Below are positions 1 through 64,000 of a stretch of 64,000 nt of DNA, in pieces. The translations under genes were made by a program, and so were the position numbers. The notes below the pieces were generated by a model. The model searched no databases and was not told the origin of the DNA. It saw only the letters and a program-made list of their open reading frames with translations. This DNA comes from Phallusia mammillata (lineage: Eukaryota), in assembly GCA_965637545.1 (NCBI GenBank), contig OZ281496.1:28830001-28894000 (forward strand), in the 5' to 3' direction. Position 1 is the stretch's first letter, and the number at the start of each line of letters is the position of its first letter.

Positions 1-2023
1 GCGGTGGCCCACGCTTACCATATGCGACTTTAGTCGCTTAACCCTTTCAACATTTTTACTTACCGTCAATACAAAGTTTTGAAAACAGCAATGGATTTTG
101 CAACTTGCACAAATTTTAACCGATCTTGGCTTTGTTCACCTGCAACTTGTACTTACCATTGCATAGCATGCAATAAAAGACAATACGTCATGGTTAATCG
201 CCGATCAATCGCGTTTTATTGCGTACCTATTCAGGCCTGTGTGTTTTACCCGACATCTGCACAGATTTTGCAGCCCTTCATCAGTATCCAACGGTCAAAA
301 AATGTACACAAAGGACTCACATTCCAAGAACTTTGTTTCTTGGACCAACAGCAATCCATTTCATAGATGACATACCGATAAACTCAGTAGACAAAACCAC
401 ACGTTGCATTTTGGAGCTTTGTGTTTGGTTATATAGAACTTTGTACAACTTAGCACTATACAATACTTACATGCTTGACAGGAGGTGCCATGCCATACCT
501 GTTTTAACAAAACTGTTTGTATTTCTTGACAATTTGCCTCACCTCGAGTAAAACTGTTGTCTCTTTGGTATGTGCATTGTAGTTGTTCCATCCTGAAGGA
601 TAATTCCAGTTCCAAAACTTACCTTGTACCACACAGGGAAACAACAAATCTAAAAACAACCAAAAGCTGCAAAACATTTATCGAGCCTGTGTTGATCATT
701 CACTTGGGTTGTGCAAGCACACACCATTTTCCACCAGACAGCTGTAAGTCAAAACTGTCCAAGATCTGTCCGAAAACACTCCAGGAGGAAAATAGCATTG
801 CCAAAATTATTAGAATATTTGGCTTGACCTGTAGGGTATATGCTACAAAAATTTATATGTAGTCAATTCATACAAAAAATTTAAAATGTTACATGCAATA
901 TACAGTTGGAGTATATTTGTTATGGATCATTTGCTCTTTGTTACTTACCAGCTCACAGTACCTCACTTTGTCATCTCACAATATTTAAATTGACCACAAC
1001 CAATGCCATTTTAAAGTGTTCAATTGCATTGTATGCATGCTTTTCAACCTCATATTGTTTCCAAAACTTGTTTTTCCAGCATCAAAACATTCATCATAGA
1101 GACCAACACACTGTAAATACAAATTAAGCTGACACAAAAGTTAAAACTTTTACATCTAGCAGGATTTTAGTGCATACTAGTCTAATTAATAATAAGACTA
1201 CTAAGCAAACAAAAGAAAAAATGCCCCATAACCACAAATAACCAAATTCATAAATGCCTTCAGCAGAAATAGAACACATTTCTGATTTTAATGTTTACAA
1301 ATACAAACATATAAACACAGCTTACTTGAAAAAGTAAACCACCACAATATAACATACAGGATATAGATTTAATCTTACCTGCCGTTTAATCCAAATTCAA
1401 GTTTTCAGTAATGTTTAGTATAGGCAGCAAAATACATCATATCCAAGGTTCAACGAAATATGTATCTCTATTTTCCTAACGAATGTTTTAAGTTGAGTAA
1501 AAGGCACACATTTGTACTTACATTGCGTTGCTCTTAAAAAACAAACCTCCAGTTCTGAAACTTAACAAAAAACAAGCAATATATGTTCCGCAGCCGACTT
1601 TTTAAAAGTTTAAACGAGCCCTCCGAAAACTTGGAACCGAAACTGGCGCGAAAAAAACCCTTTCCCTCATCCGTATATATTTTTTCACATACCGATATGG
1701 TTTTAAACCAGATACTTATTGTTTCTTAAAAACGAAGTAAAAAAGTGGAACCACACTACCACGTTGATTCAAACTTTTATTTTGGCGCTGTGATAGAAAT
1801 TAAAATTCTAATGACAAATCGCCAAATCTACAAAAGTTGTGCAGTGCGCACGGACATTAAATGCACTCACAAAACAATAACACCACCATTTGCCTGGAAA
1901 ACCTGGATGTTCCTGCACCCAATATTTAGTTAAAAAGGCATGAGAAAAACAGTAATAGTACTCAAAATTGTTTTTAATCGTTATAAACATCACAGTAGAC
2001 AGGTGCATAAATGACATCCGGAA

Positions 2024-4858
2024 TCAAAACTTGTCTTCTGCACTGGTATTTTCAAGTTGTTTGACAATTCTCTGCTGTCGTTGTCCACGAAGTCGTCTAA
2101 TATCTTCACTGTATTGCTTCTCTCTGAGAAGATCTTTACGTTGTTCTTCCAATTCTTTCCTGTTTCCATGCAAATATAAATAGTTTGCACATAGTAAAAA
2201 ACATTTATTGGGTGCTATAAGCTTCCGATTGCATAAAGTTGTTGAAATGTTAGACATCAAACAGCACCACATACACTACTATTAACGAGAGGCCTGATGC
2301 AAGCTTACATTATGTGAGTTTCACTTTTGTGCTGCTATATATCTTAGTCTCTTAGTAGACACAATTTTTCAGAAAATCCCAACTAATATGCTCATCGACC
2401 TGAATAACTATTCACCTGTGTTGATTTAAAATTCTGCTTCTGTTGATTAATTCCAACAGCTCAGCACGTAATGCACGATTTTCCACTTTAATGCTCTCTG
2501 CATGCTCGCCAAGGCATTTCACGGCTTTCTACAACAGAAAAAAATAAAGATGAAAAATAGATTGTTATAAGTTGGTCATTCTTGCTGTTATGTTGTGTTA
2601 AGGTAAGGTTTATTTATTCCCCTTCGGTCAAAATGTTTGTGAACACATATTGACTAAGACTACGTAAAATAAAACAAATAAGTATACAGATTTTTTAGCA
2701 TGCAGCATACGCCTACTTTATTTGCTTCTCTTGCTAGGTCTTTAATTCGTTCTTCAGATTCTTCTGTATACTCTGATTTTTCATGCAAAAACTTTGCTTT
2801 TAGTTGTTGAATGGTGTCAGAATGTGTTCCTCTCATACGCAAAACCTCACGTTCAAGCTGCTTAATGCGCTTTAGCTGATCGTCACGGAGGTCCTAAATG
2901 AAACTAAATTGAGTGACAAAAAGTTTTTTTCCAATGACAATACATCAAAGTAAAGAATACTGCACTACACATAGGTGGATGCACTTTTAGACGATATTCA
3001 CGGAGTAATCACTATGTGCAGAAAAATATGGAGTAGATGCAATTTTCAAAATTTACTTCATAGGATTTCACCTACCCGATACTCTGCCAGATCTTGATAC
3101 TCCTTTTTGGCTTTAGTTAACAAATTTTCTTTTTCCAACAAACTTGCTTTTAGAGCTGAATAAAAACAGAAGAAATATATTAAAGTCATATCACCTTATT
3201 GCATGTACAATACATCCCACAACCTATAGATCAGGGGTGGCCAGACCTGCTTCATGCTCGAGCCGCATATCACAAAACTTAGTTTAAAAAGAGCCGCAAG
3301 ACAAAAAATCAAAAACGAATTTATTCACTCACAATGAAGTCTACGCTATCAAATAATGATTGTTGTGTGGTGATGCTATGTGTCTCCACCTGGGCTGCAA
3401 GGTGTTTGAAATTAGGCTGATATGATGGGAAAGTTTTTGTGTTTAGCTTCGTAATGACGTTTCAAGTTACTAGTTTTGTAATGATTGAGCGAAACTGGAC
3501 AAATAAGACACACAGGTTTACCTCCATTATTAATGAATGCAAACTCCTCCTCCCATTCTGTTTAAAAAGTTATATTTTCCTGTTTATCTTTCTTTTTTTG
3601 CAGTTATTTCTCAACAACGTTTTTTTTTGGCTAAACTTTGCAGTTATTGAATGTGCAACATTAAAGAGCCGCAATCAAAGGCTCAAAGAGCCGCATGCGG
3701 CTCGAGAGCCGCAGTTTGGCCACCCCTGCTATAGATTTTGAGCCACTGAATTGGATACCACCCATAACAGCATATAATTCATACCAGATTTCTTTTCTTC
3801 ATAATCGGTAAGCATGAGTTGTTTCTGTCGATTAATCTTTTCTAGTTCTCTCTGATTTTGGTCACTGAGAGATATGATTGTGGTTTGGCGCTTGTGGGTT
3901 TTCTTTGCCATGTAAGACATGTACTCATGCTGTAAAAAAAATAACTTTAAAACTGCCCAACAAACTTTGACTAGTTAGTACGTAAGATTGCTTACACTCT
4001 CCACTCTGGTTTGTTGAGCTTCTGTTTGCAAGAACTCATTTTCTTTCCGCCTGTGATTTATTGCAATATTAAGGAATACAAAAAAACACATCATACATCG
4101 CATTTAATGTTTTTGCTTTACATAGTACTAGATGCTAGGTCAAGTTGTGGCTTGTACTTTTTACCTAAATGGTAAATGTACATTATATAATATATGGTGA
4201 ACATAAAGGTACCATTCAAATTACTTCTCTACATAAACAAAGGAATTAGCATGTAACACAGGTATGATTGATAATATTGATTAACTATTGTTTATCAAAC
4301 TCCAGCAAAACAAGGGTGGTAAAATCAGATGTAAACATTTAACTGTACGAAGGATACAATTCATCAACTTCCTTCTTGTGTCGTGCCAAGTCATTAGTCA
4401 AAGTATCCAATCTAAAAACAGGTTAACCAAAATTTGATTACATACTCACATTACAAAGTCAATAAGTTTATAACCTTTGGGTAAACATATCAAACAAACA
4501 TAAAAAAATTGTAATTGCTTTCACAAACACAATTTTACACTTCAAATACTGAAGCCTGTTTTGCACTTTTACTTTTTTAATTATTGTCCTAATTTGATCT
4601 TTATGTGTTCTTAGGCTTTGCTCGGCCCACATGATTTCACAATTCCAGTCAATGTTTTGGCTTATAATTTATATATAGCTGAAGATTAGCTCTTTCTAAT
4701 ACTTACTCCTTTTGTAGTAAAACTTCACGATCAGTTGGACCCATTGTGTCTTCAATTTGAATCGTTTCTTCTCCACCTTCAGGTGCATCAGCACCCGCTT
4801 TACCTCCCCCTGCTGCTTTCTTCTTACCCTTCTTGCCCTTCTTCTTTTTCGGAGGCAT
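2024..4858 (-). CDS. CCDC166: CCDC166-like coiled-coil protein (DUF4515 family), 8 coding exons, 303 aa
   Basis: Exons 4858-4707, 4411-4358, 4050-3996, 3929-3785, 3155-3076, 2893-2717, 2528-2416, 2159-2024 join by GT-AG introns into one frame (912 nt). Protein MPPKKKKGKK...LRKENEFLQTEAQQTRVES HEYMSYMAKKT...QLKRIKQLEREVLRMRGTH...KAKFLHEK...SIKVENRALRAELL follows recalled vertebrate CCDC166 motifs (LRxENxFL, RIRALERELLHMR, IKADNGRLRQELL). Confidence 0.75.
3232..3728. mobile_element. hAT-type MITE (497 bp) in a CCDC166 intron
   Basis: Terminal inverted repeats CAGGGGTGGCCAGAC / GTTTGGCCACCCCTG; identical 8-bp target-site duplication CTATAGAT at 3224-3231 and 3729-3736; internal GAGCCGCA subterminal repeats; no ORF. 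Confidence 0.9.
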
Positions 4859-5538
4859 ATTTGTAAAAAAATGTTTAGTTAAAAAGTAAAGTCTAAATGC
4901 AAACAGTACCACCAATGTTCGATTAAATTGCACCATTTCATTCATCTATCTATATTACGTCTCTATATTGTATTACTGATGAAACTATCCCAAATGTATA
5001 CGTTGAATGCATAAGGTATCATAAAAAGGAACATAGTAAACAAAGCTATCAAACTTAGTGGGCCAGGAACAAAAAAATTGGCTCATCAGCACAGAAGGTA
5101 CAGGTCCTTCCTTGACAGAGATGATACTTTTTTTCGTCAAAGCCTAATATCAATCCAATCTAGTGGGTTGCCAGTTGCCTTAAGCGGCACTTTACTAACT
5201 CTTGCACTGTGTCTAATTTTGGCACTTTAACTGCTTGTAATACGTAAAATCATAACTATCACCTTTCTAGTACCATCTGACCAAACACAACTTTGGAAAC
5301 ATAATAATTTGATGCTCAAAATCATCTTAACTCCATCACTATAATTGCATATTTATTCTAAAGCTTAAATATTAGCTCTTATCTAAACTTTTATTACAGC
5401 TATCTTAAATTTACCTTCTGCCGAAATGATGGTTGTGGTGCTGAAAAAACTTTGTTCTGTTTAAAAACTGTGGTAATAAACTTTTTGTCCTTTTTTTAGC
5501 TTGTCTGGAAATGAGGTAAAACGTAAGGGGCTTCACCT

Positions 5539-5552
5539 GTTATCATGACAAC
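5539..5552. promoter_or_regulatory. RFX X-box-like element in the divergent CCDC166/ADPGK promoter
   Basis: GTTATCATGACAAC, a near-palindrome matching the X-box consensus GTTGCCATGGCAAC, about 120 bp upstream of a putative CCDC166 5'UTR exon (donor at 5414). Confidence 0.5.
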
Positions 5553-6157
5553 CGAAGTAACGTAAATGTAGCTGTAGTCGAGTTTTTGATTTATGGGTGA
5601 ATTCAATTAGGTTAGGTAAACAGCTTCTCTTAAGTTGCTAATGTGTTAAAGAGTGCACAAAAAGCATTGATGGCAATGCTTTTTTCGTTGGGTTGGAACC
5701 AAGGACGATCGTATACCGATAATGGTTTTTAATGGACGGTTTGGAGCCATGGACCATTCGTTCAAGTTTCTGACCCAACAAGCACTGATACCGTGCATTG
5801 TATTTTGTGCATTTTCGTGACTAATTGACATCGAAATTAGAGCAAGTAAGATGGATGTGTTTTGTGTCCGCGGCCAGTCAACTGCACGATTTCCGACAAT
5901 TCTTCTTTTTTTGTTCATTTCCTATCCAGCTTGTTGGAAAACGCGTGTTAGATTACGCTTTCAAATACTGCCTAGAGAATTTTGCTTCGTGAAAAATGTA
6001 AATAAACCCGGTATTAAACTTGCTAAAACGCAAAATCGGGCGTAAAATAGAATGGAAATGTACATAACAATGGATGAGTTTATGTTTAATGTTAGGGTCA
6101 ATTAAGTACTTAAGTAACGTAATAGCTTTTGGATTGTTTCCCACAGTGCAGTGCACA

Positions 6158-8913
6158 ATGGGTTTAACTGTAGCTAAATTCGGAGGCATTGTCGTTCTTC
6201 TTGCCATATTGTATTCTGTAACTAACAAAAAACAACATGGCGTAAATGAGAAATTACCTAGTATTCTCCAGTCGCTTAAAACAGCGGAAAAGGAGGTAAG
6301 CATAAAACTATCTCTAAAAACTTAATTGTTGCAATTTGTTTTGTTATTGTTACGTCATTTTATGACATAACACGCTAGAAAGTCAAAGAAACATTTGAAT
6401 TAAGCAGCAAGAACTTGGGTCACACAAATAGCCACAAACGTCATAAACACTCGGAACCCGCATCCCTTTAATATTTAGTTATGAAAATCAAGCGCATTTG
6501 TCCAATCAGTATCTCTAGGTGAATGGTCTCGTGTTTTTTAGGTGAGCGTCTTAAACACGCGAATTCGTAGCATTTGGTTTGCAAGCAATGTTTCATGCAT
6601 CGCTAGAACTGCTAGCTTAGCTCCATTATCGGTACCAAGTCAAGTGTAACTGACCACTTCTTCTTTCGAGTTAAAGTCTTTTTCTCTTATTTTTTAAATA
6701 AGGCTGCCTCGTCTTCAGTATGTATACAATGTAAGAGTTTCGACTAATCGGACTCCGTCCCCACTGTGCATTTCGCGTTTACGTAGTAGATCGGTGCCTT
6801 TCATGTCTATATGTGCATATACTCGATGCTTTAACCAGTCTTTTGCTAAATACATTTCTACCCATATAAAATGCTGTGGCATTGTACTTTACTGCAGGAT
6901 AGGCATCCCAACAAAATAGAACTCACGTGCGTCCTTTATGGCTATCGTGTGAAATAAATGAGACTCAATTACTAGTTAATATTCGAAACATTAGGTTCAT
7001 GAAGGCAAAAGGCGCAACAGTTATGTTTTAAGTTTCGACTCAGTAGCAACACGACACATACAGCCCGCAAACACTTCTTTTCTTATAGCCTTAAATGTTT
7101 GTAAAAGATAAAACCGGTATAAATGACAACATGTTTCTAACTTTAAACGTAAGCATAAACGCGTGATTTGGTTAAAACATATTTTAGCCTTAATAACATG
7201 CACTGATTCTTTTCAGTTTAAGCTTGCCTCACCACCCAGGATTGCACTAGGATTCGCTGCATGTGTGGACATATTTGTCGATGCAGCGGCGTTTTTGGAA
7301 GCCGCCAAGATTCCCCTTCCCGAGTCACCGAAACATCACATATCAACAGCAACACTTGAAGAGTTGTCGGAAATCTTTGCCTACGTTTACACAGAAGGAG
7401 CTGCCGCCACAAGGCCAATGTCCAACCTTACGCTTTACCAGGAGTTGATCGCAATCGCAGAGGTTGTACCAGGTGCCAGGGTTTCTCTGGGATGCGTAGC
7501 ACCCGTAATGGGCAATATGTTGGCCAAAGAAGGAGCTAAAGTGTTGATTGGTGCGGACATTGATTCCAAGTATAAAAGTTTTCTCAGGCCAGGCGTGAGT
7601 GTCGTTGGCGATACTGATGGCCATAACATCGACGTTCACATTATCATGGAATACAAGACGGGTGACAAATGGGGGAAGTACCAAGCAGTCAGAGCCAATA
7701 GATACGTCATTCATGCTGACCATATTATGCCACATGTCTACGGAGTGGAACCGCTGTGGAAAGCGTACAAGGAGTTTAAGCCGGATTTGGTGGTTGTTGG
7801 CGACATTCACGCCATGGACAACTTTCCATTTAAGTAGGTGTTCGCAGGGCTCACAAAAGTATTGTTTATATACGTTCGGCCTTAAAGTGTGCTATTTTGA
7901 ATGAGGCTAAGTAAAAACCACGCTGTTACAGTTTGCAATATGTACGGTAGGGGTTGTGAGACATGTTCTCGGAACATAAGTTTTAAGCGTTGCCCGGAAA
8001 TTGTGGATGTAATCAACTTACAGGAAACAGTTTGAAATACGATTAAAATTTCATACTAAAGTAAGTGGGGCTTTTTCTGTCCATATACTTACTCGTCTTT
8101 ATTTTCGTTTACCCCAAAACTGCTATAAAAACTGTACTTTTAAATATAATGGCAAAAATTTCCCTTTAGTGCCAGAGAATCTTGTCACCACAACGGTTGC
8201 CACGTTAACAATTTTGTTTTATTGAATTTAGGCCTGGTGTGCGCAAAGCGAGACTGGGATCTGTGAAATCGTTTTTGGCTGAAACTGCAAGTGAAGGCAT
8301 TCTTAACCACTTTGAATTTGCATCTTTTGTGGATCGAGAATTGCTTGAAGACATAAAAGAGAACATCTTACCCCACGTTCATTCAATGGGCATGAATGAA
8401 CAAGAATTGCCGAATATGTTGAGCATGGTTCGTTTTGGAAAAGTTACCCAAGTATCGGACGCATACCCTGAAAGTGCCCAAGTTCTTGACCAGTTGCGTA
8501 TGACCTACCAGTTAATAAGGCAAAAATACGGAATTCTTTCCCGTATTCATGTCCATACCTTGGCCTTTCAAGCTATTCTGACCAGAAAACAATCACCATG
8601 GCGATATAGCAGAGCCGCAGCTGCCCACGCGTCGCTCACTGCCACGAGATACGTTTCTGGAAACGACCAGATTCAAATTGAAACTTCAAAACTGCTGATG
8701 AACAACACATTTTTCACGTCCTTAAACGCCGACAAGGCAAGACGCATTGACCTGCACCAATCAGAATCCGCCACGTGTTGGGAAGAGATTATAGACGACG
8801 ATAAGGTTTTGATATGTGTTGCCCCAAATCTAGTTTGCACAAAGGTAAAGCAAACATGTGGAGCTGGCGACCACATATCTGCCGCTGGTTTAATGTATCA
8901 AATCCCGGTGTAA
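6158..8913 (+). CDS. ADPGK: ADP-dependent glucokinase-like protein, 3 coding exons, 478 aa
   Basis: Exons 6158-6295, 7217-7833, 8232-8913 are in frame (1437 nt). N-terminal hydrophobic anchor (GGIVVLLAILYSV); motifs RIALGFAACVD, DVHIIMEY, RANRYVIHAD, FEFASF, SMGMNEQEL, RIHVHTLAFQ; ribokinase-fold anion hole TCGAGDHISAAGL. Confidence 0.9.
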
Positions 8914-9630
8914 AAACTCTGTTGAGGCAGAAGTGAGATTGTCAATGCTCCTATCAATCTGCTTGAATTAAATACATAGATACGGTTTAAATAAAAGCAT
9001 TGAGACTGTGTGTGCTGTTTTAAACTATTTTATGTTATTCGGATTTCGTTTTATTCTCATGTTATTCGGATTTCGTGTCTTGTTGTCTTGTACACAGATC
9101 AAGAAAGATTTTTTATACTGTTTGTCATTGAACACTTCTGACAAAAAATCTGAACCAGAAAGCTTTTTGTCCTGCTGTGGTTTAAAATATGGTGCTGTAC
9201 AGTTTTATAAATTTATAATAGGTTACGTGTCCATATGAATCAAAATGGAAAATACACGTTTCGTTATGGTTTGTTGAATTGCCACCTTCTACTTTTCCTT
9301 CAGTTTATGAGACATGTGTGCAAATAAAAGAAACTAATACCAACTAATTTGTCAAAACATCTTTGTTTTATATTTCAGCAGTCGTCGTCTACAGACAGCA
9401 AGGTTTTAGGGGTACCGGTAACCGAAGTGTTTTTAATCTTACGTGGCTTTAACTTTTGTGGTCATGCATGAGCAATGAAGCAAGAAATATGGTGATTTCC
9501 CCTGTGTTTGGGAGCTGTTTAAAACTCACGAAAATGTTTGGATTTTAGTCAAGTTGCCTCTATTTAACCGATGATTGTCGTGAAGTATATATAAATTTGT
9601 AAATATTAGGAAAGCAACTTCAAATTCAAG

Positions 9631-20438
<10,808 letters not shown>

Positions 20439-21719
20439 CGTCACTGCACGGTTGACGTCATGGCACTCTTTTGTTTGCAAATGCATTGCCTGCAGCACCG
20501 TTTGTAACTTATGTTTTTTTAATGTTTGGATATGCCTGGTGGTTTTCCCTATAAGTGCTGCGGGCTGTTGGCTATTTTTTTTTCTTTGGAGAAATTGGTA
20601 AGGGTTTTGACACACGTTTTTGCACGACTGTTGCCTTTTCAGCGGCGCTTAATAGTTCTATATGCTGCAGTGTCTATGTTGTTTGATTTACAATCCCTTT
20701 ACCACTGTCTCAAAATCCAATAACCAGAACGTGCGGCCCTCGTGGCACTTCTGCTAAGACATCTGCTGCTTGAACAAATTACAATGCATTACAAACCTTA
20801 TGTGCAACGTGTTAATAGTCTTCATGCAAATTGCGATATTTTTGTAAGGTGGTAAATGCTGCAAACCGTTTAAAGCAATAACTTGTGCGTCTTTGTAAGT
20901 AATGTTTTTCACTGAAAAGGTGATTTTTAGACTTAAATAACAACTGCAGTGAGTATGTGCCTTGGTTTGTTTAAGGCCACAACTTGTCAATATGTAGATA
21001 GATAGTTTTATCTTTACTTCTGCTTGTGTGTTTTTGTCAACAATTTTTCTATATCTTGTGATGGTTATAACAGTGAAGGACTGTCTGACAGTCTGTGTTC
21101 TCCACGTGCTGCTAATTTTGGTGAACTGATTGCTTTAACTAAATCAAAATCATTCATATTTATCTATGGCCTAGCCGAGGTAAAATATTCTAAACATCAA
21201 TCAAAAATATCGATTCGACATTCGATGGCATTCGCATTTTTTGTGCAATTTTGTTTTAATTGAATCTATTCTGCAAAAACCTTCACCCAAAATGAACACA
21301 ATAGAAACCGCATGTGTGCGAATAGAAATCGTATATGCATGCGCCGATATGGGACAATTACTTGTGGTTTCGTTTCGCTTTGCTGACTTTATTTTTTGGG
21401 AAAATAAAGCCAAACAGGATTCATGATTTCTCAAAACGAATGCCGTTTACGGACTTGTATGAGCACCCCAAAAAATGTGAAAGAAAGTAGTTTGCTCCTG
21501 CAAAACTATCTTAAAACTATGTGTGCTATCCAATTCTGCTTCGTTTTGTCTGCTAATGGGTTGGATTGTGGTTATGGTCCTACTATTTTTAAGTTAGGTT
21601 GTTGTATTTTACATTACTTCTCCAAAGTTGAAAAGTTACTTCTTAATAACATTTTTTTTGAAACGCTATTTAATATACGGATTCATACGTTTGATGATAA
21701 GTTTTTCTGTTCATAAGTT

Positions 21720-21898
21720 TGATGATAAAAATAACGGCCCAAATAGACCTTAAAAGCGAAATGCTTCATTGTTCGAACGTTTTCGGCAAATGTCATAATC
21801 AGTGTTATAAAGGGCCACATCAGTTACACCCGTTCATAACCATTTGAGTCAATAAAGCATGTAGCTTTTTACGTATTTATGGGCCGTTATTTTCATCA
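21720..21898. repeat. Inverted repeat / possible MITE across the SEL1L poly(A) signal
   Basis: TGATGATAAAAATAACGGCCCA (from 21720) pairs with TGGGCCGTTATTTTCATCA (ending 21898); AATAAA at 21851-21856 lies inside. No clear target-site duplication. Confidence 0.6.
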
Positions 21899-22008
21899 TT
21901 AAAGAAAAATTCTTCCTGATTGAAAAGCAAAAAATACTGATTCTTTATTACGCAGCGTAATAAGACCTACATGCCGTACATGAAATCGCAAAAATTGTAA
22001 AAAAGACA

Positions 22009-25000
22009 TTATGCTAAAGGCAGTTGACTGTGTGTGCTATGTGTAGGCTGGATCTTGGCCCGCGCGCTTCTTTTCTTTCTTCGTTGATTGCTTCTTCTGC
22101 AGTTGATGTAGACAGCCACAACAACGCCCAACATAATAACGGCTGCCACAAGCACCACTCCTACCACTATAAGCACAGTTGAGTTGCTTTCGCCTGCAGG
22201 AAAAAGGGGACAATTTTAATGTAAACTGTTTAGGGTATTTAAATGGACATAAATTTGTAACTGGGACAGCCCTGAAGCGTTCATGCAGATCAGCGATCAC
22301 GTCATACTCGTTTGTAAGTCATGTTACCTAAGGCCAATTTGAAGGTTATACACCTGTTTAGGGTGCATACTATACAGTTGTTTATACCCCCATTGAATAA
22401 TTAGAAGTCATTATACCCCGGTAAACATTTCAACTTTTTAACAATAGACTTATCAGTTTTTTATTGGCCTTGTACTGTTTGCACCGGTTCTATGAGACCT
22501 GTGCTAGAGATTTTTTTGCCAATTAAACTACAAACCAAAACTGTAGAATACATTGTCATTATGTACTGTACATATAATGTTAGCATTATGTATATTATTC
22601 CAAACTGGCATAGCAGGCCTTAAGTTTTTTAAGTTTTACCAAACTGATCAATTTTAAAATCAATTTTTATGTAAAACTGTAGATTTGGAACTTGCATGAA
22701 TTTGGTTTCTGTAATTGGGAATCAGAGAGACTATTGTTTAAAAACTGATTTACCATTCATTTCAATTTAGGTGTTAGTACAAATATTGAAAAAAAAACAT
22801 GCCAGTTAAGAAAAAAACAGGTAATAAAGTGGTAGTTTTAGTTAGACTTAGGTATCAAAAAGTCCCAGTAGCTACAATTTCAAAACAAAACTTTACTTTG
22901 ATCTGGAAGGGGGTCAGCATTAAATCCATCTTGGTCGACGTCATACTGTCGCTCGTTAGCGCCACCTCCTGGCCTGAGAAAACTCAACCAGTCATCGAGA
23001 AATCCAGGCTCAACTATCCGTATAACGTCCGAACTTATCATGGTGCTGTCCTCTTCTAAGCGAGCTTTTATATCGAGCCCGGCAAACCTATAAGAAATCG
23101 TTCAGTGATTAGATCAGGGGTTCTTAACCTGGGGTGCGAGAACTGTTCCTAGGGGGTGCGGGGATGCTGAATCATTAAGGTTGGTTAGGTCTATTCTATT
23201 TAGGCAATTACAGAAGGGAGAGCGAAAATTGGTTAGTGATTTGAAAGGGGGTGCGAAAATTGGTTGGTGATTTGAAAGGGGTGCAGCAAGGAAAAAAGGT
23301 TAAGAACCACTGGATTAGATAGAAACAAAGTTGTAGGGCTGGTTTCGGGCTTAAGATTGATTAAAGCAGGTATGCTTGGGGCCTGAACCTACCCTTGGCC
23401 GAGTTTGTGCACTTTGATAAGTACAGCTTTCAGGCCTAATTCATGCTTTTTTTAATCGGATTCGGATCCATTTTGAGCTGAAGTTTGATTAAATCAGGCC
23501 TGATTCGGGAGGACCTTACACTCCACCGCGTATGTACGTAATTTGGCCTTGATAAGTCTAGCTTCGGCTTTGTTTTTAGTTACCAGGTTCGGATCAAGTC
23601 CGGGCTTAAGTAAATCGCACAGAAGCATACACGTGTCTATACTTTGTCGTCTAGGTAAATTGCCCTCAATGATTCTTGTTTGGTTTAAGAAATCGTTTGT
23701 GCGGTAACATTTGCACAAGTGTATGGACACGTAACTTGTAATCCCTTAAACTACCGAAGGTCAAGGCTAAAATGCTCCAAACAGCCAAATGCAAAATCAT
23801 GTCTTTGAACTTTAAACGTAACCCTACAATCCCTGCTACTGTATGAAACAAGTTCTCTAAAGTCAGATAGAAAATGTCTTCTATTTTATATGATGTATTT
23901 TCACATGATATATTGATACGTTTTTACGTGATACTAATCATAAACCTCCGCTTACCGTTTTTGTCTTCGCCTCTCGCACGAACAGAACTCCGGATGCGCA
24001 GTTTTGTTGCACACACTGACGTAGCAATGCAGGTAAACCGCGTCCATACTTTGTTTCCACTTAAACATCTTGAAGCAAAATCTGGCAGCGCTCTCGTTGC
24101 CGTTAGCAACTATTACTGTGGTGGGGTCATCAACACATCTGAAAATAAGTCCAATGTTTTTCGTTTGTCTAATACGGGGTTCATTAAAATTACTCTAAGA
24201 AAAAATCTCGCCTGGCAGACCTATGAGCCAGTTATGATTGTATTCTCTAAAATACCTTCCCAACAGGCTACTTTCCTATGTATTGACGTTAGGCACTTTG
24301 CCTAAATCAAAACGATGAGAAGCGTAGGCAGGAAATACATTGGTGAGAAATGCTGAACCATCGCTGTTATTATAGTTAGTGAAAGGGTTTGCTGTTACGT
24401 TTTAAGATACTTTCTAGGTCCATGTTTAGTTTTTCCAAATATATGAAGCTTACAGCAATAAATAAAATACTCATTTCCACTTTTATTTTTCAGTCCCTTT
24501 GTTATTTGGACGATTTTTTAAATTTCACTTAGTTTGCTCACTTGTTGTTGACCAAATTGTGATACTCCCCACTTCCGTTCCTGTTCACTGAAGCCCAGCA
24601 GCGTAACATGGTTAATGCGAGATCCTTGGGCATCACATTTACAAGGTTTTGTTCTGCGGGGTAATAAATTGCCTGTTAACCTGATTTTCGTCCTTATTCT
24701 ATATTTTAAGCCTAAAACAAAAACTTCTTTGAATTTTTATTCGGCAAAACTTTTAAAAGCCAAATTTGTGTATAGTCAGCGGGCCTGAGGTTTTTTTTCA
24801 TGCCTGTAGCAAATGGGTCTCACTATCATACTTTGTCCAGCATATTTTTGATCGCGCATTTAGCACTAAACTAACTAGACATTAATTTGAATTAAAACTT
24901 ATACTACAGCATTTGTTGCACACAATCACACGTGTATTTGCAGTCTTTTGTACTTACGAACACAAACTTCTTGTTGTATTGCTATGACAGGTCGAGTATT

Positions 25001-27251
25001 GAGTCTTGTCAAACCAGTGAAGCTTCGGTTTTTGTGCAAATCCATTCGAACAGTAAAACGACCGTAACTTGTGTCGAAATCCACAGTTCTGCGTCAGAAT
25101 AAAGAAATATTTAGATTCAAGACACTCGCATCAATAGTAAATCAATAAGATTTAGTTTAAACGTTGCACAACAGTTCATATTAAGTTAACAAGAAGATCA
25201 GATTTTTGTGAATATAGTTTATAAGTTGCGGTTTTAAAGTTTTACAGATTTGAGTAGCCCTACTGATTTTACGTTTTACTATTTTAATTACAGTCCCTAT
25301 ATATTTAACAGTGTTTAGAATACTGTTGAAAGGGGCCATAGGAATATTTAAAAGTTACAATAACTGCCACGTTACCAATAACCACTATTATTTCATCTCA
25401 ACTTAAATCAACTTTAAGTGCGTTTGGTAACATTTTAGGCATCAATATTTTTGCTTATAGTAGAAAACGTCTTGCGCCTTGTTTAGTTCGCCTACATTTG
25501 TATACTTACGTGACAGTGGGGACAACTGGGCCTAGCATGACCGCATAACGATCCGTGTAATTACAACGAAAATCCACCAACACGAGGGGGCGCTCAACAA
25601 CCTCGTCAATTTTATTCCAAACGATTTGCTGGCTGAACAGATAGCCACCGGTGTCCCTCTGAAAATGTGAAATTTCCATTTAGGTGAAATCGTTTGGTAA
25701 TTAAACCTCTGGATAAAAACGGTTAAACAGTGGTTCTTAACTGGTGGTCTATGGAATTTGATTATATTTTGCGATAACGTGGATTATTAATAGAGGGCTT
25801 CGTTTGTGCAAATGTGTTCCATTCCCTATTAAATTATGAACAGTGCCGAAAATACAAGGCCCAAATTCATATTTCCTAAGTAGTTTTCTAAACGCTAATA
25901 TGGTTATCTGTTTTCCCAACAAACAGTTCCTTATTATAAAGTAACATTGCCTAACTTCGCAATGAATTAGACTTCAAGATGTGATACCGAATTTGTTCTC
26001 TTTGCCAAGGATAATAATAAAAGAGAAACAAATGTACCCATCCCAAGATAATGAGAAATTGCCAAACTGACAGTAGGTTGTCGCAAAAGCAACTGTAACA
26101 AAAAAATGTTTCACACACTCACCTTCAACTGGACGCCGCAGTCAGTGAAGGGTGCGTCAACTTTGAGATGATACTGACCGTTTCTCTTCACTGACAAACA
26201 AGACGGTGCGCCCTTGAAGTGAACAAACCTCGTGTCATCTTCTAAATCTTGTTCAGTGACAACTCTTTCATCAATTAAGATCTCAATACTTAAATTGCCG
26301 CAGTTGATTTTGGGAAATGCTGCAAAATATGAAATGCCTTTTTATATTGGAACAGCATAATTGTAAGCAGGCCCGAGCCCGAAACCGGCCCGAATCCGAA
26401 TCGTATTTGAGGAGCCCCTTTATGCCCGAAAGTGTAATTGATAGACCTGTAAAAATAAAGACATAAGTATACACTATAGACAACAGTGAACAATGGCTTA
26501 AAACAAAACGTTTTAGGACTGTTGGGTTTTATGTTTAGTCCAGCAACTGACAATTTAGTTAGGTATTCAATATTTTCAAAAATTATGGTAAGAGAATTTG
26601 AAGTCACGCCCCAATCAAGCCCGTTTAATAAAAGAAACCAGCCCGAACCCGAAGGCGCGCTTGACCAGGCAGTTGCCAAATTATTAGGTTTGCAGCATGT
26701 GGGTTAGCCACAGATCAATTTAGAAAAACAACAGCATTTAAGTCTTAGACCAAACCAATTTGTAACCGCTTCTTTATACGATTTTGCCCAGGAGTTATAA
26801 GTTACATATAGCACTGGCCTAAGTTGCGTGAGAAATAACAACCACTCTATTTCCATAGACCGTGATTAAAATCAGAAAAATGGTGGCGTTTTATAAAATA
26901 TCTGCTCATTTGGATCAAAAGCGACAATTTTTAATTACCCACAAAGCGAAGATGCGTTGGCGTCAAAAAGTAGCAAGTACCGCTTTTAAATATTTTCTTA
27001 CTTGAGCCTATATAAAACAATTCACGCCCTAAACCTAAACACACTTCAACGATATACCATTGGATTGACTTACGTAAATCGCAGTGGATTCCTGCAAATG
27101 CTTCAGGACATATACATGAGAATCCTTGATTTCCACTTGGTCTTGCAAGGCACTCCCCACCGTTGGCACAAGGGTTTGGTTCACATGGCGAAGCTATTAC
27201 TGATGCTTCAAGTCCAAGTAGAAGCCATAGGCCCAAACGAAGGCCAATCAT
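22009..27251 (-). CDS. Type I membrane protein: signal peptide, EGF, ZP domain, furin site, TM, short tail (~427 aa)
   Basis: Exons 27251-27074 (signal + EGF CEPNPCANGGEC...CICPEAFAGIHC), 26319-26123, 25658-25510, 25088-24958, 24653-24542, 24138-23956, ~23045-22897, 22193-22009. ZP motifs INCG, DCG, FRCNY, GRFTVRMDL, RCWA, KCVDDPT, NG-ARF, VYLHCYVSVC; basic site RRRQKR; TM VLIVVGVVLVAAVIMLGVVVAVYI. The junction after RRRQKR is not fully resolved (alternative acceptor or a micro-exon near 23837). Confidence 0.88.
23115..23312. mobile_element. hAT-type MITE (198 bp) in a ZP-gene intron
   Basis: Terminal inverted repeats CAGGGGTTCTTAACC / GGTTAAGAACCACTG; 8-bp target-site duplication GATTAGAT (23107-23114, 23313-23320); internal ~30-bp direct repeat. 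Confidence 0.9.
23336..23612. repeat. Degenerate TCGGG/GGCCTGA-rich repeat family (similar patches ~26365-26660, ~33783-33965, ~46474-46632)
   Basis: Recurrent motifs TTCGGGC, CAGGCCTGA and GCCCGAA(C/T)CCGAA in short intronic patches; likely decayed non-autonomous DNA elements. Ends not defined. Confidence 0.4.
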
Positions 27252-30200
27252 GTCTAAGATTTTCGAAGTCTTTCTGGTATAAACTGGGATATTGTTTAAA
27301 TCGTTTTGGCAGTCTTTATTTTGGTCAGAAGTTTAATTGTCCAAAAGCATGCTTTATTTCATTCACTATAGTGAATTGTGCATATTTGCATGAAAATTTT
27401 GGTGATTTATTGAACTATAGCATTTTCTGAAACATAAAACCAAAACTACGTAACGAAATTAGAATCATGTGAATTAGGCCACAACGGCTTGATTTTAAGC
27501 CCTAGGGCGGGCGCATAGCAACGTATTTATTCAGCCTGCAATTTACAGAGTTTAAGAAAATGCTGCACTAGAACAAACATGGACCAAATGGCGGTAGAAG
27601 CCTTTGAACTTACATTGATACATACAAATATCACTAATAAAGCGTTGTGTTTGATGCTAAAAATGCATTGGTGTCAAAATGTTGATATTCTAACGAACAC
27701 CCGAGTTATGAGGCTGTACACAAGGTCCACATTGAAACCATGAAAAGTTATAATGCACTGGTTCTTAACCTTACTTATACACCTATCCGTTCGTTGTTCT
27801 CTGAGCACTTGACAACTTTTTTTTTTTCAACACCATCTTTAGTTTATACGTAATTTTTCGCAGTTTTCGACCAACTCCAGGGAGTTCGACCAACTCAGGT
27901 GAAATAACACTGTTATAACCGTTCCATGTTTTGCACTTTCAAAACATACCCTTCTCTTTGCATGGTAACAATATTAAAACTACAACATTAATTCAATGCT
28001 ACAAAAGGCGTTGCGCCAATTCTTTAACACGAGATTTTTACCTATGGCACTATAAGGTTATTTGAGCCAATCTAAATACTTCGCGAGTATAACATTTATC
28101 TAAACCTGTTAGAAAGGTGTTGCTGAAGCGCTTGCTAGGCGCTCTAACCGTTAACGATAACAGCACGCAATTGTTGACTCTGTAGCCTAAGGGCAATTGT
28201 TGTAAATGCCACGCAAACTTTACATTACACAACATAAATATCTCTTGTCTGACTTATTGCAAGCACTTTGCATGTTCCACATAATTTGATCTGGGTGATA
28301 GCCTACTGTGACCCTACGCTAAGGCCTGGCGGAAAATTGTACAATACTAGGCGAATACCCTACATTAAGAATACACTTCTGAAACTATTTCTTTGTGTAC
28401 ATCTTTTAGGGCAAATCTAAAGCAGCTTCATTTTATAATTGCGTTTTGCCGAATTCGCCGTCTTTGGATGTATACTATTCCGTCACCTTAGATACACTAT
28501 GTGGTCTCTCTTCTAGCCGTTTCCTTCATTTAAACTTAGTATTTGCAAAATGTAGATTACTAAGGTTTTCATACGTACACGCAATTCATACGTGACCTGT
28601 ACATTGATGCATAATTATTTCTAGTAACCCAGCATTACTGTTCCCAATGGTTTTCTATGCTAATAATTTGCCTATCTCCTAACGCATGTGATTGCATGTT
28701 TGTTTTACTACACTACTCGCCAGCTAAAACTTGAGAAACCGGTTTGAACCGCAATCAGCCACTGATGGCGCTACTGATCAGGTTTTGTTGACGACTTGGT
28801 TGGTACGGATTAGTGAACTAATAAAAAATAAAATGATCTGTTACATAATAATTACATTAAGTTCGGCAAATACATGTGGAAATATTAATTATTGTTCAAC
28901 CAGTGTTGTTGACTCTATTAGATATTTGTATGGTCATAAATTTATTGCAATGCTATAATCAGTGTGTAACTTTGTAGATTGTGGGTGCATTTTTTATTCT
29001 GCAAGAAATTGTAGACTAAAAACTTTGACAAGTCTGAAGTTATTTTATGTATTAAAGTTTTCAGTCTGTTATTTTGTCCATCTCTCCTACTGAGTGTTTG
29101 ATTACTCGTGATTCTATAATATACTACAAGTGTTTAAAATATCTAATTATATTTTAATTTCGGATCCTTATGCACAGGAAACATTTCTAATTTGCACAAT
29201 GTTTGCATTTCTTGTTGGTGGGATAAAATTTTTCTGTCGATTCCAAAAAGTAATTTATTTTGCTATTCTTTTACCTGTAGCATTATATACCAGTTTCAAT
29301 TCCGATTTCAAGCAGTTCGTGTCAATGACCGTTTGTCAAACTTCTCTACATGACAAAACGCACGGCTCAGCTTAAGCTGTTTTGATGGACAAGTCGACGT
29401 GCTTTATACGAAAGCAAAAACATGTTATGTGCACGCGCTCAGTTGCCAAGCACCGACCCCTTTATGGTTGAGTGATTATGACGTCACAGACTAACCGCAG
29501 GCGACTTTTTGCCTTGACGCCTTGTTAGCCAGCAATGACGTTGAATTGCATCACAAAAACGCTGCCGAAAACACGGCTAATAGCACGCAGACAAATGAAA
29601 ACAATACATAGATAAATAATTTCATGTAGACAATTTTCAAAAAATAATTTCATAATTAGGTGCAAATGTCTTTTCATATAACATTTCGTTCACTGCTTTA
29701 AAACATTTGATTTACAATCTTTTAATCTAACAGCGATAACAAATAAACTAATTTATAGATTTTTTTATCACACAAAATCTGGCAAAGTCGTTGAAAAATA
29801 AAATCTGCTATTGGGCATATGAGGCATCTAGCAGCAATGTTTGTTTTTCAGTTTCGATTCAAACATTCAAATGTTAGCACCATACAAACCGGCGTAAACA
29901 CAAATACGCTTGGCTGCGATAATTCGCATACATTTTTGATATCAACACTGGCATTAAGTTAAAGCGTTTAAGTACGTTTATAGTTTTATTTATACCATAC
30001 AAATTAAGAATAACACACTATCCATTTTTTAACTTTTTGTTCTATAAATACCGTTGATGTTAATCTCGTGTTTGATTTAAAACATTGATGAACCAAAGAT
30101 GCGCAAAAAATATTTTTTAAACCTTTGTACTTTTAAGACGCTTATTGCGACATGAATTCTTAAAAACATTTTTGACTACACGTAATGCATGGGGTTTATG

Positions 30201-30327
30201 TGAATATTTTCTTGAACGTATGTAGTGAGAAAATGAACCCAAACAACTGCCTTAGGTTTACTTTGCTAATCGACAATTAGTTTTTTTTTATCAATTAATC
30301 CTATTACATTGCAGTGCGCCCGTCACT

Positions 30328-30362
30328 GTGCCAAAGTTCAACGTCCGCGAGGTCCTTCACCT
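30328..30362. promoter_or_regulatory. DR1/HNF4-like and IR1-like nuclear-receptor elements upstream of the ABCB gene
   Basis: GTGCCA-A-AGTTCA at 30328-30340; AGGTCC-T-TCACCT at 30350-30362 (10/12 match to AGGTCA-n-TGACCT). Confidence 0.35.
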
Positions 30363-30553
30363 ATCGAGCCCCATCAAGCGGAACCTGGGCCGATGACTTG
30401 CGACGATTCTCATAAGTGCACAGTGAGTAACACATGTATTGCGGTGTTTGCCAGTTGCGACGATAAGCAGAAACACTTAAACATTATTCCACACGAAAAA
30501 CGCTTCAGCCCTTTTTGTACACAACTTCTTGGAATGGAATTTTCGAGCCTGTG

Positions 30554-30561
30554 TATAAAAG
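30554..30561 (+). promoter_or_regulatory. Putative TATA box of the ABCB gene
   Basis: TATAAAAG followed about 50 nt later by a GTAAGT donor (30609); the next strong acceptor (TTTTTCAG, 31755) opens the ATG-containing exon. Confidence 0.4.
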
Positions 30562-30694
30562 GTGAACTACAGGTTGCTATGAATGCTTTATAGACAGGAA
30601 ACTACGTAGTAAGTGCACGGACTTTGTTCTCTTGTGCGCGCTTAAGGAGTCAATGAGTTAAAGACGATCAACTGATTTGCAGGAAAAAACAGTT

Positions 30695-31010
30695 TTTTTT
30701 TGTCGTAGTAGTGCGTAGATAATTTTAATTTTTCGAATTTAAAAGCGGGAAGTGGGTTCTAAGTGTGCTTTGTGCGGTCAACTATGACTTGATTTGCTTC
30801 TATAGTCGTTAGGATAATAATTCAAAAATGCAGTTACACGTGTAAAACTTCCAAAAATGGCCCAAAACTACTTTTTTGCGTACTAGTATGTTTTGTTATT
30901 TGAATTTAAAAGCGCACAGTGGATTCCACAAGTGTACTTTGTGACGTCAACTGTAAACTAATTTGCTTTCATTAACGTCAAAGATCGTAAACAATAATTC
31001 CAAAAAATAA
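30695..31010. repeat. ~170-bp degenerate tandem duplication in the putative first (5'UTR) intron of the ABCB gene
   Basis: GAATTTAAAAGCG...AAGTGT(G/A)CTTTGTG..GTCAACT...ATTTGCTT...AATAATTC.AAAA occurs at ~30734 and ~30903. Confidence 0.65.
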
Positions 31011-31836
31011 ATAAATAGAAGAATGACAAAAAACAGTCTTTTTATCGCACAGGAACATTTGTTTGCCTGTAAATTGCGCATTCGCCGAAGTAAATTGCGA
31101 AAAGGTCAGTGCACCGTTAAGTAGTTATGAGTGTAATGTGGCTATTGCAACACACACACGGCCTATACCTCGCAAATCATCAGCCGTCTCGTCAGCAATC
31201 ATACGCTAGGTATACAATATACGCACTACGAATAACTCGAATGTAAATGTTTAACATGGGTTCAACGGCCCCGTGTTGTGTATGATTGGCGTTCACATGT
31301 ATGCCTTATATTAATGTTGGACCAATAACCCGAAACAGCGTCACAGAAAGGTTGAACTATAAGAGGCTGTAAACTTGATTTCGTTTCCTTAGTTCAATGT
31401 TGCGTTATCTTGTATTGGCTCGATGTTTTATATTTGTGAGAGTTGCGTCGATTTTTGAAACTAAGCAAAAGTGAACAGTTTGGTTAAGGCTACTTCTTTA
31501 TCAAAAGACCTGAGACCTGACAAAATAGCATTTAAACGCAAGTACAGCTATATATTAGTATTTGATTGCCGAAGTAGCATATGGACCCTTGCCCCAGTGT
31601 AAGTAGCTGACTTGCTTGTATGGAAAGTATCAGTTCCGTTTGGAAAGCACCACAATTTCAAAAAAACATTTGACTTGTATACAGGCACTTAACGTGGTGT
31701 GTTTTATATCTTGACATTCGCATCTACTCGACCCTGTCTACTGTTTGTTTTTCAGCCCTGCATCAACTAGCTGGGGATTTACGTTAAATCAGCGTGGTTA
31801 ATATAAATTACCGCCTAAGCAATTAGCACCAACACT

Positions 31837-34800
31837 ATGAAGTATACGCTACAAGACGAAGGGACCGATTTTACTCAGCATGGAGAGTACAGAAGGGGTA
31901 GCTCGTACACGAATGATGCCTATATCCACGAGACAGGTAAGCAATCTCCTATGTCACTCTGTTGTGTGCACTGCCAGCAAGCATTTTGCCATACTTAATT
32001 TAAATTTGCTATGTTGCTGTAATGCTGCATCGATAGAAAGGTTGGTTTCTGCTCAACATACTGACGCTGCAGTGGTTTTCCAAGTCGGTCTGTTGCATAT
32101 TGTATAAAATAGACTAAAATCTAAAGTAATGGTATAAGGCGTTGTTGCGTATGCACACAATTAGTCAACGTGACTAATACGTTTACAACCCAGGATTTGT
32201 CAATAAACGCCAGAATATGTTGGTATATGCTACTTACAAGCTGACTTATGTTGAGATGCCTTTAGGATCCAGCTACACTTTATTGCCATATTGCTTAACA
32301 AAGATAACACCATTCTACTAAAATTGTTTTCTATAAGTTATGTATTATAAGTTTCCTAAAAATAGCCTCTACGTGTTTTTCGTATTTAAACAGAGTTTAA
32401 CGATGTCTACCGGTCGTCACAATCTCCTGATTTCGGCATCAAGAATGACAAAGGGTAAGTGTTATGCCTATCATATGAAGCATATCGATTCGACACGAGC
32501 ACATGGCTGACATTAGGGTTTAAACAAAATGCACGACACTTGGTAATTATGCACAGGAAAGAGGACAGCAATGGCCTAAGCGCGCACGCTTTTTCACACA
32601 CGTATGTGTAGCTCGGTAACTTTACTATTTAAAGCTGTTATATGTTGTTTGCAGTAGATCTGAGTCAATTTGTTCAAGCCCGTATAAAATGATAACAGCT
32701 AAGGTTTATTGATAGGAAGCTAAAGTTTTTGGGTAGTAAAGTCGCGTAACGAGCGCTGTAAACTTATTTAAAATCTGGATGGCTATGTGATGGAACTGTT
32801 TTCCTGTTTGTGCTGCAAAGTTGTGGCTTCTGTGTGTCTGACCTTTAGCCTAGAGAAGCGTAGTGGTGACGACATCGTTTCACACAGCGGTAAGCGGTTT
32901 GGACTTTCAGGATTGTTACATAGTGTGTATTGGCATGACGCATAAAAATCGAACTGCTATGTAAATATTGGTGAGGAATAGGTGTGTGTTCGTTCAATGT
33001 ATAGGATAATACAAACTGGCTAGCTATTGCAGACATAAATACACGTTTTTTAGTGAGGTAAATAAAAAAAGCATACTCGATGATAGTAAGCTGCACAAAG
33101 TGCACATTGTTACCACCTATAAGGTCTCATCCGTGCAGCTGATGACAAGATGTACGCCGTATTGGCTAGTGTAGCCAGCCAATTGATGAGGCCATATAAG
33201 TCTAAACAGTATGTGCACATTCTGAAGCATATCATCCATTGGTTTGATGATTTTACATTTAATGATCACTTTAGAATATTCGAAATGCTTCTAGTATCCT
33301 TAAATATATTTCCGCAATATACTGTAGGACACCAATATAATGTATAACAAATTAGTTTAGTGCTGGGTTTCATATTTTGCTGCAGTTGGTGAAAATTTCA
33401 TTTTATATGCAGGCAGAAGTCACTGGAGGAAGTAATGGCGAAGCAGCGGAAACTCAAAGATTCCAAGTAGGTATAAAGGTCAAATGATTGAAAGCATGAC
33501 TTGGCCGCCTCACATCAAAATTTCACCAAAAGATACTGTCAAATAGCATCTGTTTTACCGCCTCAGTAGCAAAATGTGGAAAACCCCTGTACCAAGGAGC
33601 TCTGTAATGTCTCTATAGCAATAAGTGGTTTTATGTGACAACACATACCAACTTTGCGTGACAGGCAGTTTGCTTGCTTTTCCGGATAAGCTTTTGAATG
33701 ACAGATTACTTTATTTGTAAAAACCTTAGATTTAAAACAATTTGTTTGAAAGCACAACTATGATAATTTGTAGTTGTAAGTGAGGCCTGGCGTTTGAGCT
33801 CGGGTTCTGGTTTGAGTTAGCGTAAAACGGGATTGATTTGAATCTAACGTTACACTAGGTCACATTTCAATCGATTAATTTTTGTCCTGGTTCTTGTTCT
33901 ATTTAATAAAAATTTAAATCGATCTCGTTTTGGCTTGTACTTTCTGGGTTCTGGCTTTGGCCTAAACAGTGAGTTTCTGGCATTGACTGCTATTAAGCCA
34001 AAAACCCACAAATAGTCATTTTCTTGCAGACATAAATCCTTGCTATTACCATTCGTGCCCGTCGAACCGCAGTTTTCGACATTTTTTTGGCAGTTTTTTT
34101 AACCATGTGTTTGGTAAAGACACCTTCTAAGCCTTGTGTTATAAAGCAAGCGGTATTGGACCAGAATCTATTTGGCCTCACCTAAAATTTTCGGCTGCCT
34201 ATGCCACCTGGTTCCAGCTCCCTTTTGTGGTCAGGTTCCAACTCCGTTTGACTTACTTTATGTGGTGCTAAACTTTACAGGAAAGGTAAGAAGAAAAAGA
34301 AGAAAAGCAAGAAGAAGAAAAAGAAGGAAGAGCGAATGAAAATAGAGCAAGTTCCCTTCTTCAAGTTGGTAAGCTGCACAACGATATGTCGTACTATAGA
34401 AAAAGTCCAAGTCATATTTTATTCCAAAGGTCGTCTTTATGAAAATAAACTCATATATTTCTCACAGTGTAGGGTACATAAAAACGGTCTTAATAAAAAA
34501 AACACTTGTGTTTGTTTCATTAAACTCAGCATTATCTGTTGTTCGCTATGTTGTAGCGTTTCCGCAACGCGATTTAGACCAGAAGGTCAAGGTCTTGATG
34601 CATTCTTGTTTCACAATCACATTTCATATTTTTATCAAACCAATTCAAGTACTTTAGGGAGCTGAATGAAATGACCCGCGGGACGTAGTTTAGCGACCCC
34701 TGGACTAGCGTATAAATATTCCGTTTCTTGTTTTAGTTCACATATGCCGGAAGTACAGATGTTCTTCTTATGGTTGTCGGAACTTTTGGAGCAATGGTCC

Positions 34801-37800
34801 ATGGAGCTGCATTCCCTTTCATGATGACTGGTAATCTTTCAAAGGTTTAGCTAATGTTTGGAGTTGCAAAATGACCCCAAGTAACCTATTTGACCTATGG
34901 TCAGCAACCGACCATAGGTTATCACAGCGTCATTTGTTGACTCTAACAGTTAACAAGTTTATAGAGCTATTCTAACAGTTAACGTTTGTGTAGCCTTTCA
35001 CGTGTTTAAAATTTTGGCGTTTTTTAAGCCTTATAAACAGAGTTGCCATCGACGTGAACCCCAAAATAAGGACAACCGAAAAAAAAAAGTTTTTATACTG
35101 AACAAAACAAAGGTTTTTGTTCAATTATACTCATTTATATGAGCTATGATAACATTTTCTATAACATGGCCCTTTAAAATAAGGACAAATCATAGAAATA
35201 AGATCGGTATGGGCATCCCTGATTATAAGGCATTACCTAATTGCAAGCTGATCATTAATAAACTGTTGTTTAGACTTAATGCGAAAGGCTTGCTTTTGAT
35301 ACTGCATTTCACATTTAGAATGTTTGCCTTTTTACACTTACAACAAAGTTATGTTAGCATTGAACCGTCCAAACAGACATCAAAATTTTTGCGTGTGCAG
35401 TTTTCGGGCAGATGATCGACACTTTCATCAACTATAGCGTTTGCACTCAAGAAACGAACGGAACATGTACAGAGGCAGAAATCAATGCAACTTATGAGGC
35501 GCAGGGAATCGATCCGGCCAACCTATCTGACGCTGAGAGACTTGAGTAAGACTCGAACCCTTTTTCGTGTCTCAGTCTAAGTTTGTTTAAAAAAATCCGG
35601 CTTAGTTATAAATTCTTGTTTAATTTTTTTTAAATAGAATTCTCCTAATTTCCTAATTGTTCTGTATTCCTAATCCATGGAACGGTTTTAACCACTTATA
35701 CTGTATGGGAATATTCGTTGCAGGTTAAGATCCCGTTAGCTTTTTTTTACTTTAGAAAAAAAAAACAATTATCGTTGCTTGTTAAATAAAAAACCTTACA
35801 AATTTACAAAGTTACAAATTGCATTGGCATGATCAAATTTGTCAGGAGTGCTTAGCTTTTAAGGTTTTATTAATGTGAACATAAATTCTACAGGATGATA
35901 CAAATTTTTCTGATTGTTTACTCGTTTAGTAACCAATCCCATTGGATTCGAGCCTTCCTAGCACTAAACATTTGATCCAAAGAAAAAATATTACAGGCGC
36001 ATTGAAAATCATAGTTAACCAATTGGATTTGTTTGCAGACCGATTGATGTTGAAGGTGAACTTGAAGTTTTCAGCTACTACTACGTGTTTATTGCTTGCG
36101 TCGTGATAATATGTGGATACTTGCAGGTAAAAAGCAAATATTTACCACCAACATACAGTTCCTATAGTTTGTAAGCATACCAGATATCTGCAATGTTATA
36201 TGTGTTTTAATCTGGACTAGTTTAAACGCTTGTCTTAAACACGTCTTATATATCAATCAGATGCAACCTGTGGCTTAAATGCGTTCAAGAATTAGTCTTT
36301 TGAGTCGTAGATTGAGTTTTATTCTAGTTAAATTTAACACTTACGTCAATCAACTTAAATACAATCTATGGCAATAATAAACCTGATAATTGTCTAATGG
36401 AGTCGTAAATTTTGCAACAATTAACCTGGAACATATCAACATAGGCTCCTGAAATATTTTACTGACTAGCTGCATTGATTAATATTTTTTACAACCCGCC
36501 CTTAGGTTGGAAACTGAGCTCTCGCCTCAACGAGACAGACTGTGCCAGAGTAAAACTCAAATATCATTGGGTTTTGGGTTATAACCCCATGAAAATAATG
36601 ACTTACCAAATAATTTGAGAGGTTTTAAAATTATTTATTGACTTGTTGCGATTTGTTGATTATAATATTTTTACAAACTCGCATTTTTAGGTTGGAAACT
36701 GGGTGCTTGCCTCAACGAGACAGACTCGTAAAATTCGGGAGCTTTTCTTTCGTTCGATTATGAAGCAAGAAATCGGTTGGTTTGACGTTCACCACATGGG
36801 AGAGTTAAACACGAGAATGAACGAGTACGTAAAACCTGTTTAAACTTTCGGATGTGCTTAAGTCAATCCCAAAAACAAAAAGTCGTTGGTTCGAATCTCG
36901 TAAGAATTAATAACTTACCAAATACTTTAGGACGTTTTTGCAGGTTTAAATCTTGTAGACGCGGTCGATTCAAACCTTTTTAGACGCGGTCGATTTTATC
37001 AATAGATAACGAAGGTAAATACAAAACGAAAGGCCAAACGACCAGAAACGCTGCAGTGCTTTTATAATTTAAAGAGGTTTCCCGTGAAAAATAAAACACA
37101 CTCGTAATAACGTTTTAAATCATATATAAAGTTGAACTCAGCTATGAACATCAAATGATTTGAGACTTTGTTTAGGGTTCCAAAAAATCTTAAACTGGTG
37201 GATTATATTAAACAATCAGTTACATTTAACCATGACAAACTAGTGTTTTGCATTTTTATCCCTTTAAAGATTGTGATATTTTTTTTTTTCAGTGACGTGA
37301 ACAAGATCAGTGACGCAATAGCGGACAAGTTCAGTGTATTCATTCAGCGAATTACAACTTTTGTTGGTGGAATTGTTGTCGGTTTTATTAACGGTTGGCA
37401 ACTGACCTTAGTGATTATGGCCATCAGTCCATTGCTCGGAATTGGTGCTGCTCTCATGGGACGGGTATGTGTAGTTGTTTTTATTTGCGTTTTTTGCGTT
37501 TTAGCTGATTTGTTTTTTAAAGGCATTGGTTTCTATAAATTTGTTGAACTGCTGTATATTTTGTTTTATTTTGCAATGCTTTGTTTTGTTGCAAACTGTG
37601 CTTTACTTAACTAAACGTATTTCAACACGTAGAGTTAAGAATTGAATAGGTTTTGTTTATCTCAGTCACTTGCTTGAATTTTCATTTTTTACATTCTTTG
37701 AACCTGACATATCATGTTTTTTATAGTTTGTTGCGAACATGACGAGTAAGGAACTAAAAGCTTACGCAGCGGCTGGTGGAGTTGCTGAAGAGGTTCTGTC

Positions 37801-40800
37801 GTCAATTAGAACTGTTGCGGCGTTTGGAGGGGAACACCGAGAAGTAGAAAGGTAAAGTCAAAATGAAACAACCAAACTGACTGCAGAAAACAACAATGCA
37901 TCAGCTTGTTTCTCCCTCAGTTCGACTTAACGTTCTCCCACCATTTTATACATAATATATTCTAAGTATTGGTTGTTGTATGAGACCAGTATTATGAGCT
38001 TATGTTTGTCTCATGTCAAGGTAATCGTTTTTCTGCACAATAACTTCAGGTCCAACGAACAGTCTCTAATAGTTGAATAAGCAATGTGGTGATGCTATTT
38101 AAGCACTTAAAAGAAATGTTTGGACATACTATCAAGGGGTTTGGGTAAAAACAAAACGACAAACATTGGTATTTTATGTGTCCAATTACGTTGTCCACTT
38201 TAATCTCCAGTTTAGCACCGCTACTTCAGTTTTGACAGAACAGTCACACACACAGCATATCTACAATAGATCTTACCAAAGTTCACTGTACTTAAAAAAC
38301 GGAACTGCATTTTTAGATATGGGGTGAAACTGGAAGCAGCTGAGAAGCAAGGAATCAAGAAAGGAATGACGCAGGGATTTTTTACCGGCTACATGTGGTG
38401 CTTGATCTTCCTCAGCTATGCGCTTGCATTCTGGTACGGCTCCTCACTGGTGCACGACCCCAATATTGACTTCTCTCCTGGACGTCTGATGACTGTAAGT
38501 TCCCCCAAAAAGATTTTTTTGTTTTTTCCACCTAAAACCGTAACATCTTGACGTCTTGCTGAGCACTATTCTGCGGCTACTCCTTACACAAATATTGTAT
38601 ACAGGTGTTCTTTGCGGTATTGGTTGGTGCCATCAACCTTGGTCAGGCCGCCCCGAATCTGGAAGCTTTCTCAGTGGGAAGAAGCGCCGCCGCACTCGTG
38701 TTTCAGATAATAGAACGGGTCAGTTCATCTTATTCCTGTGCTCATATATTTTTTGTCAATGTTTGTAAAAATGCGTTGTGAAAAAACATATATTTTGGGA
38801 CGAAAACTAAACTAATTTTGGATAACAATAGATTTTAACTGCATTACAACGGATTTAAATTGTGTTTTATATAATCGTACAACATAATTTCGTATTATTT
38901 ATTTGTTTTTGAAATTTGTTTCGTTAGGAATCAAAAATTGATCCCTTCTCTACGTCAGGTCACGTGCTTGAACACGTGGTTGGAGACATCGAGTTCCATG
39001 ACGTCGGTTTCTCGTACCCGAGTCGAGACGACCAACAGGTCAGAACCTTATGATGTTTTGTTTAGTTTCCATTGCTAGTAAATGAAACTAAAGAGAAAGT
39101 TTATGTGTTAATTTTTTGATAGGAAATCATGTATTAGTGCTGTGGTTTCGTTTGCTTCAGTTAAAATACTTTCTTACACTTTTTGTAAATACTAGACGGT
39201 TTTACAGAGATTTTGTAATATGCAATTTTAAGAATTTAACTAAAGATTGCTGTTTTCTAATTGAAAAAAGTATATTTCGACTTAAGCAGAAACGTTAGTA
39301 ACTACAAACGGAAACTCAGTTTTTAGATGCACGTTCCTAGATTAGAGAAATATTTCCTAACTTACATCTAGTGCTCACTGTTTTTTTTCAAACTGGATTC
39401 AAACTTCTTTTAGTAGCTCATAGTACGCCAGGTCTATTAAAGGCGTGTACCGAATTCTTTTAGTAGATTTACATGTAGAACCATATTGGATCAAAGCAAA
39501 TTCAAACTTTATACTATATCAACCTTTGCACACAGCAGTAACATCTTGTTCCCCTTTCAGATCTTAGAAGACCTGAGAATAACTTTTAAAGCTGGTGAAA
39601 CAACAGCAGTGGTTGGACCAAGTGGAATGGGAAAGAGTACTATTTTGCAGTTAGCCCAGAGGTTCTATGACCCCGACAAGGGCGTGGTATGTACAAAGTT
39701 GTGTTACTCTAATCACTAACACGTTTTATGGCTTATCTAAACATGTGTTTTGCGATTGATAGTAAAAAGATTAATATGACCCCTGATACTGACACTGGGG
39801 TCTTCTTTCAAAAAGTTTGCAAGAGTTGTTTCTTTGATATCTCGCGGTATGTGTAATTTAGCACTAAACATGTGTTTAATATGTTGGTTGTAGGTCCAAA
39901 GGGTAACCTCGTTTTGGTATATGATAGATGTGGTTGTTGTGTTAGAGATATCACTATGTTTGGACTAGTCGTTTTGCCAATACTGGCTCTATAAGACGAA
40001 TATTTCAATAACCTTGATTTAGAAATATAGTTAACATAGGCAAACTTGTAAAATTTATCGTATTTTTTAAGTATTATGTTCAAACACAGTAACAATCCAT
40101 TCACTATATGCTAGTTACTCTCGTTATTGTTAGGTATTCTCGTTATTTGTTGTTATTTCATTACAACTTATTTTCCTTGTTTTTGTATGTGGTTTTTGCA
40201 ATAATTTTGCATCGCTTTTATCCTAAACATCACGCTTGCAAAACCGCCAACATGGGTTTAAGAATCGAGATACAAAGTAGTATTCTTGGTTGCACTTTAA
40301 CTTACCTTGATTGTTTACAACGACTTTCAATGGGACTTTTCAACAGAGACGATAAACCGATAGATTAGTTTTTTTTCATTTATTCTGTACACACTAATTT
40401 TTCACGTTTCCCTTTAAGCTTTATAGATTGCAATATTATTCTTGGTTACTCTTCAACTCTCCTTGATGGTAAAACAACATATCGTTAAGGTGACCTTGGA
40501 CGGACATGACTTGCGAACGTTGAACACGCAATGGCTTAGGCAGCTGATTGGGGTCGTGCAGCAGGAACCCAGTTTGTTCGCGACCAGTATTGAGGAGAAT
40601 ATTAAATTCGGACGGGATGGCGTGTCTGATGCCGATGTGATCCAAGCAGCAAAGGCAGCAAACGCTTACAACTTTATCATGGATCTTCCTGATGTAAGCT
40701 ATAAGTGTGTTTTACTTGTATTTTTAATATGCTGTCACTGCAGGGTTGTAAAGTAATGTTGATTTGAAATGCGGTCAGACCTACAAAATTCACTCTTAGC

Positions 40801-43800
40801 GGTCTTACCAAAAATCTTATTGCTTACCGTATTTTAGGAACCGCTGCTTTTATCTAATTTAAGGCCAGGCTACGTAGCAACGCCTTCCTAGTAGTTTTGC
40901 TTTATCCCCCCCCAATGCACTCTTCAGGACTAATGCTGCAATTCCCCGTAATGCACCCAATTTTTTGGGGACATGTTTTGTGACTGTTATTGTGCACCTA
41001 TGTTGAAAAAAATACCGTCAAGAACACACAAAGGATTTTTTTTGAAAAATTACTTTGTTGCTTGGCAGAAATTCAAGACGGACGTTGGCACGGGTGGAGG
41101 TCATCTCAGTGGAGGACAGAAGCAGAGGATTGCTATAGCGAGAGCTTTACTCAGAAACCCAAAGATATTGTTGCTTGATCAAGCTTGCTCGGCGCTCGAT
41201 ATGACAAGTGAAGCAATGGTGCTGCATGAATTGGATAAGGTGAGACAACTTATTAACGGTTTTTGAATGTTGTTTAACAATCGTATAATAGATTTTTTTT
41301 GAGAAGTATAGCTGCATGGTAAGTTAGTTTTTATGAGTGCAGTGAAAATAGCTATACTGCAAGGTGTGAATCGATGCCTGGCTGGTTGAGGCAACACGCA
41401 TAGCGCTTAACCCTTGGTCGTTTTCTTATTTCGCTAACTTTTGTGGTTCAAAACGGCTAATGTTTTTTTTTAAAAAACTCTATTTGTCGTGCTCAACAAA
41501 AACACTGGGATCATAATGCAGCACATATCGAATTTGTGCTCGTGACCTTCACCGTTTTCGCGTCCTATAGCACTAAAGTTAGACTTTATGCTACGGGCTT
41601 TACCACTGAGGAAAATACACTCAACTCAACCTAAAAAACCTACTCAACTCAACTAAACACTAAAACACTTACCCTAACACAACTTAAGACTTAACTTAAA
41701 AAAACGTACTTAACAGTGAACTTACTTAAAAAACTAACTATGATATGCAGGTCAGACGGGGTCGTACCACCGTCATCGTCGCCCACAGACTGTCAACCAT
41801 CCGTGACGCTGACGTCATAGTGGGAATCGAACACGGGAAGGCGGTAGAGCGCGGAACCCACGATGAGTTGATGAAGAATAACGGGGTTTATTTCACACTG
41901 GTCACCCTGCAGGTAATAAAGTGAAGTAGAACCTGTAAAATATTACTTGTTTGTTAAATTCTATTGCAGACAACTATTAAATCATGCGTAACTATTTATA
42001 ATTCTCATGATAAATTTATTGTGAAATTATTTTTTAACCTATTTGTTTATTAATTATCTCAATAAACAAACTTACAGAACATGCTGAAATTATTCGAGTA
42101 TATGTGTCTTTAAAATGTAACGCAGATTCATGATCTTGTAAAATATAATAACTTTGTTTTTGTGTTTTTTTTTGCACCAGACCACTAAAGCGAAGAAAAA
42201 AGGAGGAGAGGAAGGTGGTTCATCCGATGAGGGAAGCGACAGTGAAAATCGAGATGAGAAAGGTTGTGATTATTCTACTAATTTTTTTTAATGTAGTGTA
42301 GGCAAAACTCGTAATGTTGTTTCTTGTTTTCTTAGGCGAATTCCTTGAAAACGGACCAGAAGTCGCTCTTGAACACGTCACAGATTTTGCTCACAGCCAT
42401 CGGAGGAGCTTAAGGTATTTATACCTTATATAAAGCATTGATCTTGCAGAAGGCGTTTCGTAAACATATGACGCTTGGCATTAATTTTGAAACTCTTGGG
42501 GCGTAAAAAATTTCGGCTATTATGAATAACCGGTTTAAATTCGAGTTCACTACTTAAGTTATAAATGAAATGCAAGTTTTCTTCTGGAAAACCGGTACAA
42601 TATGTTGGTTAAATAGAGTCAAATGCAATAAGCATGAACGACAGTATTAACATTTAGAGATATAGTGCGAATAACAATTACTTCTTTTAGACGGAGTTTA
42701 AGGAAACGGGCCACCTCACAGATTTCAGGAACGGACATGACTCCAATGGGAATAACGACTCCCAATCCACCCAAGAAGTTCAAACGAAAAAAATCCGACA
42801 GCGATTCCGACTCGAGCGACAGTGATGTAAGTTTTCCGATGCTATAGTAGCTATGGTAAAGTTAGTTACATTTTGATGGGACCTGGTATATACTTTAGTT
42901 GGTCAAAAAAGCTGAAATGATTTACCAAGTGTTGCTGCTTAGCCCAAAAACAAGATATATGACAAATAGTAGGTTTGTTCTAAACTACCCAAAATTGTTG
43001 TAAACACAAACCAACAAATCCATGCTGAATTAACCAAAGAATTTTACAAAAAATATAAAACGATTAAGAGAACTTTTACATATTTACTAACGCATATCGA
43101 CCATCTACAAACATCCGGCAACTTTATATTTGATCAAGCAAATCGGTACTGAGATCCCATGTACTTAGGATTCAAGCAGTGATGAGGAAGAAGAAGAGGA
43201 AATCGAACCTGCTGCTCTCAGTCGAATCATGAAGCTCAACGCCACCGAGTGGCCGTATATCTTGGGAGGAACCATAGGATCGGCAGTCAACGGAGCGATT
43301 CAACCAGTCTTCGCAATTCTCTTCTCTGGGTTACTTGGGGTAGGTTTTCTGCTCTGCCAAGTTAAAGTTTGTTTTTAAAGAAAGATGTCTGACGTCATTA
43401 GCTTTGTCAATTTAAATCTGAAGGTCAAAAACGAATGTCTGACTTCACACCTTATAGTCTTTGTCAAGTTTAAATTTGACGTCACTTAGGGATGTTTTGA
43501 CGTCATGGTCTCTACCTAGTTTAAACCTACGTCATGGAGAAATCTGACGTCATAGTGTATGTTTACGTCATCTTGAGCATACCAATAACAGTTCATTTAG
43601 TGATAGGTGCATTGTGTGTGTAAGTTATTTAGTAGATGGGAAAGCTATAATAAAGGTATTTATTATTGTAAATGTATATCTCAGGTCTTCTCTCTTCCCA
43701 CCATAGAGGAGCAACAGAAGGGAGTCAACTTTTACGCTCTTCTATTCGTCGGAATTGCCATCATTTCGTTTTTCACCTATTTCCTACAGGCAAGCAAAAC

Positions 43801-46800
43801 AAACTTCGATTTTACTTAAACGTTGGCAAACTTGTGGTAATTAACTGACAGCTGATTACTTGTCCAGTGTGTTAACCACATTAAATTTGATCAAATTTGG
43901 TAAGGAAATGCTCTTATCACTTTGTAGGTTTAACTTTGTGTATGACTTGACATAAAAAACTTGAAAAATGTGACAATTATTCCTTTGTTGAATCCTGTAC
44001 TAAGGCCTTTTTCTGACTTAATGCTTTCAAGGAACTGTCTAACGTTGCAAATACATACATATAAACGAGTATTGATATCCTAGCAGTTTTATTATAAACA
44101 ACCGACGTTTTCGATACAAGACGCCTTAATCAAGATAACGGCATAACGCAATGTTATTATACAACAACAAAAGCATCGGTAACACACAAAAACTACGATT
44201 ACAAGCTTGTGAGGCTACAAAGTTACATCAACAGAGTGATAAAACTTCGACTAATAAACGAAAATTTTCTGCAGAACTACATGTTTGCCAAGTCCGGTGA
44301 GATTCTGACTCGTCGTGTGAGGAAGATGGGATTTGAAGCGATGTTGAGACAGGACATTGGTTGGTATGACGACCATAGGAACAATCCCGGTGCTCTGTCT
44401 GCTCGATTGGCTACTGATGCTGCGATGGTTAAAGGGGTAAGAGTCGTGTGAAAAATTTTTCTGGGTTTTCTGGGTTGTATAAAAGGCTTGGAAACTGAAA
44501 CGAAGTATCTCAGACGGATGTAGTTCCATGTCTATACTGTCTTAATTATTGCTTTGTTTAGTTTTAATAAATAAAGAACACTTTTATTGAATGACTATTT
44601 TTACTCCGATTGCCATAAATCTAGATCATCCTTTGGACACTACTTACAAACTTATAGGTAGTTCAAATAAAAATACAAACGCTTAAATGGTTATTTTCTT
44701 TTGAGTTCATTAAAGTCAAACATTTTTACTTTAGGCAACTGGTGGACAAATCGGGATCATCGTTTCAGCAATGGCCAGTATTGGAAGCGCTCTTATTATC
44801 GCCTTCTACTTCGGTTGGATGTTAGCGTTTGTGGTGGTCGCGTTCCTCCCACTTATTGTGATGTCAGGATTGATCCAAGCTCGTTTAATGACTGGGAGCG
44901 CCAGAAGAGATAAGGAATCACTAGAGGAAGCTTCAAAGGTACAATTTTTGTTTCTGTTGTTGTTTAATAATAGTATAAGAACGTTTTGTTGTTTCTGAAC
45001 AATAAAGTCCATGTTCGACGAGAGTCTAAGTTTACACAGACCCTTATGTGCAAAGTGTATGGATAGAAAAAATTGTTTTTTTTCTGAGCAAGTTATTGCA
45101 ACACAAAAGTATATGTGCAGCGAAAATCGAATCGGTTTGCCACTTTAAATTGTTTTTTAAAAATATTGCTAGTGTTTTCTTTCCGAGTATTAGGACTTTT
45201 ACCTTGCTTAACTCTACAAAAGTTGGAATAATGCAATAAATACCCAATATTTGGATTCTTGAACCACAAATGCGACAATTGTTGTGTACTATCCTTGTGT
45301 TATATAGTTATTGCATACAGAACAAAATGGGCAAATTATTAGAACGCTATCACCCTTCGATTAACTATAATAACAGGAGAACGCATTTGTGTAACCCAAA
45401 CAGCAGATTACAATGTGTTATTTTTATCCTTTTTCTTTAGGTTGTATCAGAGGCAATCGAAAGTATTCGGACCGTTGCGTCGCTGAACAAGGAGTTGTAT
45501 TTCACTGAACAATATAACACTGTTCTGGAAGGACCTTACAAGTAAGCTTAGGCCTGGTTAAAAAGTGATTAAAATTTAATTTTTTCTACGGTTGTTGAAA
45601 GGATCTGCAGAGGATTTAAAGTAAAACGCATGCTGAAGAAGCATGGTTATTATTTTCTGAAATGCATATTGTATTGTCGTTGTAATCAATAACACTTTCA
45701 TGATGGATCATCATACGTTTCTTATGCAGCGTATACTGTATTGCAGTGGTTCCTAACCTTTCTCGACGAGTTGCTCACTTAACAATTTAAAACATTTTTA
45801 TTCCTTTCTAATATACTACATAGTAGACCGTACGAAGACTATTTAAACTTGGGTCTTTTATCAACTTCACAGGTTATATTCCCACAGCTAAAGTATCTAT
45901 TTACAAACCACATGTAAAAATTAAAGTAAATTCCTCCCTGGTTGGGAACCACTGCTGTATTGTGTCCTGCCATACAACGAATCACTCACGAACTAGCACT
46001 GTTACTTTTGTTGCTTTAAATGTGCTTATTAAGTCATATGTGTTAAGGGAGGGAAAATACAACGCCATGGTGTATGGAATTACATTCGGGATAGCAAACT
46101 CCATCATATTTTTCGCATACGCTGCCTCCTTCCGATTTGGTGGGTATCTGGTCGCTATAGGAGAGATGGAATTTCAATACGTCTTCCGGTAAGAAAGAAA
46201 CTTTTTTAAATGACCTCTATAGGACGTCGAAACGTCGTAATAAAAAAATACATTTGCCAGAGGAGCTCTACATAAACTTTATACTGTGCCTGGCAGCAAT
46301 AGCTTATTTAAACTTTTCAAACGTTTATAGAACCAAAGCTTTGCACAGTTTTGAGTTAACAAACAATATTGAAATTGTTTTAAGATAAATAAGGTAAAGT
46401 TATATGCATGGTCCATATTGTTCATCACTACTAACGATTTAACGGCAATGACAATCCCGTTGAGAGTTGTAAGTCGGGTTTGGGTCTGAGTTTAATTAAA
46501 ATAGGTTTTATTCAGGCCTGACTTAACACTAGACCTCAATTGTCACACAATTTCACCTACTTCCGGGCCTAATTTGAGCTTGTCTTTTAAATCGGGTTTC
46601 GCTCAGGTTTTAGACTTGTACTTTCGGGTTCATGTTCCAATTTTAAACCAGTTTAAGTCTGATACCGTTGCTACAGTTGATCTCAATCTATTTGTCGATT
46701 TAAAAACATGTGTATTTGCTGAGAGGGATAAGTTAAAACAATACAACCGTCGTGTAAATCTAACTTTTTTATGTTTTTCGCAGAGTGTTTTCTGCCATAG

Positions 46801-49800
46801 TGTTTGGTGGTACAGCATTAGGAAGAGCTTCGAACTATGCCCCGGATTATGCCAAAGCCAAAACCTCAGCAGCTCGCATCTTTAAACTTCTGGATCGAAT
46901 CCCACCAATTGATTCTTACAGCCCGGATGGAGACCAATGGGTGAGTCTGCCGAACTTATTAAATACAAATTTACGTGAATAAAATACTTTATGTAAAAAC
47001 CATAGTTTGCATTATGACTCTATGACAATGAGTAAAAAAGCCCTGGGATAGACAGTGAAAAACGTTTTCAACATTGATTTGATCTTAAATGGGTTTAAAC
47101 ATGATATGGTTTAATCGAAAAGTAAGGAAATCATGTTTGTAATGCGGGACTTGTGTGTTAAAGACACGCGTAAATAAATTGTAGTGCATTTCTACTAACA
47201 ATGCTCCTGAGGTCGTTTTATCATTTGCTATATGTATATCTAAACTACATGTTCTATAATAAGTATTGTTTCTTTGCAGAGCAACTTCTGCGGGGACATC
47301 GTGTTCAAAGACTGCCTTTTCACTTACCCGACGCGTCCCGACATAACAGTTCTAAGAGGCTTGAACGTCTCCATCAAACCTGGTCAGACTTTGGCGCTGG
47401 TGGGACAGAGCGGGTGCGGTAAAAGTACCAGCGTTCAGCTACTGGAGCGGTTTTACGATCCGGACGAAGGTCAAGTGGTAAGACCAATTGTGATTTTTTT
47501 TTAGTTTTCTTTAGTATTGTATAAAACATCAAGCCAATAAATTATCCCACTTTATCTGTGCGATACCTTAACTCGGCATAAACCACAGAGGAAACTGTCT
47601 CACAATAGACAAGCAACTGCTGGGGGAACCAAAGTGGCTCAGTGTCACGGTATTAATGCAAAAGTATGGAGCCAATAAATGATAAGAAGACAGTGCACAC
47701 TGTTTCGACCTATAAGGTCTCTTATATTCGCTCGATGCTTCTACAATGATACTATGACACTGAATCGACTTTACTTTGGTTCCCAAGCAGTTACTTGGTC
47801 ACTATTTTTTATTTGTTTAGCATTTATTCAGAGACGAAGTGTTGTGTATTTAATTGTTATATATTTTGTTGGTTTAAGGCAGTTTGCAAGTTGCCTATAA
47901 TGAAATGAAACTTCACAGGGTTGTATATTGGCGTATGTTTTATTTTAAACCTTTGTTATTTGTTCAGTTTGTGGACGGTCATGATACCAAGCAAACCAAC
48001 GTCTCATTTCTACGAAGCAAAATCGGAATCGTATCGCAGGAACCGGTTCTTTTTGGTGGATCGGTGCGCGATAATATCGTGTATGGCGATAATTCCCGTA
48101 TCGTTCCAGAGGAAGACGTAGAGAGAGCAGCAAAGCTCGCCAACATGCATGAGTTCATTCTTGCTTTGAAAGATGTAAGTCACGCTGCAATTTTACAAAA
48201 AATATTTCTTTAATTGAGTTCCTACTGGTGCTATTGAGTATGTCGGAGTAACCAAAAGATTACTCACGTATTCATTTGTTACCAATTGAAATGTCTGTGT
48301 TGTCTGCTTGATTTATCAAATTTACAAAGATATTCTTTCCTTTTAATATTGCCCTTGAGGAAAATCTGGTTCAGCTTTATGGCATAAGCTTTGCACAATA
48401 CAATGTTCCATGTCTAAGCGTTCGTCGTTTACGACAAATCTGAAATTGCAACGACTTGATTCTTTTGTAACAAGTAATAAGAACACCGGTTATTCTTATG
48501 AATAAAACTGGACGTTTTTTGGATTTTTGTTTATATACAATATAACAGCATGAAGAGAGAAATATTCTATCAAACGTTTTAATCTCAGGGTTATGAGACG
48601 AGTGTTGGTGACAAAGGCGACCAGTTATCAAGAGGGCAGAAGCAGAGGGTTGCTATAGCAAGAGCTCTCGTAAGAAATCCGAGGATTCTTCTTCTTGATG
48701 AAGCTACTTCCGCTCTTGACACAGGTAATATTGCAACAAAAACAAATTCGTATTATTTCGATGTTTGTATTTCTTTGAAAATGCGCAATGCTGCAAACTT
48801 TCCATATCTAAGTTGCAATGTATATTGAATTATTGTGTACAGCCGTTAACGCGCTAAAATGATTTGTAGTTAGGGTCGTTTTTTGGCCCTAAAATATATG
48901 GCCGGTCCACAATTTTGGGGCACTTTACATATACCTTGTATCCTAACTGTCCAAATGCTACACTAGTAATGCCGCTAAACCAGTATGTTAAATAAGCTTT
49001 CTAATCTGTCTTATCTTGTTGGTTTGGGGTCGGGTTCATGCTAAAGATATAAGACCGATTTGCAACACTGTACACTAGTAGGCTATAACCATTGAAACAG
49101 TGTGTTAGTTGTGTTTACCAATCTAGTTAACATTCTAACTTTGTACCCTAATTATCCAGATGGTTCACTAGTATTACTGCTAAACCAGTGTGTTAACTCA
49201 GTTTTCTAATCTTGTTGGCTTAAAGTCGGGATTTTGCTAAAGATACAGGGACTGTACACTAGTATAGACATTAAAACAGTGTGTTAGTTCTGCTTTCCAA
49301 TCTAGTTAACATTAAAATCTTGTATAATATTGTTTAGAGAGTGAGCAGATTGTGCAGGAAGCCTTGGACCGGGCGAGAGAGGGACGTACTTGTGTCGTCA
49401 TCGCACACAGACTTTCAACAATCCGCAACGCTGACAAAATCGCCGTGATATCACAAGGTAATATAATACTCACTCAGGGGTTCTTAACCTGGCGTACACC
49501 AAAGCAGGGAGTTTGAAATAGGGTTTCAACACAAAGGCTCTTTTGGCTTTTAGGGAAAGTTTTAGTATGGATAATATACACATTATTGAATAATATACAC
49601 CGAACCCCATTGGTTATGTAAAAAGCAGTAAAATTAAATTGAAGGATTCCTGTCAGTTTATACTTTTTTTTTGACAGTGTTAAGGGGTTCTAGCACCGAA
49701 ATGATTAAAAACCACTTTACGTTAAATGACCTTTTACCGACCCTACTAAAATATAGATTGTGCCTTCAATGCGTGTATGATGAAGTGCTTTTGTTGTTTT

Positions 49801-50247
49801 TCCAGTGGTAGCTCAATGTAGAGCTCCTATAGTATAGTGTTAGGTTAAGTAATACATTTTGTCGCGTATTATTAGTTTTTGTTTAAAATGCAAATACATT
49901 TGAGAGCTGTTAGATACATTGTAATGTCAAAACGTATGCCTCCATTGGCTTTTGTTCCTTAACCTAAATAGCGGAAAAGTCAAGTTGGCCCATGAGGCAT
50001 GTCTTGGGACTGTATTGTTTGTCGAAACAGTTGAATTTTGTTCTAATTCCAGACTGCAGCAGGTTGTTATCAACTGACACACTTGTCAAATCGTCTCTGT
50101 CACTTTGAAATGTTTAAGAATTGTGAATTATAACTTATGCATTTTGCTTGTTTAGGCCAAGTGATTGAACAAGGAACCCACGAGGAACTTATGGATTTGG
50201 AAGCAGCTTATTACAAGCTTATCACTACCAACGCTTCCCTAAGTTGA
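31837..50247 (+). CDS. ABCB11: Full-length ABCB transporter, ABCB11/BSEP-like, about 32 coding exons
   Basis: TMD-NBD-TMD-NBD order is continuous across exons. NBD1: [26 protein letters not shown]2: [33 protein letters not shown]-type rather than P-gp-type diagnostics (recalled sequences): LSRG signature, non-E Walker B in NBD1, [38 protein letters not shown]-terminus AYYKLITT. The three N-terminal exons (31837-31936, 32394-32455, 33417-33466) are inferred from frame continuity and are less certain. Confidence 0.82.
36506..36549 (+). pseudogene. Degenerate duplicate of the start of the next ABCB exon (36691-36824), with an in-frame TGA
   Basis: TTAG|GTTGGAAACTGAGCTCTCGCCTCAACGAGACAGACT versus the true TTAG|GTTGGAAACTGGGTGCTTGCCTCAACGAGACAGACT; TGG changed to TGA at 36515-36517; flanking intron pieces are also duplicated. 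Confidence 0.8.
43390..43570. promoter_or_regulatory. Cluster of CRE-like TGACGTCA palindromes in an ABCB intron
   Basis: Perfect TGACGTCA at 43390, 43477, 43498 and 43545, plus TACGTCA at ~43528 and ~43564, within a decayed tandem repeat. Function not shown. Confidence 0.4.
45744..45954. mobile_element. hAT-type MITE (211 bp) in an ABCB intron
   Basis: Terminal inverted repeats CAGTGGTTCCTAACC / GGTTGGGAACCACTG; 8-bp target-site duplication CTGTATTG (45736-45743, 45955-45962). Confidence 0.9.
48955..49325. repeat. ~190-bp tandem duplication in an ABCB intron
   Basis: GCTAAACCAGT.TGTTAA...TCTTGTTGG...GCTAAAGATA...ACTGTACACTAGTA...AAACAGTGTGTTAGTT...CCAATCTAGTTAACATT is present twice. Confidence 0.75.
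49475..49717. mobile_element. Decayed hAT-type MITE (same terminal-repeat family as 23115); further partial ends at 14486 and 25728
   Basis: Left end CAGGGGTTCTTAACC; degenerate right end ATTAAAAACCACTT; target-site duplication not recognisable. Confidence 0.5.
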
Positions 50248-51785
50248 GCTGATGTACAGGGTTCAAAACTACCTAAATATTTTATCCTGCGTCCCGCCAT
50301 AAAAGCAGGAAACTGCCGACTGACAGGAACAACTTTTATTATATGTAAGTGCCAATGGAAATTGAAAACGGCACCGACCAACTCTCACAATGTGTGGATT
50401 TTGTTTTGCTTTACACTTCACAGTTTTGTGTGTGTTTTGTTTCTGCAAGCCTTTTATAAATTTCCTTGAAATGTTTTAATATAAGATTGTCTCGACTAAA
50501 GCATTTAAATGTACAAAACAATAAAGGTAATTATATAAACTTTTTTTTACTCTTTTTTTTGGTATTCGGAAATAGAAAAATACATTTTTTTCTTCCCTAA
50601 ATTGGGGCCAATATTTATGTCGATAATTTATCTAAGGCCATTGTTTCTGTGTATTACACATTGTGTGTTATTCACGCAACGTCTTGTATGTGTGTGCGTG
50701 TGTGTGTTTAAAGTATCACTGTTTTTATTGTTGTATCAACTAATTATTTGTTATCCTATTTTTATTTTATTTTTTTAATTCCTTAATCTTCGTTTAATTC
50801 CTTGTTCTGTGAGATAATGTTATCGTACGTGACATTAAAAGTTGACAAATTAGTACCAATGATAATTTGATAAGTTTAAGTCGGATACATCATTATTATT
50901 GGAAAAGTTTAAATTGTTTGACCCTAAACTTGACGTTTATGGACACTGAAAATCCTCATTTTCCAGTGCTAAGAAATTCAAATCACACCTTTCATAATTA
51001 AATATATACTGGGTAAAATGCCTGAAAAAAAATTATATTTGATGTTTTATATTTCGCAAAGCTAAAAACGGGAGCAGGATTACGTTGATTTTTTAATAGT
51101 CATGTTTTCGATTCCGATTTAAACGGATAAGCGGTGTCCAGTAGTAGGCCGTAGACGTCTAGAACGCTTTTAAAATCGCAACGTTTCGGGACAACGGTTC
51201 GTTCCGGTATGAAACACTGGTAGCAACAACCTTGCAATCTGTAAAAGATTTAGCATTATGTTAGAAAGTTTGCCAGGTAAAGCGTCGTCATGGAAATTTC
51301 TCCAGTATATGTTACCAACTGTTATAACATTGTATGCTTTTTTGAAACAAAAAAGGAAATATCCTTTCAATTTCAAACAATCTGCTATTGTTTGCAACGC
51401 TCCAGTTCGGCTTTCGTCACTTCCACTAACAGCCACAAAGTTGTGAAAGGCACGGTTGACGTTGTGACGTCATGCAGGTTTCCTGCCTGTTTCGACGAGT
51501 CAGACCATGGGTTTATGACGTCAAATTCGTAGTTTCAATAAGATTTTCGACTGTAGACCTATTAGGTTTAGTTTTCAAGGTTTTGTTTAATTGCAGTTTA
51601 GCTCAAGCAGATTTTGGAATTGAAGTTGGTCCCACAGTCACAATCACCAAGTTACTTGACCTGGATTGGACCACCATACAAAGTTATATTCTCGAAACAA
51701 ACTCGAATCAGAATTTTATTAGCGAAGATATAAAGATAGCCTGATAGTAAAACAAAACAGTCAGATATAGCAAGGTAAAAACGGT

Positions 51786-54416
51786 ATGATGTTGTTCGTA
51801 AGCTGTTTGAAAATCTGCTTCACATTGGTGACCATCTTACGAATTGTCGAAGCACTGGAAGGTAACTGCTCTACATATTTTGTGGTCAAACAATTTCAAA
51901 TTCATGAGTGTAATAAAATTTAACAAAACTAAACCGAAGCTGTCTTATATTAGCCACATGCGACACAAAACTGTCGGATTTGAAACACTCTATCACAAAA
52001 GTAATTTGTCCCGGCGGCTGTTGGATGCAACATTCAGATTTATGTGGGACTGACGACTACGCCAGAGGTCCTCTGTGTCTTGCTGCGATGCACACTGGAC
52101 TGATTGACAGTAAGTCGATTTTAACTTGTAAATTAGTACATGTTTCGCGCATATTGCCACTAACAGGCATTTGTTGGCGTTTAACAAGTTTAATGGCTGT
52201 CCAACTTTGAAGTACGATTGGTTCGCGTGGTACTCCATCCAATAACAAATGACGTTTAATAAACCAAACATCTCAAAGCAATCAATAAATGCAATAATGC
52301 TCATCAATAAATACAATAATGCTTTTTCGTGTTCAAACTGAAAGTTTTTGTCAAAAAGATTTTTTTTATTCTGAATAGCCAAGCACACCTGATGTTTGAC
52401 ACAGTTTATAGAAGCAACTGTTGTAGATAACGTTGTTGCAATTATCATGTTTAGAAGAGGGAGGATATTTTGAGGTGTTTCAAAGCAATCCATTACCGAA
52501 GTACACAGGCACGACAAGATACGGCGTGACCAGCGAATCATGCGGTTCTGCTATATTCACTTACTCATTTCAAAGTATGACGCGGTCGTTTATTGCTCAG
52601 CCAATCTGAAAAACTATAACTCACTTCTTATGTGTAGTGAAATGCAGCACAAAGGGAAATTCTGAATTTTCAGTGACTGATGTTGATTGTCCTTCCGGTT
52701 GTCGTCCTAACTACGTGTGTGGGACAAATTTCTACAACAGCAATTCGTCTGTATGTGCAGCTGCTATGCACGCTGGGATTTTGAAAGGTCTGGTTCATTT
52801 GGCTTGCCTATAATAACACAACATCTAGAAAAATGCTGTTTTTTTGCAGAAAACGGAGGAGCGGTTACATTTTATTCTGATGAGAAACAAACATCTTATG
52901 TTGGTTCAACAAAAAACGGCGTTTCCAGTCAGTCATGCAACAATTTCCTAAGATCCTTTTCATTTACCAGTAAGTGTGTTAACCTGGCCTAATTTGCTTG
53001 TTCTTTTAGTATAACTTTTCAGGAAACAACGATTGTTTTCGGAATTGTCAAAACGAAGGTAAATGCTTGTCAGGAATTAATGCTGAGTTTTGCTCTTGTG
53101 CGAGTGGAACAGAGGGAGATGATTGTAGAACTGGTGAGAGAAACCTTACATCGAGCCTAGGTTGAAATATACAGCACAGCACACTTGTTACCTACGTATT
53201 ACTGTTTTAGACATCAACGAATGTACACGTGGAACACACAACTGTCATCAACACGCAACTTGTACCAACACGTTGGGTAGTTTCCAATGTTCTTGCAACG
53301 CAAACTACACAGGAAATGGAACTCAGTGTGGTAAGCTAAATTGCAAAACATAAAAGTTTGTTTATAACGTTAAAATCCGCACCACATTCCCTGTTGTGTG
53401 AATTGTTAGGACTTACAAGTTTGACAATTTTCAGAGCCCAACTTTTGCTTTGCTAACGTCGATCTCTGCAAAAATAACGGAATTTGCTTGGACACAAAAA
53501 CAGCATACAACTGCTCTTGTGATGTTTTTCATCAAGGAAAGCATTGTGAGCAAGGTATTTCGAAAGATTTGTGAGAATCTAAAATCCAGATGATTTTTTA
53601 GTAATTATAATATTTGTTTTAGAGATTGACCACATAATTATGACCACAGCAAGGAATTGGGCAAACGCAAGAAAATATTGCCAGTCAATTGGTGGAGATT
53701 TGGCGACCTGGGGAATGAGAAACGCAACTGTTCGCAAGTATGTATTACAGGTTTAGCTTTAAGCATTCGGACGTGGGCTCAATATAAGACTTTTTACCAA
53801 TAATGTTTTCTTTTAAACATTTAAAACCATTTGCCAATCCTTCAACACTTTTTGTATGAGATCCATTTTTTAGTTGAAAAATGGCAGAAAATAGATGCTT
53901 TGTCGTAACCTTTACTTAGTGTTGTATAATTTAAAACTCCTCAACCTGAATGAATCAACACTACTGTCCATTGAGCCTCATCAACAACTCAGATAAATCA
54001 AAATTTAGTTGCCACGAAATGTGTTTAATTGTATGCCAAGCACCATATCGTTGATTTTGTTTGTTGCTGTAAGTGTAACCTTATTATGACCACAAGCAAT
54101 TTGCATTGTGGCTCTGACAAACAAGTAGGCTTATAAGAAACCACTATATTCAAGCTCGATCATTGAAAATGTGCTGCGCCCCGGTCCACCATCAGGTTAC
54201 TGGATTGGCATGTCTGACCTCGACCAAGAAGGAGTTTGGAAATATGTTGATGGCGTTGCTGTTACAACCAAAAATACCGATTTTTCATCCGGCCAACCTG
54301 ACGACTACGGTTCAGCACAAGATTGTGCATGGTTGTATCTAAAATTTAACTACAAGATGGACGATGGTTGGTGTACACGATATGAACTCGCCATCTGTGA
54401 GAGAATCTTGAACTAG
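51786..54416 (+). CDS. Secreted LCCL-LCCL-EGF-cbEGF-EGF-C-type lectin, copy A (10 exons, 449 aa)
   Basis: Exons 51786-51861, 51954-52109, 52455-52574, 52638-52787, 52850-52969, 53023-53133, 53211-53330, 53435-53554, 53623-53737, 54155-54416 give an open 1350-nt frame. Signal peptide MMLFVSCLKICFTLVTILRIVEA; LCCL motifs CPGGC..CGT..Y..LCLAAMHTG..GG and CPSGC..VCGT..Y..SSVCAAAMHAG..GG..NGVSS; DINEC calcium-binding EGF; lectin domain with WIG, QPD and MDD. No TM segment. Confidence 0.9.
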
Positions 54417-55164
54417 TAGCAGCAAACCATGCATTTGTTTTGAACATTTTATTTGTTAGCCTCTACCAAATATCATTTTGTGTAAAGTTGCTGAAGTGAC
54501 ATAAAAAAAATTAACACATATATTTGTAACTGCATTTTAATCGGTGTTTTGTGCTTTTGCTTTTTTTTGTATAATCATCGATGATCAATATGTGCAAGTA
54601 AAATTTTCTACATAGTTTTTTTCCTGTGCACTGTTTTGATTGGCTAGTGTTGCGGTCAAAAACTTCGGGAGAAAATACAGACTATGTTCCGAAGACAAAC
54701 GCGTTTCGTGTTTCGGGTAATGGATTTTGGGCAAAATATCCACAAAAAATGAGGTACCAAGTAGTGAATGCTGCAGTGTTTCTCCTTGTTTAATTTTTGA
54801 TTTTATTCCCAGCAGTTTGGAACATCTTGATTTGCCATGGCAGTATAAAGCGAAGCTATTAAAACAGAATATTCACTGTCAAAGAGTTATCTAAAAACAG
54901 ATCAGCGGCGTCACAAGGTACTCACATTACATGTGTGTATAGTTATAGTGCATGTGTATGTAGTGCCTCGTAGCACTGTTAAAGCGAACTTCTGGTTGTC
55001 ATTATTGCTCTTTTTAAGAAAATTCTGGTTTGTCATTCTCATTATTTTTAAAAAAATTATCAACTCTTCAATTTTTTTGCTAGCGTTTCAAAACTTTAAA
55101 ATATCTTCAGTCTTTCTATTTGCACCATTGACTTGCAAACCATCTTGCTGTGTCAATAATGCTT

Positions 55165-55330
55165 ACATTGAAGGCGCCACACCGAATCAGCCGGTCACCA
55201 GGCGTTCACCACCATATGGCAATGCGTAGGCTAAAAAAATCTAGCCCTCGGTGGGATTCGAACCCATGACAGGAGTTTTTCCGGGACTTGCGTCATACCA
55301 ACTGAGCGACGCAGGCTCAGTGGAGAATCC
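55165..55330 (-). mobile_element. tRNA-derived SINE; head at 55243-55316
   Basis: Minus strand GCCTGCGTCGCTCAGTTGGTATGACGC...GGGTTCGAATCCCACCGAGGGC has A-box, B-box and a partial acceptor stem, but no valid anticodon arm. It is followed by a body shared with copies at ~55405-55590, ~61812-62010 and ~22258-22355. Confidence 0.75.
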
Positions 55331-56769
55331 GCCGAAAGTCGAATCACAAGCACCGTTGCCTGCCTCGTATGCTGCACATGTCAACTTTGTAATATGGGAT
55401 CGCAAGATTGACCAGTATCGGTTAATATGAACATAAATTCATAACTGGGACCAGCCCTGAAGCGTCAATATGACACTCACATATACCAATCACAGTACGC
55501 CAGGCCGATTGAAGGCGTTATACCGAATCAGCCGGTCACCAAGCATTCACCACCATATGGCAAGGCTAGCCTGCGGTGGGTTTGGGTACCTATTGTTAAT
55601 ATTCGTCATTTTTATGTTACTTTTACCTAGCTGCTCTTAAAAGTGTTGGTCATGAAAACACTGATCAGATGCTTGGAAGCACAATTAATTACATGCAGCC
55701 AAACCGGCAACCTTTGACCCAATTGGCCTTCCAGCAGACTTTTTTCTTACGTTTTAGCTGCAGGCAGGAGATCTGCCAAAGGTGCTCACTCAGTTCCAAC
55801 TTACATTCATTTGTTCCGCAGTGACCCAGAGAGCTGTAGTAACCTCTTTAGTGTGTTGAAAGGTTATGTTTGCTGATGTTTTTAGATAGTTCGTTTTTAT
55901 CTACCCAGTAAGCTGCTATAACTACTTATCTGTACATACTTAATCTACCTTCGGGCGTTGTAGTCCTAATGTAACCCTGGATATTATGTTTCTACATACG
56001 CTGCAACTTACTGTTGTGATAAGGTTCTGTAGTCTGATGAAATGATGTATGTAATGTTTCTGTTCCCTGCAAGCTGTTCTGTTTGGATATGGAAACGGAT
56101 GTTATTTAAAGCAATCTAAAACTAAAAGTAAGAAATGTAAAATAAAATTGTACTTAAAAGTAGGTTAGAAACTATATCCTTGGTATTTACAACTAAATGG
56201 AATAGGCTACTTGTATTTATAAAACGTTAATGGAGTCGTGTAAACTAAATAATTTGGTGTTATTTAGGATATTGATTTCATAAACAATACTGAGTCGATT
56301 GACTGGTTAACACGTCGTTGTTTTGTTTTTGTAACATTTTTCAAGCAGTAGATTTCTTTTTTGCGGTTAATCGCCTTAGCTTACACCCAAATTTATTTTC
56401 AGTTTATGGGTTTAAATATAAGTAATGTGCACAAACAGACATTTTTTCATACTTACAAATTAGATAAAAAGTTTTTTGGTGCAAAGTGCATAGCCTGTTT
56501 GGTAGCTTGTCTTTGAGTATAGCGTTTTTAATATACATTACGAATTGTGGGTTCGAATTGCTTGTGTTTTTTTATGCACTTGATGGCGCTGCAAATTGAT
56601 TTAAAAGTCGCGGTTGAAGCTTGAAATAAGAAACACGGGTTAATTATATGGCAAAAAATAGTGGGATTGAATACATGGAGTCTGCATTTCACCTAAATAT
56701 AATAAACCTTTAGAACTCTAGTTACGTATGTTAGCAGGACACGAATATGCCAATTTAACGCTCGGGTCA

Positions 56770-56862
56770 GTTTGTGCAACTGCTCGGCCGAGCACCGAGC
56801 ATTAAAAACAGCGATGCTCGATACCGAGTACTCGGGTTCTAGCTCGGCTCGGCCTATCCCTA
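56770..56862. mobile_element. Probable terminal fragment of a non-autonomous DNA element
   Basis: Dense GCTCGG/CCGAGC repeats ending CTCGGCCTATCCCTA, in the unique spacer between the lectin copies; partner end not found. Confidence 0.4.
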
Positions 56863-57599
56863 TTAACTTTGTAACATGGTTTTATGTATTATTTCATGGT
56901 GAAAGTATTAGGTAATGCCATGCTAGAGGTCACCTCGGTTGTTGCTTGGCAACTAGAAGGCTACTTGCCTGATACTTACATTATTTTTGCTGCAAACGTT
57001 ATATGTGCACATATTTATTTGAGACAAGGTTGTCTGGAGCCAATTTTGCCTGGCCCAAAATTGCTACATTTGAAAAAGTGGAAACCCAGAAATACACAAC
57101 ACTGGGCGCACGAATTGCTTATTAGCTACTCCTCCGCAAACAACCTCTTGACTAAGCTGTTCTCAACGGAACTAGTCATTATGTCACCACCATAATGGCT
57201 ACCTAAGAGGCTATTTGCAATCAGCTTATTGCTTGCATGCATGTGATAAGCTAACATGTAGTGTTGTTCAATTCGAAACGCTAAGATAGAAATATTTTGT
57301 GACATTGTGTGCACGCTAACGGCACACAGCTTGTTTAATTAGAATGTATATTAGCAAGGCACCGGCAAAATTGCTTCATTAGTTAGGTAAAAAGCTTTAA
57401 AGTACATGATCAAAGTGTGATTTTATAACAGTGCTTTGATTGATAGGTAATAATATTGTCATTTTGACGTTTGCGAAACCTATTTTATTTGTTATTGCAG
57501 CAAAGTAATAAATGAAAGTACTTTACAAAATTATTCAATGTATTAACTGCATGTCTTTAGAACAGCTGTGATAACCGCACCTGAAACTTGAATTGCATA

Positions 57600-60500
57600 A
57601 TGCCTTCACCGACATATCGAATTCTTACTTATCTTTTTCTGATGAATGTGCTGCATTTTCAGAGATGTACGTCAATGCAAGGTGATCTCATACTTAGGTA
57701 AAGTGTTTGTAGGAATATTTTTTAAGCGAAATCATCAATCAATGCATTTAAACTTTTGAATAAATTTGCAGTACTTTATATGTTAGTGTGTTGTAGTTGG
57801 TAAGTTACTAAACTGTGATTGACATTCGTTGTAAACAAAATAAAGTCTGGGGAGACAGTGCAGCCATGTAACAAGTCACTTCCTCATGAGTTGTTTCACG
57901 GATTCGCACTTACCTGTCTTCCGCCACCTTTCTTGCTACCCTTGACGCGTCTTTGCTCTAAAAGTCTCAAATATTTTAGCACAGTGCTGCGTGTGTCTTA
58001 GTGTTCTGGAAAATAACCCACTGACAAAACATCTTGTGTACAAAAACCAAATCAGGTCCATAAAAATCCTCTAATTTATTATTTGACTTTTTACTTAGCC
58101 ACGTGCGATACAAAACTGTCGGATTTAAAACACTCGATCACAAAAGTGATTTGTCCTGGCGGCTGTTGGATGCAACATTCAGATTTATGTGGGTCTGACG
58201 ACTACGCCAGAGGTCCTCTGTGTCTTGCTGCGATGCACGCTGGACTGATTGATAGTAAGTCGATGTTTTATTTATCAAGTGTATTTTATTCTTCCTTAAT
58301 TTTGCCACCACAAGACAGTTTCAATGTTAGCAGTCATTCAAAAGTTTGCTTGGTGCTATATGTTTCATCAACTTAAGACGCCAGTTTGGTGTTTTAATTT
58401 AAAGCATTTTGTCAAGATTATCTTTCACAACTTTTTAACAATTTTGTAGATTTTTATTATCTTTGTTGCAATTATCACGTTTAGAAGAGGGAGGATACTT
58501 TGAGGTGTTTAAAAGTGATCCACTGCCCAAGTACGAAGGCACCAAAAGTTACGGCGTAACCAGCAAATCATGCTTTTCTGCTTCATTCACCTACTCTTTT
58601 CAAAGTAAAACAAATTCGTTCATTGGTAAACAAACAACAAAACTTGTTTGTTGTGTTAAAATGCAGAACACTGTTAAGTTTAGTGAGACGTTTTCCTTCA
58701 AATTAGGCAAATGGGTAAACTCGTTTGTTTTGTTTAGTAAAATGCAGAACACTGTTTAATTCAAAAGTGAGGTGACCACTATTTACTTCAAAGTAACTCA
58801 TGTGTTGTTTGTAGTGAAATGCAGCACAAAGGGAAACTCGGAATTTTCTGTGACTGATGTTGATTGTCCTTCCGGTTGTCGTTCCAACTACGTGTGTGGG
58901 ACAAACCTGTACAACAGCAATTCGTCTGTGTGTGCGGCTGCTATTCACGCTGGGGTTTTGAAAGGTTTGTTAAAAGCACAACCACATTTACACACAACAA
59001 ACAGCATTGTGTTGTTGCAGAAAACGGAGGAACGATTACATTTTATTCTCATGGAGGACAAAGTTCGTCCAAAGGTTCAACCAAAAATGGCGTTTCCACT
59101 CAGCCATGCGACACTTTTCTAAAATCCTTTTCATTTACAAGTAAGGGTGTTAACCATGCCCAATTTGCTTGTTCTTTTAGTATCACTGATTTTTTTAAGG
59201 AAGCAACGATTGTTTTCGGAGTTGTCAAAACGAAGGTAAATGCTTGTCAGGAATCAATGCAGAGTTTTGCTCTTGTGCGAGCGGTACAGAGGGGAAAGAT
59301 TGTGCAATTGGTAAGCCAAGTCACTAACATTGATCCTAGGTTGAAATGCACAACATACTTAGTAGTTTTACTGTTTTAGACATCAACGAATGTACGAGTG
59401 GAACACACAACTGTCATCAATACGCAACTTGTATCAACACAGTGGGTAGTTTTCAATGTTCATGCAACGCAAACTACACAGGAGACGGTGTGGAGTGCGG
59501 TTAGTTTTACATAATTTGTGCTCAATGTGTTGTAACGTTCTGGCGCGCTACAACCTAAAAAATTTCAATTTAATAATTAAATGTTTAATTTGGAATCATT
59601 ACTTTCACAAATTTTAACGAATGTACGAGTGGAACACATGCATGTCATGAAAATGCAACTTGTGTGAACACTTTGGGAAGTTTCCAGTGCATTTGTAATG
59701 CAAATTTCACAGGAGATGGGATGCTCTGCGGTAACATTTTTATATAAGACATTGTGTATGGCGGAAAATTTCTGGACATAGATAGTTATAGTATAAAACT
59801 TTCGCAGAGGCTAATTTTTGCTCGGCCAACGTCGGTCTGTGCAAACACAACGGGACTTGCTCGGACAACACTACAGCCTATAGTTGTTCTTGCGACCTTT
59901 GGCACACTGGAGAGCGTTGTGGGCAAGGTATTATTATAATTTTAAGGCGCGAAGTTGAGTTTTAACTGTACAAAACTATAAATTACTTTCAGGATACCAA
60001 TTTCTACATAAGGGAACATTCGTTACTAAATTCAGCCCCTAACCATTCCTCATGCAGGTTCGGTGCAGACCAAATATGGAATTACATAAAGCCCTGTATT
60101 TTTCGTGTGCTAAACATGCCTAACACATACTAATAACATTTGTCAGTTAAGGGCTGACCCAAACAAAAAACGTACTCTTGGGTTATGGAAGTTGTTGCTG
60201 ACTGAGATCAAACTGGCAATTTATAACCAGGCGCTGTGTAGCATATGTAACCTATCGATGTCTGTGTGGCAGGCACTAATCCTGTCTAAAACATCGACCT
60301 GATGCAGGTTATCGCCCCTGTTTGCGGTCTGGTATCTTTTTTTTGGTTTTAGTAATGATTCGTCACGTTTACAGAAAAAGACCACGTGATTATGACCACC
60401 GCAAGAAATTGGACAGACGCAAGAAAATATTGCCAGTCAATTGGTGGAGATTTGGCGACCTGGGGAATGAGAAACGCAACTGTTCGCAAGTATGTAATAT

Positions 60501-61195
60501 AGGTTTAGCTTTAAGCACTCGGACGTTAACGTGAGGCCAATATAAGACTTTTTAACAATACTCTTTTTCCTTTAAGCATAATGCTTTAAGTAACTTACAG
60601 TTGCTAATATTTAAAAAAAATTATGAGGTCCTTTTTTCAATTCGGATTACCTTACTACTTGTTAGGAAATAGATGCTTTTCACTGTACAGTAACCTTTAC
60701 TTAGTGTTGCATAATTTAAAACTCTCCTCAACCTGATTACTGTCATGTTACCCCTCATCAACCTCTTAAAAAGCCGCAAAATGTGGCTTAATTCACATTG
60801 TATGGTACGCACATCAATGATTTCGTTTATAACTGTAACCTTTTATTATTATGATCTTTAGCAGAATTTGCATTAGAACTAACGCCTTTGTGGCTCTGAC
60901 AAACAAGTAGGCTTAAAAAAAACTATGTTCCAGCTCGATTATTGAAAATGTGCTACGTCCCGCTCCACCGTCAAATTACTGGATTGGCTTGTCCGACCTC
61001 GACCAAGAAGGAGTTTGGAAATATGTTGATGGCGTTGCTGTAACATCCAACAATACCGATTTTTCAACCGGCCAACCTGACAACGGGGGTTCAGGACAAG
61101 ATTGTGGATGGTTGTATTTCAATTATAACTTCCAGATGGACGACGGTTCATGTGCAGATAATGGACTCGCCATCTGTGAGAGAATCTTGAACTAG
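57600..61195 (+). CDS. Secreted LCCL-LCCL-EGF-cbEGF-EGF-C-type lectin, copy B (10 exons, 451 aa, plus a cryptic extra EGF exon)
   Basis: Exons 57600-57681 (inferred leader [27 protein letters not shown]), 58099-58254, 58485-58604, 58815-58964, 59021-59140, 59200-59310, 59380-59499, 59808-59927, 60375-60489, 60934-61195 are in frame. Exon lengths 2-10 are identical to copy A. Exon 1 is less certain. Confidence 0.85.
59611..59730 (+). pseudogene. Extra calcium-binding EGF exon with an AA instead of AG acceptor
   Basis: 120-nt phase 1-1 frame (D)[39 protein letters not shown] with an intact GT donor (59731), but preceded by TTTCACAA. Confidence 0.8.
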
Positions 61196-64000
61196 CTGCA
61201 AACGATTCATTTGTTTTAAACTATTTAGTGGTTGGCCTTAACGAAATATCACTTTGTGTAAAGTCACTGAAGTGACGAAAAATTAAAATCGACACTTGTC
61301 ACCGCATTTTACTTGTATTAGTATTCGCTATTTTGTGCTTGTTGTGCGTTTTTTGTATAATCACCGCTTATTAATATGTGCAAATAAATTTTTCTACAAA
61401 GTTTCCCTGTGTAGGCTACTGTTTTATTGGCTAGTGTTGCGATCTAAACTTTGGGAGAAAAGACTGACTATGTTCGGAAGGCAAATATGTTTGGAGTTTC
61501 GGTTAATCAATTTTAGGCAAAAAGTATATCAACAAAAAATGAGGTTTTTAGTTATGAATGCTGCAGTGTTCTTTCTTATTTTGTTTTTTTAATTATTATT
61601 CCCCGCAGTTTGGAACATATGGCAGTAAAGCGAAGCTAATGAAAAGAATAATTACCGTCAAAGAGTCAATTAAAAACGGATGAGCGTTGTAACACAAATG
61701 AAATAATTTAAACTTTAAGTGGAGGTAGTCACATTACATTGTGTGTATTATAGTGCATGTGTATGCAGTAGCACACTGCCTCATAGTACTGTTAAAGAGA
61801 ACTTCTGGTTGGCAAGATTGACCAGTATCAGTCAAGATGAACATAAATTCATAAGTGGAATCAGCCCTGAAGCGTCAATGCAGACCAGCGATCACGGCAC
61901 ACTCATATATTTCCATTAAAGGCACCATACCGAATCAACCGGTCACCAAGCATTCACCACCATATGGCAAGGCGTAGGCTTGAAAAATCTAGCCTGCGGT
62001 GGGATTCGGATTCCTATTGTAAATGTTTGTCATTATTATGTTACTTTTGTCCAGCTGCTCTCAAAAGTGTTGGCCATGAAAACCCCTCAGATCCGCTGCT
62101 TGGAAGCACAATTCACTACACGCAGCCAAACCGGCAACCTTTGACCCGATTGACCTTCCAGCAGACTTTTTTCTTACGTTGTAGCTGCAGGCAGGAGATC
62201 TGCCAAAGGTGCTCACTCAGTTCTAACTTACATTCATTTGTTCCGCAGTGACCCAGAGAGCTGTAGTAACCTCTTGTGTGTGTTGAAAAGTGATGTTTGA
62301 TCATGTTTTCAGATAGTTTAGCTACCTAGTAAGCTGGAATAACTACTTATCTGTCTTTACTTAATCTAGTTTAGGGTGTCGTAGTCCTAATGTAATCCTG
62401 GATATTATGTTTCTACATATGCTGCAACTTACTGTTGTTATAAGGTTTTGTTGACTGATAAAATGCTGTATGTAATGTTTCTGTTCCCTGCAAGCTGTTC
62501 TGTTTGGATATGGAAACGGATTTTTAAAGCAATCTGGAACTAAAGTAGGAAATTTAATATAACATTTACTTAAACTATGTTAGAAACTATATTTTTGGTG
62601 TTTATAACTAAATGGATACTTGTATTTATAAAACGTGTTGATAGGGTCTATTAAAAACATTTTTCTGCTATTGAGGTTGTTGGTTTTATAAGCAAAACTG
62701 AGTTAATTGACTGATTAGTGCGTGGGATGTTTTATTTTTGTAAATTGTTGCAAGCGGGCGGACAGTTTCTAAAGCAGATTTTCTTTTTTGCAGTTAATCG
62801 CCTTAGCTTACACCCAAATTTATTTTCGGTTTATGGGTTTAAATAAGCTTATAAGTAATGTGCACAAACAGACATTTTTTCATACTTACAAATTAGATCA
62901 AAAGTTTTTTAGTGCAAAGTGCATAGCCTGTTTGGTAGCTTGTCTTTGAGTATAGCGTTTTTAATATACATTACGAATTGTGGGTTTGAATTGCTTGTAT
63001 TTTCTTGCGCTCGTGGGCGCTGCAGATTTATTTAAGAGTCAAGTTTGAAGCTTAAAAATAAGAAACACTGGTTAACGATTTGGCCAAAAAAGTAAGTGGG
63101 ATTGAGTACATGAAGTCTTACCTGCATTTCACGTGACCATTACAAAATCGACAACTACGACGATTATATTTAATATATATGCCCCTCATAAATTAAAACA
63201 GCAGAGATAGCTGTTCATCTATTGTGGTTTAGTAACCTTGTCATTGCGAGGTTTCATCTCAAAGGCTATCGGTGTTGTTTCAAATTACTGACTGAGAGAC
63301 TTGAGAGTTGCGATCTTTGTGTTAGAAACTGTTGAGTATTTTCGCGGAATATGGTTGGTTGATATTAGTACTGACATACGTTTTGTGCAGAAACATAAAG
63401 CTAATTAAGTCTTACTGGTGTCGTTTGATAACCGTTAGTTTTGACGTTTTAAAAGAACTTTTCTCTGGAATCTACTCCAAAACCACTATTAGTCAATTAA
63501 TGTTGACGCAACTTATTTCAAAGTTTATGCAACGTAGCAAGTTTTTTGGTATATTTGCAGATTTACACCACAAACAACAAAGAAGGTAAACCTAAACAAA
63601 TTTTCGGGTCAAGTCAATTTGTTTGTGACATTTCCAACCACCCAAAGTCAATTTGTATGAGGCAACGTTGCGTTGATATTTCCAGTCCTAGTTTATTGTG
63701 GTATTTTTTAAGTTTTGGTATAAATCTAATATGTTTTGGTTTATTACGTTCTTTTAAAACAAATATATAGTGTGGAAAAAAACGGCACAAGGTTTGATAT
63801 TTCTATTGCATTGTAAAAACACACGTTTTTAATGAAGCCATCCAACAAAGTTAAACAACTTAGTTAAAGTAAAGAAAAAAAGTATTCATATGCACTCATT
63901 GCACTGAAATATTTATACAAGCCCAGATGCCTAATTTATTTGCAGTTCCAAAATATGCGACAAAAGACAGGATGATGATAAAGCGGCATTAAATTCACGA

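Follow-up and report, generated by a model that had tools for sequence, protein, structure and literature searches.

ABCB1 in which glutamine replaces the catalytic Walker B glutamate hydrolyses ATP very slowly and traps nucleotide tightly. In human ABCB1, loss of this glutamate alone (E556Q or E556M) arrests the pump, but adding residues from ABCB11 (BSEP, the bile salt export pump) restores transport with one active site; these changes were combined only as the full quadruple set S474E/E556M/G1178R/Q1180E (Goda et al. 2020). The signature Arg is among the three further changes that restore activity to the site 1 Walker B mutant, and in simulations of the quadruple mutant its side chain touches both Q-loops (PMC7544095). 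Human BSEP retains ATP at site 1 when vanadate has trapped site 2 (PMC10638440), and M584, the Met that occupies the catalytic Walker B position of ABCB11, has been described as fully conserved (PMC7544095). Orthology of sea-squirt ABCB11 has already been published (Ren 2015, PMC4458048). We found no paper discussing the ATP site of the tunicate 'bile salt export pump(-like)' entries, and none on a Gln state or its sharing with cyclostomes. The ascidian protein analyzed here carries Q/Q/R/Q at the four positions altered in the ABCB1 mutants, compared with E/M/R/E in the quadruple mutant, and both its signature Arg and its dead Walker B are natural.

Gene structure of the Phallusia ABCB locus

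The window, a 64,000-nucleotide stretch of genomic DNA, holds one full ABCB gene (Table 1). A preliminary description made from the letters alone had assigned it to an invertebrate, which agrees with its origin in the ascidian Phallusia mammillata; paralogue loci of the genome match UniProt P. mammillata proteins at 98–100%. We assembled the spliced model from open frames and GT-AG sites, keeping the frame continuous from exon to exon; it has 31 exons encoding about 1390 aa, with no internal stop and no N. Exon-wise Pfam matches in the window revealed two PF00664 (ABC_membrane) and two PF00005 (ABC_tran) regions, arranged TMD-NBD-TMD-NBD in a single polypeptide, and the model can be aligned over its entire length with full ABCB proteins, as a full exporter of ABC subfamily B should. 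The first extracellular loop, within TMD1, is long and carries N-x-T sites. At the GC donor of exon 21, an X9 contig departs at 43789 into letters matching 44275 onward.

Table 1 Features of the Phallusia ABCB11 orthologue (window coordinates)
Feature	Position	Strand	Basis
Whole coding span, ABCB11 (BSEP) orthologue, TMD1-NBD1-linker-TMD2-NBD2	31837..50247	+	80% identity to Clavelina lepadiformis 'Bile salt export pump' over 1314 aa
Tentative exon 1 with start ATG; donor uncertain, extra small exon before 33413 possible	31837..31952	+	tblastn of Clavelina N-terminus and junction search; homology guess
Tentative exon 2	33413..33466	+	80% match to Clavelina residues 60-74; donor CAA/GTAGGT pairs with acceptor 34281; homology guess
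Exon 3, Lys-rich N-terminal segment	34281..34368	+	junction search
Exons 4-12, TMD1, then NBD1 start (A-loop FSYPSR)	34737..39038	+	PF00664 exon matches, junction search, exon order equal in relative L022
Exons 4-12 singly	34737-34830, 35401-35545, 36039-36126, 36691-36824, 37293-37464, 37727-37851, 38317-38494, 38605-38718, 38928-39038	+	
Exon 13, NBD1 Walker A, canonical	39561..39686	+	exon model
Exon 14, NBD1 Q-loop exon, IGVVQQEP	40490..40693	+	exon model; covered by X2 and X4 DNA contigs
IGVVQQEP	40547-40570	+	exon-frame translation
Gln539 (CAG), precedes Q-loop Gln (= Ser474 ABCB1, Glu502 human ABCB11)	40559..40561	+	sequence read directly
Exon 15, NBD1 signature LSGGQ (41105-41119), Walker B ILLLD (41165-41179), D-loop SALD	41069..41239	+	junction 41239/41751 in X7 and X9 contigs
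I-L-L-L-D-Q, then ACSALD	41165-41182	+	exon-frame translation
Gln621 (CAA), replaces catalytic Walker B Glu of NBD1	41180..41182	+	sequence and contig coverage
Exon 16, NBD1 H-loop (VAHRLST) and NBD1 end (...VYFTLVTLQ)	41751..41912	+	exon model, spliced contigs
Exons 17-20 (42181-42262, 42336-42414, 42691-42826, 43169-43339), acidic, Ser-rich linker and TMD2 start	42181..43339	+	four of four junctions in X7 or X9 spliced contigs
Exons 21-27, TMD2, then NBD2 A-loop and Walker A (GQSGCGKST)	43685..47477	+	junctions 43339/43685 and 45541/46048 RNA-supported
Exons 21-27 singly	43685-43789 (GC donor), 44275-44436, 44735-44938, 45441-45541, 46048-46188, 46784-46940, 47280-47477	+	
Exon 28, NBD2 Q-loop IGIVSQEP, canonical	47968..48174	+	exon model
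Exon 29, NBD2 signature and Walker B	48589..48724	+	98% identity to relative L026
LSRGQ, NBD2 signature; Arg1290 (AGA 48631-33) replaces second Gly; faces NBD1 Walker A/B site	48625..48639	+	sequence read directly
Glu1313 (GAA), intact catalytic Glu, NBD2 Walker B ILLLD-E	48700..48702	+	sequence read directly
Exons 30-31 (49338-49457, 50156-50247 including stop), NBD2 H-loop and BSEP-like C-terminus	49338..50247	+	exon model

One degenerate and one canonical ATP site

Three odd motifs, IGVVQQEP, ILLLD-Q and LSRGQ, had been singled out as belonging to one composite site. Translation in the exon frame recovered each of them exactly where it had been placed, all within exons of the single open model, and the other composite site proved canonical (NBD1 LSGGQ, NBD2 ILLLD-E and NBD2 Q-loop IGIVSQEP). 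Site 1 keeps its ATP-binding parts, namely the Walker A, A-loop Tyr, Q-loop Gln, H-loop His and D-loop.

Site 2, formed by the NBD2 Walker A/B and the NBD1 signature, presumably hydrolyses ATP, as predicted from its canonical residues, and site 1, where the Walker B D-Q faces LSRGQ, lacks the catalytic base. If the pump resembles human BSEP, its site 1 would probably hold ATP unhydrolysed while site 2 powers transport, and we infer asymmetric hydrolysis in the ascidian protein. In ABCB1, an E-to-Q change by itself leaves the pump arrested with ATP locked in; the signature Arg may help the ascidian pump escape this, a compensating role suggested by the behaviour of the ABCB1 quadruple mutant.

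The ascidian host has no liver and bile salt synthesis is not known from tunicates, so the substrate probably differs from that of BSEP, and the role of the protein must differ as well. Sulfated sterols or similar compounds, put forward as substrates in the preliminary description, are a speculative candidate. A differing role would suit a protein that is the same orthologue but works by another mechanism, the site 1 Gln marking a slow regulatory hydrolysis site, or the protein acting as a nucleotide-gated regulator or channel-like member such as CFTR and SUR among the ABCC proteins. The linker, long, acidic and rich in Ser, might have a regulatory function, and ABC exporters mutated from E to Q in Walker B still hydrolyse residually and bind nucleotide tightly (PMC7756269). 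However, the TMDs share 53–58% identity with those of vertebrate BSEP and site 2 is canonical throughout, as in a working exporter, and nothing in the sequence pointed to a channel or receptor role. We therefore consider such a mechanism unlikely, and favour an exporter driven by site 2.

Orthology with vertebrate ABCB11

A maximum-likelihood tree of 69 rows united ABCB11 and a tunicate clade with SH-aLRT 100. In a tree of 40 rows (LG+C20+F+G4), from which five diagnostic columns had been removed beforehand, this clade, comprising the Phallusia gene and the Clavelina, Ciona and Styela "BSEP-like" proteins, was sister to vertebrate ABCB11, to the exclusion of ABCB1/4/5, with UFBoot/SH-aLRT of 100/100. 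AU tests rejected both a single clade of all tunicate rows (dlnL 119.6, p 7.9e-16) and a single clade of all vertebrate rows (dlnL 143.5, p 1.1e-4), the latter representing a vertebrate-only split of ABCB1 and ABCB11. The preliminary description had proposed an ABCB11 lineage predating vertebrates and a phylogeny as its check; the proposal stands, the gene falling with ABCB11 and not inside ABCB1-like clades. In reciprocal searches, Styela BSEP-like retrieved vertebrate BSEP, and a Clavelina ABCB1-like protein retrieved vertebrate ABCB1/4/5.

Identity to the Phallusia protein was 80% for Clavelina, 74–80% for C. savignyi, 56–58% (full-length) for vertebrate BSEP and 48% for Styela BSEP-like. 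The tunicate entries Clavelina lepadiformis P0171, Ciona savignyi H2YAP5/H2YAP8/H2YAQ1/H2YAQ3 and Styela clava XP_039250451 are direct orthologues (48–80% identity) with LSRGQ; their 'bile salt export pump(-like)' names are automatic annotations. NBD1 is 82–85% identical to its Clavelina and Ciona counterparts, on par with NBD2 (84–86%). Like vertebrate ABCB11 (human, PDB 6LR0 and 8PM6 among others), the protein has the TMD1-NBD1-TMD2-NBD2 order, a degenerate site 1 with a Walker B lacking Glu and an NBD2 LSRGx signature, a canonical site 2, and a BSEP-like C-terminus (AYYKL.TT), so that the likeness extends through the TMDs and C-terminus and beyond the ATP site alone. It differs in its Walker B Gln (Met in jawed vertebrates), its pre-Q-loop Gln (Glu in vertebrates) and a linker that is much more acidic and Ser-rich. 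Tunicate ABCB1-like paralogues, among them the Phallusia copies at C7:20.1 Mb and C1:32.9 Mb, belong to the same superfamily, share the architecture and coexist in the genome, but form a separate clade (100/100), are 40–63% identical per domain and have two canonical ATP sites. In UniProt, some C. savignyi ABCB1-like members wrongly bear the name 'Bile salt export pump'.

Lineage-specific ABCB1-like duplicates are numerous in tunicates, ABC exporters have repeatedly acquired degenerate sites (PMC7756269), and the Walker B residue is Q where jawed vertebrates have M; one of these duplicates might thus have degenerated its first ATP site independently and merely resemble ABCB11. Such convergence is made very improbable by the full support for the ABCB11 grouping with diagnostic columns removed, by the likelihood cost of grouping all tunicate ABCB rows, by the similarity to BSEP outside the ATP site, and by a Gln common to hagfish ABCB11. 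We thus retain orthology with ABCB11.

Distribution of the site 1 residues

A motif census of the four positions gave Q/Q/R/Q in tunicates, with S/Q/R/Q in Styela owing to a Ser before the Q-loop. The Walker B Gln is kept in four named tunicate species, which span three orders of the NCBI taxonomy, and in one ENA assembly; this relative reads IGIVQQEP, ILLLDQATSALD and LSRGQ. The pre-Q-loop Gln also occurs in Clavelina, C. savignyi, the ENA relative and TARA contigs. The ABCB11 of the hagfish Myxine glutinosa and its sister sequence P0414 share the Walker B ILLLD-Q-ATSALD and the signature Arg, but differ in a pre-Q-loop Glu, as in other vertebrates, and an LSRGE signature (E/Q/R/E). In jawed vertebrates, 198 ABCB11 sequences have Walker B D-M, and 196 of 198 read LSRGQ. 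The Glu ahead of the NBD1 Q-loop Gln (E502 in human) is a vertebrate-level feature and not decisive for orthology, and the Walker B Met defines jawed-vertebrate ABCB11 only. The preliminary description had also read LSRGQ as part of an intermediate state, which did not hold, as LSRGQ and not LSRGE is usual in non-mammalian vertebrate ABCB11.

Among 91 full-length ABCB cluster representatives, a non-Glu NBD1 Walker B and an NBD2 LSRGQ occurred together only in the Phallusia protein, Styela BSEP-like and a frog BSEP-like protein. The signature and Walker B exons fetched from the other ABCB genes of the genome all read [LM]SGGQ and DEATSALD. These canonical paralogues and the rarity among the representatives argue that the motif combination is not due to chance.

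Read and transcript support

The contig check covered 40400-46399; LSRGQ falls outside this stretch; the Clavelina, Ciona savignyi, Styela and ENA-assembly orthologues have it unchanged. DNA contigs of two independent studies (X2 and X4) cover the Walker B CAA, none differing at it among the listed differences, which leave out 12 weaker ones. The codon also lies in spliced RNA-like contigs X7 record 17, which links 41126-41237 with 41749-41901, and X9 record 22, which links 41173-41237 with 41749-41886, each with 0 other letters, so that confirmation in reads, called for earlier, yielded CAA and not GAA across contigs of four studies. Near the first motif, the sole listed difference is 40576 G>A in X2, a synonymous change (Leu). 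Six GT-AG junctions were found in spliced contigs of two studies (X7 and X9), and parts of the 3' half also in RNA-like runs X9 and X25. Expression support consists of a few low-depth contigs from runs whose RNA nature is guessed, and most RNA-like runs of P. mammillata contained no words of the gene. The gene is intact, spliced and transcribed.

Decay or artefact, meaning an early pseudogene or odd codons produced by assembly or sequencing errors, might be argued from those empty runs and from the inactivation of ABCB1 by E-to-Q at this position (PMC7544095), but is scarcely credible for 31 exons without stop or frameshift, with correctly spliced transcript contigs, CAA in four studies, motifs recurring in four named tunicates and the ENA assembly, and an NBD1 as conserved as NBD2. 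The same conservation, in a spliced and transcribed gene, agrees with the earlier suggestion that a natural E-to-Q is tolerated.

Origin of the proposed one-site design

We judge it likely that the locus is the single ascidian orthologue of vertebrate ABCB11, with a canonical site 2 and an old degenerate site 1 that probably holds ATP without turnover. Because the Walker B Gln and signature Arg are common to all tunicate orthologues examined and to hagfish ABCB11, the state reads as inherited and not as a recent accident. With site 1 already disabled in the ascidian orthologue, the asymmetric one-site design, judged from its residues, is older than vertebrates. The ancestral state was assessed by parsimony from a cyclostome sample of one named species (Myxine glutinosa) and P0414. 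The hagfish Gln makes this residue look ancestral to the whole lineage and no tunicate oddity, and it is probably the ancestral replacement of the catalytic Glu in ABCB11. The most parsimonious course would place E to Q and G to R ahead of the tunicate–vertebrate split, and Q to M on the jawed-vertebrate stem.

We lean towards a history in which a single origin, before that split and before bile salts existed, gave the one-active-site design (E to Q with G to R in the signature), the original Gln remaining unchanged in ascidians and cyclostomes. If so, Q to M would be a jawed-vertebrate refinement and S/Q to E a vertebrate one, and the ABCB11 proteins of ascidians and cyclostomes would be natural full ABCB transporters that function despite carrying exactly the change that experimenters introduce to kill and trap ABC pumps.

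Gene model and read support

Exons were chained on the basis of open frames, a continuous reading frame and canonical splice sites, which produced a run of 29 between 34339 and 50247 whose 1314-aa translation contains no stop. The N-terminus of the Clavelina orthologue pointed to two more exons upstream, both tentative, with the start ATG at 31837; the completed model comprises 31 exons encoding 1390 aa, and its span is free of N. Re-reading of the window and translation in the exon frames showed that the motif coordinates and codons of the preliminary description are exact, and that the second composite site is canonical as claimed, with LSGGQ, ILLLD-E and the partner NBD2 Q-loop IGIVSQEP. 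NBD1 retains the A-loop Tyr, Walker A Lys, Q-loop Gln, H-loop His and the D-loop, so that site 1 (NBD1 Walker A/B with the NBD2 signature) should still bind ATP.

Nucleotide-binding motifs of the Phallusia ABCB11 orthologue, in window coordinates and in the numbering of the 1390-aa model.
Feature	Coordinates	Codon	Strand	Residues	Basis
NBD1 Walker A				492-500	
Pre-Q-loop Gln of IGVVQQEP	40559-61	CAG	+	Gln539	exon-frame translation
NBD1 signature LSGGQ, canonical	41105-19		+		exon-frame translation
NBD1 Walker B, Gln in place of catalytic Glu	41180-82	CAA	+	Asp620-Gln621	exon-frame translation
His-loop				650-656	
NBD2 signature LSRGQ	48625-39		+	Arg1290, Gln1292	exon-frame translation
NBD2 Walker B Glu of ILLLD-E, canonical	48700-02	GAA	+	Glu1313	exon-frame translation

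Read support for the Walker B codon was examined across 40400-46399 (6 kb). DNA contigs of runs X2 and X4, from different studies, span the Walker B exon; none of the listed differences, a table that omits 12 weaker ones, falls at 41180-82, and the only one listed near IGVVQQEP is a synonymous G>A at 40576 in X2. Spliced contigs of X7 and X9, RNA-like runs from two further studies, span the CAA codon and show no alternative letter there, and in both runs the junction 41239|41751 (GT..AG) is joined. Since DNA and spliced contigs agree at CAA, the Gln codon is present in both DNA and processed transcripts. A sequence error in LSRGQ is implausible because this motif is conserved in relatives.

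Five further GT-AG junctions were found in the X7 and X9 contigs (42262|42336, 42414|42691, 42826|43169, 43339|43685 and 45541|46048). The intron at 43790-44274, following exon 21, has a GC donor, and support for this GC-AG intron comes from an X9 contig that departs at 43789 into letters matching the start of exon 22 at 44275. Transcript support for the gene is sparse overall.

The linker exons between NBD1 and TMD2 (42181-43339) are unusually acidic and Ser-rich, preceded by Lys-rich stretches; conservation of the linker is poor even within tunicates (13-66% identity), and a role in phosphorylation or regulation is possible. Two intronic intervals, 45800-46000 and 46200-46400, have DNA-run word depths in the thousands (versus about 24 and 7 elsewhere) and many loose ends, and are high-copy interspersed repeats. 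Downstream of the pump, 51800-61200 holds genes whose open frames are LCCL-like, EGF-like and C-type-lectin-like (one at about 54200).

Phylogenetic placement of the pump

The window corresponds to C3:28,830,001-28,894,000 in an assembly of 240 Mb, in which exons from three further ABCB loci match UniProt proteins of the ascidian Phallusia mammillata (P0303, P0331, P0332) at 98-100% identity, so that the genome belongs to this species or to a very near relative. The description of the pump as invertebrate is correct; the host belongs to the tunicates, which are the sister group of vertebrates. Full-length ABCB proteins were gathered by an exhaustive representative search with the Q-loop exon as query, and the closest of these representatives by BLASTP were "bile salt export pump-like" proteins of a frog (57%) and of Styela clava (48%). 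Queried with the Styela protein, a word search placed proteins of Clavelina lepadiformis and Ciona savignyi first, and after them >100 vertebrate BSEP entries from hagfish, sharks, skate, sturgeon, teleosts, frogs and birds, with a single ABCB4 among the matches. The reciprocal search with a Clavelina ABCB1-like query returned tunicate ABCB1-like paralogues and vertebrate ABCB1/4/5, and no BSEP. Identity of the model is 80% to Clavelina, 74-80% to C. savignyi and 56-58% to vertebrate BSEP. Comparison of a single NBD1 exon with PDB entries was discarded as a discriminator of ABCB1 and ABCB11, the scores of 118.2 and 116.8 bits giving no separation.

A maximum-likelihood tree (LG+G4, 69 proteins) shows a tunicate BSEP-like group of five rows (SH-aLRT 99) as sister to 17 vertebrate ABCB11 rows (100), and the joint clade (100) is separate from both vertebrate ABCB1/4/5 (98) and 17 tunicate ABCB1-like proteins (100). 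A more careful search used 40 rows under LG+C20+F+G4, with five diagnostic columns dropped to avoid circularity, and recovered the joint clade with UFBoot/SH-aLRT of 100/100 (tunicate part 99/99, vertebrate part 100/100). The degenerate site could have arisen by convergence among tunicate paralogues, but forcing all tunicate ABCB rows together was 119.6 log-likelihood units worse (AU test, p 7.9e-16). An ABCB1/ABCB11 split inside vertebrates, with all vertebrate rows forced together, was 143.5 units worse (p 1.1e-4). These trees and tests uphold a pre-vertebrate ABCB11 lineage, and placement within ABCB1-like clades was not seen. The sampling contained no named lamprey and no mammalian ABCB11. 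Amphioxus and ambulacrarians were thinly covered, so the origin of the lineage may lie further back than the common ancestor of tunicates and vertebrates.

Jawed-vertebrate ABCB11 forms two well-supported groups in both trees, one with frog "BSEP-like", one Xenopus laevis copy, sturgeon and some teleosts, the other with sharks, the other Xenopus copy, birds and other teleosts, which suggests an old ABCB11 duplication.

In UniProt the name "Bile salt export pump" is given to many proteins of C. savignyi and C. intestinalis that sit among the ABCB1-like matches (for C. savignyi H2ZPW3, H2ZPT2, H2ZPB3, H2ZR88 and others; retrieved proteins P0302-P0353). The tree included four such entries (three from C. 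savignyi, one from C. intestinalis); all of them group with the tunicate ABCB1-like proteins, and their ATP sites are canonical. Several C. savignyi entries thus carry a name that belongs elsewhere, being ABCB1-like paralogues, and the true C. savignyi orthologues of ABCB11 (H2YAP5, H2YAP8, H2YAQ1 and H2YAQ3) are named "Uncharacterized protein". An intronless ORF of 1386 aa (retrieved locus G000:C1:35204531-35208689, L001:1032-5189), considered as a full-length ABCB candidate, is instead an ABCC5 orthologue, its best PDB matches being ABCC5 (E = 0, 1200 bits); it is an intronless gene within an otherwise intron-rich genome.

Composition of the degenerate site across the ABCB11 lineage

The pre-Q-loop residue, the Walker B catalytic residue, and the Gly and Gln positions of the signature were scored by alignment and by regular expression over 208 full-length matches. 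Phallusia, Clavelina and C. savignyi have Q/Q/R/Q, Styela has S/Q/R/Q, and the ABCB11 of the hagfish Myxine glutinosa has E/Q/R/E, as does its sister P0414, a Logan protein (SH-aLRT 99). Jawed vertebrates have E/M/R/Q in 196 sequences and E/M/R/E in two. When a lamprey ABCB11 was sought with the hagfish protein, no named lamprey stood among the best 120 matches, and P0414 alone came up. A related ENA genome assembly (loci L022/L026) shows the same exon structure, with IGIVQQEP, ILLLDQATSALD and LSRGQ.

Three marine metagenome contigs in ENA (L023, L024 and L025, one labelled TARA) hold an ABCB11-like gene with a Q-loop exon 84% identical, IGVVQQEP and very short introns of about 100-150 bp, and stop just before the Walker B residue; their source is probably another tunicate sampled in plankton. 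E/M/R/Q is retained in both jawed-vertebrate ABCB11 groups.

The signature Arg occurs in every member of the lineage. The Walker B Gln is conserved throughout the tunicates examined and is common to a cyclostome, Myxine; judged from these sequences, this Gln is constrained and was probably ancestral for the ABCB11 lineage, in which case Met would be a jawed-vertebrate change. Decay is argued against by the conservation of NBD1, which equals that of NBD2 (82-85% versus 84-86% identity, Phallusia to Clavelina or Ciona), and the signature and Walker B motifs are canonical in all fetched exons of other ABCB genes of the same genome. The Met has been described as fully conserved in ABCB11 (PMC7544095), a statement that the Gln of tunicates and hagfish qualifies. 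The same study allows "glutamate or a glutamine" at the last signature position. The preliminary description took the signature Gln as part of an intermediate state, which does not hold: LSRGQ is the normal non-mammalian state. The distribution of the four residues suggests that G to R and E to Q came first, then S to E, and then Q to M.

Proposed mechanism

A Gln at the Walker B position corresponds to the substitution classically described as "hydrolysis-dead, ATP-trapping". When ABCB1 lost its site-1 glutamate, ATP was left occluded and the cycle arrested, and addition of the other three ABCB11 residues restored transport via weaker site-1 ATP binding; in simulations, the G1178R side chain bridged both Q-loops (PMC7544095). 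In human BSEP structures, site 1 keeps ATP while ADP-vanadate occupies site 2, and the site-2 mutation E1244Q abolished ATPase activity and transport (PMC10638440). In the tunicate protein, the dead Walker B and the signature Arg occur together with a canonical site 2. In our best reading, we infer that hydrolysis at site 2 would drive the pump, with ATP held in site 1 during site 2 turnover.

Discussion

The orthology of sea-squirt ABCB11 is not new, since Ren et al. (2015) reported ABCB11 "from sea squirt to human" (PMC4458048), and the proteins of Styela and Clavelina are listed as BSEP(-like) in NCBI and UniProt. Our literature searches, with subscription journals mostly outside their coverage, found nothing on BSEP in ascidians or tunicates or on a Gln in the Walker B of ABCB11. 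No paper was found noting the Gln-type Walker B in tunicate or hagfish ABCB11, or discussing the order of the four substitutions; this coverage is incomplete, and a prior mention of the Gln is possible.

Through its role in cholestasis, the degenerate ATP site of BSEP has medical relevance, and it also serves as a model of ABC pumps working with one active site. Ascidian and hagfish ABCB11 differ from the jawed-vertebrate proteins in having Gln, not Met, paired with the signature Arg. It follows that the asymmetric site is older than vertebrates and than bile-salt physiology, and these orthologues are natural proteins in which to test which residue relieves the ATP-locked arrest. As a full ABCB transporter in which E-to-Q is natural and conserved, the tunicate pump opens both the evolution of the BSEP degenerate site and its logic to direct testing.

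Follow-up and report, generated by a model that had tools for sequence, protein, structure and literature searches.

Tunicates, the sister group of vertebrates, depend on innate recognition, and their lineage-specific lectin designs show how old modules are made into new sensors or matrix linkers. A locus of Phallusia mammillata raises the question of whether the two mosaic proteins encoded there are recognition molecules, as a preliminary description of the DNA proposed, or have some other role. The window, i.e. the whole analyzed stretch of 64,000 nucleotides, carries two head-to-tail paralogues on the + strand, at 51786-54416 (gene 1) and 57600-61195 (gene 2), that encode proteins of 449 and 451 aa with 79% identity.

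Gene models and transcription of the tandem pair

In the splice model, gene 1 (51786-54416, + strand) comprises ten coding exons, all introns being bounded by GT..AG, and its 449-codon frame is uninterrupted. Together with per-exon Pfam scans, this model gives the order signal-LCCL-LCCL-EGF-cbEGF-EGF-C-type lectin domain (CTLD). Exon 1 (51786-51861) encodes a strongly hydrophobic signal peptide, with a maximum Kyte-Doolittle 19-residue mean (KD19) of 2.17, and ends in phase 1. LCCL1 (51954-52574) is split between exons 51954-52109 and 52455-52574, which match positions 5-59 and 61-91 of the PF03815 profile, and LCCL2 (52638-52969) is split between exons 52638-52787 and 52850-52969 (PF03815 E-values of 5e-11 and 2e-4). 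One exon each is used for EGF1 (53023-53133), cbEGF2 (53211-53330) and EGF3 (53435-53554), the segment 53023-53554 matching EGF, EGF_3 and EGF_CA. The CTLD (53623-54416, PF00059) is encoded by exons 53623-53737 and 54155-54416 and contains the series QPD...MDD...ICER. The exon lengths are 76 / 156, 120, 150, 120, 111, 120, 120 / 115 / 262, the seven exons between the first two slashes being symmetrical (phase 1-1). All coding introns are in phase 1 except one of the nine, a phase-2 intron inside the CTLD.

Gene 2 (+ strand) has ten coding exons for 451 aa and an additional 5'UTR exon. This non-coding first exon (56024-56127) is joined to exon 2 (57561-57681) by the joint 56127>57561, found in four runs. 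Exon 2 contains the ATG (57600), with an in-frame stop 5' of it, ends in phase 1 and is followed by the joint 57681>58099. LCCL1 (58099-58254 and 58485-58604) and LCCL2 (58815-58964 and 59021-59140), together spanning 58099-59140, were placed by RNA junctions in four runs and by homology to gene 1. The EGF segment (59200-59927) includes EGF1 (59200-59310), cbEGF2 (59380-59499) and EGF3 (59808-59927) and rests on RNA joints including ~59499>59808. The QPD-bearing CTLD (60375-61195; exons 60375-60489 and 60934-61195) rests on the gene model and RNA contigs. Two features of gene 2 speak against the secreted-lectin reading favored below, namely its weak signal peptide (KD19 maximum 0.93) and an upstream ORF of 25 codons in the leader exon. 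With the gene 1 ATG at 51786, the gene 2 stop at 61195 and both frames open, the two intact genes were placed correctly by the preliminary description, and its remark that the modules are built almost wholly from phase-1 exons agrees with the intron phases.

Gene 2 is transcribed, cis-spliced and trans-spliced to a spliced leader (SL). Every junction of this gene examined was confirmed by spliced, SL-capped RNA contigs in four runs from four studies. The trans-splice acceptor is the AG at 56022-56023, and some contigs begin at 55998; the loose end of gene 2 contigs (...ATTCTATTTGA) continues into genomic ATAAG. The SL sequence used for comparison was a published one (PMC1488885). RNA contigs of X1 and X13 cover EGF3, the first CTLD exon and the last exon of gene 2 with its 3'UTR, and 26 of 26 diagnostic letters match. 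Among the matches listed, gene 2 mRNA was assembled in all 16 RNA-like runs, which come from four studies. The best of these runs contain ~0.14-0.15 of the sampled words, corresponding to one gene's worth. Exact contig look-ups with P0151 and P0019 gave no match.

A copy of the gene 2 non-coding first exon was found downstream at 62412-62544 on the + strand (90% identical; AG acceptor and GT donor kept). Judging from this similarity, it probably starts a third gene with coding exons past the window end, and the two genes are probably members of a tandem array of at least three genes. Rfam and tRNA scans of 48000-64000 gave no matches.

Domain content and the TC14-type lectin head

Pfam scans were run on single exons, and the database proteins P0151 and P0002 served as stand-ins for the spliced full-length proteins. 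The exons gave two LCCL domains, each over two exons, three EGF domains, the middle one assigned to EGF_CA/EGF_3, and Lectin_C. LCCL half-domains scored 26.3, 17.2, 43 and 22 bits on window exons; the near-identical full-length protein P0151 scored 104.5 bits for LCCL in two stretches, 53 for Lectin_C and 41.9 for EGF_CA. P0151 passes the Pfam gathering score of LCCL (PF03815), and the LCCL core C-x-A-A-x-H-x-G occurs as LCLAAMHTG and VCAAAMHAG. Each LCCL domain has six Cys, i.e. the four canonical ones and one additional pair. Lectin_C (PF00059) reached 59.7 bits with P0002, and the last exon by itself gave 41.8 bits; the CTLD passes the gathering score and has four Cys and YWIG[LM] as its WIGL motif. 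Altogether, the mature proteins contain 34 Cys each (6+6+6+6+6+4), an even number.

Past the N-terminus there is no hydrophobic span (KD19 maximum 0.75). No exon matched Sushi or trypsin, nor did the proteins P0151, P0002 and P0152, and CAP had no match either, the LCCL pair standing directly after the signal peptide. Pfam and hydropathy thus uphold the composition originally proposed: a signal, two LCCL, three EGF and a lectin domain, without transmembrane segment or protease. Having no collagen, Sushi or membrane span, and a CTLD that is C-terminal to the EGFs, the proteins fall outside the collectins and selectins.

When the whole CTLD was used as a query, TC14 (1byf) was the best solved single-domain match (E 4.2e-12, residues 11-123 of 125). 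With the last exon as the only query, TC14 ranks 26th in the PDB (E 1e-5); the whole-domain query speaks against a generic resemblance. The folds of the modules follow from the sequence matches to Pfam and the PDB. TC14 lectins of Polyandrocarpa misakiensis (PDB 1byf, 1tlg) are short-form CTLDs with four Cys that bind galactose with Ca2+. They have in common with genes 1 and 2 the motifs YCQS..G..L and MR[ND].T, Gln at the position of MBP-A Glu193, the xDD ligands and the ICE[KR] tail, and the likeness to TC14 noted in the preliminary description is confirmed by these features and by the ranking. The Ca2+ ligands of TC14 are Glu106, Asn109, Asp127 and Asp128 (PMC3293724). All four positions have oxygen-bearing side chains in genes 1 and 2, and the ligand series of TC14, with E/Q, then N/D behind the triplet and finally DD, is present. 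Ca2+ site 2 of MBP-A is matched in part: the head has QPD, but Gln in place of Glu193 and MDD in place of WND, two replacements that follow the pattern of the sugar-binding TC14.

TC14 itself is a 14 kDa CTLD that occurs free, as a dimer, and has the triplet EPS, whereas genes 1 and 2 encode a QPD head on a 46 kDa mosaic, with the CTLD at the C-terminal end of 424 mature residues. In place of two TC14 dimer contacts, Ala61 and Phe65, genes 1 and 2 have Ser and Leu. Because TC14 binds galactose with EPS, the triplet is no perfect guide within the TC14 subfamily. EPN is found in most relatives in this CTLD subfamily, which makes the QPD shared by genes 1 and 2 a derived state, the outcome of an EPN to QPD switch on a head for which TC14 supplies the known structure. 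Gene 1 has Tyr after QPDD and gene 2 the non-aromatic Gly after QPDN, at the position of the galactose-stacking Trp in ASGPR-type CTLDs. In MBP-A, the change from EPN to QPD turns mannose into galactose specificity (PMC3293724).

Selection, exon shuffling and database status

The paralogue pair is under purifying selection (dN/dS 0.30, dS 0.34). The sugar-binding end of the CTLD changes faster, with 14 of the 78 paralogue differences falling within its final 40 residues, counted from QPD onward (Fisher p 0.009). The Tyr/Gly difference after the triplet is among these 14.

Gene 2 also contains a dead duplicate of its cbEGF exon at 59617-59730 (+ strand). It has an open frame and a good GT donor but has lost its acceptor AG along with its first codons. 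RNA depth is zero in bin 59600-59799, and the skip joint ~59499>59808 was seen in all four runs. The earlier proposal of assembly by exon shuffling is well supported because of the symmetrical phase-1 exons, this dead EGF copy, the relative P0152 with its seven EGFs, and the LCCL-less cassette of P0040. The locus is a clean and partly transcribed example of exon shuffling.

Two unreviewed P. mammillata entries, A0A6F9D9C0 (CAB3231613, 454 aa) and A0A6F9D8Y3 (CAB3231614, 380 aa), have the same LCCL-LCCL-EGF3-CTLD design. A0A6F9D9C0 (P0151) represents gene 2 over seven of the ten coding exons, from the second LCCL1 exon to the first CTLD exon (285/285 identical); its last exon differs from that of gene 2 and is EPN-type. 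A0A6F9D8Y3 has the gene 2 last exon (85/87) on the body of a third paralogue. Both entries are thus mosaics relative to the window, P0002 being the reciprocal of P0151. Alternative splicing was considered for the different last exon of P0151 and rejected, as no such exon occurs in 61195-64000 and P0002 is the reciprocal mosaic; P0151 is more likely a chimeric assembly or a recombinant haplotype. Both entries are auto-named 'C-type lectin domain family 4 member F-like', a name that comes from a Ciona membrane lectin and is silent on the LCCL domains.

Since gene 2 already corresponds to the auto-named A0A6F9D9C0, the architecture is public yet uncharacterized. A literature search found no paper describing LCCL-LCCL-EGF3-CTLD and no study of A0A6F9D9C0 or A0A6F9D8Y3, which agrees with the initial impression that it is not a described family; calling it a new family was too strong in view of the unreviewed UniProt/GenBank entries. 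Our searches found this design in no species other than P. mammillata. An LCCL-pair word search gave a Styela protein with seven LCCL domains and microbial-looking LCCL proteins, and no LCCL-CTLD protein from another species. Contigs of DRR090687, from a second ascidian, have EGF-EGF-CTLD and TM-EGF-CTLD exon sets with ~50% identity, and no LCCL exon within short reach of these contigs. In these searches, the mosaic lectin appears restricted so far to P. mammillata.

Candidate functions and comparison with known systems

The reading we favor, and hold to be somewhat better than an even bet, is a secreted, Ca-dependent galactose-binding bridging lectin that has the LCCL pair as its second binding module and belongs to a tandem array. 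We infer its secretion, sugar specificity, LCCL-pair ligand and biological role. The protein would be exported via its N-terminal signal peptide. Calcium would be bound in the CTLD by the triplet's first residue, by the residue just after the triplet and by both Asp of xDD, and the QPD head would bind terminal Gal/GalNAc-type glycans in a calcium-dependent manner; such binding seems most likely because QPD is a galactose-type motif and stands here on a TC14-subfamily head. The three EGFs, with a calcium-binding middle one, may form a stiff spacer, and the N-terminal LCCL pair may offer a second, different binding surface. LCCL domain ligands are, to our knowledge, poorly defined, and the locus gives these domains a tractable partner context. 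By analogy with CRISPLD2, a two-LCCL protein reported to bind LPS (PMC3683062), and cochlin, the cleaved LCCL domain of which acts in antibacterial innate immunity (PMC7526977), the pair might recognize LPS, bacterial surfaces or sulphated glycans. Bridging a glycan to this second target, the protein could work as an agglutinin, an opsonin or a matrix cross-linker. An immune role is plausible, and a role in pattern recognition or as an opsonin is one that we can only infer.

A serious, if less expected, alternative is that the proteins are components of the matrix, tunic, egg coat or developmental signalling instead of immune sensors, the LCCL pair and cbEGF anchoring them in the extracellular matrix and the TC14-like head cross-linking galactosylated glycans of the matrix or cell surface in development. 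The presence of gene 2 mRNA in all 16 listed runs looks steady rather than induced, and cbEGF repeats are a typical feature of matrix proteins. Cochlin belongs to the matrix and binds sulphated GAGs (PMC9987951), TC14-3 regulates growth as a humoral factor in budding and the TC14 family serves budding and cell growth control as opposed to defence (PMC3293724), and flatworm adhesive-organ proteins have LCCL, EGF and CTLD modules (PMC6745481). However, the tandem duplication, the faster change of the sugar-binding loop and the EPN/QPD switch are more typical of recognition molecules than of proteins that build the matrix.

That gene 1 has fallen silent or is decaying as a duplicate, leaving only gene 2 and further copies functional, is rather unlikely. 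Neither an RNA contig nor a database protein or cDNA matches gene 1, and its first exon is unrelated to that of gene 2, the shared leader exon being absent. On the other hand, the mapped stretch (54000-59999) included only the last exon of gene 1, and the intact 449-codon frame, the canonical splice sites, the strong signal peptide, the overall dN/dS of 0.30 and the Tyr kept at the galactose-stacking position argue for a maintained gene.

We give little credence to the view that the array is a Phallusia-specific diversifying recognition system, in which a constant LCCL-LCCL-EGF stalk would be combined with exchangeable head exons of the TC14 type (QPD or EPN, some having a galactose-stacking aromatic and some lacking it). 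Combinations would come from exchange at the conserved intron within the CTLD, the reciprocal cDNA mosaics would be real recombinant haplotypes or transcripts as opposed to assembly errors, and soluble forms would be paired with a membrane-bound EGF3-CTLD cassette. Unlikely as well is a head without sugar binding, i.e. a domain for protein or other ligands with an uninformative QPD: MDD in place of the canonical WND, Gln at the MBP-A Glu193 equivalent (Ala in relatives) and the missing aromatic after QPD in gene 2 point that way, but Gln and xDD occur likewise in TC14, a solved Ca2+-dependent galactose lectin, and all four TC14 ligand positions are oxygen-bearing in both genes.

The favored bridging lectin resembles several known systems in part. 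The Factor C analogy is weak because LPS binding in that protein maps to the N-terminal region, not to the LCCL or lectin domain. Limulus Factor C is likewise an extracellular mosaic of EGF, LCCL and C-type lectin domains (PMC514892); its Sushi repeats, serine protease domain, single LCCL and other domain order set it apart, and nothing points to common descent of the architecture as a whole. CRISPLD1/2 (LGL1) and cochlin are secreted LCCL proteins, with a tandem LCCL pair in CRISPLD, but combine LCCL with CAP or vWA and lack EGF and CTLD. The only non-Phallusia LCCL carriers in the 150 best CTLD matches are the amphioxus 'lymphocyte antigen 75-like / MRC1' proteins P0064, P0141 and P0014, which are of unrelated design (2,500-2,900 aa, 12-13 CTLDs, F5/8C, SUEL, pentraxin and one internal LCCL). 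Two type II membrane proteins that lack LCCL are also related: P0040 (A0A6F9DA22) of Phallusia, which has the EGF-cbEGF-EGF-CTLD cassette in common at 59-64% identity, and XP_004225528 (P0082), which has the nearest Ciona CTLD, a coiled-coil neck and the triplet EPS. With P0040, one EGF3-CTLD cassette is found in a soluble, LCCL-bearing version and in a membrane-anchored one.

Gene models, domain content and transcription

Gene 1 (51786-54416, + strand) consists of ten exons with a 449-codon open frame and exclusively canonical GT..AG introns, and gene 2 extends on the same strand from the ATG at 57600 to the stop at 61195, encoding 451 aa; the window is AT-rich animal DNA and its introns are short. 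Pfam scans of single exons identified two LCCL domains, each over two exons, three EGF domains with one exon apiece, and one C-type lectin domain (CTLD) over two exons (CTLDa and CTLDb). The middle EGF is calcium-binding, with the hydroxylation pattern C-x-N-x4-F-x-C. The same domain set was scored on P0151 (A0A6F9D9C0 / CAB3231613), a near-identical full-length database protein (LCCL 104.5 bits in two stretches, Lectin_C 53 bits, EGF_CA 41.9 bits). No hydrophobic span was found beyond the N-terminus of either window protein, and both mature chains (~46 kDa, pI 5.2-5.5) contain 34 Cys: six per LCCL, six per EGF and four in the CTLD. Seven module exons in a row are symmetrical (phase 1-1), and phase 2 occurs only at the intron inside the CTLD. 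The architecture, coordinates and phase-1 exon composition proposed in the preliminary description are thus correct, and we regard the identity and architecture of the gene pair as highly probable.

Of the words sampled from 51700-61300, each of sixteen RNA-like runs from one organism and four studies contains a fraction of ~0.13-0.15, the amount expected from one mRNA of such size. When four runs, one per study, were aligned to 54000-59999 for junctions, their contigs were spliced and therefore represent RNA. The joints found in 4/4 runs (56127>57561, 57681>58099, 58254>58485, 58604>58815, 58964>59021, 59140>59200, 59310>59380 and 59499>59808) confirm the gene 2 model as far as EGF3. RNA contigs also define a non-coding first exon (55998/56024-56127, + strand). 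In two runs the contig start reads ...ATTCTATTTGA followed by genomic ATAAG, which together match the 16-base ascidian spliced leader reported for Ciona (PMC1488885); it is joined to gene 2 by SL trans-splicing at AG 56022-56023. The leader exon (56019-56127) contains an upstream ORF of 25 codons starting MMYVMFLF, and an in-frame stop precedes the ATG at 57600. In runs X1 and X13 a single contig spans EGF2, EGF3, CTLDa, the last exon and the 3'UTR. This contig was placed on the gene 1 last exon at 88% identity only because gene 2's own exon lies outside the stretch aligned; 26/26 listed differences and the 3'UTR carry the gene 2 letters. No evidence was found for gene 1 transcription, with none of the 16 runs containing two genes' worth of words, and gene 1 has no matching database protein.

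The gene 2 intron between cbEGF2 and EGF3 contains an extra cbEGF-like exon (59617-59730, + strand) with an open frame and a good GT donor. Its acceptor AG and first codons are deleted, an in-frame stop lies immediately upstream, and it is skipped with zero depth in 4/4 RNA runs. It is a dead copy of the exon for the calcium-binding EGF; a counterpart is absent from gene 1, where the corresponding intron has just 104 bases.

The lectin head and paralogue divergence

The best solved single-domain match to the whole CTLD is the galactose-binding lectin TC14 of Polyandrocarpa misakiensis (1byf/1tlg; E 4.2e-12, full length). Both share YCQS.G..L, MR[ND].T and a Gln at the MBP-A Glu193 position, and the whole-domain alignment bears out the previously noted resemblance in the MDD motif and ICER tail, since both have xDD instead of WND and end in ICE[KR]. 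The residue after QPD[DN] is Tyr in gene 1 and Gly in gene 2; in ASGPR-type domains a Trp at this position stacks on galactose. The calcium ligands of TC14 are the triplet Glu, the Asn following the triplet and two Asp (PMC3293724). In genes 1 and 2 the corresponding residues are Gln, Asp/Asn, Asp and Asp. A change from EPN to QPD converts MBP-A from mannose to galactose binding (noted in PMC3293724). Nearly all members of the tunicate CTLD subfamily carry EPN or EPS; QPD is limited to a Clavelina collectin-like protein and the two window genes, in which it is therefore derived.

Across 424 aligned codons the two genes show dS 0.34 and dN/dS 0.30, a ratio that shows past constraint on the pair. 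The least diverged exons are LCCL1a, LCCL2a and CTLDa, first exons of their domains (89-96% identical between paralogues), while EGF3 (62%) and LCCL2b (67%) are the most diverged. The 40 CTLD residues from QPD to the end contain 14 of the total of 78 differences (35% vs 17% elsewhere, Fisher p 0.009). Change is thus enriched at the putative sugar-binding end, though other fast regions exist.

Database relatives, mosaic entries and a probable third gene

When all 1.84 billion representative proteins were scanned with the gene 2 last exon, the Phallusia protein P0002 (A0A6F9D8Y3 / CAB3231614) matched at 98% identity. A word search starting from P0002 returned only four close relatives (P0151, P0002, P0152 and P0040), all of them Phallusia mammillata TrEMBL/GenBank entries. 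The entry name, 'C-type lectin domain family 4 member F-like', was taken over from the nearest Ciona protein, XP_004225528, a type II membrane protein that has a coiled coil and a CTLD but no LCCL. Full-text literature searches found no published account of the architecture, and a tunicate-immunity review covering tunicate lectins is not among the papers mentioning LCCL and ascidians. The view that this is no described family therefore holds for the literature searched, but the proteins were already deposited under an automatic name: the LCCL-LCCL-EGF3-CTLD architecture is public in databases yet unrecognised.

Gene 2 and P0151 are identical at 51/52 residues in LCCL1a and at 285/285 from LCCL1b to CTLDa, which assigns the window to P. 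mammillata. P0151 differs from gene 2 in its last exon (44/85 identical), which carries EPN. In P0002 the last exon is the QPD exon of gene 2 (85/87), and the remaining body shares only ~82% identity with each of the two window genes. The two entries are thus reciprocal mosaics that switch at the conserved CTLDa/CTLDb junction, a stretch identical in all paralogues. Because gene 2 with its QPD exon (60375-61195) is supported both by the genome and by two RNA runs, the database pair is interpreted either as chimeras assembled from gene 2 and a third paralogue or as haplotypes that have recombined.

Independently of the mosaics, a third gene downstream of gene 2 is indicated by a duplicated unit (51950-56692 vs 58095-63132) and a copy of the gene 2 leader exon (62412-62544) that is 90% identical and retains acceptor and donor; if spaced as in gene 2, the coding exons of this third gene would begin close to the window end. 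Intergenic repeats at 55160-55600 and 56600-57000 show very high depth of RNA contigs (reaching several hundred), numerous loose ends and opposite-strand joints, and they match neither Rfam nor tRNA models. They probably represent fragments of dispersed mobile elements with transcription from many loci. A 59-base direct repeat occurs at 55167-55225 / 55508-55566.

When the best 150 CTLD matches were searched with an LCCL profile derived from the window genes, LCCL occurred in two groups only, the Phallusia entries and three amphioxus giants, which have one LCCL and 12-13 CTLDs together with F5/8C, SUEL or pentraxin domains. Among these matches the whole design is present in Phallusia entries only. 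With the LCCL pair alone as query, a Styela protein carrying seven LCCLs was retrieved along with unrelated LCCL proteins, but no LCCL-CTLD protein. The Phallusia relatives differ by whole modules. P0152 (A0A6F9DJP8) has seven EGFs instead of three and may be 5'-truncated, since the entry begins at the Met opening LCCL2, whereas P0040 (A0A6F9DA22) has a cytoplasmic tail and membrane anchor instead of signal peptide and LCCL pair, with EGF3-CTLD retained at 59-64% identity. In a second ascidian (run DRR090687), genomic contigs contain EGF-EGF-CTLD and TM-EGF-CTLD exon sets at ~50% identity, and are too short to reveal or rule out LCCL. In this run, the membrane-anchored relative on contig L002 (2991-4758) has its CTLD in one exon, without the CTLDa/b intron, which is retained in L003 and L004.

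Proposed role

A secreted sugar-binding lectin is a reasonably probable assignment. Such a protein would be a calcium-dependent, galactose-type bridging lectin, in which the TC14-type head would bind glycans, the three EGFs would act as a spacer, and the LCCL pair may provide a second binding function, by analogy with CRISPLD2 (PMC3683062) and cochlin LCCL (PMC7526977) toward LPS or bacterial surfaces, or by analogy with cochlin (PMC9987951) toward sulphated glycans. Immune recognition as the main role is only tentatively proposed. A matrix or developmental role is about equally possible, because gene 2 expression is apparently steady and TC14-3 acts in growth control.

The domain combination is undescribed for C-type lectin proteins, built from modules that are themselves ordinary, and within the searches made it appears confined to one genus. 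The gene pair is a tidy example of exon shuffling and head diversification, and comes as no surprise for tunicate or amphioxus innate immunity, where comparable mosaics abound.
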